Positions 1 to 64,000 of a DNA stretch of 64,000 nucleotides are shown in pieces. Both the position numbers and the translations under genes were made by a program. Numbering within the stretch: position 1 is the first letter of the stretch; every line of letters starts with the position of its first letter. The stretch spans positions 39,979 to 103,978 of the forward strand of contig CAVXKQ010000002.1 in NCBI GenBank assembly GCA_963762325.1. Reading direction: 5' to 3'. The notes beneath the pieces were generated by a model, which did not search any database, had not been told where the DNA came from, and was given only the letters and a program-made list of their open reading frames with translations. The DNA comes from an uncultured Solirubrobacterales bacterium (GTDB lineage: Bacteria; Actinomycetota; Thermoleophilia; Solirubrobacterales; 70-9).

Positions 1-1782
1 GATTTTACCTCTGCTCTCGCGGTTGCAGGTGCAGTTAAAGCCGACAATCCAGATTTGGCGCTCAAGGCCCTCCATAAAGCCCAGTCTCTTGCTGAACAGG
101 TCGGCGACGCTGACGATCGAGAGTTGCAAATTTTTATTGTTGGCCTGAACTGGAGTTCCCTAGGATTTGATGCCTATCGGGACAGTAACCACGAGCTCGC
201 CCGCACTGCATATCAAGGAGCTTTGACACTCGCGGACGGTCTGAGCGCAGAAGGGGAAGCGCTGCACGACTTAGGGGATGTCGAGCTGGCTGCCCAGCGC
301 CCACGCGAGGCGATAAGCCTCTACCGGCAAGCTCATGACAAAAGGCAAGAGGCAGGTGAGACGGAAGAAGCGGCATACACCCTGCTGATGCTCGGAAGAG
401 CATACGAAGCCGACCAGAATTTTGAGGGTGCCGAGGCTGCTTTTGCGGAGCGGCTTGACCTCCTGCGCTTAGAGCAAGGGTCGGACCCGCTTGCGGAGGG
501 AGTCACCCTGCATTACCTGGCGAATGTCCGCCTCTCCCTTGAACGGCCGGACGAGGCCATCAAACTCTATGAGGAAGCGTTACAGCTGAAGCGCGCATCT
601 GGCAACACGCAAGAGATTGCTGCCACGATGGTCGCAATTGCCCGTATGCAGAGACAGGTCGGAACAGAGGAGGCGGCACTTAAAATTTACGAGGAATGTC
701 TCGAAACCCTCCGCTCAATGTCCGAGCGCGATTGGAACGCAGAGGCTGTAACGCTTGAAGAGATTGCTGAGATTCATCGGGATCGAGGTGAACCGAGGGA
801 CGCCAGTGATCGTTACAGAGAGGTTGCGGATTCTAGGCGACTGAGTGGAGACGGAAGAGGCTCCGCCTTTGCGCTGCTTACCTTGTCTGGGGTTTTGAAG
901 GAACTGAAGGAACCAGCTGCGGCAGAGGCCGCGAGTCTTGAGCGACTTTCAATCCTCCAATCGCTTGACGAGGACCTTGGCTGGCAGGAAGGGATTACGC
1001 TGCATTCCCTTGGTGATCTTCGGCGAATGCAGGGTGACATGTCTGCTGCAATTGACTACTACCATCAGGCGGTGGACCTTCTCAGAACCGCTGATATGAG
1101 CAGTGGGCTTGAGGTCACGCTTCATAACCTCGGCTCTGCCCTTAGTCGTGAGGGGAGACACGCTGAGGCAATTGAGGCATATGAAGAATCGGCGGCTTTG
1201 TTTCGCGAGTTGGGCCAAACGGAGGATGAAGCCCTCGTCTTACAGGGCCTCGGCCGCGTTCTCGTCAATGCTGAAAGATTCACGGAGGCGGAGGAGGCGT
1301 TTAGGGAGCGTTTGAGAATTTTGCAGGACTTACCTGTCGGCGACCTGAATCAAGAGGGAATTACGCGCCATGATCTTGCTGGCGCTCTGGTGTCGCAGGA
1401 AAAGAGTGAGGAGGCCGCTGAGCTGCTGCGAGACGCTGTCTCCCTCAAGAAAGAAGCTGGGAATGTGATCGGTGCCGCGCGAAGTCTTGTTGCTCTGGCA
1501 GCGACGGATGCTGCAGTGGATCAAAAACGGGCATTTGAAACTGCTGAAGAAGCCGTCGATATCTTCCGACAGGTTGATACGGCCAATCCATCGGAGCTTG
1601 CTGCAGGAATCGCGCTTATGGCCATTCTTGACAGTGATCCGGTAAGAGCTCGTTCCCTACTTGAGGAGTCGGAGGAGATAGTTGGCTCTCTCCCCCCAGA
1701 TGAGCCTTTTGTAAGGCGGGCATCGGAGGCTTTGGCTCAAGCTCGTGAGAAGCTACAGCTAGAGAGTCGTGAGATCGTCTGA
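1..1782 (+). CDS. TPR-repeat protein, 5'-truncated by the window edge
   Basis: Frame 1 is open from nt 1, with no stop before the TTG at 55. It shows ~40-aa periodic helical repeats (e.g. EALHDLGDVELAAQRPREAISLYRQA, GITLHSLGDLRRMQGDMSAAIDYYHQA) typical of TPR_10/12 arrays. G+C is ~52% by spot count against ~70% elsewhere. Confidence 0.7.
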   Translation, partial: DFTSALAVAGAVKADNPDLALKALHKAQSLAEQVGDADDRELQIFIVGLNWSSLGFDAYRDSNHELARTAYQGALTLADGLSAEGEALHDLGDVELAAQRPREAISLYRQAHDKRQEAGETEEAAYTLLMLGRAYEADQNFEGAEAAFAERLDLLRLEQGSDPLAEGVTLHYLANVRLSLERPDEAIKLYEEALQLKRASGNTQEIAATMVAIARMQRQVGTEEAALKIYEECLETLRSMSERDWNAEAVTLEEIAEIHRDRGEPRDASDRYREVADSRRLSGDGRGSAFALLTLSGVLKELKEPAAAEAASLERLSILQSLDEDLGWQEGITLHSLGDLRRMQGDMSAAIDYYHQAVDLLRTADMSSGLEVTLHNLGSALSREGRHAEAIEAYEESAALFRELGQTEDEALVLQGLGRVLVNAERFTEAEEAFRERLRILQDLPVGDLNQEGITRHDLAGALVSQEKSEEAAELLRDAVSLKKEAGNVIGAARSLVALAATDAAVDQKRAFETAEEAVDIFRQVDTANPSELAAGIALMAILDSDPVRARSLLEESEEIVGSLPPDEPFVRRASEALAQAREKLQLESREIV

Positions 1783-1812
1783 ATTTCTCGGTTGTTACAC
1801 AAACCGGGAACG

Positions 1813-2235
1813 TCAGGGGGTCGTTCGGGGTCGGGCAGGGACCGTTAGCCGATCTTCTCGGCCAGCTCCCGCGGGGCCGCGGACGTAGCAGAGCCAGTAG
1901 CTGTCCTCGTAGCGCACCAACTCGCCGACGAGCTCGGTGTCTCGGGCTTGTAGGTCGTCAACGACGGCGTGGATGTCGTCGACGAGGAAGGCGAGATGGC
2001 GGAGGCCTGGAGTGTTCGCGGGCGCGTGCGGGTCGCCGGTCTGGGTCGGCGGCGAGCGGAACTTCACCAGCTCGATTTCTCCTTTGACCTGGTCGAGCGC
2101 GATGATGCGCTCCACCCAGCTGCCCTCGACCTGGCCTTTGCCTCGCGGCTCAAGTCCAAGCTCGACAAAGAACTCGATTGCGGCCGCAAGGTTGTTGACC
2201 ACAATCCCGACGTGTTCCATCTTTTTGATAGCCAT
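1813..2235 (-). CDS. VOC (glyoxalase/bleomycin-resistance/dioxygenase) family protein; 3' end probably frame-disrupted
   Basis: MEHVGIVVNNLAAAIEFFVELGLE and GLRHLAFLVDDIHAVVDDL fit the VOC fold pattern. An alternative frame near 1866-1875 gives a family-like C-terminus ELAEKIG* ending at 1845. Confidence 0.75.
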   Translation of the reverse strand: MAIKKMEHVGIVVNNLAAAIEFFVELGLEPRGKGQVEGSWVERIIALDQVKGEIELVKFRSPPTQTGDPHAPANTPGLRHLAFLVDDIHAVVDDLQARDTELVGELVRYEDSYWLCYVRGPAGAGREDRLTVPARPRTTP

Positions 2236-2268
2236 GGCTCTGGTAGGGAAGCCAGCCGTCTGACGACG

Positions 2269-2334
2269 GTCGCATTTCAGTCACATCGCCGCCGCAATCC
2301 CGCTCCCCAGGCCACCAACCCGCGTCCTTTCAAT
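2269..2334 (-). repeat. 66-nt conserved upstream leader, copy A (upstream of the VOC gene)
   Basis: 51/66 ungapped identity to 3314..3379. It lies 33 nt upstream of the VOC ATG (2235). The shared ends on the gene strand are ATTGAAAGGACG...ATGCGAC. Confidence 0.6.
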
Positions 2335-2375
2335 TTGATGGAGGTTGGCTTGCTAGAGCGGGATGATCGGGTTGC

Positions 2376-2804
2376 TCAGAGCTGCAGCGGGATCAGCGAA
2401 AAGCTGTGCTTGTCGGCCGCCTCCCGCAACTCCTTGTCCCAGCAAGCGAACTGGAGCTCTTCGCCGGTGGCGAAGGACAGAGCACTGGCGAGGTGGACGG
2501 CGTCGTATGCGCGTAACGAATGAACGCGGGCGCTCTCGGCGGCCTGGGTGAGCAGAGTGTCACCAACGGAGTGAACGTAGATCCCGCGCCAGAGGTTCTC
2601 AAGATCCTCGAGCCCTCGACGTAGCTGAGTGGGGGTCAGGCGCCCACCTTTTCGCATTCGAGTAAGGGCGGCAGTGGCCTCGACGTGGGCGATGGCCGTG
2701 GTTCGGACACCTTCGGCGTCGCGATAGGCAGCTTGTGCCTCCTCGGTTCCCGGCTCGTCGACCAGCAGCTTGACCAGGGCGCTGGTATCGAGGTAGAGGC
2801 TCAG
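2376..2804 (-). CDS. vapC: PIN-domain toxin VapC
   Basis: The frame is open from 2804. It reads LSLYLDTSALVKLLVDE..., ...YDAVHLASAL..., ...ACWDKEL..., i.e. the PIN acidic residues. The ORF track shows only the ATG-initiated 3' part (2376..2657). The only start-like codon is CTG at 2804..2802, which overlaps the antitoxin stop (CTGA). Confidence 0.75.
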   Translation of the reverse strand: MSLYLDTSALVKLLVDEPGTEEAQAAYRDAEGVRTTAIAHVEATAALTRMRKGGRLTPTQLRRGLEDLENLWRGIYVHSVGDTLLTQAAESARVHSLRAYDAVHLASALSFATGEELQFACWDKELREAADKHSFSLIPLQL

Positions 2805-3079
2805 CGCCGACCCTCGGATACGTAGTCCGCGGCGCTTTTGCCGGTGCCCTTGGCCCTAGCGGGCTTCGGCAGGTGGCGGGGGCCTTCGCTTGGGCGTACG
2901 GTGCCGTCGGCTACTAACGCGGCGAGATGGGGCGGGGTGGCGGTGGAGACGATCCTTGCCACAGGACGGCCATGCTTCGTCACCGTGATCGCCTCGCCCT
3001 CCTCGACTCGGTCGATGATCGAGCTGGCTTTGTCCTTGAGTTCGCGGATCCCTACGGTGGCCTTCTCCATAGTGGCCAC
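2801..3079 (-). CDS. Phd/YefM-type antitoxin
   Basis: MEKATVGIRELKDKASSIIDRVEEGEAITVTKHGRPVARIV is a Phd/YefM antitoxin N-domain. The gene sits immediately upstream of the PIN gene and overlaps it. Confidence 0.75.
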   Translation of the reverse strand: MATMEKATVGIRELKDKASSIIDRVEEGEAITVTKHGRPVARIVSTATPPHLAALVADGTVRPSEGPRHLPKPARAKGTGKSAADYVSEGRR

Positions 3080-3118
3080 ATTCTAGCTAAGAATGGCCAC
3101 AAGGGTAAAGCGACCGAG

Positions 3119-3304
3119 TTATTCGGCGTCCGACTGGCTCAGGCGCTTGCGTCCGTAGAGAGCGAGACCGGCGAGGATTACCACTCCCCAGAGGATCGTC
3201 GCCCAAAGTCCAAAGCGTCCGTAGAGGAATCCCGCGACGATGACTGCGGCTGGGACGGAGGCATAGATGGCGAATCCGAGAATTGCGCGCCGAGCGAGTC
3301 CCAT
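3119..3304 (-). CDS. small two-helix membrane protein (hypothetical)
   Basis: 61 aa from ATG 3304, with hydrophobic stretches AILGFAIYASVPAAVIVAGFLY and LWATILWGVVILAGLALY. The longer 93-aa track ORF has a non-protein-like N-terminus. Confidence 0.45.
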   Translation of the reverse strand: MGLARRAILGFAIYASVPAAVIVAGFLYGRFGLWATILWGVVILAGLALYGRKRLSQSDAE

Positions 3305-3313
3305 GAAAACACT

Positions 3314-3379
3314 GTCGCATCTCGGTCGCATCGCTGTCGCGATGCAGCTCCTAATGCGAACGACCCCCGTCCTTTCAAT
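3314..3379 (-). repeat. 66-nt conserved upstream leader, copy B (upstream of the small membrane protein)
   Basis: 51/66 identity to 2269..2334. It ends 9 nt upstream of ATG 3304. On the gene strand it contains the hairpin GCATCGC-GACA-GCGATGC. Confidence 0.6.
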
Positions 3380-3408
3380 ACGTAGGACACTGGGATCCAC
3401 TCCGCTCC

Positions 3409-4245
3409 CTATGACCTAACTAGGATCCCAGATGGGGTAGACCCAGTTTGGAGAGTGGCCGCCAGGCTCCGCTTGGTCGCGGCGTTGAAGAGGAGGCGCC
3501 GTTGCAAACGAGCAATGGCTTGGCGAGGCATCCCGTACATTTCGGTCATCGCGGATCCCGGAGCCGGAAGCGCGTCGGCTGGCACGCCAAGTTGATGCAG
3601 TTCATGTTCGAGCCTTTCTGGAAGCGACGGGAACACGGGAACCTTTTGACGATGTTTGGCAGCCCGCCAGTATTTGTGGAGTTTTGGTTCGGCGACTGCT
3701 AACCGAGCTTCACTTTGCTCCTCACTGATCCAACCTTTGGTCACCACCTCTTCAAGCGCGGCGGAGCATAAGAACAGTGCGAGAGCACCCTCGTCAGCAA
3801 AGAATTCCGCTTCGCGTTCCCTGTCTTCGGCGAGTTGTGTCTCACCTCGCTCGATGGCGCCCAGTTGCTTCTCCGTCGCGTCGATTAAGGCATTCTCGAA
3901 GCCGACGATTCGGATTGATGCGTCGATGTAGCGGAGAAGGAGAGCGCGGGAATCTTTGGAAGTGACTTTTAAAAGCCTGCTGTCCCATGATTCATACGCC
4001 ACCTCTACGGATTGGTCAAAGTCATAGCGGGGAGGGTCTTCAATGAGGCGCTCCTGCACGGTCTTCTCCCGGCTTGCCCGCCATCGCAGGATGGCTGGGA
4101 CCAAGGCCACGAGCGCGAACTCCTTCTTGACCGAACCAGCGCCGAACGCTGCCATGGCTAAGGCTAAGTCGGCCGCATCGCAGACAGCCTGTAGGCGGTC
4201 CCTCTCATCCCGAGCTGCGTCAAGCACGTCGACCTCAGTTGCCAT
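3409..4245 (-). CDS. hypothetical protein (no family recognised)
   Basis: 278-aa ORF with protein-like, helical/acidic composition and lower G+C than the window average. Confidence 0.55.
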   Translation of the reverse strand: MATEVDVLDAARDERDRLQAVCDAADLALAMAAFGAGSVKKEFALVALVPAILRWRASREKTVQERLIEDPPRYDFDQSVEVAYESWDSRLLKVTSKDSRALLLRYIDASIRIVGFENALIDATEKQLGAIERGETQLAEDREREAEFFADEGALALFLCSAALEEVVTKGWISEEQSEARLAVAEPKLHKYWRAAKHRQKVPVFPSLPERLEHELHQLGVPADALPAPGSAMTEMYGMPRQAIARLQRRLLFNAATKRSLAATLQTGSTPSGILVRS

Positions 4246-4411
4246 AGGGCCGATCCTATGCAGAGACCCATCGGACTCGCCGGGCTGTGTGGCGCAACCC
4301 CCACCTAGCCGACGGTCGAAGGTTCGAGCGAGGATCGCGTTCCACGTCTTTCATTTCGCTCACTGTGGTCAAGGTCCAAGCGGGCCTGGTTCCTCGCTGT
4401 AAGGTGATTGT

Positions 4412-5641
4412 GTGAGCGAGCGAGGGGTGCAGCGGCGTGGCGATGGCTCACGTTCGGCCGCCGCGGGGCGTGCTCGTCGAGCGTCGGGGGGTGCACTTTC
4501 CGCCGAGGAAGCGCGGTCGGTACTTGCGGCTCGCCTTCGCGAGAGGCTTCCCGAGCTAAAGGCGGCTATCGCGACTCGCGTCTACGCGATCTCCGATCCT
4601 CGCGACGTCGCCGACCCGTCCTATCTCCAGGGTCTTCAGGATGCCGTCGCCGCCGCCATCGACTATCGGCTCGCTGTGCTCGAGGTGGGTGAGCGCCGCG
4701 CCCCGGTCGTTCCATCGGTCCTGCTTGCGCACGCTCGTCTGGATGCGCGCGATGGGGTTCCCCTGGACACCGTTTTGCGTCGCTACTTCGCCGGCAGCGC
4801 TCTCTTCGGGGACTTCGTCGTCGAAGAGGCGGAGCGGGCCGGGGTGCCGAATGCGGCCCTCCGTCCCTTGCTCGCTGCGCAGGCGACGGTCTCTGACCGC
4901 ATGCTCGCCGCAGTCAGCATCGAGCATGCGCGCGAGGCGAAGAGCCGGCCCACCAGCGCCGCGGAGCGACGTCGCGAGTGCGTCAAGAGCCTGCTCGCCG
5001 GAGAACTCGTCGATCACTCCGAGCTTGGCTATGACCTCGATGCTCACCATCTCGCTCTGATGGCTAGGGGTGAGGGGGTGGAGGAGCTGATGCGTGGGCT
5101 CGCGAGCACGCTTGACCGCCGCCTGCTCGCTGTCCGTCGCGAGGAGGAGCCGGTCTGGGCCTGCTGGCTGGGTGGCCGAAGCCAGCTGGAGGCCGAGAAG
5201 GCGTTGCAAGCACTCTCCGAGGTCGCGCCGGACGGCGTGTTCGTAACCGTCGGCGAGCCCGGTGAGGGGCTCTCGGGCTGGCGGTTCAGCCACCGCCAGG
5301 CAAAGGCGGGGTTGCCGATCGCCGTGCGTAGGGGCCAGCCCGTGCTCCGCTACGCCGACGTCGCCGTGCTCGCATCGATTGCTCGCGACGACCTCGTCGC
5401 CGACTCGCTGCGCCAGCTCTACCTGGCGCCGCTCGAACGCGCGCGGGACGGTGGCGGGGTCGCTCGGGAAACGCTGCGCGCGTACTTCGGCGCCGAACGA
5501 AATACCTCCTCGACCGCCGCTGCGCTGGGTGTCGACCGCCGTACGGTCCGAAATCGCATTCGCGCCATCGAAGGGCTTCTCGGTCGTCCTCTCACGGGCT
5601 CGGTGGCGGATCTGGAGATCGCGCTGCGGCTAGACGATTAG
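4412..5641 (+). CDS. PucR-family transcriptional regulator
   Basis: The C-terminal ETLRAYFGAERNTSSTAAALGVDRRTVRNRIRAIEGLLGRPL is a PucR-type helix-turn-helix. GTG start. Confidence 0.7.
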   Translation: MSERGVQRRGDGSRSAAAGRARRASGGALSAEEARSVLAARLRERLPELKAAIATRVYAISDPRDVADPSYLQGLQDAVAAAIDYRLAVLEVGERRAPVVPSVLLAHARLDARDGVPLDTVLRRYFAGSALFGDFVVEEAERAGVPNAALRPLLAAQATVSDRMLAAVSIEHAREAKSRPTSAAERRRECVKSLLAGELVDHSELGYDLDAHHLALMARGEGVEELMRGLASTLDRRLLAVRREEEPVWACWLGGRSQLEAEKALQALSEVAPDGVFVTVGEPGEGLSGWRFSHRQAKAGLPIAVRRGQPVLRYADVAVLASIARDDLVADSLRQLYLAPLERARDGGGVARETLRAYFGAERNTSSTAAALGVDRRTVRNRIRAIEGLLGRPLTGSVADLEIALRLDD

Positions 5642-5734
5642 CCCTTGGCTCGCTTCCCACTTTGGTGAATTCCCGGCGAGTAAGGCTCCAAATCGGGGAA
5701 GCGGCGGTCGCTCCTGGTCGGACAGGGTAGGAGC

Positions 5735-6508
5735 ATGAACAGATATCTGATTTGCGTCAGCATGATTGCGGCTGGCGTCGCGCTGATTTCCGCCGCCGCG
5801 GCTTTTGGTGACCGCAAGGTGGAGTGCATTGGGAACCTCTGCCTTGTCGGCGACGGTGGCATCTCGCCCTCCAAGCTTCCGAAGCATCAAAGTGCCCCGG
5901 TCACGGCGAGCCTCATCGGTGAAGTCAGCACTCGCGATGGCAGCCATCCGCCCGCGCTTCAATCTGTTGCCTTCGATGTGGACAGGACGATCGACATCGA
6001 CGCGCTGGGCCTCCCAACCTGCAAGGCGGCGCAACTCCAAGCGCACGACACCGCAGCCGCCAGAAGCGCCTGTGCCAGCGCGATGGTGGGATCGGGTAGG
6101 GCCGAAGTGGAGGTGGCTTTCCCCGAACAGGCGCCGTTCTCGGCAGCTGGACCGGTGCTCCTCTTCAATGGCGGCGTTCACGGGGGGTCCACGTCGGTTC
6201 TCCTCCATGCCTACGTCAACGTGCCGGCCCCGACCGCCATCGTCACCAAGGCCACGGTCACGCGCATCCACCGCGACCGGTTTGGCCTGCGGGTAAGTGC
6301 GCAGATCCCGAAGATCGCCGGCGGCGCCGGCTCGGTCACGAAGTTCGACCTGAAGGTCGGCCGTACGTTCACCTACCAGGGCCACGAGAAGAGCTTTCTG
6401 GTGGCGAGCTGCCCGACCGGCAGCTGGATGACCAGCGGCAAAGTCCGGTTCAACGACGGGACCAGGCTCGGGATAACTCACGTCTTTCCCTGCACCCCCA
6501 GGGGCTGA
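5735..6508 (+). CDS. secreted hypothetical protein
   Basis: Signal-like N-terminus MNRYLICVSMIAAGVALISAAAA and several Cys residues. No family recognised. Confidence 0.6.
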   Translation: MNRYLICVSMIAAGVALISAAAAFGDRKVECIGNLCLVGDGGISPSKLPKHQSAPVTASLIGEVSTRDGSHPPALQSVAFDVDRTIDIDALGLPTCKAAQLQAHDTAAARSACASAMVGSGRAEVEVAFPEQAPFSAAGPVLLFNGGVHGGSTSVLLHAYVNVPAPTAIVTKATVTRIHRDRFGLRVSAQIPKIAGGAGSVTKFDLKVGRTFTYQGHEKSFLVASCPTGSWMTSGKVRFNDGTRLGITHVFPCTPRG

Positions 6509-6515
6509 GGCCGGC

Positions 6516-6911
6516 TTACCGCAGGCGGGCGGTGAAGGGAACGGCCCTGTAGGGGCAGCCGGCTAGGGGGTGTTCGACGAAGATCGCCGTTCCCTTGACC
6601 ACGCCCGGTTCCACGAACTCCCCCTCGATCGAGGATTGTGGTTCGACCAGGGAGAAGTGGCCGTTTGCGTCGATGCGGGTGACGGCGCGGACGTTATGGC
6701 GCGTGAACCTGCCGCAGAAGCCCCATCTGAGGGTGTACCTGACATTCACCACGGCGCCTTCCTTGACGCCGAAGTAAACGGGCAGCTTCTGGGCGGTCTT
6801 GCCTTTGTAGGCGCCTTCGACCGGTTCGACGCTCGCGGCATTGGCGGCGGTCACGCCACCGGCCAGGACGAGGGCGATCAGAAGGGCGGGCAGGCGCATA
6901 GCGACGACCAT
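6516..6911 (-). CDS. small secreted hypothetical protein
   Basis: Signal peptide (MVVA)MRLPALLIALVLAGGVTAANA. The start is ATG 6911 or 6899. The upstream part of the 214-aa track ORF is Arg/Pro-rich shadow sequence. Confidence 0.5.
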   Translation of the reverse strand: MVVAMRLPALLIALVLAGGVTAANAASVEPVEGAYKGKTAQKLPVYFGVKEGAVVNVRYTLRWGFCGRFTRHNVRAVTRIDANGHFSLVEPQSSIEGEFVEPGVVKGTAIFVEHPLAGCPYRAVPFTARLR

Positions 6912-6931
6912 AGGCTGGGGGGGCGATCCCG

Positions 6932-7294
6932 TCAACGAGCGAACCGGGCAGCGCCGGGGCTTCGTGGCAGTCGTGCGCACCAGAGGGCGAAGAGGCCGAC
7001 GGCGAGGATGGCCCCTGCCCAGTGCAGGTCGACGAGGACGGCGACCAGGCTCGGCAGGCCGGCGACGACCGCGCCGATCAGGGCCGGGACCAGCGGCAAG
7101 GCCAGTACCCGCGCGGTGAACGCAGCGCAGAGGATCCAGGAACCGGGACCGGCGATCCACCCCCAGTCGACGAAGAAGTCGTGGGGGAGCGCCAGGGCGA
7201 GGAGGATCGAGAGGACCGCCACGGCGGCGAGCTGCAGGAGCGCCGCCCGCCAGAGGGTCGACGTGTCCAGCTTCTTCTCGGCTGCGGAGGCCAT
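6932..7294 (-). CDS. integral membrane protein (hypothetical)
   Basis: 120 aa with 3-4 hydrophobic helices (AALLQLAAVAVLSILLALAL; LPLVPALIGAVVAGLPSLVAVLV; AILAVGLFALW). Confidence 0.5.
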   Translation of the reverse strand: MASAAEKKLDTSTLWRAALLQLAAVAVLSILLALALPHDFFVDWGWIAGPGSWILCAAFTARVLALPLVPALIGAVVAGLPSLVAVLVDLHWAGAILAVGLFALWCARLPRSPGAARFAR

Positions 7295-7331
7295 GCGCGG
7301 TCGCCGACCATAGCCGCCCGCGGTCGCCGAG

Positions 7332-7745
7332 CTATTCGACGATGACCCGGCCGTACATGGAGGGGTGGATCAGGCAGCGGTACGGGAAGGTGCCCTTCCG
7401 CTTGAAGCTGACCGCGAACGACTTGCCGGGCTTGATCAAGCCGCTGTCGAAACCGCCGTCCCGGGTCGCCGTGTGCGTCACCCCGCTCGCGTTGGCGAAG
7501 ACGACGCGGGAGCCCTTGGCGACCCTCAGCGCCGGGGGGTGGAAGGCGAAGTTCTTGATGGTCACCTTTGCTGCGGCGCTCGCGTGCGCCGTCGCGTCCG
7601 CGGAGGCGGTCTGCCCTCGCAGCCCGATCAGCGCCAGGCCGAAGGCAAGGAGAGCGAGCATTGCCGCGATTGCCTGCCACCTGCGCCGGGGCCGCGAACT
7701 CGTCGTCATGGACCTGAGTACGCAGAGACGCTTGCCAGGGTTCAA
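7332..7745 (-). CDS. cupredoxin (type-1 copper, plastocyanin/amicyanin-like) protein
   Basis: The C-terminus GTFPYRCLIHPSMYGRVIVE has Cys-x2-His-x2-Met ligand spacing, with an upstream His in GVTHTAT. The N-terminus has RRRW plus a hydrophobic stretch. Alternative start at ATG 7709. Confidence 0.7.
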   Translation of the reverse strand: MNPGKRLCVLRSMTTSSRPRRRWQAIAAMLALLAFGLALIGLRGQTASADATAHASAAAKVTIKNFAFHPPALRVAKGSRVVFANASGVTHTATRDGGFDSGLIKPGKSFAVSFKRKGTFPYRCLIHPSMYGRVIVE

Positions 7746-7768
7746 AGCTCGTTCATAATCCGGGGCCC

Positions 7769-7841
7769 GGGCGGTTAGCTCAGTTGGGAGAGCACCTCCC
7801 TTACAAGGAGGGGGTCACTGGTTCGAGCCCAGTACCGCCCA
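7769..7841 (+). tRNA. tRNA-Val(TAC): tRNA-Val (anticodon TAC)
   Basis: Cloverleaf read by hand. Acceptor GGGCGGT/ACCGCCC, D arm GCTC..GAGC, anticodon stem CCTCC/GGAGG with loop CTTACAA, T arm ACTGG-TTCGAGC-CCAGT, discriminator A. No encoded CCA. Confidence 0.9.
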
Positions 7842-7850
7842 TCGGGTCGC

Positions 7851-8600
7851 CTACTGCAGCGCGAAGACGACGTGGACGGTCGCGGTGACCGTCGAGCTGC
7901 CGGGCTTGGTCGGCGGCGGCGCCGTGGTGCACCGGGGAGCGGCGCGCTTGATTGCGGTCGGGGCAGTCGGAGCGGCGCAGCCCGCGGCGGACGTCGACTT
8001 GGGAGCGGCGGCGTCGAACTGGGGAGTCAGTTCCGGGCCTTCGCCTTCGTCGATGGCGAGCGCCGGGCCGAGGGTGGCGCCGGCGCGGGCGGCTAGTGCG
8101 GTCGCCTGGGCTTTGGCCTTGTCGAACGCGGCTCCAAGCGCGTTGGCGAACGCCGCTTCGGTGTCGCCGATGAAGAAGTTGGGGCCGCTGACCCCGGTGG
8201 CCCCCGCGCCGATTGCCCCCGTGACGAGGTCGCCGGCTTTGTCGGGCTGGTGCAGGGTTACGCCGATGCCCTCGGCGGCGCGGTAGACGGGTTGCTTGCC
8301 GCGGAAGGACTTGCGGACCGAGATGCGGCCGGTGGTGACGTCGCCGGCGCCGACCCCGTCGATCTCCTGCACAGCGGCGATGACGGCGCGCAGCTTGCCG
8401 GATACCGCGCGCAGGGCCGCGCCCCGGCTGCGCCGTTCCTTGCTGACCGAGAAACCGAGGCTGGCTGTGTCGTTCGGCACCTTCAAGGTGGCTTCGGCGG
8501 TCACCGAGACGGTCCGTTCCGCCGCCGGCGCCGCGGCCGGCGTGAAGAGCGCCAGGCCGAGAGCGAGGAAGGCGAGGAGGATCGGGAGCCGGGGCCTCAT
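7851..8600 (-). CDS. SIMPL (DUF541) domain secreted protein
   Basis: Signal peptide MRPRLPILLAFLALGLALF. The motifs VSVTAEATLKVPNDTASLGFSV..., VTTGRISV..., GPNFFIGD fit the SIMPL / 26-kDa periplasmic immunogenic protein pattern. Confidence 0.7.
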   Translation of the reverse strand: MRPRLPILLAFLALGLALFTPAAAPAAERTVSVTAEATLKVPNDTASLGFSVSKERRSRGAALRAVSGKLRAVIAAVQEIDGVGAGDVTTGRISVRKSFRGKQPVYRAAEGIGVTLHQPDKAGDLVTGAIGAGATGVSGPNFFIGDTEAAFANALGAAFDKAKAQATALAARAGATLGPALAIDEGEGPELTPQFDAAAPKSTSAAGCAAPTAPTAIKRAAPRCTTAPPPTKPGSSTVTATVHVVFALQ

Positions 8601-8603
8601 GGG

Positions 8604-9485
8604 TCAGGAAGCGCCGACTGGGAGCTCCGGCGTCGCGGTGCCGCCGCGCAGGCGCTCGCCTTTGGTGACCACGTCGAAGAAGACGTCGTTGCGCCCGCGC
8701 CGCATCCGCCGTGGCATCGCGAAGCGAGCGCGGCGGTGGCTGGCGGCGATTGCGCGGAAAGCGGCCTCGTGGCCGCGGGTCCAGTTGATGCTGAAGATCT
8801 CCCGCACGCGCGGCGGCAGCGTGCCCTTGATGACGAGGTTCTGGGTGGCCAGATTGGCCCGCGCCGCGGCGGGCACCGGCTGTTCGAAGGCGACCATCGG
8901 CGCCATCTCGAGCGCGTGCGGGGTGGCGTGCAGGTCGGGTGAGGCGAGCTGCTCCTCCCACCAGGCGCGGAACTCGCGATAGCTGCCGGGGACCTCGGAG
9001 GCGGGCAGCCCGAAGAGCTCGCCGAAGCGGACGTAGTCCCGCCAGAGCGCTTCGCGCTCGCCTTCGTTCAGCGGCCGCACCATCGTCTCGTACATCGCCC
9101 GGCCGGAGTCGGCGATGACCGCCAGCGTCCACAGCATCAGCTTCGGGTCAAAGGCCGAGTAGGGGGTCCCGGCGGGATGGGCGCCGGCGTCCTCGTCCAG
9201 CGTCCCCTCGATCCGGGTGTGCAGACGGTGCACCGCCCCGAGCGCCCTGTCGGCTTCGGCGCGGGTGCCGAGGAAGACGGTCTCCTGGATCTTGGCCGTG
9301 CGGGCGAGGCGGGTGAAGGGATGGTTGCCGGCGTTGGTGCTGAGCATCGTGCCGGTGTAGGTGAGCGGTTCCAGCGCCCCGATCAGCAGCGCCCGCTGTC
9401 CGTAGAGGAGCCCGACCGAGCGCTCACCGTGTACTCGCCGGGCCAGTGAGTGGCCGGGGGGGAAGTAATAGGTCTCTTCGCTCAT
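8604..9485 (-). CDS. MpaB-like oxygenase (DUF2236) family protein
   Basis: LARRVHGERSVGLLYGQRALLIGALEPL...HPFTRLARTAKIQETVFLGTRAEADRALGAVHRLHTRI matches the DUF2236/MpaB pattern. Its ATG overlaps the stop of the upstream AAA protease (ATGA). Confidence 0.65.
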   Translation of the reverse strand: MSEETYYFPPGHSLARRVHGERSVGLLYGQRALLIGALEPLTYTGTMLSTNAGNHPFTRLARTAKIQETVFLGTRAEADRALGAVHRLHTRIEGTLDEDAGAHPAGTPYSAFDPKLMLWTLAVIADSGRAMYETMVRPLNEGEREALWRDYVRFGELFGLPASEVPGSYREFRAWWEEQLASPDLHATPHALEMAPMVAFEQPVPAAARANLATQNLVIKGTLPPRVREIFSINWTRGHEAAFRAIAASHRRARFAMPRRMRRGRNDVFFDVVTKGERLRGGTATPELPVGAS

Positions 9486-11050
9486 TGGCCGTCTGGCCAG
9501 ATGCTACTGGCGCCGCCCCGGGTAAGGGCCACCAGGGCGGCTCCCGAGCCCCGCGACTCGATCAGGCCGTGCAGCTCGTGGGCGGCGAAGATCTCGTCGA
9601 GTTCCTCGCGGGTCAGCGTCTCGCGCTCGAGCGCGTGGCTGGCGAGATCGTCGAGGCAGGCGCGGTTGGCGGCGAGTAGGGCACGCGCCCGCCGGTACGC
9701 CTCGCGCGCCAGCGTCATCGCGGCGAGGTCGACGTCGCGGCGGGTTTCGTCGGAGACGGCGTAGTCGCCGATCGGCATCGCGATCGGCGGCGGACCGTCG
9801 TGGTCGAGCGCCACCCCCATCCCGAACTCGGCGACCATCTGCTTGCAGACCAGGTGGACCCGCGAGAGGTCGTCGACCGCGCCCGAGTAGGACTCGTTCA
9901 GAACCACCTCCTCGGCGGCGCGCCCGCCCAGCAGCGTCACCACCTCGTCGAGCAGCTCGTCGCGCGACTTCAGGTAGCTGTCCTCCTGCGGCGAGTGCCC
10001 GACGAAGCCGAGCGCCGGGCCGCGCGGGACGATGCTGAGGATCTCCGGCGGGTCGAGCCCGAGCAGCTTGCGGCAGAGGGCGTGCCCGGCCTCGTGGTAG
10101 GCGACGATCGCCCGCTCTTTCGCGCTCAGGCGCCGGGCCTGCTGGGAGCCGACCGATTGCCGCAGCAGCGCCTCGTCGAGGTCCTCGCGACCGGTGGCCT
10201 GGCGGCCGGCGCGGCCGGCGATGATCGCCGCCTCGTTGAGGGCGTTGGCGAGCTGGGCGCCGGTCATCCCGGTCGTCTTGCGGGCGACGTCGGTGAGGTC
10301 GAGGTCGGCGGCGAGCGGCTTGCCGCTGGCGTGGCTGCGGAGGATCGCCTCGCGGCCGTCGCGGTCGGGCGGGGCGACGAGGACCTGGCGGTCGAACCGG
10401 CCCGGCCGCAGCAGCGCCCGGTCGAGCTTGTCGACGAAGTTGGAGGCGGCGATCACGATCACCGTGCCGGGGTCGCGCTCGAAGCCGTCGAGCTCGACCA
10501 GCAGCTGGTTCAGCGCCTGCTCGCGCTCGCTCGAGCCGCCGTCACCGCCACCGCCGCTGCGGCTGCCGCCGATCGCGTCGAGCTCGTCGATGAAGATCAC
10601 CGCGCGTCCGGACTTGCGCGCCTCCTTGAAGAGGCGGCGGATCCGCGCCGCGCCGCGGCCGACGAACATCTCGACGAAGCTGGAGCCGGAGGCCGCGAAG
10701 AAGTCGACCCCGGCCTGGGCGGCTACCGCGCGCGCCAGCATCGTCTTGCCGGTGCCGGGCGGGCCGAACAGCAGCACCCCCCGCGGCGGCTGCGCCCCGA
10801 GGGCGGCGAAGCGGTCCGGTTCGCGCAGCCACTCGGCGACGTCCATCAGCTCGTCCTTGGCCGCATCGACCCCCTGCACCTCCTCCCAGAGTACGGGCGC
10901 GGTCTTGTTCGCCTTGACCGTTTCCGGCTTGGTCGTGCCCATCGTGCTGCTCATCAGTTTGAGGAACACGAACAGCAGCAGGGCCATGAAGAAGACCCCG
11001 AAGACGGGGTACCAGGCGAAGAAGAATTCCTGTATTTCGGTGGCGAGCAT
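9482..11050 (-). CDS. FtsH-like AAA+ zinc metalloprotease paralog (single N-terminal TM)
   Basis: Walker A GPPGTGKT, Walker B VIFIDELD, M41 zinc motif HEAGHAL, and one hydrophobic N-terminal helix. At 522 aa it is shorter than canonical FtsH. Start taken at ATG 11050. Confidence 0.8.
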   Translation of the reverse strand: MLATEIQEFFFAWYPVFGVFFMALLLFVFLKLMSSTMGTTKPETVKANKTAPVLWEEVQGVDAAKDELMDVAEWLREPDRFAALGAQPPRGVLLFGPPGTGKTMLARAVAAQAGVDFFAASGSSFVEMFVGRGAARIRRLFKEARKSGRAVIFIDELDAIGGSRSGGGGDGGSSEREQALNQLLVELDGFERDPGTVIVIAASNFVDKLDRALLRPGRFDRQVLVAPPDRDGREAILRSHASGKPLAADLDLTDVARKTTGMTGAQLANALNEAAIIAGRAGRQATGREDLDEALLRQSVGSQQARRLSAKERAIVAYHEAGHALCRKLLGLDPPEILSIVPRGPALGFVGHSPQEDSYLKSRDELLDEVVTLLGGRAAEEVVLNESYSGAVDDLSRVHLVCKQMVAEFGMGVALDHDGPPPIAMPIGDYAVSDETRRDVDLAAMTLAREAYRRARALLAANRACLDDLASHALERETLTREELDEIFAAHELHGLIESRGSGAALVALTRGGASSIWPDGQ

Positions 11051-11174
11051 CGAACCAGTGTGCGGGTTATGTCGCCCTGCTACCAATCGCACATCCGTCC
11101 AAAGAGCGGCGAGCGATTAAAGCCTCGGTCCAGCGGGCCAGCCCGGTTGGCGCCGCGGCTCCTAGGATCAGGGC

Positions 11175-11846
11175 ATGAACGGGCCACGCGCGGCAAGCGC
11201 GCCGGAGCTGAAGGCGCAGATCGAGGCCGAACGGGCGGGGCGGCCGTTCCTGGTCCTGCGCGACGGCGAGGACGAGCAGCGGATAGTCGCGCTCGAGGCC
11301 GCCAGCGCGGAGCTCTGGGTCGGCCGCAGCGAGTCGGCCGACGTGCGGCTCGACTGGGACGAGGAGGTCTCCGCTCTGCACGCCCAGCTGGAGGTCGTGC
11401 GGGACGAGTGCACCCTCGTCGACGACGGCCTCTCCCGCAACGGCTCCTTCGTCAACGGGGAGCGGGTTCACGGCCGCCGCCACCTGCGCGACGCCGACGC
11501 GATCCGCTTCGGCCGCACCGCCGTCGTCTACCGCCGCCCGGGCGAGGGCACGCCCGAGGCCACCGCGATCGCCACCGACGTCCCCGCCGCGGCGACGATC
11601 TCCCCCGCCCAGCGCCGGGTCCTACTCGCCCTCTGCCGTCCTTATAAGGACGGCGGCGGCTTCGCCACCCCGGCGACGAACCAGGAGATCGGCGCCGAGC
11701 TGCACCTCAGCGTCGACGCGGTCAAGACCCACATGCGCGCCCTCTTCGAGAAGCTCGGCGTCGGCGACCTGCCGCAGAACCAGAAGCGGGTGGCGCTGGT
11801 CGAGCGAGCGCTGCAGAGCGGCGCCGTCTCCAAGCGCGACCTTTAG
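11175..11846 (+). CDS. FHA-domain / LuxR-type HTH protein
   Basis: FHA pattern WVGRSESADVRLDWDEEVSALHAQL...NGSFVNGERV. The C-terminal ATNQEIGAELHLSVDAVKTHMRALFEKLGV is a LuxR/GerE HTH. Confidence 0.75.
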   Translation: MNGPRAASAPELKAQIEAERAGRPFLVLRDGEDEQRIVALEAASAELWVGRSESADVRLDWDEEVSALHAQLEVVRDECTLVDDGLSRNGSFVNGERVHGRRHLRDADAIRFGRTAVVYRRPGEGTPEATAIATDVPAAATISPAQRRVLLALCRPYKDGGGFATPATNQEIGAELHLSVDAVKTHMRALFEKLGVGDLPQNQKRVALVERALQSGAVSKRDL

Positions 11847-11860
11847 CCGGGCTCGCCGTC

Positions 11861-11903
11861 GCGCGGTTCCCTATGCACGACATGCGTCGCTAGGGAACCA
11901 CGC
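11861..11903. terminator. bidirectional hairpin between convergent genes
   Basis: GCGCGGTTCCCTA-N17-TAGGGAACCACGC has 13-bp arms with 1 mismatch. It lies between the FHA-LuxR stop (11846) and the MBL stop (11922). Confidence 0.5.
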
Positions 11904-11921
11904 GGGGCCGGCGGCGCCGGG

Positions 11922-12668
11922 TCAGCCGCGCTCGACCTGGGAGCCGCCGACGATCGCCTCTTCGCTGCTGTCGTCGAAGACGATCCAGGCCTTGTTGCCG
12001 CCGTCGTAGTCCGGCGCCCAGAGCTTCAGCGTCGCCGTCCGGCCCCAGACCGTGACGCTTTCCTCGCCGGTCGCGTCGAGGCCGCGCCAGATCCGTACAA
12101 AGGGATTGTCCTCCCACTCCGCCCCGATCGTCGTCGGCTCGCGGTGGCCGGGGTGGACGCGGGTCTCCGGCGGCAGCTCCATTAGCCGCATCACCGAGGC
12201 CTGGAGATCGGCGAAGCCGCTGGCGCCTGGCGCCATCGTGCCGCCGACCGTCCCCTTGAAGAGGACGTCGGCGGTGAAGAGGTCGGTGCCATCGACGAGG
12301 TAGGCGAGGTGGCCGGCTGCGTGCCCCGGGGTGTAGATCGCCTCGACCTCGAAGCTGCCGGCCTGCAGCTTCTCGCCGTCGCCGAGGATCGTCTCGACCT
12401 CTTCGTCGAGTTCGGCCGCGGTCGCCTCGTGGGCGACCAGGGGCGGGTTGCCGAGCGCTTTGCGGGCCTCGGCGAGGCCGGCGACGTGGTCGCCATGGGG
12501 GTGGGTGACGAGGATGTGGGTGATGCCGATCCCGTCGCGCTCGACCCTCTCCAGCAGCGGCCCGAGCTCGTCGTTGCCGTCGATCAGCACGCCGGTGCCG
12601 GCCTCCGGGTCGGCGACCAGGTAGGCGTTGGACAGCCACTGTGGGTTCTCGGTCCTCTCGACGATCAC
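11922..12668 (-). CDS. MBL-fold metallo-hydrolase
   Basis: THILVTHPHGDHVAG is the HxHxDH motif, with TPGHAAGH downstream. GTG start at 12668. The 573-aa track ORF is an in-frame upstream extension. Confidence 0.8.
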   Translation of the reverse strand: MIVERTENPQWLSNAYLVADPEAGTGVLIDGNDELGPLLERVERDGIGITHILVTHPHGDHVAGLAEARKALGNPPLVAHEATAAELDEEVETILGDGEKLQAGSFEVEAIYTPGHAAGHLAYLVDGTDLFTADVLFKGTVGGTMAPGASGFADLQASVMRLMELPPETRVHPGHREPTTIGAEWEDNPFVRIWRGLDATGEESVTVWGRTATLKLWAPDYDGGNKAWIVFDDSSEEAIVGGSQVERG

Positions 12669-12714
12669 ATCAGTCCTCCTGTTTGGTCGGCCCGAAACTC
12701 TCCCAGAATTGGAC

Positions 12715-12758
12715 GTGTCTGAGGTTCCCCGCCACATACGGGGGTCAAGCTCAGACAC
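12715..12758. repeat. GTGTCTGAG...CTCAGACAC hairpin element, copy 1
   Basis: The 44-bp GTGTCTGAGGTTCCCCGCCACATACGGGGGTCAAGCTCAGACAC is close to the reverse complement of 15510..15553. It lies in the hydrolase-to-MBL gene junction. Confidence 0.75.
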
Positions 12759-12760
12759 CC

Positions 12761-13519
12761 CTAAGCGGGCGCGGAGACGGCGCTGCCCTCGAGCAGGACG
12801 CGGGCGACCAGCTCGGGGTCGTCCCAGGTCGGCGTGTGGCCGACGCCGGGGAGGACGAGGAAGCGGGAGCCGGCGGGGCGACGCTCCGGCTTCGGCGGTC
12901 CGACCAGCCGGTCGTGCTCGGCCCAGGCGATCGTCACCGGCACGCCCTCGGGGTAGCCGGCGGGGTCGAAGACGTGGGAGCGCATCGCCCGGTTGGCGCC
13001 GTCGTAGCCGTTGGCGTCGAGCCAGCCGAGCACCAGCTCGCGCCCGGCGGCGGGTGGGATCCGCTCCGGACGGGCGGCGAAGGTCGCGAGCGCGCGGCGG
13101 CGGACGGGCGGAATCGAGAGGGCGGCGGCGACCAGCGGGCGCACGCGGCTGGCGAGGGCGCGAGCGTTGTTCTCGCGTGGCCCAATCGGCGCCCGCCAGA
13201 GGCCGGCGGGGGAGATGGCGGTGACCGAGGCAGCCCAGCCGAAACGGCCCATTTCCAGCCCGACCCAGCCGCCGAGGGAGTTGCCGGCGACATGGGGGCG
13301 CTCGATCCCCCGCTCCGCGCAGGCCGTCTGTAGCGCCGCCGCCAGGTTGGCGGCGGTCGGCTCGACCTCGTCGGGGAGCGGCGGTGCCGCGCCGAAGCCG
13401 GGCATGTCGAGCACCAGCACCTCGCGTTCCCCCTTCAGCAGCGGCAGCACCGGGTCCCAGACCCGGCCGCTGCCGCCGAGCCCGTGGATCAGCAGCAGTG
13501 GCTCGCCGCTCTCGCTCAC
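12761..13519 (-). CDS. alpha/beta hydrolase
   Basis: LLLIHGLGGSGRVW, nucleophile elbow GNSLGG, and a C-terminal GVGHTP. Its GTG start overlaps the cfa stop (GTGA). Confidence 0.8.
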   Translation of the reverse strand: MSESGEPLLLIHGLGGSGRVWDPVLPLLKGEREVLVLDMPGFGAAPPLPDEVEPTAANLAAALQTACAERGIERPHVAGNSLGGWVGLEMGRFGWAASVTAISPAGLWRAPIGPRENNARALASRVRPLVAAALSIPPVRRRALATFAARPERIPPAAGRELVLGWLDANGYDGANRAMRSHVFDPAGYPEGVPVTIAWAEHDRLVGPPKPERRPAGSRFLVLPGVGHTPTWDDPELVARVLLEGSAVSAPA

Positions 13520-14706
13520 GACCGGCCGGGTTTCGCGAACAGCGCCTGCACGTCGGCGATCCGGCGCTCGCGAAACCCCGCCTCCGACGAGGAGAGGTAG
13601 AAGTCCCAGAGACGGCGGAAGCGCTCGTCGTAGCCGCGCGCACGCAGCCGCTCCCAGGCGCCGAGGAAGCGCTCGCGCCAGGCGGCGAGGGTGGGCGGGT
13701 AGTGGGCGGTGATGTCGTCGAGCCAGACCTGGCGCAGGCTGGTGACCCGGGCGACGCAGTCGGCGATCGCGCGCTGGGAGGGCAGGCAGCCGCCGGGGAA
13801 GACGTGGGTGTTGGCGAAGCTGCGGGCGCCCTTCTCCGCCTCGTAGATCCGGTCGTCGATCGTGATCGCCTGCAGCAGCATCAGGCCGTCGGGGGCGAGC
13901 AGCTCATCGCAGCGGCGGAAGAAGTCGTCGAGGTACTGCCAGCCGACCGCCTCGATCATCTCCACCGAGACCAGCCGGTCATAGCGCCCGCGCAGGTCGC
14001 GGTAGTCCTGCCGCAGCACCGTGACCCGGTCCGCGAGGCCGGCTTCGCGCACCCGTCTCGTCGCCAGCTCGTGCTGCTCGTGGGAGATCGTCGTCGTCGT
14101 CACCCGGCAGCCGTGCTCGCGGGCGGCATGGATGGCGAGGCCGCCCCAACCGGTGCCGATCTCCAGCAGATGGCTGTCGCGGTCGAGCCGGAGCCGGTCG
14201 CAGATGCGGTCGAGCTTGGCGACCTGCGCCTCCTCGAGGCTGGCGCCGGGGCGCGGGAAGTAGGCGCACGAATACATCATCCGTTCGTCCAGGAAGGAAG
14301 CGAAGAGGTCGTTGCCGAGGTCGTAGTGGGCGGAGATGTTCCGACGCGCGCCCGTTCGCGTGTTCTCCGGCACGAGCTGCCTCGCCCTGTGCAGGAGGCC
14401 GCGCGGGCGGGCGACGGCGCCGCGCAGGCCGTCGAGGTCGCGCAGCTCACGGGCGGCGATGCGGATCAGCGAGACCAGGTCGTCGGTCTCCCAGCGGCCG
14501 TCGACGTAGCCCTCGCCGAGGCCGACGCTGCCCCGCAGCGGGCCGCGCCAGGCGGCCGGGTCGTTGACGGTGACGGTGGCGCGCAGGTCGGCATCGGCGG
14601 GGCCGAAGCCGCGGCGGCGCCCGCCCTCGACCACCTCGATACGGCCGGAGCGCACGCCGCGGCTCATCACCGTGGAGACGGCGGCCCGGGCCAGCGCGTC
14701 CCTCAC
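13516..14706 (-). CDS. cfa: cyclopropane-fatty-acyl-phospholipid synthase family SAM methyltransferase
   Basis: NISAHYDLGNDLFASFLDE and LLEIGTGWGGLAIHAA (SAM motif I). The GTG at 14706 overlaps the DUF1365 stop (GTGA). The longer track ORF overlaps DUF1365. Confidence 0.85.
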   Translation of the reverse strand: MRDALARAAVSTVMSRGVRSGRIEVVEGGRRRGFGPADADLRATVTVNDPAAWRGPLRGSVGLGEGYVDGRWETDDLVSLIRIAARELRDLDGLRGAVARPRGLLHRARQLVPENTRTGARRNISAHYDLGNDLFASFLDERMMYSCAYFPRPGASLEEAQVAKLDRICDRLRLDRDSHLLEIGTGWGGLAIHAAREHGCRVTTTTISHEQHELATRRVREAGLADRVTVLRQDYRDLRGRYDRLVSVEMIEAVGWQYLDDFFRRCDELLAPDGLMLLQAITIDDRIYEAEKGARSFANTHVFPGGCLPSQRAIADCVARVTSLRQVWLDDITAHYPPTLAAWRERFLGAWERLRARGYDERFRRLWDFYLSSSEAGFRERRIADVQALFAKPGRS

Positions 14707-15485
14707 GGCGAGACGAACCCCTTCGGCTTGCTGCCCTGGGGGTGGGGGAAGTAACGCGCGCCCTTCAGCTTCAGCCGCAGCGACTGGGCGTAGATCTTCG
14801 CCACCACCTGCAGCGACATCGCCGGGTAGCGGGCCAGCATCCACGCCAGCAGCGGCCGGCTCAGCTCGCGGCGCCGCAGCGAGAGGGTGGCGTCGAACGA
14901 CTTGGCGCGGGGACCCGCCTGGGGCCGCGACTCGATGTGGACGGCGAGGCGCCCGCCGGGCTCATCGGCGCGGAAGGCGTAGGTCTGGCCCATCCCCATC
15001 AGCGGGGAGACATGGAGGCTCTTGTCGAGCTCCTCGCGCAGTACCGGCCCCTCGCTCTCGCCGCGGCCGAGGACGTAGGCGTGGCGCTCGCCCCAGGGGA
15101 TGTTCTCGACGTCGGCTACGACCGCCTCCACCCGCTCGCCCCCGGCGTCGAAGCAGTAGTAGAAGCTGACCGGGTTGAAGGAGTGACCGAGGTAGCGCAG
15201 CCCGGCGAGCAGGCGCACGGGGCCGGCGGGGCGGCTGCCGGTCTCGGCTTCGACCGCGTCGCGCGCGCACTCGTCCAGCGGCCGCGCGGGGTCGCCCATG
15301 AAGTCCTCGCGGCGGAAGCGGGCGGGGGCGTGGCGACGCGCCGACCACAGCGGGTAGGGATCGAGCACGCCCGGCAGCTCGCCGAGGTCCAGATACATGA
15401 GGAAGAGGCGGTAGCTGAACTCGTGCTCGACCGGCTCGAAGCGCCGGTGGCGGACCGTGCCCTCGTAGACGGCCGAGGCGGTCAC
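14703..15485 (-). CDS. DUF1365 family protein
   Basis: YEGTVRHRRFEPVEHEFSYRLFLMYLDLGEL is the characteristic DUF1365 N-terminus. The gene sits in the conserved position between the oxidoreductase and cfa. Confidence 0.8.
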   Translation of the reverse strand: MTASAVYEGTVRHRRFEPVEHEFSYRLFLMYLDLGELPGVLDPYPLWSARRHAPARFRREDFMGDPARPLDECARDAVEAETGSRPAGPVRLLAGLRYLGHSFNPVSFYYCFDAGGERVEAVVADVENIPWGERHAYVLGRGESEGPVLREELDKSLHVSPLMGMGQTYAFRADEPGGRLAVHIESRPQAGPRAKSFDATLSLRRRELSRPLLAWMLARYPAMSLQVVAKIYAQSLRLKLKGARYFPHPQGSKPKGFVSP

Positions 15486-16807
15486 GCCGCCAACGCCTCC
15501 TCCCCGGACGTGTCTGAGTTTGACCCCCCTATATGGCGGGCAACCTCAGACACGTCCGGGACGGCACTGGATCCGGGCCCGATCGCTTCGCAGGCCCGCA
15601 GCGCGCTGACCACGCCGTCCTCGTGGAATCCCCAGCCCCAGTAGGCGCCGCAGTAGTGGGTGCGGCGCACGCCGCTGATCTCGCCGTGGCGGTTTTGCGC
15701 GGCGACCCCGGCGGCCGTGTAGATCGGATGGTCGTACTCGAAGCGCCGGATCGTCTTCTCCGGGTCGATTTCCTCGCTGCGGTTGAGCGTGACCAGGTAC
15801 TGGCGCTCGGCTCGCAGCCGCTGCAGATTGTTCATCCAATAGGTGACGGTACTCCCCGCCGTCGCCCTCTCGGCCAGGTGGAAGTTCCAGCTCGACCAGG
15901 CGGTGCGGCGGCGCGGCAGCAGCGAGGTGTCGGTGTGCAGAACCGCCTCGTTGCACTGGTAGGGGATCGCGCCGAGGACCTCGCGCTCGGGCTCGCTGGG
16001 GTCGGCGAGCAGCGCCAGCGCTTGATCGGAGTGGGTGGCGATGACCACCTGGTCGAAGTCCTCTCCCGCGCAGCCCTCGGCCTCGATCCGCACCCGGTCG
16101 GCCAGGCGCTCGATCCGCCGCACCGCCGCCCCCAGCCGCACCTGCTCGCGCCAGGGTGCCGAGATCGCCTCGACGTAGCTGCGGGAGCCACCCACCACCG
16201 TCCGCCATCTGGGCCGGTCGCGCAGGCTGTACATGCCGTGGTTGTCGAAGAACTCGGCCATGAAGCTGGCGGGGAAGCTCCACATCTGCTCCGGGTCGGC
16301 CGACCAGACGGCCGAGGCCTGGGGCACGATCAGGCGGTCGATGAAGTGCTGGGAGAAGCCCTTCTGCTCCAGCCAGTGCCCGAGCGAGGGGGCGGTGCCG
16401 TTCATCCCGATCAGCGCCTTCGCCTCGCGGTTGAAGCGGCGCCAGTCGCGCAGCATCCCCAGGAAGCTGGGGCTGATCAGGTGGGCGGGGCGGGCGAATA
16501 GTCCCCAGGGGGTGCCGGAGTACTCGAAGCGACCCTCTCCGTCGGAGACCGAGAAGCCCATATGGGAGCGCTGGCTGGCGACGCCGAGCTCCTCCAGCAG
16601 TGCTTCGAAGTTGGGGTAGTTGCGGTCGTTGAAGACGATGAAGCCGGTGTCGATCTCGTGGACGCCGTCGCCGTCCTCCACCGCGACCGTGTTGGAGTGC
16701 CCGCCGAGCCGGTCCGCCGCCTCGTAGACGACGATCTCGTGCTCGCGGTGCAGCTTGTGGGCAGCCACCAGGCCGGCGACCCCGGTTCCGACGATCGCGA
16801 TTCTCAT
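15482..16807 (-). CDS. NAD(P)/FAD-binding amine-oxidase-like oxidoreductase
   Basis: MRIAIVGTGVAGLVAAHKL...YEAADRLGGHSNTV is a GxGxxG Rossmann N-terminus. ATG at 16807. The C-terminal tail PDVSEVARHIGGSNSDTSGEEALAA is encoded by the hairpin element. Its stop overlaps the DUF1365 GTG. Confidence 0.8.
   Translation of the reverse strand: MRIAIVGTGVAGLVAAHKLHREHEIVVYEAADRLGGHSNTVAVEDGDGVHEIDTGFIVFNDRNYPNFEALLEELGVASQRSHMGFSVSDGEGRFEYSGTPWGLFARPAHLISPSFLGMLRDWRRFNREAKALIGMNGTAPSLGHWLEQKGFSQHFIDRLIVPQASAVWSADPEQMWSFPASFMAEFFDNHGMYSLRDRPRWRTVVGGSRSYVEAISAPWREQVRLGAAVRRIERLADRVRIEAEGCAGEDFDQVVIATHSDQALALLADPSEPEREVLGAIPYQCNEAVLHTDTSLLPRRRTAWSSWNFHLAERATAGSTVTYWMNNLQRLRAERQYLVTLNRSEEIDPEKTIRRFEYDHPIYTAAGVAAQNRHGEISGVRRTHYCGAYWGWGFHEDGVVSALRACEAIGPGSSAVPDVSEVARHIGGSNSDTSGEEALAA
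15510..15553. repeat. GTGTCTGAG...CTCAGACAC hairpin element, copy 2 (inverted relative to copy 1)
   Basis: GTGTCTGAGTTTGACCCCCCTATATGGCGGGCAACCTCAGACAC, extended by CCGGAC/GTCCGG flanks (15504..15559). It lies inside the last ~25 codons of the oxidoreductase ORF. Confidence 0.75.
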
Positions 16808-16952
16808 CGGCAGTGGATACGAGACGAGGCGGCGATCGGTTGCATCGAGTCCCCTGACCGCTACCCGGTCGGGGAGGATTCGAGCCGTGGACCGGCGCGG
16901 CGGTTCCTCTCGGGTACTGGGGCGGGTGACGAAATTTGCCCACTGCGGCGCC

Positions 16953-17147
16953 ATGAGCGCTACCGTGTTCAGAGCAGACGTGAGGTCCAGAAGCACTTCG
17001 AGGCGACACCGGCTCCCGGTGCTCCTGGTGGTCTTGACTGTGACTGCGACGCTCGCCCAATTGCCTATCGCGGCCGCCGGAACCGGCGGGGCGGGGCAGG
17101 TGGAAGAAGCGCCGGTCCTCCGCACCGATTCGGGTCCCGCCCCTTGA
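16953..17147 (+). CDS. small signal/TM-containing ORF coupled to the HExxH protein (hypothetical)
   Basis: 64 aa containing RRHRLPVLLVVLTVTATLAQLPIAAAG. Its TGA (17145-17147) overlaps the TTG (17144) of the next gene, giving a TTGA junction. Confidence 0.35.
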   Translation: MSATVFRADVRSRSTSRRHRLPVLLVVLTVTATLAQLPIAAAGTGGAGQVEEAPVLRTDSGPAP

Positions 17148-18232
17148 GCAGGCGCCCGGCGGGGGCGCTTGCGGGCATAGCCATGATCCTTCTCCTCGCG
17201 GCTCCGGCGGCCGCGGAGACACCGCTGCCGGCGTTGCAGCGCGCGGCCTTCGCGGTGCCGCACCCCTCGCCGCCGCTGCGGGACGTCGTCCTCGTGGGTC
17301 CCGGCGCGGCGGGAGCGCGGATTGCCGCCACGGCGGCCAGCGGTCGCTACTCGCTCGAAGACGGCAGCAACGACTCGATCGCCGTCACCGTCAGCGCCGC
17401 CTGCCAGCAGGCGTGCAACGCCGCCGACCCGCAGGCGATCGCCAGCACCATCGCCAGCTTCATTCACGGGCCCGAGGTCAACCTGCTGACCGTCCAGCTC
17501 GACACCCCGTTCGAGCTCGGCTTCGACTGCGGCTTCGATGCCCAGTCCTGTTACTTCAGCGGCGAGAACAAGATCGTCCTCAGCGGCAACGACGATGCGG
17601 GGCCGGATGGCGCCAGCCGCGAGTTCGTGCTCGCTCACGAGTACGGCCATCATGTCGCCCAGCACCGTGCCGTCCCGTCGCCGTTCCCGGCGGCGATCGA
17701 CTGGGGGACGGAGCGCTGGTCGAGCGTCGAGCACGTCTGTCAGGGCCACCGCGCCGGCGCCTACTTCCCCGGCGACGAGGGCTCCCACTACTACGAGGAC
17801 CCCGGCGAGGCGTTCGCCGAGTCCTTCGCCTACAACCGCTTCCCAGAGGCCGCGATGAAGTGGGCCTGGGCGCCGGCGCTGCGACCCAGCGGGAGGTCCC
17901 TCCGCGCCCTCCGCCGCGACACCCTCCAGCCCTGGTTGGGGCGCCACAGCTTCACCGTCTCGGGACGGGTCCCCCGGAGCGGTGCCGTCGTGCAGGAATT
18001 CCGCACACCCTTCGACGGCCAGGTCAGCATCGGCCCGGCAGGGTACCCGCGTCTCGGCTACGAGCTCTCGATCCGCAACCGCTCCGGCAAGACCCTGCGC
18101 TCCTCCCGCGAGGGCGTCTCCTTCCGCCATCGCCTCGACTACACGGTTTGCGGCCAGTCGCGGCTGCGGGTCGCGGTGCTGGCGACGGGCCGGCCGGGCA
18201 AGCGCTTCGAGCTGACGATCCAGCGGCCGTAA
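17144..18232 (+). CDS. secreted putative zinc metalloprotease (HExxH)
   Basis: The TTG start gives the signal peptide RRPAGALAGIAMILLLAAPAAAE. The zinc motif is FVLAHEYGHHV. No closer family recognised. The 556-aa track ORF is an upstream extension. Confidence 0.55.
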   Translation: MSRRPAGALAGIAMILLLAAPAAAETPLPALQRAAFAVPHPSPPLRDVVLVGPGAAGARIAATAASGRYSLEDGSNDSIAVTVSAACQQACNAADPQAIASTIASFIHGPEVNLLTVQLDTPFELGFDCGFDAQSCYFSGENKIVLSGNDDAGPDGASREFVLAHEYGHHVAQHRAVPSPFPAAIDWGTERWSSVEHVCQGHRAGAYFPGDEGSHYYEDPGEAFAESFAYNRFPEAAMKWAWAPALRPSGRSLRALRRDTLQPWLGRHSFTVSGRVPRSGAVVQEFRTPFDGQVSIGPAGYPRLGYELSIRNRSGKTLRSSREGVSFRHRLDYTVCGQSRLRVAVLATGRPGKRFELTIQRP

Positions 18233-18260
18233 ACGCGCCGCGCAGTCGGAGAAGTGTCTT

Positions 18261-19112
18261 TCAGGCGGCGATGCGGGTCTCGAGCCGGCCCAGGGTGGGG
18301 GACTCGACGACGATCTCGTCGCCGTCGGCGAGCCAGACTCGCGGCTCGCGGACGCTGCCGACCCCGTCCGGAGTGCCGGTGGAGACGATGTCGCCCGGCT
18401 CCAGCGTCATCAGCTGCGAGAGGTGGGAGAGCAGGGCGGGGACGCTGAAGATCAGGTCTGCGGTCGAGGCGCCCTGCATCTGCTCGCCGTTCAGGGTCAG
18501 CCGGATCCCGATCGCGTCGTGCGGCCCGGCCTCGTCCGGGGTGACCAGCGCCGGCCCGCAGGGAGCGGAGCCGTCGAAGACCTTGCCGGACATCCACTGC
18601 GGGGTGGAGAACTGCAGGTCGCGGGCTGAGAGGTCGTTGAGCAGGGTGTAGCCGGCGAGGTGATCGAGCGCCTCGTCCTCGCTCACCTCCTTGGCGCGGC
18701 GACCGACGACGAAGGCGACCTCGGCCTCGTAATCGACCTTGCGGCTGTTCGCCGGCAGCCGCACGGCGGCCCCCGGAGCGGCGAGCGCGTTGCGGTACTT
18801 GGCGAAGATCGTCGGGCTCTGCGGCACCTCCATCCCGCCCTCAGCCGCGTGCTTGCCGTAGTTGAGCCCGATGCAGACGATCTTGTCCGGGTCCGGGATC
18901 GGCGGCAGCAGGGTGACGGCGGAGCGCGGGTGCGCCGGCGTCCCGGTGTTGCCGAAGGTCGTCCGCAGGTCGTCGACCCGGCCGTCGGCGATCAGCTCCC
19001 GCAGGCCGCCCCGGTGCGGCTCGCCGAGCGCCGCCCAGGCGTCGACGACCCTGTCGTCCTCGAGCACCCCCGCCCGCGATCCGTCGCCGTTGTCGTAGCT
19101 GACCAGCCTCAT
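18261..19112 (-). CDS. fumarylacetoacetate hydrolase (FAH) family protein
   Basis: KIVCIGLNYGKHAAE, VDYEAEVAFVVGRRAK, GYTLLNDLSARDLQ and PGDIVSTGTPDGVG fit the FAH-family pattern. Confidence 0.85.
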   Translation of the reverse strand: MRLVSYDNGDGSRAGVLEDDRVVDAWAALGEPHRGGLRELIADGRVDDLRTTFGNTGTPAHPRSAVTLLPPIPDPDKIVCIGLNYGKHAAEGGMEVPQSPTIFAKYRNALAAPGAAVRLPANSRKVDYEAEVAFVVGRRAKEVSEDEALDHLAGYTLLNDLSARDLQFSTPQWMSGKVFDGSAPCGPALVTPDEAGPHDAIGIRLTLNGEQMQGASTADLIFSVPALLSHLSQLMTLEPGDIVSTGTPDGVGSVREPRVWLADGDEIVVESPTLGRLETRIAA

Positions 19113-19243
19113 GGCGGGCAGCCTAGATCACGCCGGCGAGCGGATCGCGGGCGGGGAAGACGTCAGGCTCCGGCGGGCCAGTGCCTGGCATCCGCTAGCT
19201 TTGCGGCCGGGCCGCAATCCCAACGGCCCGATCGAAGTCTCTC

Positions 19244-19317
<74 letters not shown>

Positions 19318-19339
19318 CTTCTCGGAGTTGGCGGGCTTA

Positions 19340-19360
19340 TTCGATATAGCTATGTAGAAT
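19340..19360 (+). promoter_or_regulatory. AT-rich palindrome plus -10-like TAGAAT upstream of padR (candidate operator / leaderless promoter)
   Basis: TTCGATATAGCTATGTAGAA is 16/20 self-complementary with a perfect ATAGCTAT core. TAGAAT ends 7 nt before the ATG at 19368. Confidence 0.45.
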
Positions 19361-19367
19361 AGGGCGC

Positions 19368-19703
19368 ATGCCGCAGCGGATGACCAAGCAGACGGTCCGC
19401 GTGCTGGAAGCCCTGCTGAGCGATCCGGGACGGGATTGGTACGGCCTGGAGCTGATGGATCGCGCGGAGTTGCGCAGCGGCACCGCCTATCCGCTCCTGC
19501 ACCGGCTTCAGGCTGACGGTTGGCTCAGCTCCGCTCGTGAGCAGATCGATCCTCGCGAGGAGGGCCGCCCCCGGCGCCGGCTCTATCGGCTGACGGCCGT
19601 GGGGGAGAGAGCGGCCCGCGAGGCCCTCGCTCACCGGCGGTTCTCGCCTGCTCCGGCGGCGGACCCGGGACCGTCGCTGCGTCCACGGAGCGCGTCGCTG
19701 TGA
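19368..19703 (+). CDS. PadR-family transcriptional regulator
   Basis: VRVLEALLSDPGRDWYGLELMDRAELRSGTAYPLLHRLQADGWL...RRRLYRLTAVG is a PadR winged helix. Confidence 0.8.
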   Translation: MPQRMTKQTVRVLEALLSDPGRDWYGLELMDRAELRSGTAYPLLHRLQADGWLSSAREQIDPREEGRPRRRLYRLTAVGERAAREALAHRRFSPAPAADPGPSLRPRSASL

Positions 19704-19966
19704 GCCTCACTCTGGTTGCCGCCGCGCTGGCTGTTCTCTGGTTGGCCAAGCAGGTGGTCGGCATGCTGATCAGCCAGCAGGTCAAGGGTTCGATTCCCGA
19801 CTACGCGGCCCGTCGGGCCCGGGCCGCCGCTCGACTCCTCCCCGAGGAGGTCGCCGCCGACTACGAGCAGGACTGGTTCGCGGAGCTCGGGGCGCTGGAC
19901 GGCAAACCGCTCAGCGCGATCCGCTATGCGCACGCCTGCCCAGGGCCGCCCGCGCGATCGCCCTGA
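19700..19966 (+). CDS. small membrane protein downstream of PadR (hypothetical)
   Basis: Its GTG overlaps the padR stop (GTGA). N-terminal helix LTLVAAALAVLWLAKQVVGMLI. Confidence 0.45.
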   Translation: MSLTLVAAALAVLWLAKQVVGMLISQQVKGSIPDYAARRARAAARLLPEEVAADYEQDWFAELGALDGKPLSAIRYAHACPGPPARSP

Positions 19967-20007
19967 CCGTCACCGGTAAAGCCGTCCAAGCGCCGGGGTG
20001 GCGCATC

Positions 20008-20511
20008 GTGAACCGGGCCTTGGACGTGAACATGAGCATCTTCCTGCTGGCCTTCCTGATCCCGCTGATCGCCGTCATCGGCGTGACGGTGAAGCTGGAC
20101 AGCCGGGGCCCTCTCATGATCCGCCGTCCGCGGCTGGGCAAGGACGGCAAGCCGTTCGGTCTGATCGGCTTCAGGACGATTGCCGTGTGCTCCCAGGGCC
20201 GCGTTTACCGCAGCAGGGTCGGCACTTTCCTCGAACGCAGCTCCCTCGTCATGCTGCCTGCGCTGGTCAACCTCCTCCGCGGCGACATCTCGATGATCGG
20301 CCCTCCAGCCCAGTGGCCGGGAATCGATACCGATCCGCCGCTCGAGGTTCGCCCGGGCCTGGCGTCGTGGGAGGCACTGGTCGAGATGGGAGGCGCCAGC
20401 CTCAGCCTCAGCCTCGACGAGGCACGGCGCCGCGATCGTCAACGCACCCTCGGGACCGATGCCGCCCTCATCGCCCACCAGCTGCTGCTCGTCGTCCGCG
20501 GTACTCGGTGA
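20008..20511 (+). CDS. degenerate bacterial sugar transferase (phosphoglycosyl-transferase-like) domain protein
   Basis: RALDVNMSIFLLAFLIPLIAVIGVTVKLDSRGPLMIRRPRLGKDGKPFGLIGFRT...LVNLLRGDISMIGP matches the family scaffold. However, the DELPQ motif reads VMLPA and PRP reads PPA. Confidence 0.6.
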   Translation: MNRALDVNMSIFLLAFLIPLIAVIGVTVKLDSRGPLMIRRPRLGKDGKPFGLIGFRTIAVCSQGRVYRSRVGTFLERSSLVMLPALVNLLRGDISMIGPPAQWPGIDTDPPLEVRPGLASWEALVEMGGASLSLSLDEARRRDRQRTLGTDAALIAHQLLLVVRGTR

Positions 20512-20536
20512 GGCGCGGACGCGACGCCCGTCGCCG

Positions 20537-20920
20537 TCAGGTCCGCGGCGCGTAGCGGTTGTGGAACATCAGGGCGTTGCCGTCGGGGTCGGTGAAGAAG
20601 GCCATATGGCAGACCCCGCTGTCCATCGTCTCGGCGAGGAACTCGACGCCTTTGGACTCGAGCTCGGCGCGGGCCGCTTCGACGTCCTCGACGTGAAGGG
20701 CGATCGGGTGGCCGCTGGGCTCGAACTCGCGGCCGACCGCGGCAGCGTCCATGACTTGGAGGGTGAGGCTGCCGGTCTCGAACTCGCCGGCGGGGATTTT
20801 CTCGTAGTCGACCGAGTGCTCGAGGCCCAGGACCTCGCCGTAGAACTTAAGCGCGGCGGGATAGTCCTTGACGAAGACGGTGATGAAGTCGACGCCGGTG
20901 ACGGTGGTCGGTGAGGTCAT
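20537..20920 (-). CDS. VOC family protein
   Basis: GVDFITVFVKDYPAALKFYGEVLGLE...HMAFFTDPDGNALMFH fits the VOC pattern. Confidence 0.8.
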   Translation of the reverse strand: MTSPTTVTGVDFITVFVKDYPAALKFYGEVLGLEHSVDYEKIPAGEFETGSLTLQVMDAAAVGREFEPSGHPIALHVEDVEAARAELESKGVEFLAETMDSGVCHMAFFTDPDGNALMFHNRYAPRT

Positions 20921-21023
20921 GGCTGGCTCCTGGCTCCTGGCTCGGGCTGGTCGAAGGGCTCACGAATGTACGGGCTCGCGGCTACGATTGCCAGCGATGC
21001 CCGGTCGCGGCAGCGGCCCGCGA

Positions 21024-21827
21024 CTAGGAGGCCGCGCGGGCGATGTAGACGGCCTTGCTGTGGACCTCATCGCGCAGCGGCTGCTTCAGGACCGCGTCGT
21101 GGCCGTGACCGAAGACCTCGAGGCACTCGAGGCCGGCGGCCTCGAGCTTCTCCAGCACCTCCGCTTCGGGGAAGTGGCGCTCGCGGTGCATCTCCGGCGC
21201 GATGCTCGGCCCGTCCTCGCCCTCGAGCGGCAGCACTTCGAAGCTGGCTTCGGCGATCGACCCGGGCGGGGCGTCCGGACTGGCGCGGCCCTTCCAGACC
21301 AGCCGTCTGCCGCCCTTCTCGACCACGACTTCTTCGGCGAAAAAGGTGCGGTAGGACTGCAGCGCGTTGACGTCGAACATCAGCAGCCCGCCGGGAGCGA
21401 GGTTGCGCCTCATCCCGCTCAGCGCCAACTCCAGTTCCTCGCCGCTGAGCAGGTAGTTGACTGCGTCGTCGAGGCACCAGACGAGGTCGAACCGGCCGAA
21501 GCTGGGGAGGTCGCGCATGTCGGCGACGGAGAGGGCGACCTCGTCGCCCACCTTCCCCCTCGCCAACTCGACCATCGCCGGGGAGATGTCGCAGGCGGTC
21601 ACCTTCCAGTCGCGTGCCAGCATCGGCAGGAAGCTCTTGCCGGTCCCGCAGCCGACGTCGAGCAGGCGGTCTCCCCGCAGCCCGTGGCGTTCCAGCTCGG
21701 GCAGCAGCTTCCCCAGCCAGAGCTCGTAGTCGTGATGGGCCGTGAAGTCGTCGTAGACGGGGGCGATCGCCTCATAGGCAATCTCCGCGTCACGCGAGAG
21801 TCCCTCCCCTACGGTTTTTGCCTCCAC
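21024..21827 (-). CDS. class I SAM-dependent methyltransferase
   Basis: Motif I is RLLDVGCGTGKSFLPM, with FDLVWCLDDAVNYL downstream. Confidence 0.8.
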   Translation of the reverse strand: MEAKTVGEGLSRDAEIAYEAIAPVYDDFTAHHDYELWLGKLLPELERHGLRGDRLLDVGCGTGKSFLPMLARDWKVTACDISPAMVELARGKVGDEVALSVADMRDLPSFGRFDLVWCLDDAVNYLLSGEELELALSGMRRNLAPGGLLMFDVNALQSYRTFFAEEVVVEKGGRRLVWKGRASPDAPPGSIAEASFEVLPLEGEDGPSIAPEMHRERHFPEAEVLEKLEAAGLECLEVFGHGHDAVLKQPLRDEVHSKAVYIARAAS

Positions 21828-21906
21828 GAAAAGCAGACCTCAGCTTCGCTCAGAAGAGTTTCAACGCTTAAGTTCACTCGTTCGGTTACCAGTTATGTAA
21901 GTTCGT

Positions 21907-22410
21907 TTGATCAGCACTCCGAACGGGCATCGGGTCGGCACCGACGATGGCTGGGAGTGGGGTGAGGCGCATAGGGTCTGTCTTCGCTTGGCGTATCGCT
22001 ACGCGAGCAATCCGAGCGAGGCGGAGGACATAGCCCAGGACGCCTTGCTTCGCGCCTGGCGTCGTCGCTCGACCCTGCGCGAGGCCGACCGGCGCAACCA
22101 GTGGCTGGCGACGATCGTCCGCAACGAGGCCTTTCGCCAGCACGCTCGCATCCGGCCCGACCCGACATCGACAATCGAGACACAGGAGGGAGTCGAGGAC
22201 GCCCAGGTCATCGCCACCGTGGAGCGAGCTGACCTGCACGCGGCGCTGGAGCGCCTCAGCGACAGGGAGCGCAAGTTGCTCGAGCTGCGCTATGGCGAGG
22301 ACATGACCCAGTCGGCGATCGCCCGGCGCCTCGGCATCCCCGAAGGAACCGTCAAGGTCCGCCTGCACCGGGCTCGCGACAAACTGCGCCGCGCCTTCGT
22401 GCTTCAGTGA
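21907..22410 (+). CDS. ECF-type RNA polymerase sigma-70 factor
   Basis: Region 2 is AEDIAQDALLRAWRR. Region 4 is LSDRERKLLELRYGEDMTQSAIARRLGIPEGTVKVRLHRARDKLR. TTG start. No adjacent anti-sigma gene recognised. Confidence 0.75.
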   Translation: MISTPNGHRVGTDDGWEWGEAHRVCLRLAYRYASNPSEAEDIAQDALLRAWRRRSTLREADRRNQWLATIVRNEAFRQHARIRPDPTSTIETQEGVEDAQVIATVERADLHAALERLSDRERKLLELRYGEDMTQSAIARRLGIPEGTVKVRLHRARDKLRRAFVLQ

Positions 22411-23060
22411 GCGCCGGCGGCCACGCGCCGCATCTCGGCGGCCGCGGCCTGGGGCCCGACGTAGGGGACAAGCATCGCGAACAGCAGGTCGGGCAGGCGC
22501 GCCGGCAGCTGGTCGGCACGGCCGGCCAGCAGCTCGTCGAAGATCAACCCGGACACCGCCCCCGCCGACATCAGCGAGATGTTCTCCGGCAGCTCCTTGT
22601 CGCCGGCCAGCTCGCGGCCGGCATCGAGGTACTCGGTGAAGCGGGCAATCGCGTTCCAGTGCAGCCGGCGGGCGTCGGCGCCAGCGGCGGCGACCTCGAC
22701 GACCGCGGTCCGGGCCAGCGCCGGGTCGACGGCGAAGCGGTCGACGATCGTCGCCAGGCCGTCGGTCATCCGTGACACCCAGGGCGCTTCGCGGTCGCAC
22801 TGGGCGACGACCTCGGCGAAGACCTGTTCGACCAGCATCTCGTAGGCGGCGAGGAAGCAGTCGTGCTTGTCCTCGAAGTGTTTGTAGAAGGTGGTGCGGG
22901 AGGTGCCGGCCTCCTCGATCACGTCGGCGACGGCGGTCTCGCGGTAGCCCTTGTCGCCGACCACGCGGATCATTGCCGCCAGAAGGAGTTGACGCCGCGA
23001 TTCGGAGGCTGCCATCGGCCCGCTTTCGAGGGAGGCTGAACTACCGGATACATTGATCAT
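22404..23060 (-). CDS. TetR-family regulator, paralog 1
   Basis: HTH GYRETAVADVIEEAGTSRTTFYKHFEDKHDCFLAAYE. The C-terminal LFAMLVPYVGPQAAAAEM is shared with paralogs 2 and 3. Confidence 0.8.
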   Translation of the reverse strand: MINVSGSSASLESGPMAASESRRQLLLAAMIRVVGDKGYRETAVADVIEEAGTSRTTFYKHFEDKHDCFLAAYEMLVEQVFAEVVAQCDREAPWVSRMTDGLATIVDRFAVDPALARTAVVEVAAAGADARRLHWNAIARFTEYLDAGRELAGDKELPENISLMSAGAVSGLIFDELLAGRADQLPARLPDLLFAMLVPYVGPQAAAAEMRRVAAGAH

Positions 23061-23069
23061 AGCGGCGTC

Positions 23070-23090
23070 GTGTACGAAGGTGTTTACCTA
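23070..23090 (-). promoter_or_regulatory. 21-bp motif GTGTAC-N6-GTTTACCTA (candidate TetR operator), copy 1
   Basis: It sits in the 23-bp gap upstream of the TetR-1 start (23060). The same 15 fixed bases recur at 24524..24544 on the other strand. Confidence 0.45.
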
Positions 23091-23755
23091 GTTTCTTCGC
23101 CCACCTCCCTCGCTGCCGCATCCGGGCCGAGATACGGCACTAGCGTGGCAAAAAGCAGGTCCGAAAGCAAACCGGGAAGTTGTTCCGATCGGTCCGCGAC
23201 GAGCTCGTCGGCGATCAGCCCGACCACCGCTCCGGCGGCCATCCGCGAGACGTTTGCCGGCAGCGCCCGGCCGCCCGGAGCGAAGTCGCGGCCCTCGTCG
23301 AAGAACGGGGTCAGGCGCTGCACCGCGGCGCGGAAGCGCCGCTGGGCCGCCGGCCCGGCCGCGGCGACGTCGACGAGGGCGAGCCGCGCCTGCGCCGGCT
23401 CCGCCGCCAGCGCCTCGAGCAGGGTCGCCAGGCCGGCCCGGGCCCGGTCGGGCCAGCGGTCCTCGCCCTCGTAAGCGCTCGAGATCCGCCGCACCAGGAG
23501 GTCGACGGCGTTGTCGTAGGCCGCCAGGAAGCAGGCTTCCTTGTCGTCGAAGAGCGCGTAGAAGGTGGTGCGGGAGACCCCCGCCTCCTTGGTCAGGTCG
23601 GCGACGGTCGTGGCCGCGTAGCCCTTGGCGGCGACGACCCGCATCGTCGCCTCGAGCAGGCGGTCCCGCTGCGAGCGGGCAACGACCTCGGGCGGCAGGC
23701 CGTGGCGCCCGCGCGGGGGCCGCCAGCGCTCGGCCTGCCTGGGGGCCTGGGGCAC
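23084..23755 (-). CDS. TetR-family regulator, paralog 2
   Basis: HTH GYAATTVADLTKEAGVSRTTFYALFDDKEACFLAAYD. C-terminus LFATLVPYLGPDAAAREV. Confidence 0.8.
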   Translation of the reverse strand: MPQAPRQAERWRPPRGRHGLPPEVVARSQRDRLLEATMRVVAAKGYAATTVADLTKEAGVSRTTFYALFDDKEACFLAAYDNAVDLLVRRISSAYEGEDRWPDRARAGLATLLEALAAEPAQARLALVDVAAAGPAAQRRFRAAVQRLTPFFDEGRDFAPGGRALPANVSRMAAGAVVGLIADELVADRSEQLPGLLSDLLFATLVPYLGPDAAAREVGEETR

Positions 23756-23758
23756 GGC

Positions 23759-24556
23759 TCAGCCCGTCTGGGGGCGGAGGGACCTCTCCGCTTCGCGGGA
23801 TTGGCGCAGCGCCTCGTCCTGGCCGAGGTAGGGGATGGTGACGATGTAGACGATGTCCGGCAGCAGTTCCGGCAGCCGCTCGGTGTTGCCGGCGAGGATC
23901 TGGCCGACGATCAGCGACTCGGCGGCGGCGAGGGCTCCCCGGCCGGCGCTGGAGGGGATCGCCTGCTCCTCGATCGGGTCGCCGCGGCCGCGGTCGAGCA
24001 GGGCCTGCAGCACCCGCTTGCCGGAGGCGTACATCTCGAAGGAGCGCCCGCCCGCCGCCGGCGCCTCGATCAGCGCCATACGGGCGAAGTCGGGGCGGTT
24101 CGCCAGCAGGTCGAGGAAGGTGGCGGCGGCGTCGCGGACCATCGTCGCCCAGGGCTTGTCCGGCGAGTAGACCTCGACGATCCGTCCCATCGCGTCCGCC
24201 AGCGAGAGCTCCATGCTCGCCTGCAGGCAGTCCTCCTTGTCCTTGAAGAGCTCGTAGAAGGTGGCCCGGGAGACGCCGGCGGGCTCGACGATGTCGGCGA
24301 TCGTCGTCGCTCCGTAGCCCTTCGCCGCGCAGGCCTCGGCCATCGCGGTGAGGATCCGTTCGCGCTGGGAGTGGGCGACGAGCGGCTCGGGCAGATCGCT
24401 CCGCCCTGCCGGCAGCCGTTCCTTCGCGATCAGCCCGCCGATGTCGTCCGGCTCGGCGTTGGGCCTGGTCCCGTTATGAGAGGCGGTGGGCGGCAATTCG
24501 GGTTCCTCGCAGACAGCCGTGTTTAGGTAAACGCGATTGTACACCCCCAGCAGCAC
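23759..24556 (-). CDS. TetR-family regulator, paralog 3 (start uncertain: GTG 24556 or TTG 24496)
   Basis: HTH GYGATTIADIVEPAGVSRATFYELFKDKEDCLQASME. C-terminus VYIVTIPYLGQDEALRQS. Its stop lies 3 nt upstream of the paralog-2 start. Confidence 0.7.
   Translation of the reverse strand: MLLGVYNRVYLNTAVCEEPELPPTASHNGTRPNAEPDDIGGLIAKERLPAGRSDLPEPLVAHSQRERILTAMAEACAAKGYGATTIADIVEPAGVSRATFYELFKDKEDCLQASMELSLADAMGRIVEVYSPDKPWATMVRDAAATFLDLLANRPDFARMALIEAPAAGGRSFEMYASGKRVLQALLDRGRGDPIEEQAIPSSAGRGALAAAESLIVGQILAGNTERLPELLPDIVYIVTIPYLGQDEALRQSREAERSLRPQTG
24524..24544 (+). promoter_or_regulatory. 21-bp motif TAGGTAAAC-N6-GTACAC (candidate TetR operator), copy 2
   Basis: It is the reverse complement of the 23070..23090 motif. 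It lies 28 nt upstream of the alternative TTG start of TetR-3 and 159 nt upstream of the divergent S51 peptidase gene. Confidence 0.45.
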
Positions 24557-24702
24557 TCTGTGGACGAATCAGTACCGAATTAACTTTCTTGCGGCTAATT
24601 GGGAACTCGCCTGGGATGCCTGTACACGCGGGCGAGCGCGATACCCAGAACTTCGGACCGCTGTACAACGGGCCCGATCCGATTGCCGTCGACCATTTAC
24701 CG

Positions 24703-25470
24703 ATGGAGACCGCATCCCGCCAGATCGTGGCCTTCGGTGGCGGTGGCTTCTCGATGGAGTCCGGAAACCCGCTGCTCGACGACTACGTGCTGGGCCTGAC
24801 CAGGGCCGAGCGCCCGCGGGTCTGTTTCCTCCCCTCCGCCAGCGGCGACGCCGACCACTACATCGTCCGCTTCTACCGGGCCTTCTCCGCCCATCGCTGC
24901 GAGGCCAGTCACATCTCCCTCTTCCGCCGCGAGCGGGGGCCCGAGGACCTGCGCCGCCACCTGCTCTCCCAGGATCTGATTTACGTCGGCGGCGGCAGCG
25001 TCGTCAGCCTGCTCGGGGTCTGGCGAGCGCACGGGGTCGACGCGATCCTGCGCGAGGCCTGGGAGGCCGGCATCGTCCTCTGCGGCCTCTCGGCCGGATC
25101 GTTGTGCTGGTTCGCCGAGGCGGTCACCGGCTTCCACGGGGCACCACAGCGGCTCGAGGGCATGGGCCTGCTGCCGTTCAGCAACTGCGTCCACTACGAG
25201 CCGGGGTCGAAGCGGCGCGAGTCCTACCACGGCTTCCTGCGCGAGGGGATGCGGGCCGGCTACGCGGCCGAGGACGGCGCCGCCCTGCACTTCACCGGCA
25301 CCGAACTGAGCCGGGTGGTCGCCTCGCGGCCGCAGGCCCGCGGCTACCGACTCGACGTCTCCGGGCAGCGCGTGGTCGAGATGCGGATCGCCACCACCTA
25401 CCTCGGCGAACGCGGAATGGTCCCGTCCCCACCGATACCGGAGGCGCTCTCCACCGCGGTCGCCGCCTGA
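24703..25470 (+). CDS. peptidase S51 (peptidase E / type-1 glutamine-amidotransferase-like) protein, copy 1
   Basis: RQIVAFGGGGFS...VCFLPSASGD...DLIYVGGGSVVSLLGVW...GLSAGSLCWF contains the S51 Ser motif SAG. Confidence 0.75.
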   Translation: METASRQIVAFGGGGFSMESGNPLLDDYVLGLTRAERPRVCFLPSASGDADHYIVRFYRAFSAHRCEASHISLFRRERGPEDLRRHLLSQDLIYVGGGSVVSLLGVWRAHGVDAILREAWEAGIVLCGLSAGSLCWFAEAVTGFHGAPQRLEGMGLLPFSNCVHYEPGSKRRESYHGFLREGMRAGYAAEDGAALHFTGTELSRVVASRPQARGYRLDVSGQRVVEMRIATTYLGERGMVPSPPIPEALSTAVAA

Positions 25471-26309
25471 TGGTGATGCCCGGCGCGAACGGCGAGGGCC
25501 AGCTGGCCCAGACGACTGCGGTGCGGCGCATCCTCGCCCTCGGCGGCCACGACTTCACCTCCCGGCCCCCCGACCGCGCCGTCTGCGAGCTGCTGCTGCG
25601 ACTTGCCGCCGAGCGCGGTGGCGAGCGGCCGCGGATGTGCATCCTGCCGACCGCCAGCGGCGACACCTCCGATCAGATCGGGCGCTTCTACGCCGCCTTC
25701 GGCGAGCGCCCCTGCGAGCCCTCCGACGTCTCCCTCTTCCGGCTCGGGCGGCGGCCGATGGCGCTGCGTGACCACCTCCTCTCCCAGGACCTGATCTACG
25801 TCGGCGGCGGCAGCCTGGTCAACCTGCTCGCGGTCTGGGAGGCACACGACATCGCTTCGATCCTCAGCCTCGCCTGGCGTCGCGGGATCGTCCTCGCCGG
25901 CCAGAGCGCCGGCGCGATGTGCTGGTTCGAGGCCGGCATCACCAAGTCGTCCGGCAAGCCGCTGGCGGCGGCGGGGCTGGGCCTGCTCTCCGGCAGCCTC
26001 TGCGTCCACTACAACAACGAGCCCGAGCGCCGCGCCGCCTACCTCGACGCCGTCGGCGACGGAATGCCCGCCGGCTACGGCCTCGACGACTATGCCGGCC
26101 TGCTCTGGGAGGGCGAAGGCTCCCCCGCCGCCGTCACCGCCCGCCGCGGCGCCCGCGCCTACCGGGTCAGCTCGCGCGAGGGAACCGCCGCCGAGTCACC
26201 GCTCCCAGCCCGCTTCCTTCCCGCGCCAGCTCCGGCAGCGCTAAGGGAGGACATCGCCGAGTTCCGCAGGATCAAGACCGTGCGCAAACGAGCCGGCTGG
26301 CTGGGTTAG
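25470..26309 (+). CDS. peptidase S51 family protein, copy 2
   Basis: Paralog of copy 1 (MCILPTASGD...DLIYVGGGSLVNLLAVW...GQSAGAMCWF). Its ATG overlaps the stop of copy 1 (TGATG). Confidence 0.75.
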   Translation: MVMPGANGEGQLAQTTAVRRILALGGHDFTSRPPDRAVCELLLRLAAERGGERPRMCILPTASGDTSDQIGRFYAAFGERPCEPSDVSLFRLGRRPMALRDHLLSQDLIYVGGGSLVNLLAVWEAHDIASILSLAWRRGIVLAGQSAGAMCWFEAGITKSSGKPLAAAGLGLLSGSLCVHYNNEPERRAAYLDAVGDGMPAGYGLDDYAGLLWEGEGSPAAVTARRGARAYRVSSREGTAAESPLPARFLPAPAPAALREDIAEFRRIKTVRKRAGWLG

Positions 26310-26330
26310 AAAGGGACGGGAGACCCCTCC

Positions 26331-26858
26331 CTACTCGCCGGCGACCGGCGGAGCGGTCGGGTCGCCGCTCTCCTCGCCGAGACTCTCCCGCGCGATGTAG
26401 TCCTCGGCCAGCAGCAGGTTCTCCTTCGAGCGCTCGACCACGTTGAGCAGATCGCTCATCAGCGCGACCTCCTCCACCTGCTCCTTGACGAACCACTGCA
26501 GGAACTGCTCGGCCCGATAGTCCTTCAGCTCGCGCGCCAGCTCGAACAGGGCGAAGATCTCGTTGCTGACCCGCTTCTCCTGCTCGAGGGCCATCCGCAC
26601 CGGGGCGCTGCCGTCGGCGTAGGCGGTCTCCTGCGACTTGATGTCGGGGATGTGGACCCCCTCGCCGACGTCGAGCAGGTAGCGGATCATCATCATCGCG
26701 TGCTCGCGCTCCTCCAGCGCCTGGCGATAGAAGAAGCTGGCGAGACGGGGGAGGGTCGCGGCGTCGTAGTAGACGGCGGCTCCCACATATTGCTGCGAAG
26801 CGGCGAACTCGTTGGCGATCTGCTCGTTCAGCGCGTCGGCGAAAGACTTGTCAGGCAT
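26331..26858 (-). CDS. ferritin (non-heme, ferritin-like diiron)
   Basis: LNEQIANEFAASQQYVGAAVYY...FYRQALEEREHAMMMIRYL...EQEKRVSNEI fits the ferritin ferroxidase-centre pattern. Start at ATG 26858. Confidence 0.85.
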   Translation of the reverse strand: MPDKSFADALNEQIANEFAASQQYVGAAVYYDAATLPRLASFFYRQALEEREHAMMMIRYLLDVGEGVHIPDIKSQETAYADGSAPVRMALEQEKRVSNEIFALFELARELKDYRAEQFLQWFVKEQVEEVALMSDLLNVVERSKENLLLAEDYIARESLGEESGDPTAPPVAGE

Positions 26859-26936
26859 TCTCGGAGCTCCTTGTCGGCGGGGCGGCGGAGAGGCCAACGT
26901 AGCCGAAACGCCGAGTTCGGTCGGCCGAAGCGGCGC

Positions 26937-26950
26937 TTAGGGCGACCTGA
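26937..26950. promoter_or_regulatory. degenerate TTAGG..CCTAA-type box upstream of ferritin
   Basis: TTAGGGCGACCTGA lies ~80 nt upstream of the ferritin start. It is related to the five palindromes in the heme locus. This is a weaker match. Confidence 0.3.
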
Positions 26951-26958
26951 TCGGGTGC

Positions 26959-26997
26959 GGTTGTCGTTTGTCGCCCAGAGGGCGACAAAAAGCAACC
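26959..26997. repeat. REP-like palindromic element, copy 1
   Basis: GGTTGTCGTTTGTCGCCC-AGA-GGGCGACAAAAAGCAACC. Confidence 0.8.
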
Positions 26998-27001
26998 TCG
27001 T

Positions 27002-28078
27002 TCAGATGCGCCAGCGGAAGCCGGTCGGCTCGATCGCCGGCTCGAGCGGGCTGGAGGGGAGGCCCGGCTTGGTCGCCTGGGCCGGGTCGTTGTAGCCACT
27101 CGGGGCGACGTCGTTCGGGGTGTCGGGGTGGAAGATCGAGGCGAGGTACTGAATCTGGCCGCGGCCTTGGCCGAGCTCGGTCTGGCCGCCGCCATAGGCG
27201 CCGATTCCGCGCTCCTCGCAGTAGTCGTAGGCGGCGAAGAGGTCGCGGATCGGGCCGAAGCGCGAGGGCTTGACGTTGACCGTCTGCGGCGGCGACCACG
27301 GCATCGCCTCGATGTCGGCGATCGAGTGGATCGGCGCGTCCCAGGTGACCCGCTCGGAGACCGGGTCCAGCAGCGGCCGGGTCTCCTCGGTGACGTCGGG
27401 GTCCTCGAGCCAGGCATCCGGGAAGGACTCGATCAGCTTCGCGTAGAGCTCGGGATCGGTGACGACGTCGACCGGCGTGCCTTTGTAGAAGCCCTTGAGG
27501 TCGAGCGAGTCGATGGCGCCGGTCTCAGCCAAGGCGGCGATCAGCTCGTCGTCCCAGTCGTTGAAGGGGTCGAGCTTGAAGCGCAGGGTCGGGTAGACGG
27601 CGAGCCGGGCGCGCAGCGGCTCGATCGAGGAGGGCTCCTCGGCGCTGGCCGAGAGCCGCATCGAGTTGACGAAGTTGACCGGCCGCGGCTCGCGGCCGAG
27701 CGCCTCGGCGAGGTTGGTCCCAGCCTGGCGCAGGGCGAGGTCGAGCGCCGCCGACTCGAAGGCCCAGCGGCGGTAGGCGGGGGAGATTTCCTCCCGCACC
27801 GGTGGGCCGGCCGGGAAGAGGTCGATCCCGTCGAGATGGTCGGAGAACTCGGCGAAGCTACCGGAGAAGGCGAGGCCCTCGGGGGGGCCGTGGTCCTGCT
27901 GGGCGATGTGATCGACGGCGTCATAGACGACGTCCTCGCCGATTCCCTCCTCGCCACCGCCGCGGAGCGTGACGATCGTGGTCAGCCGTTCGAAGGTGCC
28001 GAGCGTGATTTCCCGGCCCTCGAACTCGCAGGACTCGACCTCGAGCGGCAGGTCGGCGATCACGTCGAAGCTGGCCAT
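27002..28078 (-). CDS. enolase-superfamily (mandelate racemase / muconate lactonizing enzyme-like) protein
   Basis: LRFKLDPFNDWDDEL, SLDLKG, WLEDP and VNVKPSRFGPI resemble the metal-ligand and barrel motifs of the superfamily. ATG at 28078. The track N-terminus runs into the REP element. Confidence 0.55.
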   Translation of the reverse strand: MASFDVIADLPLEVESCEFEGREITLGTFERLTTIVTLRGGGEEGIGEDVVYDAVDHIAQQDHGPPEGLAFSGSFAEFSDHLDGIDLFPAGPPVREEISPAYRRWAFESAALDLALRQAGTNLAEALGREPRPVNFVNSMRLSASAEEPSSIEPLRARLAVYPTLRFKLDPFNDWDDELIAALAETGAIDSLDLKGFYKGTPVDVVTDPELYAKLIESFPDAWLEDPDVTEETRPLLDPVSERVTWDAPIHSIADIEAMPWSPPQTVNVKPSRFGPIRDLFAAYDYCEERGIGAYGGGQTELGQGRGQIQYLASIFHPDTPNDVAPSGYNDPAQATKPGLPSSPLEPAIEPTGFRWRI

Positions 28079-28091
28079 CGCGCGGACCCTA

Positions 28092-28134
28092 GCGGTTGTC
28101 GTTTGTCGCCCAGAGGGCGACAAACGACAACCGC
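28092..28134. repeat. REP-like palindromic element, copy 2 (perfect 20-bp arms)
   Basis: GCGGTTGTCGTTTGTCGCCC-AGA-GGGCGACAAACGACAACCGC. Confidence 0.85.
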
Positions 28135-28136
28135 GC

Positions 28137-29606
28137 TCAGCGGGCAACCCGCAGCGTTTTCAGCTCGCGATCGCTGCCGCCGCGCACGTAGCCGCCGTGG
28201 GCGACGCTCTCCCTTATGTAGTCCAGCGTCGCCGCGGTGAGGCGCTCGCCAGGGAGGACGTTGGGAATCCCGGGCGGGTAGGCGGCCAGGCCCTCGGCCG
28301 CGACCCGTCCGGCGGCCTCGCCGAAGGGGATCACCTCCTGCGGCCCGAGGAAGGCCTCGCGCGGCGTCATCGCCAGCTCGCCCCAGGGCGGCGGCGGCGC
28401 CAGCTTCTCGTCGGGCGCGCCACCGTCGGCCCCGAGCTCGCCGACCGCGTGGCGAAGGCCGGCGACCAGGCGCGCGCCGGCCGGCGCCGCCGGCTCACCC
28501 AGCCCGAAGATCGCGACGACGACGTTCTCAGAGTAGAGCTCGAGGTCAAGCCCGCTCGCGTAGAAGGCGGCTTTGGCGAGGCGGTATCCGGTCGAGCCGG
28601 TCCCGCGCACGTCGATCGAGAGCCGCAGCGGATCCCAGCCGGCGACGCCTGGCCGTCCCACCATCCGCTCGTCGAGCACCGCCAGGCCGGGGATCTCCTC
28701 GACCGCCGCGCGGGTCGCCGCCACCGCCTCCAGGGTCTCGCCGAGCAACTCGGCGCCGTGGACGAAGGCCTGGCGCCGGGCCGCGTCGAGCGAGCCGGTG
28801 AGCAGCCCGCTGGGGCTGGTCGTTTCGACCAGGCTGACGCAGCGGTCGACCACGGCCGGGTCGATGCGGCTGCCCCGCCCGAGGTGGAGCATCGCCGCCT
28901 GGGTCAGGCTGCCGACGATCTTGTGGGTCGAGGAGGTGACGAGGTCGGCACCGCCGGCGAGCGCGTCGGGGGGCAGCGCCGGATGGAAGTGCAGGTGGGC
29001 GCCCCAGGCCTCGTCGACGATGAGTGGCAGGCCGCGCCGGTGCGCGACCTCGGCCAGGGCGGCGACGTCGGCGCAGGCGCCGAAGTAGGTGGGGGAGACG
29101 ACCATCGCCGCGACCGCCTCCGGCGTCTCCTCCAGCGCCGCGGCCAGCGACTCCGGCGTCAGCCCGTGGGCGATCCCCAGCTCGGGGTCGAGCTCCGGGG
29201 CGACGAAGGTCGGTCGCATCCCGCTCAGCACCAGACCGTCGATCACCGAGGAGTGGACGTTGCGCTGGACCACGACGCGGTTGCCGCCGTGGGCGAGCGC
29301 CATGCAGGTGCTGTGGTTCCCCTGCGAGGCGCCGTTGACCAGGAACCAGGTCCGCTGCGCCCCCCAGGCGTCGGCGGCGAGCAGCTGCGCCTGCTGGAAG
29401 GGGGTCGGCTCGGGACCGATGTCGACTCCCTCGGTGACCGAGGGGATGTCGTTGCGCAGGCCGGTCGCCCCGACCAGCTCGCTCAATGCCGGGTCGGCCC
29501 CGGCGCCGCCCTTGTGGCCGGGCACCTGGAAGCGGCCGGGGTCCAGTGCCGCGTAGGCGAGCAGAGCGTCGACGTAGGGAGTCGAGTCCTGATCGCGAGA
29601 GGCCAT
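28137..29606 (-). CDS. Orn/Lys/Arg decarboxylase family (PLP, fold type I) protein
   Basis: FQVPGHKGG, NGASQGN and the PLP-lysine motif SSTHKIVGSLTQAAMLH. Confidence 0.85.
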   Translation of the reverse strand: MASRDQDSTPYVDALLAYAALDPGRFQVPGHKGGAGADPALSELVGATGLRNDIPSVTEGVDIGPEPTPFQQAQLLAADAWGAQRTWFLVNGASQGNHSTCMALAHGGNRVVVQRNVHSSVIDGLVLSGMRPTFVAPELDPELGIAHGLTPESLAAALEETPEAVAAMVVSPTYFGACADVAALAEVAHRRGLPLIVDEAWGAHLHFHPALPPDALAGGADLVTSSTHKIVGSLTQAAMLHLGRGSRIDPAVVDRCVSLVETTSPSGLLTGSLDAARRQAFVHGAELLGETLEAVAATRAAVEEIPGLAVLDERMVGRPGVAGWDPLRLSIDVRGTGSTGYRLAKAAFYASGLDLELYSENVVVAIFGLGEPAAPAGARLVAGLRHAVGELGADGGAPDEKLAPPPPWGELAMTPREAFLGPQEVIPFGEAAGRVAAEGLAAYPPGIPNVLPGERLTAATLDYIRESVAHGGYVRGGSDRELKTLRVAR

Positions 29607-29712
29607 CGATCGAGTCTAGGGGCCTGTCCGGGGATTGATGCGGCTTCGGCGCCGACCGTTCCCATCAAAGAATCATGGTTATCTTGGCGTCAAGCTCACT
29701 ACCTCGCATAAA

Positions 29713-29743
29713 GCCGGGTCGGGACTAAGAGTCCTGACCCGGC
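29713..29743 (-). terminator. rho-independent-type terminator of the low-G+C secreted-protein gene
   Basis: On the minus strand, GCCGGGTCAGGAC-TCTT-AGTCCCGACCCGGC is followed by TTTAT. It lies 26 nt after the stop at 29769. Confidence 0.55.
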
Positions 29744-29768
29744 AGTCCTTCCCCACCACCAGTTGCCG

Positions 29769-30545
29769 TTATGGGAATGTTTCAGCAGCAACCAAATTCG
29801 TGGTTCCTTTCATCACTCCCGTCCCTGTACCTTCCAGTGATGCAGCTGCGCCGTTCGCTTTGAGTAGACCGCCGTTGGTCCCTGGAGTAAACGTGGTGTG
29901 GCTATGTTTTTCTGTACTCGCAACACCGTTTACGGAGCCGGTGACTTTAACCGTCGTCGTCGGAAGTGAGCATCCGCCGGTAAGAATCCTAAATTCGGCA
30001 AAAGTGCCACCCGCCACTGCCGGTTCGATGCTGCCGTTATGTTCGGTGGTCGTCATAGCTTTCAATTCGTTCGTCGCGATTGTACCTTTTATCCCAGAAG
30101 TACCAGTAATGCTTTCGACTTCGCATTTTTTGGTTGTGTCAGCTTGCAGTGAAGCATGACATTCCGTGTAATCAAGCAGGATTTTGGAACCTTCAATCTT
30201 CATTTCGCCGGGTTTGGGTTCAACGTTCTTAACGTGACCGGTTCCCGCGCCTTTCCCGCATGTCACCTCTATGTTCACGAACGCAATCGTTCCCCTCAGC
30301 ACTGAGGTGCCGATCGTCGAGCCGGTGACTTCTGTTGTCTGATTCACCGGGAGCGCTTTTGTTTCGAAATTGCTCCCCGCCACTTTCGGTGTTTCGCAAG
30401 CAGAGGTTTTGTAGTTTCCGGTTCCGGCCGCCACCGCTTCGCATGTGACCGCTGTCAGCTGGGCCGCGGAGGCATTAACCGCTCCGAACCCACACAGCGA
30501 CAGCGTGCAGAGCACGAGAGCTCCGAGCATCGAGCTGCGTTTCAT
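29769..30545 (-). CDS. secreted Thr/Gly/Cys-containing hypothetical protein on a low-G+C islet
   Basis: Signal peptide MKRSSMLGALVLCTLSLCGFGAVNASA. G+C is ~42-60% per 60-nt line by hand count. No family recognised. Confidence 0.6.
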   Translation of the reverse strand: MKRSSMLGALVLCTLSLCGFGAVNASAAQLTAVTCEAVAAGTGNYKTSACETPKVAGSNFETKALPVNQTTEVTGSTIGTSVLRGTIAFVNIEVTCGKGAGTGHVKNVEPKPGEMKIEGSKILLDYTECHASLQADTTKKCEVESITGTSGIKGTIATNELKAMTTTEHNGSIEPAVAGGTFAEFRILTGGCSLPTTTVKVTGSVNGVASTEKHSHTTFTPGTNGGLLKANGAAASLEGTGTGVMKGTTNLVAAETFP

Positions 30546-30664
30546 TGGATCGCTCCTTATCTGGTGCTGTCTCGGCCGTCGTCGTCCGAATCCACTCAGA
30601 CAATCTTGACTGGCCGCTTGAGACCAAGATAGCGGCATTGGAAACCCCGCGGTAGTTGCGGGGG

Positions 30665-30960
30665 TCTCCTAGCGCCTCTTCTCTTGTCCTTGCAGCTGTT
30701 GGCGATCAACGACATGGCCGCGCTTTGGCCGCGCAGGGTGGCTGCGGTGTCGACGATCGCCGCCTGCAGGATCGTCGGCAGGGGATCAGAGACGGCGCGG
30801 ACCTCGGCGGTTTCGGAGTTGATAAAGAGCGCTCCTCACCACCACCGCGCCGAGGTCAAAGGGGCCCAATCACCCGCGGGGGTGATGATCACGACGCTGA
30901 GCGGGGCGCCTTTGTAGGGGCCGGCGAGGTAGGTGCGGCCGTTGACGTAGAGGGATTCGC
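30665..30960 (-). pseudogene. decayed 3' fragment of an unidentified gene
   Basis: The minus frame reads ESLYVNGRTYLAGPYKGAPLSVVIITPA..(local frame breaks, in-frame TGA)..ALFINSETAEVRAVSDPLPTILQAAIVDTAATLRGQ. No start is evident. Hairpin CCCCGC-N7-GCGGGG at 30645..30664. Confidence 0.3.
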
Positions 30961-31050
30961 TTAACTTTTTCGGTGGAGACGCGGTGGCCGCCGCCTCGGA
31001 AGGAGGCGGCGAAAAAGTACAAGACGCTCCATCCCCACCGGGACAGGCCT

Positions 31051-32451
31051 ATGAAGCACACGGCACATGGCTACTGGCTGGAAGAGGCATCGACCCCTGA
31101 GCCGACGGTGGCGTTGGAGGGTGATCGGGAGGCCGACGTGGTCGTGATCGGCGGTGGCTTCACCGGCCTCTGGGCCGCCTGGCACGTCAAGCAGCTCGAG
31201 CCCGAGGCGCGCGTCGTCTTGCTTGAGGCCGACGAGCACTGCGGGCGCGGCCCCAGCGGCCGCAACGGCGGCTTCTGCAACGTGATGTGGTTCTCGCTGC
31301 CGAGCATGCGGCGGCGCTGGGGGGACGCGGGGGCGCTCGCCGTCGCCCGTGCCGCCGAGCGGGCGGTGGAGGAGATCGGCGAGTTCTGCGAGACGGAGGG
31401 AGTCGACGCCTGGTTCCGCACGGCCGGCTACCTGCAGGTCTCGACCGCCGCCGCTCACGACCGGATCTGGTCGGAGGCGCTCGCCGCCTGCCGCGAGCTG
31501 GGGGTCGGCGACGCCGTACGCTCGCTCTCCCCCCAGGAGGTCGCCGCCCGCTGCGCCTCTCCCGCCTTCCGCGCCGGCGCCTTCTATCCGAGCTCGGCAA
31601 CGCTGCAGCCGGCGCGCCTGGCGCTGGGCCTGCGCGACCGCCTGCGGTCCCGTGGCGTCGAGCTGTTCGAGTCGACCCCGGTGCGGGCTCTGCGCGACGC
31701 GCCCGACGGCGTCGAGGCGCACACTCCCCGGGGCACGGTACGGGCCGGCGCCGCGGTCGTCGCGATCGGCGGCGCCGCCAGGACTCGGCGCGGCCCGCTG
31801 CACAACCGGCTCACGATCACCTCCTCGCACATCGTCCTCACCGAGCCGGTCCCCGATCTACTGGAGGAGGTCGGCTGGACCGGGGGCGAGTGCATCACCG
31901 ACTGCCGCACGATGCTGCACTACTTCCGCACCACCCCGGACGGGCGCATCGCCTTCGGCCTCGGCGGCGGGCGGATCTCGATGGGAGGGCGCCTGCGCGG
32001 GCGGGTCGAGGTTGACCCCGAGGTCGTCGCCCGGGCGGCCGCGCGGTTGCGCGCCTACTTTCCGGGCATCGAGGGCAGACGCATCACTCATGCCTGGGGC
32101 GGCCCGATCGACGTCTCGCCGACCCACCTCCCCGTTGTCGCGCCCCTTGCCGGCGGCCGCGCCTTCGTGGCGGCCGGCTACACCGGCAACGGCGTCGGGC
32201 CCTCGCAGATGGTTGGCCGTACCCTCGCCGCCCTCGCCCTCGATCGCCGCGACGAGCACTCACGCCTGCCGATCGTCGACCCCTCGCCTCAGCGGGTCCC
32301 GCCCGAGCCCTTTCACTGGATCGGCGGCAGCGTCATCCATGCCGGGATCATGAGCAAGGAGCAGGCCGAGGGCGAAGACCGCATCCCCTCCAGGATCGCC
32401 TCGGTTTTGGCCAAGGTGCCCGGGCTGATCGGCTTTCACATCGGCCGCTGA
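31051..32451 (+). CDS. FAD-dependent oxidoreductase (DAO family, gamma-glutamylputrescine-oxidase-like)
   Basis: ADVVVIGGGFTGLWAAWHV is a dinucleotide-binding motif. ATG at 31051. Confidence 0.8.
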   Translation: MKHTAHGYWLEEASTPEPTVALEGDREADVVVIGGGFTGLWAAWHVKQLEPEARVVLLEADEHCGRGPSGRNGGFCNVMWFSLPSMRRRWGDAGALAVARAAERAVEEIGEFCETEGVDAWFRTAGYLQVSTAAAHDRIWSEALAACRELGVGDAVRSLSPQEVAARCASPAFRAGAFYPSSATLQPARLALGLRDRLRSRGVELFESTPVRALRDAPDGVEAHTPRGTVRAGAAVVAIGGAARTRRGPLHNRLTITSSHIVLTEPVPDLLEEVGWTGGECITDCRTMLHYFRTTPDGRIAFGLGGGRISMGGRLRGRVEVDPEVVARAAARLRAYFPGIEGRRITHAWGGPIDVSPTHLPVVAPLAGGRAFVAAGYTGNGVGPSQMVGRTLAALALDRRDEHSRLPIVDPSPQRVPPEPFHWIGGSVIHAGIMSKEQAEGEDRIPSRIASVLAKVPGLIGFHIGR

Positions 32452-32452
32452 G

Positions 32453-32872
32453 TCAGGACTTGGCGGGAACGACCAGCACCGGGCGCTCCGACAGGTGCAG
32501 CAGCTTGTTCGGGGTCGAGCCCAGGATCACGCCCTTCAGCGGCGGGTCGCCGAAGCTGCCGACGACGATCATCCGCGCGTCGCGCTGGTCGGCGACCTCG
32601 ATCAGCGCCTCGGCGGCGCGCTTGGGCACCAGCTGCGTGTCAATCTCCACGCCCTGCTCGGCCGCGCGCGCCTTGGCGCCGGCCATCATCTGCTCGCCCA
32701 GCTCCTCGATCGCCTCCTCGTGTTCGGCGATCTCGCCGCCCCAGAGGCCGGGCGGCGCGTAGCCGAAGACGACGGTCACCTGGTCGCCCAGCTCGCCGGC
32801 GAGCGCGAGCCCCGAGGCCAGCGCCGCGTCGCCGCAGGCCGAGCCGTCGTATCCGACCACGATCTGGCCCAT
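32453..32872 (-). CDS. universal stress protein (UspA family)
   Basis: IVVGYDGS...MIVVGSFGDPPLKGVILGSTPNKLLHLSERPVLVV. Its ATG overlaps the permease stop (TAATG). Confidence 0.85.
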   Translation of the reverse strand: MGQIVVGYDGSACGDAALASGLALAGELGDQVTVVFGYAPPGLWGGEIAEHEEAIEELGEQMMAGAKARAAEQGVEIDTQLVPKRAAEALIEVADQRDARMIVVGSFGDPPLKGVILGSTPNKLLHLSERPVLVVPAKS

Positions 32873-34453
32873 TAGGGGACGTCCTCCGGACCGGCCCCGG
32901 TGGGGCCGGGCGCCGCCGCTTCACCCTCGAGGAAGCCGGCCGGCACGACCTCGGGCTTGCGCTTGAAGAAGGCCGGGAACTTGCGCCACTGCACGAACAT
33001 CAGCAGGAAGCCGAGGATCAGGAAGAAGATGGCGATCACCAGCGGCGGCCCGAGCCCCAGCCAGGAGTCGCCGGATTCCGAGTTGGCGGGATCGGAGAGT
33101 TCGATCGCGTTCTTGATCAGCAGGTAGAAGAGGATCGTGCCGCCGAAGGCCGGCCCGACCCCGATGAAGAAGAAGTTCTTGACGCTGCGCAGGAGCTCAC
33201 GCCGGTAGTAGATCGTGCAGGCGAAGCCGGTGAGGCCGATGTAGAAGGCGATCATCAGGCCCAGCGCCGCCAGCGAGTCGAAGAGGATGTCTTCGCTGAC
33301 GATCGTCAGGCCGACGTACCAGACGATCGAGAGCGTCCCCATCAGGATCGTCGAGACGTGCGGGGTGAGGAAGCGGGGGTGGACTTTGCCGAGGCTCTTC
33401 GGCATCGCCTGCGAGCGCGCCATCGAGAGCGTGGTCCTGGCCGTCGGCAGGATCGTCGTCTGCGTCGAGGCCGCGGCCGAGGTCAGCACGGCGATGATCA
33501 GGATCTTGTCCAGGGGCGCGCCGAAGACTTCCGTGCCGAGCGAGCTGAGCACGTCTTCCTGGTTGGCGATCAGCTGGTCGACGCCGGCGTAGGACTGGGC
33601 CGCGATGGCGACGATCAGGTAGATCCCGAGCAGGATCACGGTGCTGACCACGGTCGCCCTGCCTGGTGCCTCGCTGGAGTTCTCGGTCTCCTCGTTGACG
33701 GTGGCGGTCGTGTCCCAGCCCCAGTAGATGAAGACCGCCAGCAGCATGCCGGCCGAGATCTCCGCTGGCGCTGAGCGAGAAGGGGTTGAACCAGGAGAGG
33801 CTGGGGTCGATCGAGGCGTCCGGGGCGCTGCCCGAGAAGACCTTGACCAGGGCGACGATCGCGAACAGCGCCAGGGTGACGATCTCCGCTCCGAGCAGGC
33901 CGACCTGGGTGCGGGCCGAGAGCTCGATCCCGATCACCACGATCGAGGTCATCAGCGCGATCCAGACCACCCCGAGCGCGGTCACCGCCACGGTCGATTC
34001 GGCCAGGCTGTTCAGCCCGAAGAGCTCGAAGCTGTAGAGGCCGGCGATCTGGGCCAGGTTGGCCATCACGATGATGTCGGCGACGACGATCGTCCAGCCG
34101 GCGATCCAGCCGAGCTGCGGGCCCATCGCCTTGGTCACCCAGGAGAAGCTGGTGCCGCAGTCCGGGTCGGCTTTGTTCAGGTAGTAGTAGCCGCCCGCGA
34201 CCAGGAACATCGGGATGAAGCTGATGATCAGGATCGCCGGCGACTGCAGGGCGACGGCGGCGGCGACGAAGCCGAGGGTGGCGGCGAGGCTGTAGCCGGG
34301 AGCGGTGGAGGCGACGCCGATGACGACGCTGGAGACGAACCCGATCGCGTTCTTCTTCAGGCCCTTGTCTTCAACGCCGTGCGGAGTGGGGGACTGCGTG
34401 TCCGGCGTGGGAACTGCAGCGCTCTCCAACGATCCCTCTCCTCTCCCCGCCAC
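32872..34453 (-). pseudogene. APC-family amino-acid/polyamine permease, split by a 1-nt frame disruption near 33757-33765
   Basis: The N-terminal half comes from ORF 33197..34453 (..VIGVASTAPGYSLAATLGF..SFSWVTKAMGPQLGWIAGW..). The C-terminal half comes from ORF 32872..33747 (MLLAVFIYWGWDTTATVNEE..). The two frames join as ..FSLSASG/EISAGMLLAVFIYWGWD. Confidence 0.7.
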
Positions 34454-34653
34454 GCTCGTGCCCGGCGGCTACATGCAGCGAAGGTAAGCCCCCCAGGATC
34501 AGGGCGCAAGTGGCGAATGTCCCAAAAGCACAGCAGCGGTTTGTACTTGTTGTACAAGAGGGCTCTCAGAACTTGACCCAATGACCACTTGCGAATGTGC
34601 CATTTTGGGTCTAGCTTTATCCATAACGTCGTAGCGCGAGAGGAGAAAGTCGT

Positions 34654-36076
34654 ATGGCCACGTCGCAGGCCCCAGCGAGCACCGAGCATCTGCAGGGACT
34701 TGCGCAGCGACATCTCTGGATGCATTTCTCGCGGATGGGCGCCTACGGGCCCGACCACGAGATCCCGATCATCACCCGCGCCGAGGGCTGCTACGTCTAC
34801 GACGAGCACGGCAACCGCTACCTCGACGGCCTTTCCGGCCTCTTCTGCGTCAACGCCGGCCACGGCCGCAGCGAGTACGGCGAGGCCGCCGCCCGCCAGA
34901 TCGAAGAGCTCGACTTCTACACGCTCTGGAGCTACGCCCATCCCGCGCGCGATCGAGCTGGCGGCCCGGATCGCCGCGCTCGCCCCCGGCGACCTCAACC
35001 GCGTCTTCTTCACCTCCGGCGGCTCCGAGGCGGTGGAGTCGGCGCTGAAGCTCGCCCGCAACTTCCACCGCATGCACGGCAAAGGGCAGAAGCACAAGAC
35101 GATCGCCCGCGAGGTCGCCTACCACGGCACCTCTCTGGGAGCCCTCTCGGCCACCGGGATCACCGAGCTGCGCAGCCAGTTCGAGCCGCTGGCGCCGGGC
35201 GGCTGCCACGTTCCCAACACCAACGTCTACCGCTGGCCCGAGGACCGCGAGCCGACCTGGGCCGCCGACGCGATCGAGGAGCGGATCGTCTTCGAGGGCC
35301 CCGAGACCGTCGCCGCCGTGATCCTCGAGCCGGTCCAGAACGCCGGCGGCTGCTTCGTCCCGCCCGACGGCTACTTCCAGCAGGTGCGCGAGATCTGCGA
35401 CCGCCACGACGTGCTGATGATCTCCGACGAGGTGATCTGCGCCTGGGGCCGGCTCGGCCACTACTTCGGCTGCGAACGCTTCGGCTACGTCCCCGACCTG
35501 ATCACCGTCGCCAAGGGCCTGACCTCGGCCTACGCGCCAATGGGCGGATTGATCGTCTCCGACCGGGTCGCCGAGCCGTTCATGGAGGGCGATGCCTCCT
35601 TCGCCCACGGCTTCACCTTCGCCGGCCACCCGATCGCCGCCGCCATCGCGATGGCCAACCTCGACGTCTACGAGCGCGAGGACCTCTGCGGCCATGTGCG
35701 CGCCAAGGAGGGCGAGTTCCGGCAGATGCTGGAGAGCCTGCGCGACCTGCCGATCGTCGGCGACGTGCGCGGCGCCGGCTACTTCCACGCGGTCGAGCTG
35801 GTCAAAGACAAGGAGACCAAGGAGAGCTTCGACGACGAGGAGTCCGAGCGGCTGCTGCGCGGCTTCCTCTCCGGCGAGCTCTACAAACGCGGGCTGATCT
35901 GCCGCGCCGACGACCGCGGCGACCCGGTGGTGCAGCTGGCACCGCCGCTGATCGCGGACACCGAGCAGTTCGAAGAAATCCACGACGTACTCCGCGGTGT
36001 GCTCACCGAGGCCTGGGACCAGGTCGTCCGCGACACCTCCGCAGGACCGCCTCGCTCGCCGCTTCGACGGAGGTAG
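34654..36076 (+). pseudogene. class-III (omega) aminotransferase, split by a 1-nt frame disruption near 34941-34950
   Basis: The N-terminus is ..HLWMHFSRMG..GLFCVNAGHGR..LWSYAHP in frame 1. It continues RAIELAARIAALAPGDLNRVFFTSGGSEAVE..DEVICAWGRLG..TVAKGLTS in frame 2. Confidence 0.7.
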
Positions 36077-36085
36077 GGAGCGCCA

Positions 36086-37642
36086 GTGCTCACCGTCCAG
36101 AGCCTGCTCGACGAGCTCGGCCTCGACCTCGCGGCGGGCGCCGAGGGGGTCGCCGCGCCGGTCCGCTGGGTTCACATCTCCGAGCTCGAGGACCCGACCC
36201 CGTGGCTCTCCGGCGGCGAGCTGATGCTGACCACCGGGATCCCGCTCGGGACCGCCGCCAAACAGCGTTCCTTCGTCCGCCTGCTCGCCGACAGCAACCT
36301 CGCCGGGCTCGGCTTCGGCACCGGCTTCAGCCATCGCAAACTGCCGAAAGCGCTGGTCGACGAGGCCGAGAAGCGCGACTTCCCGCTCTTCGAGGTCCCC
36401 TACTCGACCCCGTTCATCGCGATCACCGAGAAGGCCTTCGCGAAACTCGTCAACGAGCAGTACGAGGTGCTGCAGCGCGGCATCGCCGTGCAGCGGCGGC
36501 TGGAGCGGCTGGTCCTGGAGGAGCGCGGGCTGGAGGAAATCGCGGCGACGATCGCCTCCGCCGTCGGCGGCACCGTCGCCGTCCTCGACGGTCGCGGCGA
36601 GCGCCTCGCCGGGCGCGGCTTCCGCCGCCAGCTGTCCGCCGACGCGATCGGGGCGATCCGCAAAGAGGCACTGACCCACGCCGGCGACGGCCATCCATTC
36701 GTTCCCTCCCACCCCTCGGTGGCCGGACGGGCCCTGGCCCATCCCGTGATCTCACCGGGGGGTGGGCCACCCCAGGCCTGGGTGGTGATCGTCCGCGACT
36801 CCGGCGGGCTCGGCGACTTCGAGCGCCTGATCCTGCAGCAGGCCGTCGCCGTCGTTGCCCTCGAGCTGATGCGCCGCCGCGTCGCCCGCGAGACCGAGCG
36901 CCGCCTCGCCGGCGACGTCCTCGCCGGCGCCCTCGGCGGGCGCATGGAGGCGACCGAGCTGCGCCGGCGGCTGGAGCCGTTTGGGATCGGCGACGAGGCG
37001 GCGGTGCTGGTCTTCTCGCTTGAGCATCCCGCCACCGCGGTCGGGGCGCTCGAACGGGCGCTCGCCGCCGATGCCTGCCCGGCCGTCGTCGCCCCTCACT
37101 CGATCGGCGGCCGCGAGCTGCTCTGCGCCGTCGTCGACGCCGCCGACCGCGACCCGATCGACGTCGCCGCCGACGCCCGCAAGGCGCTCAGCCCCGAACG
37201 CCGCGGCGTCCGGGTGGCGGCCAGCCGCCCCGCGCCCCCCGACCGCCTGCGCCACTCCTTCCACGAGGCCCGCTGCGCTCTCGAGGCGACCTCCTTCAAC
37301 AACGGCCGCACGCCCGAAGTCGCCTCCTGGCGCGATCTCGGCGCCTTCACCCTGCTGCTCTCGATCCAGGACGACGAGGCGCTCAGCCTCTACTGCGACA
37401 GCGTGCTCGGGCCGATCGAGCAGGGCGACGAGGAGTACGGCGGGGAGCTGCTGCGCTCGCTCGAGGCCTTCATCGAGCAGAACGGGCAGTGGGAGAAGGC
37501 CGCTCGCGAGGTCTACTGTCACCGCCACACGCTGCGCTACCGGATGCGCAAGGTCGAGGAGCTGACCGGTCGCGACCTCTCGCGCGCCCACGACCGGATC
37601 GAGTTCTGGCTGGCGCTGCGGGCCCGGGAGCTGGCGGCATGA
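36086..37642 (+). CDS. PucR-family transcriptional regulator
   Basis: The N-terminal VRWVHISELEDPTPWLSGGELMLTTG is a PucR/PurC-like domain. The C-terminal AAREVYCHRHTLRYRMRKVEELTGRDL is the HTH. Confidence 0.8.
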   Translation: MLTVQSLLDELGLDLAAGAEGVAAPVRWVHISELEDPTPWLSGGELMLTTGIPLGTAAKQRSFVRLLADSNLAGLGFGTGFSHRKLPKALVDEAEKRDFPLFEVPYSTPFIAITEKAFAKLVNEQYEVLQRGIAVQRRLERLVLEERGLEEIAATIASAVGGTVAVLDGRGERLAGRGFRRQLSADAIGAIRKEALTHAGDGHPFVPSHPSVAGRALAHPVISPGGGPPQAWVVIVRDSGGLGDFERLILQQAVAVVALELMRRRVARETERRLAGDVLAGALGGRMEATELRRRLEPFGIGDEAAVLVFSLEHPATAVGALERALAADACPAVVAPHSIGGRELLCAVVDAADRDPIDVAADARKALSPERRGVRVAASRPAPPDRLRHSFHEARCALEATSFNNGRTPEVASWRDLGAFTLLLSIQDDEALSLYCDSVLGPIEQGDEEYGGELLRSLEAFIEQNGQWEKAAREVYCHRHTLRYRMRKVEELTGRDLSRAHDRIEFWLALRARELAA

Positions 37643-38796
37643 GGATCGGCGTTCCGACCGAGATCAAGCCGGACGAGTACCGGGTGGCGGTGACGCCGGC
37701 CGGCGTACGCGAACTGACCGAGCACGGGCACGAGGTCCTGATCGAGGCCGGCGCCGGAACCGGCAGCGCCATCGCCGATGAGGAGTTCGCGGTGCAGGGG
37801 GCGGAGATCGTCGCCGACGCCGAGACCGTCTTCGAGCGGGCCGAGATGATCCTCCACGTCAAGGAGCTGCAGCCGCCGGAGATCGAGCTGCTGCGCCCGG
37901 ACCAGCTGCTCTTCACCTACCTGCACCTTGCGCCGGACCCGGAGCAGACCAGTGCCCTCTGCCGGTCCGGCGCCACCTGCATCGCCTACGAGACCGTCGA
38001 GGACGGCCGCGGGCGGCTGCCGCTGCTCGCGCCAATGAGCGAGATCGCCGGCAAGATCGCCACCCAGGCGGGCGCCTTCATGCTCGAGAAGCCGCTTGGC
38101 GGCCGCGGCATCCTGCTCGGCGGCGTGCCCGGCGTCGCCGCCGCCAACGTGATGGTCATCGGCGGCGGCGTGGTCGGGATGAACGCGGCCTTCATCGCGA
38201 TCGGGATGGAGGCCGACGTCTTCGTCTTCGATCGCTCGATCGACCGCCTGCGCGAGCTCGACGTCACCTTCGGCGGCCGCTGCTCGACGGTCTACTCGAC
38301 GACGCTGGCGGTCGAGGAGATGCTGCCGCGGGCGGACCTCGTGATCGGCGCCGTCCTCGTTCACGGCGCCCGCGCCCCCTACGTGGTGCGGCGCGAGCAG
38401 CTGGCGCTGATGAAGCCTGGCTCGGTCCTGGTCGACGTCGCGATCGACCAGGGCGGCTGCTTCGAGACCTCGCGGCCGACCACCCATCGCGACCCCACCT
38501 TCGAGGTCGACGGGATCACCCACTACTGCGTCGCCAACATGCCCGGCGCGGTCCCGATTACCTCCACCCATGCCCTCACCAACGCGACGTTGCCCTACGC
38601 AATCGCGCTCGCCGACCACGGCGTCGCCGAGGCGATCCGGTGCGACCCCGGCCTTCGCCCTGGCGTCAACGTAGCCGCCGGCAAGGTCACGCATCCCGCG
38701 GTGGCCGAGGGGGTAGGCATGGAGTACGAGCCGGTCGAGGAGGCCCTGGGCCTTGAGCGATCCTTGAACCCAGCATCCACGGGAGGAACCGAATGA
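37639..38796 (+). CDS. ald: alanine dehydrogenase
   Basis: MRIGVPTEIKPDEYRVAVTPAGV..., VMVIGGGVVGMNAA..., VDVAIDQGGCFETSRPTTH. Its ATG overlaps the pucR stop (ATGA). Confidence 0.9.
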   Translation: MRIGVPTEIKPDEYRVAVTPAGVRELTEHGHEVLIEAGAGTGSAIADEEFAVQGAEIVADAETVFERAEMILHVKELQPPEIELLRPDQLLFTYLHLAPDPEQTSALCRSGATCIAYETVEDGRGRLPLLAPMSEIAGKIATQAGAFMLEKPLGGRGILLGGVPGVAAANVMVIGGGVVGMNAAFIAIGMEADVFVFDRSIDRLRELDVTFGGRCSTVYSTTLAVEEMLPRADLVIGAVLVHGARAPYVVRREQLALMKPGSVLVDVAIDQGGCFETSRPTTHRDPTFEVDGITHYCVANMPGAVPITSTHALTNATLPYAIALADHGVAEAIRCDPGLRPGVNVAAGKVTHPAVAEGVGMEYEPVEEALGLERSLNPASTGGTE

Positions 38797-40160
38797 GCGC
38801 TTACGCCGTAGTCAACCCAGCCACCGGCGAGACCCTGAAGGAGTACCCGCAAATCAGCGACGACGAGTTGCGCGCCGCGATCGAGCGGGCTGGGGAGGCG
38901 TCTCGAACCTGGCCGAGCTCCTCCACCGTCGCGGAGCGCGCCGCGCTGGTGCGCAAGGTCGGCGAGCTGCATTCCGAGCGCCGCCAGCAGCTGGCCGAGA
39001 TCATCGTCCGCGAGATGGGCAAGCCGATCGAGCAGGCGCTGATGGAGGTTGACTTCGCGGGCGAAATCTACGGCTTCTACGCCGACAACGCCGAGAATCT
39101 GATGGCCGACGAGCCGATCGAGCTGCTCGACGGCGAGGGCACGGCAGTGGTCCGTCGCAGCCCCTTCGGGACCCTGCTCGGGATCATGCCCTGGAACTTT
39201 CCTTACTACCAAGTCGCTCGTTTCGCCGGGCCGAACCTGGTGATCGGCAACACGATCCTGCTCAAGCACGCTCCGCAGTGCCCGGAATCGGCCGAGGCGA
39301 TGCAGCGGATCTTCGCCGACGCCGGCTTCCCCGAGGGCGTCTACCAGAACATCTACGCGGGCAACGAGCAGATTGAGTGGGTGATCGCCGATCCGCGCGT
39401 GCACGGCGTCTCGGTCACCGGCTCCGAGCGCGCGGGCGCCGCCGTTGCCGCGATCGCCGGGCGCAACCTGAAGAAGGTCGTGCTCGAGCTCGGCGGTTCG
39501 GACCCCTTCATCCTGCTCGGCACCGAGGACCTCGACGGCGCCGCCGAGGCCGCGGCCGAAGCGCGGCTCGACAACACCGGCCAGTCCTGCAACGCGGCCA
39601 AGCGCTTCATCGTCGCCGACGATCTCTACGACGATTTCCTCGAGAAGTTCCGCGAGCGGTTCGCCGCGTCGAAGCCGGGCGACCCGACCGCCGAGGACAC
39701 CGAGGTCGGCCCTCTCTCCTCGGCGACGGCGGCCGACCGGCTCGAGGATCAGGTCAAGCGGGCGGTCGAGAACGGCGCCGAGGTGGTCGTCGGCGGCAAG
39801 CGCGACGGCAACTACTTCGAACCGACGATCCTCACCGGGATCGAGCCTGGCGACGAGGCGTCCCAGGAAGAGTTCTTCGGGCCGGTCGCGCAGGTCTACC
39901 GGGTCGGCTCCGAGGAGGAGGCGGTCGATCTCGCCAACCAGACCCCGTTCGGGCTCGGCTCGTACCTGATGACCACCGACGAGGAGCAGGCCAGTCGGGT
40001 CGCCGACAAGATCGAAGCGGGAATGGTCTATGTGAACCTGGTCGGCGCCGACAGCCCTGAGCTCCCCTTCGGCGGGTTCAAGCGCTCTGGCTTCGGCCGC
40101 GAGCTCGGCCGCTACGGCGCCGACGAGTTCGTCAACAAGAAGCTGATCCGCCGCGCCTGA
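38793..40160 (+). CDS. NAD(P)-dependent aldehyde dehydrogenase (succinate-semialdehyde dehydrogenase-like)
   Basis: LELGGSDPF, catalytic Cys region GQSCNAAKRF, and EEFFGPV. Its ATG overlaps the ald stop (ATGA). Confidence 0.85.
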   Translation: MSAYAVVNPATGETLKEYPQISDDELRAAIERAGEASRTWPSSSTVAERAALVRKVGELHSERRQQLAEIIVREMGKPIEQALMEVDFAGEIYGFYADNAENLMADEPIELLDGEGTAVVRRSPFGTLLGIMPWNFPYYQVARFAGPNLVIGNTILLKHAPQCPESAEAMQRIFADAGFPEGVYQNIYAGNEQIEWVIADPRVHGVSVTGSERAGAAVAAIAGRNLKKVVLELGGSDPFILLGTEDLDGAAEAAAEARLDNTGQSCNAAKRFIVADDLYDDFLEKFRERFAASKPGDPTAEDTEVGPLSSATAADRLEDQVKRAVENGAEVVVGGKRDGNYFEPTILTGIEPGDEASQEEFFGPVAQVYRVGSEEEAVDLANQTPFGLGSYLMTTDEEQASRVADKIEAGMVYVNLVGADSPELPFGGFKRSGFGRELGRYGADEFVNKKLIRRA

Positions 40161-40179
40161 CGGCTACGATTCGGCCCAC

Positions 40180-41940
40180 GTGAGCTCGTTCAGGGGGGTC
40201 ATCGCTTTAGCGCTGCTGGCGCTTGCCGCATTCGCGGTGAGCGCTGTCGCGGCGACGACCAACGCCACGATCGAAACGCCGATCTGCCACGGGCGGCAGG
40301 CGAAGATCCTGGGGACGGATGGGAACGACGTGATTCAGGGGACGCCGGGACGGGACGTGATCTGGGCTGGTAGGGGGGACGACACGATTTACGGGAGCCT
40401 TGGGAACGACCTTCTCTGTGGCGGCCCCGGGTCCGATCTGATCCACGGCGGCCGTGGGAATGACGAGGTCGACGGTGGCGCCGGCGACGCCGACCGGGCG
40501 ATCGGGGACCTCGGCGACGACAAGGTGCTGGGCGGCGCCGGCGCCGGCGACGAGGCCGCGGGAGATCTCGGCATCGACATCGTCAACGGCGGCGCCGGCA
40601 ACGAAGACCTGGTCCACGGCGACTACGGCTGGGACCGGATGTCGGGCGGCGCCGGCAAGGGGGACATCGCCTCCTTCGCGACCGACGTCGCCGGCGGCAA
40701 GGGCGACGGTGTCTGGGCCTCGCTGGCCCGCCACCGGGCGCTCGGCGACGGCCACGACAAGCTGTTCGGGTTCGAGAGCATCGAAGGCTCGGCCTTTCGC
40801 GACACGCTGATCGGCAGCAAGCAGGGCAACGTCATCGACGGCGGGCCCGGCGACGACCACCTGATCGGCGGCGGCGGGCCGGACCGCCTCGACGGCGGTC
40901 AGGGCAGCGACGGCTGCACCGGCGCCAAGGGCCGCACCGTCTCCTGCGGCAAGGAAAAGGCGCCGCGGGGCTCGGCCTACGTCCAGCTCGACCCGACCCC
41001 CGGCGGCGGCGCCGGCCTCGAGATCGTCGGCGGCGGCGGCCCGGACAACTTCCACGTCGCCTTCGACGAGGCCACGACCACCTACCGGGTCGCGGCGACG
41101 GGTCCGCTGGCGGTGGGGCCGGGCTGCGTCTTCGCGCCGCCGGCGGAGAGCCTTCGCGTCCGCAGCAACACCAGGATCTCCTGCCCCGCGGCCGGCCCCG
41201 GGCGTTGGCTGATGGCCGACCTAGGTCCCGGCAACGACAAGCTCCGGGTCGAAGGCTCGCTGCTCGCCGTCGGCAGCGTCCGCTTCGCCGGCAACCTCGG
41301 CAACGACGAGATCCATGCCGGGCCCGAGGACGACCTGATCGAGGCGGGCCCCGGCGCCGACAAGCTCTACGGCGGCGACGGCGCTGACGGCCTGGTCGGC
41401 GGCCTGCCCGGCCCGACCTTCCTCTACGGCGAGGGCAACGGCGACCTACTGGCGGCCGGCGGCGGCTGCGCCGGCGGCGCCCTGGTCGGCGGCCCCGGCC
41501 GCGACGACGCCTCCTTCGCGGAGACGCAGGCGCACCCGGGCCTGCTGATCGTCTCCTTCCCCAAGCACAGCGCCTGGATCGACGAGGTCAAGGGCTGCCG
41601 CCGCGTCCACCTCTCGCGCACGAACGAGGACATGGAGGGCTCCTTCGACTGGGACGTCCTGATCGGCGACGGCCGCGCCAACAGCATGCTCGGCCAGCCC
41701 GGCGCGGACGTCTTCATCGGCAACGGCGGCGACGACGTGATCGACGCCCGCGACGGCGTCCGCGATTTCTCGATCCAGTGCGGCCGCGGCCGTCCGCCGA
41801 GGAAGAAGCCGAACGGCATGGGTATGACGAAGCCGACCGGCAAGTCGGCCGGCCGCGCCCTCACCGACTCCTTCGACCCGGAGCCGTTCAACTGCACGGT
41901 CACCAAACACGGCACTCCCGTCCCCGGCCTCAACGGCTAA
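40180..41940 (+). CDS. secreted calcium-binding (RTX-like GGxGxD repeat) protein
   Basis: Signal peptide VIALALLALAAFAVSAVAA, followed by many nonapeptide-like repeats (GGPGSDLIHGGRGNDEVDGGAGDAD...). Confidence 0.7.
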   Translation: MSSFRGVIALALLALAAFAVSAVAATTNATIETPICHGRQAKILGTDGNDVIQGTPGRDVIWAGRGDDTIYGSLGNDLLCGGPGSDLIHGGRGNDEVDGGAGDADRAIGDLGDDKVLGGAGAGDEAAGDLGIDIVNGGAGNEDLVHGDYGWDRMSGGAGKGDIASFATDVAGGKGDGVWASLARHRALGDGHDKLFGFESIEGSAFRDTLIGSKQGNVIDGGPGDDHLIGGGGPDRLDGGQGSDGCTGAKGRTVSCGKEKAPRGSAYVQLDPTPGGGAGLEIVGGGGPDNFHVAFDEATTTYRVAATGPLAVGPGCVFAPPAESLRVRSNTRISCPAAGPGRWLMADLGPGNDKLRVEGSLLAVGSVRFAGNLGNDEIHAGPEDDLIEAGPGADKLYGGDGADGLVGGLPGPTFLYGEGNGDLLAAGGGCAGGALVGGPGRDDASFAETQAHPGLLIVSFPKHSAWIDEVKGCRRVHLSRTNEDMEGSFDWDVLIGDGRANSMLGQPGADVFIGNGGDDVIDARDGVRDFSIQCGRGRPPRKKPNGMGMTKPTGKSAGRALTDSFDPEPFNCTVTKHGTPVPGLNG

Positions 41941-41996
41941 CCCAGCAAGAGCACAAGCCCGCCAGTACCCCCGCATCGGGGGGAGAACCCGAGCCC

Positions 41997-42038
41997 GGTT
42001 GTCACTTGTCGCCCTGTGGGCGACGAAAAGCAACAACC
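41997..42038. repeat. REP-like palindromic element, copy 3
   Basis: GGTTGTCACTTGTCGCCC-TGT-GGGCGACGAAAAGCAACAACC. It contains the GTG (42016) used as the DUF559 ORF start. Confidence 0.75.
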
Positions 42039-42935
42039 CCTGCGGCATAGACCGCTTTTCGAACTGGCGACGGCCCAGCACGGCGTCGTCTCGACTCGAC
42101 AGCTGGCCGGGATCGGCTACACGCGAAGTTCGGCATCGAAGGCGCACGGGGTTGGCAGGCTGCGGCGGGTGCACCGGGGCATCTACGCGGTCGGTCACGA
42201 GCTACTCACTTGGGAGGGACGGTGTCTCGCGGCGGTGCTCGCCTGCTCGCCGTCGGTGGCGAGCCACGTCACCGCTGCCTGGATTTGGGGCCTCCTCAGA
42301 ACCCGTCCGAGCACTATTCATCTGACTGCGCCCACCAAGCGGCGGTCCAGGCTGGGGTTCGTCGTCCACAGTGCCGACATGGCGGAGACCGACATGGCGG
42401 AACGCGATGGAATCCCGCTCACTTCTCTGCCCCGGACGTTCCTGGACCTCGCATCGACGTTGCCGGAGGAACGGCTTCGGCAGGCACTGAGACGCGCGGA
42501 AGAGTTGGGAATCCTCGATCTAGGGCCGATCGACGCGTTGCTCAGACGCTCGGTCGGGCACCGGGGCGCCCCAAGATTGCGCGCCGCCCTCAACATCTAT
42601 CGCGAGGACCCGGCCTTTGTTCGCTCCAAGCTCGAGGGCCGTTTCCTCCGACTCGTAAAAGAGGCTGGCCTGTCTCGGCCCTCGATGAACTTCGTCGTCG
42701 ACGGCTTCGAGCTCGATGCCTACTGGGAGCGGGAGCGGTTCGTGGTTGAACTCGATGTTTACGAGACCCACGGCACTCGCGATGCCTTCGAGCGCGACCG
42801 CCTGCGCCAGGACGACCTGCTCCTGATCGGGTGGAGATGATCCGAGTTACCGGCCCGCGGCTGGACCGGGAACCAGCCGCCACCATCGACCGGGTCGCGG
42901 CTCACCTCCAGCGCCGTCGCCGCGAGCTCACCTGA
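42016..42935 (+). pseudogene. DUF559 / AbiEi-N-like (Vsr-endonuclease-fold) protein with a 1-nt frame disruption near 42829-42836
   Basis: ..LATAQHGVVSTRQL..RVHRGIYAV.. and ..VVELDVYETHGTRDAFERDRLRQDDLLLIGW. The natural tail (E)MIRVTGPRLDREPAATIDRVAAHLQRRRRELT* is in the next frame and ends at 42935. Confidence 0.6.
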
Positions 42936-42943
42936 GCCACGGA

Positions 42944-42982
42944 GGTTGTCGTTTGTCGCCCTCTGGGCGACAAGTAGCAACC
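42944..42982. repeat. REP-like palindromic element, copy 4 (loop inverted relative to copies 1 and 2)
   Basis: GGTTGTCGTTTGTCGCCC-TCT-GGGCGACAAGTAGCAACC. Confidence 0.8.
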
Positions 42983-43007
42983 GGGGCGCTTGAACTAGGC
43001 TTGATCC

Positions 43008-43205
43008 GTGGGCCGCAAGACCGCAAGTGGAGACGAGGCTGCTGCCGTCGCGGCGGCGATCGGGCGGTTCGAGGCAGAGGCCGGTGCCGCCCCCGCGGAG
43101 GCGCCGGCAGCGGAAAACCGCTGGCAGCGGGCGGCGCTGATCGAGGGGGTCGGCGCCAAGCAGACCATGCAGGATCTAGAGAGAGGATCAAAATGGCTGT
43201 CGTGA
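43008..43205 (+). CDS. small Ala-rich ORF upstream of dodecin (hypothetical)
   Basis: 65 aa from a GTG start. It overlaps the dodecin start by 13 nt. No family recognised, and it may be non-coding. Confidence 0.25.
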   Translation: MGRKTASGDEAAAVAAAIGRFEAEAGAAPAEAPAAENRWQRAALIEGVGAKQTMQDLERGSKWLS

Positions 43206-43402
43206 AAATCATCGAGCTGGTCGGCAGCTCGAAGACGTCCACCGACGATGCGGCGAAACAGGCCTTGAGCCAGGCGCAGGGCACCCTGCGCAACATCCGC
43301 GCCGTCGACATCGTCTCGACCGGGATCCGCGGTGAGAATCTCGACGAGTACCGCGCCCACGTGCGGGTCGCCTTCCTGATCGAGGGGACGGACATCGACT
43401 GA
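43193..43402 (+). CDS. dodecin family flavin-binding protein
   Basis: MAVVKIIELVGSSKTSTDDAAKQALSQAQGTLRNIRAVDIV...HVRVAFLIEG fits the dodecin pattern. An SD-like GAGAGGA lies 6 nt upstream. Confidence 0.75.
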   Translation: MAVVKIIELVGSSKTSTDDAAKQALSQAQGTLRNIRAVDIVSTGIRGENLDEYRAHVRVAFLIEGTDID

Positions 43403-43791
43403 TGAGCGACGAGACGGGGAAGGAGATCTCGCGCGAGGAGGCCCGCAAGCTGATCGACGAGGGCGCCCAGCTGGTCGACGTGCGCGCCGACCACGAGTGG
43501 GAGGCGGGGCGGATCGCCGGCGCCGTCCACCTGCCGCTCGACGAGCTGCCCCAGCGCAGCGGCGAGATCGACAGGGACCGCCCGGTGCTGCTCTATTGCC
43601 GTGGCGGCAACCGCTCGACGATGGCCGCGGCGGCCCTGGCCGACGCCGGCTACGACGCCTCGAAGCTGAGCGAGGGGATCGTCGGCTGGGCCGATGCCGG
43701 CCTGCCGCTCGCTCCCGACGACGGTTACGTGGCCGAGTCGGGCGAGGCCGCAGCCGTCCTGCAGGCGCGGAAACGGGCTGCTCAGCACTAA
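43402..43791 (+). CDS. rhodanese-domain sulfurtransferase
   Basis: LVDVRADHEWEAGRIAGAVHLPL and the active-site loop YCRGGNRS. Its ATG overlaps the dodecin stop (TGATG). Confidence 0.85.
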   Translation: MSDETGKEISREEARKLIDEGAQLVDVRADHEWEAGRIAGAVHLPLDELPQRSGEIDRDRPVLLYCRGGNRSTMAAAALADAGYDASKLSEGIVGWADAGLPLAPDDGYVAESGEAAAVLQARKRAAQH

Positions 43792-43821
43792 ATACCTGAA
43801 TCCCTGTCAGGTTTTGCTATT

Positions 43822-45666
43822 TTGCTCCATATGGAGCTTGCGGTAACGGAGAACAAGGAGCAGCGGGGCAAGGGCCGGGTCGGCACGCTCGAGAACCCGG
43901 AGTCCTACGCCAACGTCCCCGGCCACATCATCCCGATCATCGAGCGTGAGTTCGACGACTTCGACAACGAAGCGGAGGAGTTCCTCGCCGAGCGCCTGCC
44001 GGAAGACCAGTTCATCGGCTTCCGGCTCAAACAGGGCGTCTACGGCCAGCGCCAGCCCGGCGTGCAGATGGTCCGCGTGAAGCTGCCCTGGGGCGGCGTC
44101 ACCCCCGACCAGATGGACGCCTTCGCCGACGTGGTGGAGAAGTACGCGCCCCTCAACAAGGGCCACATCACCACCCGCCAGAACATCCAGATCCACCACG
44201 TGCCGCTGCGCGACATGGAGTCGCTGATCCGCGAGATCTCCGCCACCGGCCTCTCCTCTCGCGAGGGCTGCGGCAACACCATGCGCAACGTCACCGGCGA
44301 CCCCTGGGCCGGCGTCGCCGCCGACGAGGTCTTCGACCCGACGCCCTACGCCGGCGCCTACGTCCGCTACTTCGTCCGCCACCCGACGACGCAGCTGATG
44401 CCGCGCAAGATCAAGACCTCCTTCACCGGTTCCGCCGAGGACCGGGCGATCAGCGGCATCCACGACATCGCCCTCCTCGCCCGCGAAAGGGACGGGGTCA
44501 AGGGGTTCGAGATCCGCGTCGGCGGCGGCACCTCGATCATGGCCCGGGTCGCGCCCACCCTCTACGAGTTCGTCGAGGCCGACAACGGCGACTACCTCAA
44601 GGTCACCGAGGCCTGCCTGCGGATCTTCGACCGCCAGGACTGGCTGCGCGTCAACCGCGCCCGCGCCCGGATCAAGGTCCTCATCGACAAGATCGGGATC
44701 GACGCCTTCCGCGAGCAGGTCGAGGAGGAGCTGCAGGGCGACTGGGTCGAGGAGCGCGTCTTCGACGACGTCGAGCGCCTGCGCTACGACGACGACGAGG
44801 AGGCCAAGGCGCCGCCGAAGCCGCCGCAGGCCGCCTCGCCCAACGGCGACCGGACCGAGTTCGAGCGCTTCCTCGAAGGCAACGTCCAGGCCCAGCGCCA
44901 GGAGGGCTTCTCCACGGTCGAGGTGAAGATCACCCGCGGCGATCTGACCCCGGAGCAGTTCCGCGGCCTAGCGGAGATCATGCGCGAGCACACCGGCGGC
45001 TACGCCCGCAGCACCGTGCAGCAGAACTTCGTCCTGCGCTGGGTCCGCGACGAGTCCCTCTACGACGTCTGGCAGAAGCTGGCCGCGCTCGACCTGGCTG
45101 AGGCCGGCGCCCGCGAGATCACCGACGTCGTCAGCTGCCCCGGCACCGACAGCTGCAAACTCGGAATCGCCAGCTCGATGGGCCTCAACCGGGCGGTCAA
45201 AGAGCGGGTCGAGGCGATGGACATCACCGATTCGCTGACGAAGAAGATCCACATCAAGATGAGCGGCTGCCCCAACGGCTGCAGCCAGCACCACATCGCC
45301 AACATCGGCTTCTACGGCGCCTCGCTGAAGGTCGGCGAGCGCCAGCTCCCGGCCTACATCCCGCACATCGGCGGTAACTACGAGGGCGGCGAGGTCATTT
45401 TCGGCACGCGCCTGAAGTCGCGGCTGCCGGCCAAACGGGTGCCGGAGGCGGTCGAGCGTTGGATCAAGCTCTATGAGTCCGAGCGCGAGGGGGGCGAGGA
45501 GTTCAACGCCTTCGCCGAGCGGACCGGGGCGGAGAGCTTCGAAGCGGCCGTCAAGGACCTGACGATGCCGATCGAGTTCAGCCTGGAGACGATGCAGCAG
45601 TTCATCGACTGGAACCGCTCCAGCCCGTACAAAGTCGAGCGCGGCGAGGGGGAGTGCGCGATCTAA
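43822..45666 (+). CDS. ferredoxin-type sulfite reductase (nitrite/sulfite reductase family)
   Basis: The siroheme / 4Fe-4S cysteine motifs are SCPGTDSCKLG and SGCPNGCSQHH. Alternative start at ATG 43831. Confidence 0.85.
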   Translation: MLHMELAVTENKEQRGKGRVGTLENPESYANVPGHIIPIIEREFDDFDNEAEEFLAERLPEDQFIGFRLKQGVYGQRQPGVQMVRVKLPWGGVTPDQMDAFADVVEKYAPLNKGHITTRQNIQIHHVPLRDMESLIREISATGLSSREGCGNTMRNVTGDPWAGVAADEVFDPTPYAGAYVRYFVRHPTTQLMPRKIKTSFTGSAEDRAISGIHDIALLARERDGVKGFEIRVGGGTSIMARVAPTLYEFVEADNGDYLKVTEACLRIFDRQDWLRVNRARARIKVLIDKIGIDAFREQVEEELQGDWVEERVFDDVERLRYDDDEEAKAPPKPPQAASPNGDRTEFERFLEGNVQAQRQEGFSTVEVKITRGDLTPEQFRGLAEIMREHTGGYARSTVQQNFVLRWVRDESLYDVWQKLAALDLAEAGAREITDVVSCPGTDSCKLGIASSMGLNRAVKERVEAMDITDSLTKKIHIKMSGCPNGCSQHHIANIGFYGASLKVGERQLPAYIPHIGGNYEGGEVIFGTRLKSRLPAKRVPEAVERWIKLYESEREGGEEFNAFAERTGAESFEAAVKDLTMPIEFSLETMQQFIDWNRSSPYKVERGEGECAI

Positions 45667-45682
45667 CTCGCGCCACAGAGCG

Positions 45683-46402
45683 ATGAAGCCACCGCCAGTC
45701 ACTCTCTCCGGCACCGTGCCGACAATCACCGACCTCGACCACGAGGCGATCGCCGACGAGCTCGAGGGCCGCACCGCGCAGCAGGCGCTGGAGTGGATGT
45801 TCGAGACCTTCGGGCCCGACCACTACGTCGCCTGCTCGTTCCAGAAAACGAGCTCGGTGACCGCGCATATGGCGAGCCAGCTCAACCCCGAGGCGCGCTT
45901 CTTCTACCTCGACACCGACGTCCTCTTCCCGGAGACCTACGAGACCCGCGACCGGCTGGCCGAGACACTGGGGATCGAGTTCGATCGCTTCCACAATCTG
46001 ACCCTCGCCGAGCAGGCCGCCGAGTACGGCGACGAGCTCTGGAAGAGCGACCCCGATAGCTGCTGTGGCCTGCGCAAGGTGGAGCCGATGCGGCGGGCGC
46101 TTTCTTCCGTAGACTGCTGGGTCGCCGGCGTTCGGCGCGGAGATTCCAGCAGTCGTTCCAAGACGCCGAAGTTCGGCTGGGACAAGAAATTCAACCTCTG
46201 GAAGCTGAACCCGCTCGCGGACTGGTCCGAGCGCGACATCTGGAACTACATCCGTGAGCACCATCTCCCTTACAACCCCCTCCACGATCACGGCTACCCG
46301 TCGATCGGCTGCACCCACTGCACGCAGCCGGTCGGGCCCGGCGGCTCGCCCCGGGACGGCCGCTGGGCGGGCGTCGCAAAGACGGAGTGCGGGATCAACT
46401 AG
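45683..46402 (+). CDS. cysH: adenylyl-sulfate (APS)/PAPS reductase, Fe-S type
   Basis: SFQKTSSV, DSCCGLRKVEP, IGCTHCT (the CC...CxxC cluster cysteines of APS-type enzymes), and a C-terminal ECGIN. Confidence 0.85.
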   Translation: MKPPPVTLSGTVPTITDLDHEAIADELEGRTAQQALEWMFETFGPDHYVACSFQKTSSVTAHMASQLNPEARFFYLDTDVLFPETYETRDRLAETLGIEFDRFHNLTLAEQAAEYGDELWKSDPDSCCGLRKVEPMRRALSSVDCWVAGVRRGDSSSRSKTPKFGWDKKFNLWKLNPLADWSERDIWNYIREHHLPYNPLHDHGYPSIGCTHCTQPVGPGGSPRDGRWAGVAKTECGIN

Positions 46403-46484
46403 CGGCTGGGCGGAAGCACTGGAAGCGACCGCGCCCGTCGGCCGTTCATACCGGTGATCGTCCAATGTTGAAGACCCAGCGCTG

Positions 46485-47414
46485 ATGGAGGAGACCACCA
46501 CCGTGCGGACGGCCGCGATCGAGCTGTCGGACCTCGACACCCTCGAGGCCGAGTCGATCCACATCATCCGCGAAGTCGCGGCTGAATTCGAGCACCCGGT
46601 GATGCTCTTCTCGGGCGGCAAGGACTCGGTGCTGATGCTGCACCTGGCGCGCAAGGCGTTCGCGCCGGCGCCGGTCCCGTTCCCGATCATGCACGTCGAC
46701 ACCGGGCACAACTTCCCCGAGGTGATCGAGTTCCGCGACCGCACGGTGGCCGAGCTGGGACTGCGGCTGGAGGTGGCCTCGGTGCAGGAGCAGATCGACG
46801 CCGGCCGGATCAAGGTCGGCCACCCGCTGGAAAGCCGCAACCGCCACCAGACCGTCTCGCTGCTGGAGGGGATCAAGAACGGCGGCTTCGACGCGGTCTT
46901 CGGCGGCGGTCGCCGCGACGAGGACAAGGCGCGGGCGAAGGAGCGGGTGCTCTCCTTCCGCGACCGCTTCGGGCAGTGGGACCCGAAGAACCAGCGCCCG
47001 GAGCTGTGGCGCCTCTACAACGGCCGCCACCAGAAGGGCGAGCACATCCGCGTCTTCCCGATCTCCGACTGGACCGAGCTCGACGTCTGGCGCTACCTGG
47101 CGCGCGAGCAGGTCGACCTGCCGTCGATCTACTTCGCCCACGAGCGCGAGGTGGTCGAGGTCGAGGGGTTGCTGATGGCCGTCAACGAGTTCTTCCCCCT
47201 GCCCGAGGGGGCCGAGGTGGCGCGGCAGATGGTCCGCTACCGGACCGTCGGCGACGCGACCAGCACCGGCGCTGTCGAGTCCACCGCGACCGACTACGAG
47301 GCCGTGATCGCCGAGACCGCGATCTCGCGGATCACCGAGCGCGGCGCCACCCGCGGCGACGACCGCTTCTCCGAAGCGGCGATGGAGGATCGCAAGAAGG
47401 AGGGCTACTTCTAG
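46485..47414 (+). CDS. cysD: sulfate adenylyltransferase subunit 2
   Basis: ESIHIIREVAAEFEHPVMLFSGGKDSVLMLHLARKAF... and ...FPISDWTELDVWRY. Confidence 0.9.
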   Translation: MEETTTVRTAAIELSDLDTLEAESIHIIREVAAEFEHPVMLFSGGKDSVLMLHLARKAFAPAPVPFPIMHVDTGHNFPEVIEFRDRTVAELGLRLEVASVQEQIDAGRIKVGHPLESRNRHQTVSLLEGIKNGGFDAVFGGGRRDEDKARAKERVLSFRDRFGQWDPKNQRPELWRLYNGRHQKGEHIRVFPISDWTELDVWRYLAREQVDLPSIYFAHEREVVEVEGLLMAVNEFFPLPEGAEVARQMVRYRTVGDATSTGAVESTATDYEAVIAETAISRITERGATRGDDRFSEAAMEDRKKEGYF

Positions 47415-47575
47415 TGGCTCCTCCAGCGAGTCCCGTCACCGATTCGGCGGCTGCAAATCTTCGCCGGCCTTTGTCCTCGGTCGGCCAAATACCAACCGGT
47501 ATTAGGCCTCCCTGCGTCCGCGGCCAGCTCGATTTTCGCTCGCCGAATCGGCAACGGGATCACTGGAGGAGCCAC
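47414..47575 (+). ncRNA. large structured element filling the cysD-cysN junction (MITE-like or cis-regulatory RNA)
   Basis: The 36-nt arm 47414..47449 pairs with the 35-nt arm 47541..47575, with 13 perfect bp at the base and ~32 pairs overall. A central hairpin lies at 47483..47508. The right arm contains the cysN SD GGAGGAG. Confidence 0.6.
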
Positions 47576-47577
47576 TC

Positions 47578-49440
47578 GTGAACCAGCTGCTGCGGATCGC
47601 CACCGCCGGCTCAGTCGACGACGGCAAGTCGACCCTGATCGGGCGCCTCCTGCACGACACCAAATCGATCTTCGAAGACCAGCTGAGCGCGATCGAGCAG
47701 ACCTCGGTCAAGCGCGGCGACGAGCAGACCGACCTGGCGCTGCTGACGGACGGCCTGCGGGCCGAGCGCGAGCAGGGGATCACGATCGACGTCGCCCACC
47801 GCTACTTCGCCACTCCCAAGCGCAAGTTCGTGATCGCCGACACCCCCGGTCACATCCAGTACACGCGCAACATGGTCACCGGCGCCTCGACGGCCAGCCT
47901 GGCGCTGCTGCTGGTCGATGCCCGCAAAGGCGTGCTCGAACAGACCCGCCGCCACGCCCTCCTCTCCTCGCTGCTGCGGGTGCCCCACCTGGTCCTCTGC
48001 GTGAACAAAATGGACCTCGTCGACTACGACCAGGAGGTCTACGAGGAAATCCGCCACGACTTCACCACCTTCGCCGCCAAGCTCGAGATCACCGATCTCG
48101 ATTTCGTCCCGATCTCGGCTCTGGAGGGCGACAACGTGGTCGAGCGCTCGGCCAACATGCCCTGGTTCGACGGGCAGCCGCTGCTGGGCCAGCTCGAGGA
48201 CGTCCACATCGCCTCCGATCGCAACCTGGTCGACAACCGCTTTCCCGTGCAGTACGTGATCCGCCCGCAGTCCTCCGAGCACCGCGACTACCGCGGCTTC
48301 TCCGGCTCGGTCGTCGGCGGCATCTTCAAGCAGGGCGACGAGGTGATGGCCCTGCCCTCGCGCAGGACCTCGACGATCGCCCAGATCGACACCCCCGACG
48401 GCGCCGTCGAGCAGGCCTTCCCGCCGATGGCGGTGACGATGCTGCTCGACGACGACCTCGACATCTCCCGCGGCGACATGATCTGCCGGCCCTCCAACCA
48501 GCCGACCGCCAACAGCCGTTTCGAGGCGATGATCTGCTGGTTCGACGAGACCTCCTCGCTGCGCACCGGGGCGCCGTACCAGCTCAAGCACACGACCCGC
48601 TGGATCGCCGCCGAAGTCGAGACGCTGCGCTACGAGCTCAACGTCGACACCCTGCACCGCGACCTCGGGGCGGAGACGCTCGAGGTCAACGACATCGGCC
48701 GGGTCTCGATCCACGCCACCTCGCCGCTCTTCTTCGACGAGTACCGACTCAACCGCACCACCGGCAGCTTCATCCTCGTCGACCCGGCGACGAACCTCAC
48801 CGTGGCGGCGGGGATGATCATCGGCGCCGGCGGCGAGCCGGCGGCCGTCGCCACCGAGTCGGTCGTCGCCGAGAACATCACCTTCCACCCCAGCAGCCTC
48901 TCCCGCGAGGAACGCCGCGAGGCCCTGGGGACGACCGGCGCGACGATCTGGATGACCGGCCTCTCCGGCTCCGGCAAGTCGACGATCGCCGCCGCGCTCG
49001 AGCACACCCTGGTCAGCGGCGGCCGCAACGCCTACATGCTCGACGGCGACAACCTCCGCCACGGGCTCAACGCCGACCTCGGTTTCAGCGAGGAGGACCG
49101 GGCCGAGAACGTGCGCCGGGTCGGGGAGGTCTCGAAGCTGTTGGCCGAATCCGGCGTGGTCGCGATCGCCTCCCTGGTCAGCCCGTTCCGGGATGCGCGC
49201 GACAAGGTCCGCGCCGCCCATGAGGCAGCCGGCATTCCCTTCTACGAGGTCTTCGTCGACACGCCGCTGGAGGAGTGCGAACGGCGCGACCCGAAGGGGC
49301 TCTACGCGAAGGCGCGGGCAGGCGAGATCACCGACCTGACCGGGGTTGGGAGCCCTTACGAGGCGCCGGAGCGCCCGGAGTTGACGACGGATCCGGATCT
49401 GGAGAGCGCTGTGCGCCAGGTCCTCGCTCTGCTGGGCTAG
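47578..49440 (+). CDS. cysNC: bifunctional sulfate adenylyltransferase subunit 1 / adenylylsulfate kinase
   Basis: GTPase motifs GSVDDGKST, DTPGH and NKMD. The C-terminal APS-kinase P-loop is GLSGSGKST. GTG start. Confidence 0.9.
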   Translation: MNQLLRIATAGSVDDGKSTLIGRLLHDTKSIFEDQLSAIEQTSVKRGDEQTDLALLTDGLRAEREQGITIDVAHRYFATPKRKFVIADTPGHIQYTRNMVTGASTASLALLLVDARKGVLEQTRRHALLSSLLRVPHLVLCVNKMDLVDYDQEVYEEIRHDFTTFAAKLEITDLDFVPISALEGDNVVERSANMPWFDGQPLLGQLEDVHIASDRNLVDNRFPVQYVIRPQSSEHRDYRGFSGSVVGGIFKQGDEVMALPSRRTSTIAQIDTPDGAVEQAFPPMAVTMLLDDDLDISRGDMICRPSNQPTANSRFEAMICWFDETSSLRTGAPYQLKHTTRWIAAEVETLRYELNVDTLHRDLGAETLEVNDIGRVSIHATSPLFFDEYRLNRTTGSFILVDPATNLTVAAGMIIGAGGEPAAVATESVVAENITFHPSSLSREERREALGTTGATIWMTGLSGSGKSTIAAALEHTLVSGGRNAYMLDGDNLRHGLNADLGFSEEDRAENVRRVGEVSKLLAESGVVAIASLVSPFRDARDKVRAAHEAAGIPFYEVFVDTPLEECERRDPKGLYAKARAGEITDLTGVGSPYEAPERPELTTDPDLESAVRQVLALLG

Positions 49441-49760
49441 GGCTTGCGAACGATTACCGTGCGGCCGTCGGAGAGTTGGTAGACCGTCCCGATCGGCTCG
49501 CCTCGGCCGACGACTTTCTCGTTCGGCTTCAGCTCCACCTCTTTGATCTTTTGGTCTTTGTCGGCGACGACCGCATCGGCCGGCCGCGTCTTCTCGGTGC
49601 TCGCCTTGCCGGTGATCGCCTCGGTGAGGTCGAGGGAGGAGAGGGCGGCGAGGAGGAAGGCGACGGAGAGGACGATGCCGAGGTCGAAGAGGTTGACGAG
49701 GCCGTCGAGCGGGTCGCCGGCGCGGTCGTCGCGGCTGCGGGCGCGCGGGGTGACCTTCAT
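49437..49760 (-). CDS. ExbD/TolR-like small membrane protein (DUF2149-like)
   Basis: 107 aa with a single TM carrying an embedded Asp (GLVNLFDLGIVLSVAFLLAAL). Its ATG overlaps the ExbB-like stop (ATGA). The family name is recalled, not searched. Confidence 0.55.
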   Translation of the reverse strand: MKVTPRARSRDDRAGDPLDGLVNLFDLGIVLSVAFLLAALSSLDLTEAITGKASTEKTRPADAVVADKDQKIKEVELKPNEKVVGRGEPIGTVYQLSDGRTVIVRKP

Positions 49761-50416
49761 GGCGCGACCGCCCAGTGGCTGTGGGGGAGCGGGTGGCCGT
49801 TGCCCGCGGGGGCGGTGAGGCTGGCGGCGACGTACTCGACGTCGGAGTAGTCCTGGGCGTAGAGGCGGTCGCGGACGAGGGAGATCGCGAAGGCGAAAGC
49901 GCCGATCATCAGGCCTGCGACGGTGACGCTGAAGGCGACCCGGAGGTTCTCGGTCAGGGTGGCGACGTCGCCGTCGGCGAGGCCGGCGAGGGCCGGGGAG
50001 AGCGGGATCAGGGTGCCCATCAGGCCCAGGGCCGGGCCCATGCGGACGAGGATTCGGGTGCGCTCGAGGCGGCGCAGCGAGAGGTAGTCGTACTCGGCCA
50101 GGCGCTTGGCGAGCCGGGCCTCGGAGTGGGGTCGAGCGCATTGCTCGACGATGCCGGCGAGCGCGTCCTCCATCTGCCGGTTCCAGGCGAAGGGCAGCAG
50201 CGCCGCCAGCGCCTCGTCGGGCATCCCGGCGGCAAGCCGGCCGCGGCACTCCTCGACCGCGCGCTCCAGGCCCCAGAGGCTGCGCTGGCGACGGCGGCGC
50301 ACCTCCACCAGCAGCGAGCCGGCTTCGACGACGACGATCGCCAGTGCCGCCACGGTGAGGACCAGGACCGGCACCAGCAGCGCCTCGGAGACGTCGAACA
50401 GCAGCTGCTCGATCAC
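49757..50416 (-). CDS. MotA/TolQ/ExbB proton-channel family protein
   Basis: 219 aa. It has an N-terminal TM and a C-terminal RMGPALGLMGTLIPLSPALAGL...NLRVAFSVTVAGLMIGAFAFAI, the conserved ExbB/TolQ helix pair. Confidence 0.75.
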   Translation of the reverse strand: MIEQLLFDVSEALLVPVLVLTVAALAIVVVEAGSLLVEVRRRRQRSLWGLERAVEECRGRLAAGMPDEALAALLPFAWNRQMEDALAGIVEQCARPHSEARLAKRLAEYDYLSLRRLERTRILVRMGPALGLMGTLIPLSPALAGLADGDVATLTENLRVAFSVTVAGLMIGAFAFAISLVRDRLYAQDYSDVEYVAASLTAPAGNGHPLPHSHWAVAP

Positions 50417-50435
50417 GACGCCGACTCTCCAGGCG

Positions 50436-50462
50436 CTTTTGTAGCCCAGAGGGCGACAAAAG
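50436..50462. repeat. REP-like palindromic element, copy 5 (short)
   Basis: CTTTTGTAGCCC-AGA-GGGCGACAAAAG. It lies between the PKD-protein stop and the exbB-like start. Confidence 0.65.
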
Positions 50463-50474
50463 TAGTCCGGCCTC

Positions 50475-51695
50475 TCATCGGAGCAGGTTCCTGGTCTCGA
50501 TCAGGGCACCGGCTCCGAACAGGCCGAGGGTGGCGAGCAGGCCCCAGGCGGCGCCGGGGATGCCGCTGCCGTCGCCGTCGCCCTCGAGCTGTCCGCTGCG
50601 CGCCCCAGCCTGCTTCGGCTTCGCGGAGGGCGGAGTGTCGACAGTGGCGCTGACGAGTTCGCCGACCACGCGCTCACCGGTGGCGGATCCCTGCTCGGCC
50701 TGAGGGGTGGGGCGATCGGCTGTGCCCCGTCGGACACACCGCCTGCGGCCGTGTTGAGTGTCCGACGGGGCACAGCCGATCGCCCTCTCGGCTGGGTCGA
50801 GAGGGTTGGGATCTGGGGCATCGCCGCCTCCTGCCCCGGGCGGACCGGCGGCACCGTGGTTGGGGGCAGTGGCGCTGACGTCGCGGCCGCCTCCCTTACG
50901 GTCTGGGCCAGCAATCGGCGCTCCGACCTGGATCGTCACCACGGCTGAAGCGCCGGTGTCGTCGCCTTCGCTGGTGACGCCGACGACGACGTCGTAGCTG
51001 CCGCGCTCGGCGAAGCTGTGAGTTGCTTCCGGGCTGGTGGTGGAGGCGCCGTCGTCGAAGTACCAGGAGTAGGTGAGCTGCTCGCCGGCTCCGGCTCCCT
51101 CGACGATCACGCTGAAGTTGACCGGTTTGCCGGGGCGGGTTCGCAGGGCTGAGGCTCGGGCCCGCACCTGCAGGCGCGAGCCCTTGTGGAGGACGATGGC
51201 GATGCCCTGCGGGGCCTCGAAGCTGTCCTCGGCGTTGAGGTCTTCCGGGCCCGCGCTGGGTCGCAGGAAGCCGGTGGCGGTGGCGGTCGCGTAGACGAGT
51301 GGCGAGCCTGCGGCGAAGGCGTCCGGGTCGAGTGCCTGGTGGCGGCTCAGCGATACCGCGCCGCCTGCCGGGCGCTGGACCTCGAGATAGGAGAAGCCAT
51401 AGGGGTCGGCGCCGGCTGCGTCGAGAATCGCCGCCAGGGAGAAGCCGCTGACCGTCGCGGTGCTCTCGCCGCTGGAGGAGCGCAGCACGTAGGAGCCGCT
51501 GGCGTCCTCCGAGCCGGCCAACGCGGCGAGGGCAAGCGCCTGCTGGGCGCCTCCGGGGGAGACCACCGTCACCTGGGCGGCGTCGGCGCGGGCGGCGGTC
51601 GCCCAGGGCGCGGCCAGCGACGCCAGGACCGCCAGCGCGGAGGCGGCGGCGAGCGCCGTGATCAGCCCGCGGTCGTGAAGGAGACCGTGGCGCAT
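50475..51695 (-). CDS. secreted PKD-domain protein with Pro/Gly-rich linker and C-terminal membrane anchor
   Basis: Signal peptide LITALAAASALAVLASLAAPWATAARA. The PKD pattern is VNFSV...YSWYFDDGAS..ATHSFAERGSYDVVVGVT. The C-terminus is GIPGAAWGLLATLGLFGAGALIETRNLLR. Confidence 0.65.
   Translation of the reverse strand: MRHGLLHDRGLITALAAASALAVLASLAAPWATAARADAAQVTVVSPGGAQQALALAALAGSEDASGSYVLRSSSGESTATVSGFSLAAILDAAGADPYGFSYLEVQRPAGGAVSLSRHQALDPDAFAAGSPLVYATATATGFLRPSAGPEDLNAEDSFEAPQGIAIVLHKGSRLQVRARASALRTRPGKPVNFSVIVEGAGAGEQLTYSWYFDDGASTTSPEATHSFAERGSYDVVVGVTSEGDDTGASAVVTIQVGAPIAGPDRKGGGRDVSATAPNHGAAGPPGAGGGDAPDPNPLDPAERAIGCAPSDTQHGRRRCVRRGTADRPTPQAEQGSATGERVVGELVSATVDTPPSAKPKQAGARSGQLEGDGDGSGIPGAAWGLLATLGLFGAGALIETRNLLR
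50710..50785. repeat. perfect 28-bp inverted repeat inside the PKD-protein coding region
   Basis: The arm GGGCGATCGGCTGTGCCCCGTCGGACAC (50710..50737) pairs with GTGTCCGACGGGGCACAGCCGATCGCCC (50758..50785). The loop is 20 nt. Confidence 0.85.
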
Positions 51696-52912
51696 CCGAA
51701 GTCGGTGCCGGGGGCGTAGAAGCCGGCGAAGGTCGAGGTGGCGGTGCCGGAGGGAATCGCTCCCGGCACCCGTTCGTAGGTGAAGCTGTGGCCGCTGGCG
51801 CTGATCGCGGTGGCGCGGGAGAGATCGAGGTTGATCAGCACCTGCCGCTGCGGCGCCCCGCCCGACTCGGCGATCGAGAAGATCGCCCGCGATTTGGCGC
51901 CGGCGATCTCGATTTCCGGTTCGGCGGTCGTGAGATCGATCCCGTGACCGCTGTAGAGGAAGCGGACGGCGCCGCCGAAGCGGACCAGGGCGCTGTCGTC
52001 GGCGGGGTCCGCCGGGTTGGCGCCGGCGTCGTGCCAGCCCCCGGCCGCGAAGGGGAAGTGGAAGCCGTAGCTGAGCGCCGCCGAGGCGCCGGACAGCAGC
52101 ACCGGCGGGTCGGCCGTGGCGCCGCCGGAGACGCTCGTCCCCTCGCCGGTGCCGATGTAGCGGATGAAGGACTCGCGCACCTGCCAGTCGATCGAGGCGG
52201 CGACGACGTCGGTCGCGCTTAGCGGGCGCGGCGCCGGCACCAGCGGCTCCTCCGGGGCGGGACCGGCGCCGCTGGGCAGTGGGCAGGCGGTCGATTTCCG
52301 GGCTGCCTCGCCGGGGGAGGAGGGACTACCGCCGGCCGCGCCGCCACCGCCGCCGCGGGTCAGACCGGCGAGATCGGAGGCGAGGGTGCCGAAGCGCCGC
52401 GGGGCCAGCGCGTCCAGGCCCAGCCTGGCGGCGAGCGTACGGGCGCCGCCGCGGGTCAGCTTCAGGCGCAGGCCGTCGAGACGCACGCTGCCCGTCGCCG
52501 CGTCTATCTCTCGCCTGCCGCCGGGGAGAACCTTGAAGAGGTCGATCTCCTCGCCGCCGAGCTCGGCCTCGACCAGCGAGCGATCGCCGAGCAGCAGCCT
52601 GAGCTTGGTCAGGCGCGCCCTGCCGCCGTCGGCGCTGGTCAGCGAGATGCCGCCGCGGTGGCGCAGCAGGGTCGTGCTCGAGCCGGCAAGCCCGGCGGCG
52701 ACCGGCAGGGAGACCCTGCGGCCGCCGCCGCTCCCGGGTTTGATCGGGGTGATGCGAACGCCCTGCTCACGCAGGGCGTTCGCCGCCGGGCCGTCCAGCG
52801 TCAGCTTCGTCTCCCCGTCGGCGCCGAGCGCCTGCGCGGGGAGGGCGATGGCGGCGGCGGCGATCGCCACCGTCGCGAAACCGCCGAGCCGGCTGGTCGG
52901 CCTCCGCCTCAT
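51662..52912 (-). CDS. HtaA-domain (heme-binding, cell-surface) protein, paralog 1
   Basis: Signal peptide, then IDWQVRESFIRYIG...VRFGGAVRFLYSGHGIDLT...FAGFYAPGTDFG, which is the HtaA-domain pattern. Confidence 0.7.
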   Translation of the reverse strand: MRRRPTSRLGGFATVAIAAAAIALPAQALGADGETKLTLDGPAANALREQGVRITPIKPGSGGGRRVSLPVAAGLAGSSTTLLRHRGGISLTSADGGRARLTKLRLLLGDRSLVEAELGGEEIDLFKVLPGGRREIDAATGSVRLDGLRLKLTRGGARTLAARLGLDALAPRRFGTLASDLAGLTRGGGGGAAGGSPSSPGEAARKSTACPLPSGAGPAPEEPLVPAPRPLSATDVVAASIDWQVRESFIRYIGTGEGTSVSGGATADPPVLLSGASAALSYGFHFPFAAGGWHDAGANPADPADDSALVRFGGAVRFLYSGHGIDLTTAEPEIEIAGAKSRAIFSIAESGGAPQRQVLINLDLSRATAISASGHSFTYERVPGAIPSGTATSTFAGFYAPGTDFGCATVSFTTAG

Positions 52913-54121
52913 TCGGTTTCCACCGAGATCGTCACCGGGTCCAGCTCCTGCCCCGCCGGGTAGGTGGAGCCGAAGGCGGCGGCTCCAGCGGCGGTCAGTT
53001 TCGCCGGGACGGCGCTCCAGGTGATCGTCTTCCCGCCCGCCGAGTAGGTCGGCGTGACGGCGCTGGCGTCGAGCGTCGCGAACTCGACGTCGGCGGTCGG
53101 CACGGCCGGCTGGTCGGTGCAGCTCATGCCTGCCGGGGTGTCGATGTCGTAGACGGAGTCGAGCGCGATCGACGAGTCGGCCCCGTCGATCGTCAGCTCG
53201 AGGTTCGAGAGCTTGACTTCGATGATGCAGTGGCCGGGCTTGGCGAAGACGACGTTGCCCTGCGTCTGCACCGTCATCCTGTCGGTGGCGCCGCCGAGGC
53301 CCTTTTCATAGCTGCCGCCGGCGTTCGGGAAGCTGAAGAACGATCCCGCTTCGGTCAGCGTCCCGGTCGAGGTCGCGCCTTCGCCGGTGCTGATCGTGCC
53401 GATCGACGAGGGCGGTCCCTGCTGGCCGAGGACGTAGGCGCGCCAGCTCGCCAGCACGCCCCAGTCGGCGTCGCCGCCGACGATCGCCTTGGCGGCGGCG
53501 TGAGACGGTTTCGGAGCCTCCGGATCCTTCGGCCCCGGCGTGATCGGGGCTGCGGGAATGCTGGTAGTGGTCCGCGCCTGCAGCCAGACCATGCCGACGC
53601 CCTTCTTGACCAGGGTGCTGTCCGAGGCCGAGCTTCTGCTTGAGGAGGGTCGCCGCCGCGGTGGTGAGCTGCAGCTTGCCGTCCCTGAGGACCGCCGAGT
53701 CGCCGCTGAGGACCGGCGTCGCGCCGAGCTTGAAGACGGGGATCTCGGCGTCGCCGAGCTTGCCGACCAGGGTGCCCGCCCCGAGGTCGAAGCGAATCGC
53801 GGTCAGCGCCAGCGAGCGTTTGCCGCGCTTGAAGCTGAGGCTGCCGGCGCTGGTCGCCGCCGGCTGCGCCCCGGTCGTCAGCTCGAGGATCGGCAGGTTC
53901 AGCCTGCCTCCCTGGCCGCTGACGCCGGGGCCGGCGGCGAGCTTCACGCCCTGGCCGCTGAGGGTGCGCCCTTTGCTGTGGTTGGCGGCGACGATCGTCG
54001 CCTCGCCCTGGCCGCTGGCGGCGCTGGCCGGACCCGCCAGGGCGGCGGTCATCGCGGCGGTGGCGCTGAGGGCGAGCAGGCTGGCCGCCAGCCTGCTCCT
54101 TCTCGCTTCGTTCGAACTCAT
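52909..54121 (-). pseudogene. HtaA-domain protein, paralog 2, with a 1-nt frame disruption at ~53622-53623
   Basis: The N-terminal half is ORF 53306..54121 (signal peptide; ..LLKQKLGL). The C-terminal half is ORF 52909..53592 (..ADWGVLASWRAYVLG..AFGSTYPAGQELDP). The junction reads KLGL/DSTLVKK, parallel to RLGLDALAP in paralog 1. Confidence 0.65.
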
Positions 54122-54183
54122 TCTCGAAAGGTCTCCTTGTTTCTCTGCGCACGAGGTGCGTTGGACTCGACGGTAGCCTTGAA

Positions 54184-54197
54184 TTAGGGCACCCTAA
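54184..54197. promoter_or_regulatory. TTAGGG-CA-CCCTAA palindrome (candidate iron/heme-responsive operator)
   Basis: A 14-bp palindrome with perfect 6-bp arms, 63 nt upstream of the htaA-like start at 54121. Confidence 0.55.
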
Positions 54198-54222
54198 TAA
54201 ATCCACACTAACAAAGTAGGAA

Positions 54223-54236
54223 TTAGGGTGTCCTAA
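54223..54236. promoter_or_regulatory. TTAGGGTGTCCTAA palindrome (candidate operator)
   Basis: Exact reverse complement of the box at 57346..57359. It overlaps the ATPase stop codon and lies 102 nt upstream of the htaA-like start. Confidence 0.55.
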
Positions 54237-55116
54237 TGCCTCCCTCGGAGAGCCAGGCGACGTGCAGGGCGGTGCGCGCGTCGTGCGCGGTCAGGCGCGC
54301 GTCGGCGCCCCAGACCTGGGCCAGGCGCTCGCTGCTCAGAACCTCTTCGGCGCTGCCGGCCGCGACCGTGCGCCCGGCCGAGACGGCCACCACGCTGTCG
54401 GCGATCGCCGCCGCGAGGGCGAGGTCGTGGACGACCAGCAGCACCGCCAGGCCTTCGTCGACGAGGTCGCGGAGCAGGCCGGCGACGCCGATCGTGGCGC
54501 CGAGGTCGAGCTGTGAGGTCGGCTCGTCGGCGATCAGCACCGGCGCCTCCTGGGCCAGCCCGATCGCGATCTGGACCCGCTGCAGCTCGCCCCCCGAGAG
54601 GGTCGTCAGCGCCCGCTCGGCGAACTGGCTGACGCGGGCCCGCTCCAGCGCTCGCTCGATTCCCGCCTGGTCCTCGGCGGTCAGCCGGCGCAGCGGGCGC
54701 AACCGCGCGGAGCGGCCGATCGTCACCGCTTCGCGGACGCTGACGCCGGCCGGCACCGGCATCCGCTGCGGCACGAAGGCGCGCAGCTCGGCCAGCTCGC
54801 GCCCCCGCATCGCGCTCACCTCGCGCCCGGCCCAGCGAGCGCTGCCCGCGGCCATCCGCTGCAGCCCCGAGACGGCCCGCACCAGCGTCGACTTCCCCGC
54901 CCCGTTGGGCCCGACCACCGCGACCAGCTCACCAGCTTTCAGACTGAGGTCGGCCCCTCGCAGGATCGGCGTTCCCGCGATCTCCACCTCGATCCCGCGT
55001 GCCTCGAGCAGCTGAGCCGGAGGAGGGGGTCCCTCCGGCGGGCCTCCAGCAACGCCCATAGGGCCGTGCGCCCGACGGAGGGACCCCCTCCTCCGGCCCT
55101 TTTCCTCGGAGGTCAC
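54223..55116 (-). CDS. ABC transporter ATP-binding protein (HmuV/FecE-like)
   Basis: Walker A GPNGAGKST, signature LSGGELQR, Walker B VLIADEPTS. The start is GTG 55116 or ATG 55059. Either way the N-terminus is encoded by the 55016..55097 hairpin. Confidence 0.8.
   Translation of the reverse strand: MTSEEKGRRRGSLRRAHGPMGVAGGPPEGPPPPAQLLEARGIEVEIAGTPILRGADLSLKAGELVAVVGPNGAGKSTLVRAVSGLQRMAAGSARWAGREVSAMRGRELAELRAFVPQRMPVPAGVSVREAVTIGRSARLRPLRRLTAEDQAGIERALERARVSQFAERALTTLSGGELQRVQIAIGLAQEAPVLIADEPTSQLDLGATIGVAGLLRDLVDEGLAVLLVVHDLALAAAIADSVVAVSAGRTVAAGSAEEVLSSERLAQVWGADARLTAHDARTALHVAWLSEGGIRTP
55016..55097. repeat. perfect 22-bp inverted repeat at the permease/ATPase gene junction
   Basis: The arm GCCGGAGGAGGGGGTCCCTCCG (55016..55037) pairs with CGGAGGGACCCCCTCCTCCGGC (55076..55097). 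The 38-nt loop contains GCCCATAGGGC. Confidence 0.85.
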
Positions 55117-55118
55117 GG

Positions 55119-56103
55119 TCAGACCGCCTTCCGCAGGAGCCAGAGGAACAGGGGCACGCCGAGGAGGACCATGAAGGGGCCGACGGGCATCTCGATTGGG
55201 GCGCGCAGGGTGCGGGCCAGGGTGTCGCCGGCGGCGAGCAGGGCGGCGCCGCCGAGCGCCGAGGCGGGGACGACGAAGGTGTGGCTGGAGGTGCCGCCCG
55301 GCCATCCGCACGACGTGGGGGACGACCAGGCCGAGGAAGCCGAGCAGGCCGGCGATCGCCGCCGAGGCGGCCGCCAGCAGCGCCGCCGCGATCCCGGCCC
55401 CGAGCCGGATCAGCTGCGGGCGCGAGCCGAGCGAGGCGGCGACGTCGTCGCCGAGGGCGAGGCGGTCGAGCGGCCGGATCAGGCAGGCGGCGACGAGGAA
55501 GCCGACCGCGAAGTAGGGCCAGATCGTCTCCATCTCCTGCCAGCCGCTGGAGGTGAGGCCGCCGGCGATGAAGAAGATCGCCGAGGGCGCCCGCTCCGGG
55601 TAGGCGGCCAGCAGCCCCGTGGTCCCCGCCGTGAACAGCGAGAGCATCGCGATCCCGGCCAGGATCACCTTGCCGGTGCTGCCGCGGTTGCGGCCCGACC
55701 AGGCGAAGGCGAAGACCAGGGTCGCCGCCAGCAGGCCGAAGAAGAGCGCGCCGACCGGCAGCAGCGCGATCGAGCCGGGGAAGAGGATGATGATCAGGAT
55801 CGCCCCGAAGCCGGCGCCGCCGGTGACCCCGATCACGTCGGGCGAGGCGAGCGGGTTGGCCAGCGCTCCCTGCAGGATCGCCCCGGCGATGCCGAGCGCG
55901 GCGCCGACGATCAGCGCCTCGACCGTGCGCGGCAGCCGCAGCGCCTCGACGATCTGCTGGTCGGTGCCGCCGCCGCCCTTGCCGAGCAGGATGTCGATCA
56001 CCTCGGCGGCCGGCACCTTGACCGCGCCCAGCGCCAGCGAGGCGATCGTGGCGAGGGCGAGGGCGACGAGCAGCGCCGCGAAGACCAGGGTCCGGCGCGC
56101 CAA
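55119..56103 (-). pseudogene. FecCD-family ABC permease (HmuU-like) with a 1-nt frame disruption at ~55293-55300
   Basis: TTG start at 56103. The sequence runs ..ALRLPRTVEALIVGAALGIAGAILQGALANPLASPDVIGV.. to ..VVPHVVRMAG. The true C-terminus GGTSSHTFVVPASALGGAALLAAGDTLARTL..LWLLRKAV* is in the next frame. Confidence 0.7.
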
Positions 56104-56108
56104 ACCGG

Positions 56109-56995
56109 TCAGTTCTGCAGGTAGATCGCGACGGACCTTGCGGATCGTGCGGGCGATGTCGGTGCCGGCCTGCAGCAGCGAGTTGTCGACCGAGACGTAG
56201 ACCCGGCCGGTCCGGGCCGCCGTGGTGCTGGCCCAGGCAGGGTTGGCCCGCAGGTACTCGGTCAGGCTGGGGATGTCGTCGGCATTGGCGTGGGGGACGG
56301 CGATGATGACGTCCGGGTTTTCGGCGACCACGACTTCGTCGGAGATCCGCTCGAAGCCCGAGCTGGACTCGACGCCGCCGGTCAGCAGCCTGCCGCCGGC
56401 CTTGGTGACGATGTCGCCGCCCCAGCTGTTGGGCAGGAAGGTGAAGGGGGTGCGGCCGACGCCGAGGATCAGCATCACCTTCGGGTGCCTGCGGATCCCG
56501 GTGTTGGCGGCTTCGACCTGCTTGCGCATCGACTGCAGGAGGTCGCGGGCGTAGTGCTTGCGGCCGACGATCGTGCCGATCTTGAAGGTGTCGGCGAAGG
56601 CGCCGTCGATCGAGCGCGGGTCGTGGAGGACGACGTCGATTCCCAGGCTCCCCATCGCCTGGTTCCCTTTCGCCCAGGTCTTGGAGGAGAAGACGAGGTC
56701 GGGGTCCAGCGAGGCGAGCTGCTCGAGGTTGGGCCCGTTGGGGTGGGAGAGCGGCAGCTTCGGGACGCCCTTCAGCTTCGGCGAGAAGCGTTCGTTGCCG
56801 CCCAGCGTCTCGCCGATCGCCGACCGGGGTGACGCCGAGCTTGGCCAGGGTGTTGGCGGCGAACGGGGTCAGGGCGACGATCCGCTGCGGCGGCGCCGCC
56901 TGGCTCGCGGCCGGCAGGCAGAGCGCGACCGCGAGCGCCAGCAGCGCCGCCCCGGCGCCCCTTGCCCGCGGCCGGCGGGGAAGGCCCCAGCTCAC
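56109..56995 (-). pseudogene. periplasmic-binding-protein (HmuT/FecB-like, heme/siderophore type) with frame disruptions at ~56818 and ~56127-56130
   Basis: Lipoprotein-like signal ALLALAVALCLPAASQA, then RIVALTPFAANTLAKLGVTPVG in one frame and IGETLGGNERFSPKL..PNLEQLASLDPDLVFSS..DVIIAV.. in another. An alternative frame gives ..AIYLQN* with a TGA 5 nt before the permease TTG. Confidence 0.6.
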
Positions 56996-57291
56996 GCCGG
57001 CACCCTCGCGTCGATCACGTCGTAGTTGCGGACCTCGCTGCCGTGGGCGAGCTCGCCGTCGGCGTGGCGGTGGCTCATCTTGAAGAGGTCGCTGTTGACC
57101 CAGGCCTTGAACGCCTCGTCGCTCTGCCAGCGGCTGAGCACGACGTACTCGCCGTCGCGGTCGCGCCGCAGCAGCTCGAAGCTGGCGAAGCCCTCGGCTT
57201 TGTGGACGTGGCTCTCCCGCTCCAGGAACGCGCGCTCGAAGGCCTCCCGCCTCTCCTCATGCACGTGGACGACGTTCATCACCAGATACAA
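56992..57291 (-). CDS. IsdG/MhuD-type heme-degrading monooxygenase (ABM domain)
   Basis: (M)YLVMNVVHVHE...VLSRWQSDEAFKAWVNSDLFKMSHRH parallels S. aureus IsdG ..[26 protein letters not shown], with the catalytic Asn/Trp/His positions. TTG at 57291 sits 7 nt after AAGGAG. Its stop overlaps the binding-protein GTG (GTGA). Confidence 0.75.
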   Translation of the reverse strand: MYLVMNVVHVHEERREAFERAFLERESHVHKAEGFASFELLRRDRDGEYVVLSRWQSDEAFKAWVNSDLFKMSHRHADGELAHGSEVRNYDVIDARVPA

Positions 57292-57345
57292 GGGCCCGCT
57301 CCTTTGAAGATGGAGGGCGCCCGACGTCCCCATCGGCCGTGGAGC

Positions 57346-57388
57346 TTAGGACACCCTAATTAGGTTGACCTAACTTAGGGTACCCGAA
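57346..57388. promoter_or_regulatory. three abutting 14-bp TTAGG-N4-CCTAA palindromes (candidate metalloregulator operator array)
   Basis: TTAGGACACCCTAA (57346), TTAGGTTGACCTAA (57360) and TTAGGGTACCCGAA (57375). They lie 55-97 nt upstream of the heme oxygenase start. The middle box plus 5 nt matches 15/19 positions of the DtxR/IdeR consensus TTAGGTTAGCCTAACCTAA. Confidence 0.6.
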
Positions 57389-57404
57389 TAGGGAAAAGCT
57401 GGAT

Positions 57405-58214
57405 CTACGGCCGAGCCGGGACCCGCGGCTGTCCGAGTCCGTAGGTCTCGTAGGCGCCGAACTCGGCGAAGGTCTTGTGGGTCGGCCCGTGGTAGTCGGA
57501 GGAGCCGGTCGGGACGAGCTCGAGCTCCTCGCAGAGCTCGAGCAGGTGCGCGGTCTGCTCCTTGCTGTGGCTCGGGTAGAAGGTCTCGACCCCGTCGGCG
57601 CCGAGCGAGCGGATCAGCTCCTCGACCTTCTCGGGCTCGGAGACGTCCCAGTAGGGGTGGGCGATCACGGCGGCGCCGCCGGCCTCGCGGATCAGCGCGA
57701 TCGCCTGCTCGGCGCTGGGCCAGCGGCGCGGCACGAAGGCCTTGGCGCCGGGCACCAGGTACTCCTCGAAGAAGGGGCCGAGGTCGCCGGTCGCGCCCGC
57801 CGCCCGGGCGATGTGGGGACGGCCGATCGAGTCGGCGGCGCCGGCCTCGCGGATCGCGTCGTCGAGGGTAAGGTCGAAGCCCTCGCGCCGCAGGTTCTCG
57901 ACGATCTCCCCGGCCCTGTCGCGGCGCTCCTGCTGGGCGCGCTCGCAGGCCGGCCCGATCCTCTCCAGGTCGACCCAGTAGCCGCAGATGTGCAGGTCTT
58001 CGGCGTACTCGTGCACGCAGGACATCTCGATCGCGGGCACCAAATCGATTCCAACCCGCCGCGCCGCCTCCGCGGCCGCTGGCACGCCGGCGACGGCGTC
58101 GTGGTCGGTCAGCGCCAGCGTGGTGACGCCGGCCTTGGCAGCTTCCGCGACGACCTCAGCCGGCGCCAGCTGCCCGTCCGAGACCGTCGAATGGCTCTGC
58201 AGCTCGATCAACAT
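57405..58214 (-). CDS. PHP-domain phosphoesterase (TrpH/YciV-like)
   Basis: MLIELQSHSTVSDGQ...LALTDHDAV...AVIAHP...GSSDYHG are the PHP metal-binding motifs. ATG at 58214. The 735-aa track ORF is an upstream extension. Confidence 0.8.
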   Translation of the reverse strand: MLIELQSHSTVSDGQLAPAEVVAEAAKAGVTTLALTDHDAVAGVPAAAEAARRVGIDLVPAIEMSCVHEYAEDLHICGYWVDLERIGPACERAQQERRDRAGEIVENLRREGFDLTLDDAIREAGAADSIGRPHIARAAGATGDLGPFFEEYLVPGAKAFVPRRWPSAEQAIALIREAGGAAVIAHPYWDVSEPEKVEELIRSLGADGVETFYPSHSKEQTAHLLELCEELELVPTGSSDYHGPTHKTFAEFGAYETYGLGQPRVPARP

Positions 58215-58237
58215 GACGGCGCAGCCTAGCTCTGCCC

Positions 58238-58324
58238 GGTGGTGGGTCGCGCGCCCCCTCCCCAGACACTCAACAGCGAGCCATAGCGAGCTGTGTCTGG
58301 GGAGGGGGCGCGCGACCCACCACC
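58238..58324. repeat. perfect 32-bp inverted repeat in the divergent PHP/accA intergenic region
   Basis: The arm GGTGGTGGGTCGCGCGCCCCCTCCCCAGACAC (58238..58269) pairs with its exact complement at 58293..58324. The 23-nt loop is TCAACAGCGAGCCATAGCGAGCT. Confidence 0.9.
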
Positions 58325-58349
58325 CCGCCCACAAATAAACTGCGCCGCC

Positions 58350-60110
58350 GTGTTCGAGAAGGTGCTGATAGCCAATCGCGGCGAGATCGCCATTCGCGTC
58401 GCCCGGACGCTGAAGGAGATGGGGATCGTCTCCGTCGCGGTCTACTCCGAGATCGACCGCGACGCCCCCCACGTGAGAGAGGCGGACGAGGCGTTCCTGA
58501 TCGGCCCCGCGGTCCCGGCGGAGAGCTACCTGAACATCGCCAAGATCATCGAGACGGCGCAGGAGGCCGGGGCGGAGGCGATCCATCCCGGCTACGGCTT
58601 CCTCGCCGAGAACGCCGACTTCGCCCGCGCCTGCGCCGACGCCGGCCTCGTCTTCATCGGTCCGCCGCCGGAGGCGATCGAAGCGATGGGCTCGAAGACC
58701 AAGGCGCGCGAGATCATGGCCGAGGCCGGGGTGCCGATCGTGCCCGGGGCGACCGAGCCGGCGGTGGACGTGGAGGCCGCCCGCAAGCAGGCCGAGGAAG
58801 CCGGCTACCCGGTCGCCTGCAAGGCGGCTGGAGGTGGCGGCGGCAAGGGCTTCCGGGTGGCGATGACCCCGGAGGAGCTCGAGGCGGCCTTCGACGGCGC
58901 CGCCCGCGAAGGCGAGAAGTTCTTCTCCGACGACCGCGTCTACGTCGAGCGCTACCTCGAGGACCCGCGCCACGTCGAGGTCCAGGTCCTGGCCGACTCG
59001 CAGGGCAGCGTGATCCACCTCGGCGAGCGCGACTGCTCGATCCAGCGCCGTCACCAGAAGGTGATCGAGGAGGCCCCGGGGCCTCACGTCGACGCCGAGA
59101 TGCGGGCGCGGATCGGCAAGATCGCCACCGACGCGGCCGCCGCCGTCGGCTATCGCGGCGCCGGCACGGTCGAGGGCATGCAGGTCGGCGACGAGTACTT
59201 CTTCCTCGAGATGAACACGCGGGTCCAGGTCGAGCACTGCGTGACCGAGATGGTCTGCGGCGTCGACATCGTCCGCGAGCAGGTCCTGGTCGCCGCCGGC
59301 GAGGCGCTCTCGGTCGCCCAGGAGGACGTCGAGCTGCGTGGGCACGCGATCGAGTGCCGGATCAACGCCGAGGCCGCGCACAAGAAATTCGCCCCCGCCC
59401 CAGGAGCGATCACCACCTACCGCGAGCCAGCCGGGCCGGGCGTCCGCGTCGACTCCGGCGTCGAAGCCGGCTCCGAGGTGACGCCGATGTACGACCCGAT
59501 GGTGGCCAAGCTGATCGTTTGGGACGTCGACCGCGAGAAAGCGACGCGGCGGATGCTGCGGGCCCTGGACGAGTACGAGGTCGGCGGCCTGACCACGTTG
59601 ATCCCCTTCCACAAGGCGATCCTGGCGACCGAGCAGTGGGCGCGGGGGGAGACCTGCCGCGAGCTGATGGAGGACCGCGAGTGGCTCAAGTCGACCGCAC
59701 CCGCGGAGGTCGCCGCCCCCGAGGCCGCGGACGGCGCTGAACTGGTCAGCCGCGACTACAAGGTCGAGGTCTCCGGCAAGCTCTTCGACGTCAAGGTGAT
59801 CGGCGAGGCTGGAGCCGGCGGCGGGGCCGCTCCCGCGGCGGCCGGCAGGAAGCCGCCGAAACGCGAGCGCAAGGCGGGTGGCGGCGCCAGCGCCTCGAGC
59901 GAGTCCCTGCCGTCACCGCTCCAGGGCACCGTCTTCAAGGTCGCCGTCGAGCCGGGCGCCGAGGTCGCCGAGGGCGACCTGATCTGCGTGATCGAGGCGA
60001 TGAAGATGGAGAACGAGATCGCCGCCCACCGCGCCGGCAAGGTCACCTCCCTCAACGTCGAGGTAGGCGCCGCCGTCAACTCCGGCGACGTCCTAGCCGT
60101 CATCGAGTAA
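58350..60110 (+). CDS. accA: acyl-CoA carboxylase alpha subunit (biotin carboxylase + BCCP)
   Basis: KVLIANRGEIAIRVART..., the ATP-grasp core, and the C-terminal biotinylation motif IEAMKMENEI. GTG at 58350. Confidence 0.9.
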   Translation: MFEKVLIANRGEIAIRVARTLKEMGIVSVAVYSEIDRDAPHVREADEAFLIGPAVPAESYLNIAKIIETAQEAGAEAIHPGYGFLAENADFARACADAGLVFIGPPPEAIEAMGSKTKAREIMAEAGVPIVPGATEPAVDVEAARKQAEEAGYPVACKAAGGGGGKGFRVAMTPEELEAAFDGAAREGEKFFSDDRVYVERYLEDPRHVEVQVLADSQGSVIHLGERDCSIQRRHQKVIEEAPGPHVDAEMRARIGKIATDAAAAVGYRGAGTVEGMQVGDEYFFLEMNTRVQVEHCVTEMVCGVDIVREQVLVAAGEALSVAQEDVELRGHAIECRINAEAAHKKFAPAPGAITTYREPAGPGVRVDSGVEAGSEVTPMYDPMVAKLIVWDVDREKATRRMLRALDEYEVGGLTTLIPFHKAILATEQWARGETCRELMEDREWLKSTAPAEVAAPEAADGAELVSRDYKVEVSGKLFDVKVIGEAGAGGGAAPAAAGRKPPKRERKAGGGASASSESLPSPLQGTVFKVAVEPGAEVAEGDLICVIEAMKMENEIAAHRAGKVTSLNVEVGAAVNSGDVLAVIE

Positions 60111-60164
60111 TAACAGCTGCACCTAGCCACCATCGAGTAAGTAGCCACCGCAGGCCTGTGCAGG

Positions 60165-60222
60165 GTGTCGGGGGAGGGCCCTCCCGACACTCCCCGCTTT
60201 TGTCGGGAGGGCCCTCCCGACA
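60165..60222. terminator. twin G+C-rich palindromes between convergent accA and sulfatase genes
   Basis: GTGTCGGGGGAGGGCCCTCCCGACAC (60165..60190) followed by CCCCGCTTTT, then TGTCGGGAGGGCCCTCCCGACA (60201..60222). Confidence 0.6.
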
Positions 60223-60225
60223 CCC

Positions 60226-62115
60226 TTACCGCCCCGCTTTAGATCCTTTTTCGTGGTGCTTCTTTTCTTCCCGTTCCTTCTGTTCCTGACGTTCTTCTTC
60301 GCGCCGTTGCTTGTCGACCTTGCGCTGCTGTTCGCGGGTCAACGGGAATTTCGGGGCGACTTCCTGGCAGGTGCGGCCGATGCAGGTCTCGAGGCGGATC
60401 AGCTGGCTGTGGAGGAAGGCGCGGATCGGGCCGAAGTTCTTGTCGCGGATCTTGTTGTTGAGCTCATACGGATCCTTGGTGATGTCGTAGAGCTCTTTCT
60501 CGCCGTCGGGCCACTCGATGTACTTGTAGGGGCCGAGGCGGATTCCCTCGTAGTCCTTGGGCGGGGCCACGATCGAGGCGCTGGCCTGGTTGGACCGCGA
60601 GTTGACGCTGTCGCCCCCCCCGGCCACGCCTTGCGCCAGAGGCGTCGGGGTCGCCGCCGGGCCACCGCCGTTCTCTTCCACGTCCGCGGTCTCGACGAAG
60701 GACTCGAAGAGGAGCGGCCGCCTGGTGCGCAGTTCGGGGTCGAGCAGGTAGGGGACAAGCGAGCGCCCGTCGATGCTTTTGTCGGCTTCGACGCCGGCCA
60801 GCTCGAGGATCGTCGGGGCGACGTCGAGGTTGGAGGCCAGCTCGCCGGTCGAGGTGCCGGGCTTGATCCCCGGTCCCCGCATCAGGAACGGCAGGTGGGT
60901 TGATGGCTCGTAGGCGAGGAACTTGCCGCCGGTCAGCCGGTGCTCGCCGTAGAAGAAGCCGTTGTCGGAGGTGAAGATGATGTAGGTGTTGCGCAGCCGG
61001 TGCATGGCGCCCAGGGTGTTGACGACCTGCTGCACGCCCTCGTCGATTGCCCGCAGGGAGGCGAGGGCGTTCTGGTAGTAGACGCGGTAGGTGTGGGTCT
61101 CGGTCGGGGAGAGGTAGGAGGCTTCGCGGATGAAGCGCGGCTTGTCGTTGACGTTGCCCTCGTTGAACCCTTCCGAGGGGCCGTGGGGGTAGGGGGCGCC
61201 GGCGAAGATTTCGTAGTGCCGGGTCGCGGGCTCGGGCCCCGCGGGTCGCCTGAAGTCGCCATGCGGCGCGGTGTAGTCGAGCTGCAGGTCGAAGGGCTGG
61301 GTTTCCGCCGTCCCCAGCATCTCTTCGCTGGCGATGCGGGTGAGGACGTCGGTCTCGTACAGGCAGGGGAGGCCGTTGAGCGGGGCGAAGGGGCAGCCGA
61401 AGTCGTCCCTGACCCCGTATTCGCGCGTCTCCCAGCTGCCGGAGTCGCCGAAGGGGCCGTCGATCGAGCCGTTGTCGTTGAGCGTGTAGCCGTAGAAGTA
61501 GTGGTCGGTGTCGGCCTTGAGGACGGTGTGCCAGGCGGTCCAGCCGGGCGGCACGTTCTGGCCGTTGTCGTACGGTTCGTCGCCGTAGCCGTTGAGGAAC
61601 TTGCCGATGTGGATCGTGCGGTAGCCGGCACCCTGCAGCCAGGTGGCGACGTTGTGGCTGTAGGCCTGGCGGTTGGCGAAGCCGGTGAAGCCGCCGTTTG
61701 GCGGGACGTTGCCGCGGACGTTGTGGTTGTGGGCGTAGCGCCCGGTGAGCAGGCTGACCCGCGAAGGACAGCAGAGCGGGTAGGAGACGTAATAGCGGTT
61801 GAAGGCGATTCCTTTGGCGCCGATCGAGGCGAGGGTGTTGGGCATCACCGCGGCGCCGGTCGGGGCGTAGGTGGCGTAGAGCTGGTCCAGCGTCTGGTCG
61901 TCGGTCTGGATCACGACGAAGTTCGGTTTCTGCCCGGCCGGGAGCAGGGTGTTCTGCCGCTTCGCGGCGCTCGCCACCGGCGAGGCGGCGTCGGCGCTCT
62001 CCTGGTCGACGGCGAAGAGCAGCGCGGCCAGCAGGGCCAGCACGCTCGCGGCGAGGGCAAGCCGCGCGCCGAGGAGGGCGCGCATCTGAGTCTTGGGGTG
62101 CGCGAACCTATTCAT
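60226..62115 (-). CDS. sulfatase (formylglycine-dependent) with Lys/Glu/Arg-rich C-terminal tail
   Basis: Signal peptide, PNFVVIQTDDQ, and the sulfatase signature CCPSRVSLLTGR (C-x-P-x-R). Confidence 0.85.
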   Translation of the reverse strand: MNRFAHPKTQMRALLGARLALAASVLALLAALLFAVDQESADAASPVASAAKRQNTLLPAGQKPNFVVIQTDDQTLDQLYATYAPTGAAVMPNTLASIGAKGIAFNRYYVSYPLCCPSRVSLLTGRYAHNHNVRGNVPPNGGFTGFANRQAYSHNVATWLQGAGYRTIHIGKFLNGYGDEPYDNGQNVPPGWTAWHTVLKADTDHYFYGYTLNDNGSIDGPFGDSGSWETREYGVRDDFGCPFAPLNGLPCLYETDVLTRIASEEMLGTAETQPFDLQLDYTAPHGDFRRPAGPEPATRHYEIFAGAPYPHGPSEGFNEGNVNDKPRFIREASYLSPTETHTYRVYYQNALASLRAIDEGVQQVVNTLGAMHRLRNTYIIFTSDNGFFYGEHRLTGGKFLAYEPSTHLPFLMRGPGIKPGTSTGELASNLDVAPTILELAGVEADKSIDGRSLVPYLLDPELRTRRPLLFESFVETADVEENGGGPAATPTPLAQGVAGGGDSVNSRSNQASASIVAPPKDYEGIRLGPYKYIEWPDGEKELYDITKDPYELNNKIRDKNFGPIRAFLHSQLIRLETCIGRTCQEVAPKFPLTREQQRKVDKQRREEERQEQKEREEKKHHEKGSKAGR

Positions 62116-62180
62116 AGGAGACGACTAGGGGTCGAAACCGGCGCCTCTCGCCGGAGTTGCGCCTGAACGCTAGAAAACGC

Positions 62181-62864
62181 TCAGGACGCGCCGAGCTTTT
62201 TCGCTGCTTCGCGGAAGTTTTTGACCGTGGCGCTGGGGGCTTTGCGCCCTTCCAGTTTCTCGCCGTGGCGGTTGACCCAGATCACCGGCACGTTCATTTT
62301 CAGCACCGGGGCGATGTCAGTCGCGTAGTCGCTGCCGATGTGCAGCCAGCCTTTCTTGCCCCCGATCCGCCGCGCGCACTCTTTGAAGTGGACCGGGTCG
62401 GGCTTGTAGCTGCGCACCTGCTGGGCGGTGACGACGAGGTCCAGTTCGGTCCGCAGGTGGCGGCGCGAGATCCCCAGCAGTTTGTCGTCGGTGTTGGTGA
62501 TGATCCCGAGGTCGTACTTCTTGCCGAGCCGGTCCATCGCCGCGTTGGCCTCGCGGAAGGGCAGCCAGTAGGCGACGCTGTTGGGCAGGAACTGGGCCCG
62601 CGAGGGCTCCACCTCCCAGCCGAGCTCGCCGGCGACCTTGACGATCGTGCGGCGCAGCACCTCGGCGTAGAGCTCGTAGGAGCCGGCCATGATTTCGGCC
62701 TGGACCTCCATGAAGCGGGCGAGAAAGGGGCCTTCCTCGAAGCTGAAGCCGTCTTTGGCGGCCTCTTTCTTGCAGGCTTCGATGATCCCCTTCTCCCAAT
62801 CGATCAGGGTGCCGTAGCAATCGGCGGTCACCCATTTGATGTTTTTGAGACTGGGAAGGGCCAT
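62181..62864 (-). CDS. HAD-superfamily hydrolase (haloacid dehalogenase type II-like)
   Basis: Motif I is VTADCYGTLIDW, with SYKPDP and GSDYATDI downstream. ATG at 62864. G+C is somewhat lower. Confidence 0.75.
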   Translation of the reverse strand: MALPSLKNIKWVTADCYGTLIDWEKGIIEACKKEAAKDGFSFEEGPFLARFMEVQAEIMAGSYELYAEVLRRTIVKVAGELGWEVEPSRAQFLPNSVAYWLPFREANAAMDRLGKKYDLGIITNTDDKLLGISRRHLRTELDLVVTAQQVRSYKPDPVHFKECARRIGGKKGWLHIGSDYATDIAPVLKMNVPVIWVNRHGEKLEGRKAPSATVKNFREAAKKLGAS

Positions 62865-62987
62865 GGCCAGCGCGGCATTATGGCAATCGTCCCCGGCCGG
62901 GGGAGTCACCTAGGGGGACTCGGCGACGGCGCGCGCGCCCAGCGGTCTGGGATAGGGTGCGCGACCGCGCCTCCGGGTGCCGCTTCT

Positions 62988-64000
62988 ATGGACCTCCTCG
63001 AGTATCAGGGCAAGCAGCTGTTCGCCAAGCACGGCGTCGCCGTGCCCAGCGGCGAGGTCGCCGCCAACGTCGAGGACGCCGTAGCCGCCGCGGAGCGGAT
63101 CGGCTACCCCTGCGCGATCAAGGCCCAGGTCCTGATCGGGGGCCGCGGCAAGGCGGGCGGGATCAAGATCGCCAAGGACGCCGCGGAGGCGCGCGAGTAC
63201 GCGGACGCGATCATCGGCATGGACATCGTCGGCCCCCACGGCGAGGGTCCCTTCCGGGTCGATCAGGTCTGGATCGAGGGCGGCTCCGACATCGCCGCCG
63301 AGTACTACGCCTCGGTCATCCTCGACCGCGGCGAGAAGAAGCTTCTTGCGATGGTTTCCAGCCAGGGAGGGATGGATATCGAGCAGGTCGCGGCCGAGAG
63401 CCCCGAGGCTCTGGTCAAGCGCCACATCGACCCGACGCGCGAGTTCGACGCTGGCGCGGCACGGGCGATCGTCGACGCCGCCGGGCTCGACGAGGACGTC
63501 CGCGACCAGGCGGCCGAGGTGCTGGTGAAGCTGGCCGAGGTGGCGAAGGGCGAGGACGCCAGCCTGATCGAGGTCAACCCGCTGATCGTCACCGCCGGCC
63601 GCGAGGTCGTCGCGCTCGACGCCAAGGTGACGATCGACGGCAACGCCCTCTTCCGCCACCAGGACCTGGCCGAGATCGCCGACACGGTCGACGATCCGCA
63701 GGAGCAGATGGCGAAGGAGAAGGGCCTGACCTACGTCAAGCTCGACGGCAACGTCGGCATCCTCGCCAACGGCGCCGGGCTCTGCATGTCGACGCTCGAC
63801 GTCGTCGCCCAGGCGGGCGGTGCCCCGGCCAACTTCCTCGACGCCGGCGGCGGCTCCAAAGCGGAGGCGATCGTCAACGCCCTGGAAGTGATCGTCTCCG
63901 ACCAGAAGGTGAAGGCGATCCTCTTCAACATCTTCGGCGGCATCACCCGCTGCGACGAGATCGCCAAGGGCATCGTCACCGCCTCGGGCCAGCTCGACCT
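62988..64000 (+). CDS. sucC: succinyl-CoA synthetase beta subunit (3' partial, runs off the window)
   Basis: MDLLEYQGKQLFAKHGVAVP..., KAQVLIGGRGKAGGIK..., GNVGILANGAGLCMSTLD... It is absent from the ORF track because no stop falls within the window. Confidence 0.9.
   Translation, partial: MDLLEYQGKQLFAKHGVAVPSGEVAANVEDAVAAAERIGYPCAIKAQVLIGGRGKAGGIKIAKDAAEAREYADAIIGMDIVGPHGEGPFRVDQVWIEGGSDIAAEYYASVILDRGEKKLLAMVSSQGGMDIEQVAAESPEALVKRHIDPTREFDAGAARAIVDAAGLDEDVRDQAAEVLVKLAEVAKGEDASLIEVNPLIVTAGREVVALDAKVTIDGNALFRHQDLAEIADTVDDPQEQMAKEKGLTYVKLDGNVGILANGAGLCMSTLDVVAQAGGAPANFLDAGGGSKAEAIVNALEVIVSDQKVKAILFNIFGGITRCDEIAKGIVTASGQLD

What the first reader, a model, noticed from the sequence alone, without database searches (positions are those of the whole stretch)
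49437..57388. Heme-acquisition supercluster that embeds a MotA/ExbB-type proton channel and an ExbD-like partner next to HtaA-type proteins
Two co-directional minus-strand operons are each preceded by TTAGG-N4-CCTAA palindromes.

Operon 1 runs: IsdG/MhuD-type heme oxygenase (57291..56992), HmuT-like binding protein, FecCD permease, ATPase. Its junctions are GTGA or near-overlaps.

Operon 2 runs: two paralogous HtaA-domain proteins, a PKD protein with a C-terminal membrane anchor, a 219-aa MotA/TolQ/ExbB channel, and a 107-aa protein joined by an ATGA overlap. The single TM of that last protein carries an Asp (..VNLFDLGIVLSVAFLLAAL..), the hallmark of ExbD/TolR/MotB stator partners.

Established knowledge: HtaA, HmuTUV and a heme oxygenase form the Corynebacterium-type heme system. 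ExbB/ExbD energise TonB-dependent outer-membrane uptake in diderms. This window has no TonB and no TonB-dependent receptor, and the host looks like a high-G+C actinobacterium.

I do not know of a described heme system in which an ExbB/ExbD-like motor is operonic with HtaA-type proteins. My inference is a proton-motive-force-driven step in heme capture, cell-wall transit or receptor recycling.

Caveat: four single-nt frame disruptions lie in this locus.
Basis: partly seen in the sequence, partly recalled or inferred. Interest (0 to 1): 0.75.

Follow-up and report, generated by a model that had tools for sequence, protein, structure and literature searches.

The report
Heme-uptake cluster with ExbB-like motor pair
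A soil actinobacterium with a Gram-positive-type envelope keeps a proton-channel pair related to ExbB/ExbD inside its heme-uptake genes; the same pair sits, unexplained, in the heme operon of gut Bacteroides, and in other actinobacteria it is built into tungstate/molybdate-type importers, so it is probably a general energy-coupling accessory of nutrient uptake that needs no outer membrane.

Summary
On the minus strand of 49437-57388 lie an IsdG/HmuQ-like heme-degrading protein, a HmuTUV-type ABC importer, two HtaA proteins, a PKD protein with a C-terminal membrane anchor, a MotA/ExbB-family protein and a DUF2149 protein with an invariant membrane Asp. TTAGG-N4-CCTAA operators precede both operons.

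The host is a Solirubrobacterales bacterium. Sixteen relatives carry the same arrangement with intact genes.

- The ExbB-like/DUF2149 pair is homologous to HmuU/HmuV of the Bacteroidota hmuYRSTUV heme operon (32% and 27% identity). The heme link therefore has a precedent, although HmuUV function is unknown.
- The PKD protein, ExbB-like protein and DUF2149 form a portable module. In 25 other Actinomycetota loci the module sits inside TupABC-like oxyanion importer operons, so it is not heme-specific.
- The HtaA and TupA-like binding proteins lack membrane anchors. The PKD protein is anchored.

My best reading, which is an inference, is a proton-driven motor that acts through the PKD stalk protein on anchorless binding proteins feeding ABC importers.

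In this window the importer and HtaA1 carry four 1-nt insertions and a 104-nt palindromic insertion. These are either gene decay or assembly errors.

Verdict: new variant of a known kind, interest about 0.62.

The parts
57346..57388 (.). Three tandem 14-bp palindromes, TTAGG-N4-CCTAA. Putative iron/heme-regulon operator of operon 1.
   Evidence: Seen. The same triple site lies upstream of the ABM gene in L001-L009.
56992..57291 (-). IsdG/MhuD/HmuQ-type heme-degrading ABM monooxygenase, 99 aa, TTG start preceded by AAGGAG.
   Evidence: Pfam ABM, E 8e-19. NCBIfam HmuQ, 63 bits, below the cut-off. 82% identical to the L001 ABM protein. Sequence read.
56109..56995 (-). HmuT-like heme-binding protein of the ABC importer (Peripla_BP_2). 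Broken by two 1-nt insertions, at about 56819 and about 56125.
   Evidence: Pfam assignment of the orthologues.
55119..56103 (-). FecCD-type permease (HmuU of the ABC importer). Broken by a 1-nt insertion at about 55299 (GG to GGG).
55005..55108 (.). 104-nt palindromic insertion with 39-nt arms that are 85% complementary. It lies at the permease/ATPase junction. It is absent from relative L002 and occurs once in the window.
54223..55117 (-). ABC ATPase (HmuV of the ABC importer). Its start is uncertain because of the insertion.
   Evidence: tblastn at 75% identity to the L001 ATPase. Sequence read.
54184..54236 (.). Two TTAGG-N4-CCTAA palindromes 39 bp apart. Operator of operon 2.
   Evidence: The same pair lies upstream of HtaA in L001-L010.
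52909..54121 (-). HtaA1: signal peptide, N-terminal domain, then a HtaA/CR heme-binding domain. Broken by a 1-nt insertion at about 53622; 403 aa when repaired. No membrane anchor.
51662..52912 (-). HtaA2, paralogue of HtaA1, 416 aa. Intact, with no membrane anchor.
50475..51695 (-). PKDp, a type-I membrane protein. In order: signal peptide, SUOX/PruR-like domain (aa 40-175), PKD domain (aa 184-257), disordered stalk of about 120 aa rich in Pro, Gly and Ala, and a C-terminal TM helix (aa 381-404).
   Evidence: It lies directly upstream of the MotA-like gene in 51 of 77 loci.
49757..50416 (-). ExbB-like proton-channel subunit (MotA/TolQ/ExbB family), homologue of Bacteroidota HmuU.
49437..49760 (-). 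DUF2149 protein, homologue of Bacteroidota HmuV. A single N-in TM helix with invariant Asp26 and a small C-terminal extracytoplasmic domain. Its start overlaps the stop of the ExbB-like gene (ATGA).
26331..26950 (-). Ferritin gene with a one-mismatch TTAGG-N4-CCTGA site 40 nt upstream. Probably a member of the same regulon.

Best explanation
**What it is.** This is the heme-acquisition locus of a Solirubrobacterales bacterium (Thermoleophilia, Actinomycetota). It has two operons under a shared palindromic operator that marks an iron/heme regulon.
- Operon 1 encodes an IsdG/HmuQ-type heme-degrading enzyme and a HmuTUV-type ABC heme importer.
- Operon 2 encodes two secreted, anchorless HtaA (CR-domain) heme-binding proteins, followed by a three-gene accessory module.

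**The module.** It consists of:
- PKDp, a type-I membrane protein with a SUOX/PruR-like domain, a PKD domain, a long disordered stalk and a C-terminal TM helix;
- an ExbB-like channel protein;
- a DUF2149 protein with an ExbD-like TM helix that carries an invariant Asp.

The last two are the actinobacterial counterparts of HmuU/HmuV of the Bacteroidota hmuYRSTUV operon.

**How it most likely works (inferred).**
1. The ExbB-like and DUF2149 proteins form a proton-driven ExbBD-type motor in the cytoplasmic membrane.
2. The motor acts on the TM helix of PKDp.
3. The stalk and distal domains of PKDp reach into the cell wall.
4. There they engage the anchorless ligand-binding proteins: HtaA here, TupA-like proteins in other lineages.
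5. This retrieves those proteins or forces ligand hand-off to the ABC importer.

The module would thus be a Ton-like energiser that needs neither an outer membrane nor TonB.

**Shown:** gene content, family membership, homology to HmuUV, conserved synteny, the shared operator, and the modular reuse with a second importer type.

**Inferred:** motor assembly, coupling to PKDp, and the step that is energised.
For: **Family membership and homology to HmuUV**
- Against HmuU the ExbB-like protein shows 32% identity, E 2e-33. Against HmuV the DUF2149 protein shows 27% identity, E 4e-12. Both comparisons used a Bacteroidota locus that encodes HmuY, a TonB-dependent receptor, CobN, HmuT, MotA_ExbB and DUF2149.
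- The hmu operon, including these two genes, is induced 7- to 200-fold by iron limitation in three Bacteroidota species (PMC10434189, PMC11681262).

**Motor features**
- The ExbB-like protein aligns over its full length to solved ExbB (7ajq/6ye4, E 0.006). The TM2 GT and TM3 T positions are matched and are invariant or at least 90% conserved in the family.
- Asp26 of DUF2149 is invariant. hhalign aligns it with D25 of ExbD.
- The two genes overlap by 4 nt here and in the Bacteroidota locus.
- Single gene products that carry both PF01618 and PF09919 exist.

**Synteny (77 loci)**
- DUF2149 lies directly downstream of the ExbB-like gene in 63 loci.
- PKDp lies directly upstream in 51 loci.
- HtaA is nearby in 17 loci, 15 of them with FecCD.
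- A TupA-like binding protein is nearby in 28 loci. Of these, 25 have the permease and 25 have PKDp. None has HtaA.

**Regulon**
- The operator lies upstream of the ABM, HtaA, HugZ-like, DUF2470 and ferritin genes.
- It also lies directly upstream of PKDp (L001, L008, L025, L028) or of the ExbB-like gene (L014, L031, L024, L027).

**Anchoring.** Of 31 HtaA-family proteins, none has a C-terminal TM helix or an LPXTG motif. Of 36 TupA-like proteins, one has a C-terminal hydrophobic stretch and none an LPXTG motif. PKDp has a C-terminal TM helix in 48 of 57 cases.

**HtaA heme ligands.** The Tyr and His positions of the HtaA domain align with those of the C. glutamicum and C. diphtheriae CR structures.
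Against: - There is no experimental evidence for any member of this subfamily. HmuU/HmuV function is itself unknown (PMC12094164, PMC12583661).
- The similarity of DUF2149 to ExbD is confined to the TM helix (hhalign probability 6.5%). No ExbD or TolR Pfam or PDB hit was found.
- The interaction of PKDp with the motor rests on gene order alone. Bacteroidota use a different third protein, the polytopic HmuT, and 7 FhuF-linked loci have no PKDp.
- I found no adapter domain shared by the HtaA and TupA-like proteins.
- In this window the importer genes and HtaA1 are frame-broken, so the system may not be working here.
- A published survey regards incomplete Ton systems in Actinobacteria as probably non-functional (PMC12204202).
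Confidence: 0.5

Rival explanations
1. The ExbB-like/DUF2149 pair is itself a channel or transporter component, with or without a third membrane protein. It would move heme, iron or protons across the cytoplasmic membrane rather than act as a force-generating motor. This is the role proposed for HmuTUV in P. gingivalis.
For: [quoted passage not shown]
- The pair occurs on its own next to a FhuF-like ferric-reductase gene in 7 loci.
Against: - The locus already encodes a complete ABC importer for the substrate.
- The same module serves chemically unrelated substrates, heme and tungstate/molybdate-type oxyanions. This argues against a substrate-specific pore.
- All characterised members of the MotA/ExbB family that I know of conduct ions to do mechanical work (own knowledge).
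Confidence: 0.15
2. The module is a signalling device. The PruR/SUOX-like domain of PKDp senses a ligand or the loaded binding protein, and the motor pair transduces or gates that signal. The model would be TonB-dependent surface signalling, or PruR-DcpA.
For: The N-domain of PKDp resembles the periplasmic pterin-binding regulator PruR (7kou, 7kos, 7kom; TM about 0.55) and the SUOX fold.
Against: - The operon encodes no sigma/anti-sigma pair, kinase or cyclase.
- The module sits between the binding-protein gene and the permease genes in Tup-type loci.
- The fold match is weak (best E 2e-3).
Confidence: 0.1
3. The adjacency has no functional meaning. The pair would be a vestigial or unrelated envelope system (Tol-like, or a remnant Ton system) that happens to lie next to heme genes.
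For: PMC12204202 calls incomplete Ton systems in Actinobacteria likely non-functional.
Against: - All three module genes are intact here, although the neighbouring genes are broken.
- The order HtaA, PKDp, ExbB-like, DUF2149 is conserved down to about 57% identity.
- The operator lies directly upstream of the module in several loci.
- There is strong sequence constraint: 19 invariant positions in DUF2149.
- The module is independently embedded in a second importer type.
- Bacteroidota provide a precedent.
Confidence: 0.08
4. In this particular strain the heme system is decaying. The importer and HtaA1 are pseudogenes, and only the module and HtaA2 remain functional, perhaps serving another partner.
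For: - Four 1-nt insertions and a 104-nt palindromic insertion lie within 53.6-56.8 kb.
- There are none in about 12 kb of flanking conserved genes.
- Only one of the four insertions lies in a homopolymer run.
Against: - The source is probably a metagenome-assembled contig, and local assembly errors cannot be excluded without the reads.
- The broken genes are still 75-96% identical in protein sequence to intact orthologues.
Confidence: 0.3

Closest known systems
HmuU/HmuV of the Bacteroidota hmuYRSTUV heme-uptake operon (P. gingivalis PG1555/PG1556; B. thetaiotaomicron BT0491/BT0492)
   Same: - The same two protein families, a MotA_ExbB subfamily and DUF2149, at 32% and 27% identity.
- The same gene order and the same 4-nt overlap.
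- The same TM motif with Asp (NLFD).
- Both are embedded in an iron-regulated heme-acquisition operon.
   Different: - The Bacteroidota partners are the HmuY hemophore, the TonB-dependent receptor HmuR, the CobN-like dechelatase HmuS and the polytopic HmuT. None of these is present here.
- Here the partners are HtaA proteins, a PKD stalk protein, an ABC importer and an IsdG-type enzyme.
- The host belongs to an order whose described member C. woesei is Gram-positive.
ExbB-ExbD-TonB (Ton) and TolQ-TolR-TolA systems of diderm bacteria
   Same: - A MotA/ExbB-family channel with three TM helices.
- A small partner with one N-in TM helix that carries an essential-type Asp.
- A third single-pass protein with a long Pro-rich spacer.
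- Genetic linkage to high-affinity nutrient uptake, including heme.
   Different: - There is no TonB, no TonB-dependent receptor and no outer membrane.
- The partner is DUF2149, not the ExbD/TolR family, and it has a much smaller external domain.
- The stalk protein has the opposite topology, with a C-terminal anchor and the N-terminus outside, and has SUOX-like and PKD domains instead of a TonB C-terminal domain.
Corynebacterium HtaA/HtaB-HmuTUV-HmuO heme system
   Same: - HtaA (CR) domains with the Tyr/His heme-ligand positions.
- A HmuTUV-type ABC importer.
- An operator that resembles the iron-dependent DtxR/IdeR box.
   Different: - The HtaA proteins here lack the C-terminal TM anchor of C. 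diphtheriae HtaA/HtaB (PMC11725911).
- The heme-degrading enzyme is IsdG/HmuQ-type, not HmuO.
- The operator is 14 bp rather than 19 bp.
- The operon has three extra genes (PKDp, ExbB-like, DUF2149).
TupABC tungstate/molybdate ABC importers
   Same: In 25 related Actinomycetota loci the same PKDp, ExbB-like and DUF2149 module lies between a TupA-like binding-protein gene and the TupB-like permease and ATPase genes, with Mop/TOBE regulators nearby.
   Different: This type is not present in this window. It shows that the module is portable between importers.

Membership tests
[quoted passage not shown] | Profile match above the curated threshold | tested here: met
   36.1 bits against a cut-off of 22.9, E 6e-9.
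[quoted passage not shown] | ExbB-like arrangement (TM1, cytoplasmic helical domain, TM2-TM3) with conserved Thr in TM2 and TM3 | tested here: met
   Full-length alignment to solved ExbB 7ajq/6ye4. T135 is invariant and T165 is at least 90% conserved in 48 diverse members. Equating these with E. coli ExbB T148/T181 is my own knowledge.
[quoted passage not shown] | 5:2 assembly with the partner and ion-driven activity | not testable with these tools
   No multimer prediction was available.
ExbD/TolR family | Sequence match to the ExbD/TolR profile or to solved ExbD/TolR | tested here: not met
   Pfam gives only DUF2149. No PDB sequence hit with the single sequence or with the profile.
ExbD/TolR family | A single N-in TM helix with a conserved Asp near the cytoplasmic end | tested here: met
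   D26 is invariant in 62 of 62 homologues. hhalign aligns it with D25 of ExbD (E 0.006, low probability). The N-terminus is rich in Arg and Lys (sequence).
Bacteroidota Hmu system (hmuYRSTUV) | HmuU and HmuV homologues, adjacent and overlapping | tested here: met
Bacteroidota Hmu system (hmuYRSTUV) | HmuY hemophore, TonB-dependent HmuR, CobN-like HmuS and polytopic HmuT | tested here: not met
   None of these is in the locus. tblastn with HmuR finds nothing in the window. PKDp is unrelated to HmuT in architecture.
Corynebacterium-type HtaA-HmuTUV heme system | HtaA/CR domain with the heme-ligating Tyr and partner His | tested here: met
   Pfam HtaA, E 3e-31 and 1e-15. Alignments to 6jsb, 6js9 and 8smu show the SWRAY/SFIRY Tyr and the GH His aligned. 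Heme binding itself was not tested.
Corynebacterium-type HtaA-HmuTUV heme system | Surface anchoring of HtaA/HtaB by a C-terminal TM helix | tested here: not met
   None of the 31 HtaA-family proteins in these loci has a C-terminal hydrophobic segment or an LPXTG motif. The reference for this feature is PMC11725911.
Corynebacterium-type HtaA-HmuTUV heme system | HmuTUV ABC importer (Peripla_BP_2, FecCD, ABC_tran) | tested here: met
   In the window the genes carry three frameshifts and one insertion.
IsdG/MhuD/HmuQ heme-degrading monooxygenases | ABM fold and family-level profile match | tested here: inconclusive
   ABM, E 8e-19. HmuQ scores 63 bits against a cut-off of 130. Asn (VMNVV), Trp (SRWQS) and His (MSHRH) are present at the expected spacing (sequence; the catalytic triad is my own knowledge).
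Ton system | TonB protein and a TonB-dependent receptor | tested here: inconclusive
   Nothing was found in the locus or in 30 window ORFs scanned. The rest of the genome is not available.
Zorya-type anti-phage defence (ZorA/ZorB) | Match to defence-system profiles | tested here: not met
   No PADLOC hit for any of the three module proteins.

The most novel reading that the evidence does not exclude
The PKD stalk protein, the ExbB-like channel and DUF2149 together form a Gram-positive counterpart of the Ton system. It would be a proton-driven motor with no outer membrane and no TonB. Through a wall-spanning type-I stalk protein it would pull on, or retrieve, anchorless high-affinity binding proteins (HtaA for heme, TupA-like proteins for oxyanions) and so energise ligand hand-off to ABC importers. 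If so, HmuU/HmuV of Bacteroidota would not simply power the outer-membrane receptor HmuR, as currently drawn, but would carry out an inner-membrane-proximal step common to both envelope types.
Probability: 0.25. Interest if true: 0.85.

Novelty: new variant of a known kind. Interest (0 to 1): 0.62.

Why it matters
**An open question in a well-studied operon.** ExbB/ExbD-type motors are understood as devices that carry energy to an outer membrane, and homologues in Actinobacteria have been dismissed as probable remnants (PMC12204202). HmuU/HmuV sit in one of the most strongly iron-induced operons of human gut and oral Bacteroidota, and their function is unknown (PMC12094164, PMC12583661).

**What this locus adds.** The same pair is conserved, co-regulated and operon-embedded in actinobacteria of an order whose described member C. 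woesei is Gram-positive. It occurs next to HtaA heme receptors and, elsewhere, inside tungstate/molybdate-type ABC importer operons. This gives a comparative argument that the pair does something that needs neither TonB nor an outer-membrane receptor.

**Where it could be tested.** Culturable carriers include Conexibacter, Nocardioides and Aeromicrobium.

**If the motor reading is right.** It would be a new way of coupling proton-motive force to ABC-type uptake through a thick cell wall.

Tried and rejected
1. **Exact-sequence look-up of the window's own ExbB-like protein** found no record. I used relatives instead.
Both prediction jobs then went to PKDp, so the DUF2149 fold and the complex were not modelled.
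3. **PDB searches with DUF2149**, as a single sequence and as a profile, gave only chance-level hits.
4. **A CobN-like HmuS next to the actinobacterial pairs.** The 1,190-aa neighbour in the FhuF-type loci looked from its sequence like methionine synthase; I did not scan it against any family library.
5. **A shared adapter domain in HtaA and TupA-like proteins.** The HtaA N-domain profile hits only HtaA proteins.
6. **HmuT of Bacteroidota as a PKDp equivalent.** It is a polytopic membrane protein without similar architecture.
7. **Zorya-like defence.** There are no PADLOC hits.
8. **Promoter and terminator scan of the locus.** Uninformative: 0 promoters, and terminators at the chance level.
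9. **A DtxR-family regulator gene in the window.** None among the 20 further ORFs tested.
10. **Riboswitches.** Rfam finds only two tRNAs in the window.
11. **The 104-nt palindromic insertion as a repeated mobile element.** It occurs once in the window and in none of the 84 loci.

Full report
**1. What is in the sequence**

The window has about 70% G+C. Nine genes lie on the minus strand between 49437 and 57388. Pfam assigns the following.

| Coordinates | Pfam family | E-value |
|---|---|---|
| 49437-49760 | DUF2149 | 9e-15 |
| 49757-50416 | MotA_ExbB | 6e-9 |
| 50475-51695 | PKD | 1e-12 |
| 51662-52912 | HtaA | 1e-15 |
| 52909-53592 | HtaA | 3e-31 |
| 56992-57333 | ABM | 8e-19 |

- The best NCBIfam match of the ABM protein is the heme-degrading protein HmuQ, followed by IsdG-type heme oxygenases. 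All of these are below their cut-offs.
- The stretch 54223-56995 reads as long ORFs in two frames. tblastn with the intact proteins of a relative resolves it into a Peripla_BP_2 binding protein, a FecCD permease and an ABC ATPase.
- The MotA-like and DUF2149 genes overlap by ATGA.
- The ABM gene and the binding-protein gene overlap by GTGA.
- The palindrome TTAGG-N4-CCTAA occurs six times in the window when one mismatch is allowed, against 0.2 expected. Five of the six lie in the two promoter regions of this locus.

**2. Host and conservation**

- The closest homologues are named Solirubrobacterales or Thermoleophilia.
- Conexibacter woesei, a member of that order, is described as Gram-positive (PMC3035278).
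- Two relatives were read in full. Their ExbB-like proteins are 93% identical (L002) and 80% identical (L001) to the one in the window.
- Both carry the same gene order with every gene intact: ABM, binding protein, FecCD, ATPase, HtaA (one or two genes), PKD protein, MotA_ExbB, DUF2149. The flanking genes are also the same: PHP and biotin carboxylase on one side, cysNC, cysD and cysH on the other.

**3. The frame disruptions**

- Aligned with L002, the window carries four single-base insertions:
  - about 56819 and about 56125, in the binding protein;
  - about 55299, in the permease (GG to GGG);
  - about 53622, in HtaA1.
- It also carries a 104-nt insertion at the permease/ATPase junction (55005-55108). 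Its 39-nt arms are 85% complementary. It is not repeated elsewhere in the window or in the fetched loci.
- About 12 kb of conserved flanking genes show no frameshift. HtaA2, the PKD protein, the ExbB-like protein and DUF2149 are intact.
- The clustering points to real decay of the importer in this strain, or to a locally poor assembly. The sequence alone cannot decide between the two.

**4. The pair is HmuU/HmuV**

- A full-text search for DUF2149 led to the Bacteroidota hmuYRSTUV heme operon. There hmuU is annotated as a MotA/TolQ/ExbB protein and hmuV as a DUF2149 protein. Both are strongly induced by iron limitation in P. gingivalis, P. intermedia and B. thetaiotaomicron (PMC10434189, PMC11681262).
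- A HMMER search of 1.84 billion representative proteins with the window's ExbB-like protein found a compact family. It has 739 clusters at E below 1e-10.
- One member of that family, 31% identical to the query, lies in a human-microbiome contig. That contig encodes, in order, HmuY, a TonB-dependent receptor, a 1,463-aa CobN-like protein, a 233-aa membrane protein, MotA_ExbB and DUF2149. The last two genes overlap by 4 nt.
- Pairwise, the window proteins are 32% identical to that HmuU (E 2e-33) and 27% identical to that HmuV (E 4e-12). The NLFD motif in the TM helix is shared.
- The association of this pair with heme acquisition therefore has a precedent. Its function does not:
  - One recent paper draws HmuU/HmuV as powering the outer-membrane receptor HmuR (PMC12583661).
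  - A recent review says the roles of HmuT, HmuU and HmuV remain unclear, and suggests inner-membrane transport (PMC12094164).

**5. How ExbB/ExbD-like is the pair?**

*The 219-aa ExbB-like protein*
- It aligns over its whole length with solved ExbB (7ajq/6ye4, E 0.006).
- The alignment of 48 diverse family members has an invariant GxxLGLMGTLIPL motif in TM2 and an AFxTTVxGL motif in TM3. These include T135 and T165.
- Those two threonines fall on the two ExbB threonines that I recall as lining the site of the ExbD Asp (own knowledge).

*DUF2149*
- It has an Arg/Lys-rich N-terminus, one TM helix and a small C-terminal domain.
- Asp26 is invariant in 62 of 62 homologues, and 19 positions are invariant overall.
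- hhalign against E. coli ExbD aligns only the TM helix, with Asp26 on D25, and with low confidence.
- There is no Pfam ExbD hit and no PDB sequence relative.

I therefore treat DUF2149 as working like ExbD in the membrane. I do not file it as a member of the ExbD/TolR family.

**6. Neighbourhood survey**

A scan of one genome per species, using the conserved TM2 motif, found at least 597 loci. The 80 most similar were kept, and all are Actinomycetota. I called genes using third-position G+C and clustered the products. I then built family profiles and annotated representatives.

Counts over the 77 loci with a called ExbB-like gene, including the window:

| Feature | Loci |
|---|---|
| DUF2149 directly downstream | 63 |
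| PKD protein family (PKDp) directly upstream | 51 |
| HtaA genes nearby | 17 (15 with FecCD, 16 with PKDp) |
| TupA-like PBP_like_2 binding protein nearby | 28 (25 with BPD_transp_1 permease, 25 with PKDp, 0 with HtaA) |
| FhuF_C-like gene nearby | 7 (0 with PKDp) |

- The loci with HtaA include all of the closest relatives.
- In the second context the gene order is: binding protein, PKDp, ExbB-like, DUF2149, permease (one or two genes), ATPase. MerR-plus-TOBE/Mop regulators lie nearby. This is a tungstate/molybdate-type importer, although the scores are below the equivalog cut-offs.
- In the FhuF-linked loci the pair is not preceded by PKDp.
- In a further small group the gene upstream of the pair encodes a prenyltransferase-like toroid protein.

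The PKDp, ExbB-like and DUF2149 genes thus form a portable module that serves at least two unrelated ABC importers.

**7. The regulon**

In the heme-type loci the 14-bp palindrome is found upstream of several kinds of gene:
- the ABM operon, usually as three tandem copies;
- the HtaA genes;
- HugZ-like genes (CREG/PNPOx domain plus DUF2470);
- DUF2470-only genes;
- in the window, 40 nt upstream of a ferritin gene.

It also lies directly upstream of PKDp in L001 and L008. In L025 and L028 (two cultured Conexibacter species) it lies upstream of PKD-domain proteins that occupy the same position directly upstream of the ExbB-like gene but did not cluster with PKDp. It lies directly upstream of the ExbB-like gene in L014, L031, L024 and L027. 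It is absent upstream of the module genes in the Tup-type loci.

This places the module in an iron/heme regulon in these lineages. The site looks like the IdeR/DtxR box with the central five bases missing (own knowledge of that consensus). I did not find the regulator gene in the window.

**8. The PKD protein**

- The AlphaFold2 model, built with 57 homologues, has two confident domains: residues 40-175 and the PKD domain. These are followed by about 120 disordered residues and a C-terminal helix at 381-404.
- The N-domain modelled alone has pLDDT 87 and pTM 0.82. Its matches are consistent but weak.

| PDB match | Score |
|---|---|
| Molybdopterin-binding domain of sulfite oxidase | E 2e-3, TM 0.57-0.62 |
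| YedY | TM 0.62-0.65 |
| Small periplasmic pterin-binding proteins PruR | TM about 0.55 on both lengths |

- The N-domain has no cysteine, so it cannot be a sulfite-oxidase-type molybdenum enzyme (sequence).
- The topology is signal peptide, ectodomains, stalk, TM anchor and a short basic tail. This is the mirror image of TonB.

**9. Anchorless binding proteins**

- Repairing the frameshift gives a 403-aa HtaA1. It is 27% identical to HtaA2 over the full length (E 7e-12).
- Both HtaA domains align to the C. glutamicum and C. diphtheriae CR structures, with the Tyr and His positions conserved.
- Unlike C. diphtheriae HtaA/HtaB, which are held by C-terminal TM helices (PMC11725911), none of the 31 HtaA-family proteins in these loci has a C-terminal hydrophobic segment or an LPXTG motif.
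- Of the 36 TupA-like proteins, one has a C-terminal hydrophobic stretch and none an LPXTG motif.
- PKDp has the C-terminal TM helix in 48 of 57 cases.
- PKDp is thus the only membrane-tethered extracytoplasmic protein encoded in operon 2.

**10. Mechanism**

*Shown*
- An iron/heme-regulon locus that encodes heme binding, import and degradation.
- An embedded HmuUV-type pair with the hallmarks of an ion-conducting ExbBD-type complex.
- A third protein, conserved in position, with a stalk and a membrane anchor.
- Reuse of the module with another importer.

*Inferred*
1. The pair forms a proton-driven motor.
2. The motor acts on the TM helix of PKDp.
3. PKDp engages the anchorless binding proteins in the wall.
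4. This retrieves them or forces ligand release to the ABC importer.

I give this reading about 0.5. The sub-claim that the pair takes part in heme acquisition here is higher. The sub-claim about the exact step that is energised is much lower.

*Rivals*
- A channel or transport role for the pair itself.
- A signalling role through the PruR-like domain.
- Meaningless adjacency.
- Independently of all of these, real decay of the importer in this strain.

**11. Comparison and novelty**

- The locus is a composite. It combines a Corynebacterium-type HtaA/HmuTUV system, without anchors and with an IsdG-type enzyme, with a Bacteroidota-type HmuUV pair and a lineage-specific stalk protein.
- I found no paper that describes HtaA together with an ExbB-like motor, or that gives a function for HmuUV.
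- One survey regards incomplete Ton systems in Actinobacteria as probably non-functional (PMC12204202).
- I rate the locus as a new variant of a known kind: an ExbBD-type motor and HmuUV module in a new envelope type with new partners.
- Interest is about 0.62. A specialist would find a conserved, regulon-embedded ExbB-like motor in importer operons of a Gram-positive lineage surprising. It also gives a comparative handle on the open question of what HmuU/HmuV do.
- Everything about mechanism is still inference.

Noticed in passing
window 55005-55108: A 104-nt palindromic insertion at the FecCD/ATPase junction, with 39-nt arms that are 85% complementary and 26 nt between them. It is absent from the close relative L002, where the two genes overlap. 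It occurs once in the window and is not found in any of the 84 fetched loci. It could be a small hairpin-type mobile element or an assembly artefact.
   Followed up: partly
window 53600-56830: All four frame disruptions are 1-nt insertions relative to L002 and cluster within 3.3 kb, in the binding protein, the permease and HtaA1. About 12 kb of conserved flanking genes and the downstream module genes have none. Only one of the four lies in a homopolymer run. Whether this is pseudogenisation or local assembly error is unresolved.
   Followed up: partly
window 26331-26950: A ferritin gene (Pfam Ferritin, E 3e-36) has a one-mismatch copy of the TTAGG-N4-CCTAA palindrome 40 nt upstream. This suggests that the operator controls iron storage as well as heme uptake.
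   Followed up: partly
loci L001-L031, positions listed: The 14-bp palindrome marks a wider regulon in Solirubrobacterales. It lies upstream of HugZ-like genes (CREG/PNPOx plus DUF2470), DUF2470-only genes, extra HtaA-family genes, and stand-alone PKD/ExbB-like/DUF2149 operons in cultured Conexibacter species (L025, L028). It looks like an IdeR/DtxR box that lacks the central 5 bp. The regulator was not identified.
   Followed up: partly
window 56995-56109; L001:3847-4752; the TupA-like genes in loci such as L038:6826-8673: The substrate-binding proteins of the ABC importers, like the HtaA proteins, have cleavable-looking signal peptides. Most have no lipobox cysteine and no TM anchor, which is unusual for an organism with a single membrane. 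It raises the question of how they are retained, or whether these bacteria have an additional outer layer.
   Followed up: partly
L077-L079 and L081, gene directly upstream of the ExbB-like gene (for example L079:8155-9984): In a small group of Actinomycetota/Thermoleophilia loci the pair is preceded not by PKDp but by a protein of about 600 aa. That protein has a prenyltransferase/squalene-cyclase-like alpha-alpha toroid domain, a Pro/Thr-rich stalk and a C-terminal TM helix. In these loci the ExbB-like and DUF2149 ORFs as I called them are longer. This could be another 'stalk protein plus motor' variant.
   Followed up: no
L013, L016-L019, L021, L023, L026, L027, L029: In Solirubrobacterales loci that lack PKDp the ExbB-like/DUF2149 pair stands alone. 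In about half of them a divergent FhuF_C-like (2Fe-2S ferric-reductase-type) gene lies next to it. A DUF1697 gene, or a roughly 1,190-aa gene that looks like methionine synthase from its sequence, is also often nearby. A one-mismatch operator site lies upstream of the ExbB-like gene in L024 and L027.
   Followed up: no
window 1-4000: The first 4 kb have clearly lower G+C (0.57-0.61) than the rest of the window (about 0.70) and contain only short ORFs. This could be foreign or non-coding DNA. Rfam finds only two tRNAs in the whole window, at 7769-7841 and 19244-19317.
   Followed up: no
window 40180-41940: A 586-aa protein with RTX calcium-binding repeats (HemolysinCabind) lies downstream of the sulfate-assimilation genes. 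It is conserved at 75% identity in L001.
   Followed up: no
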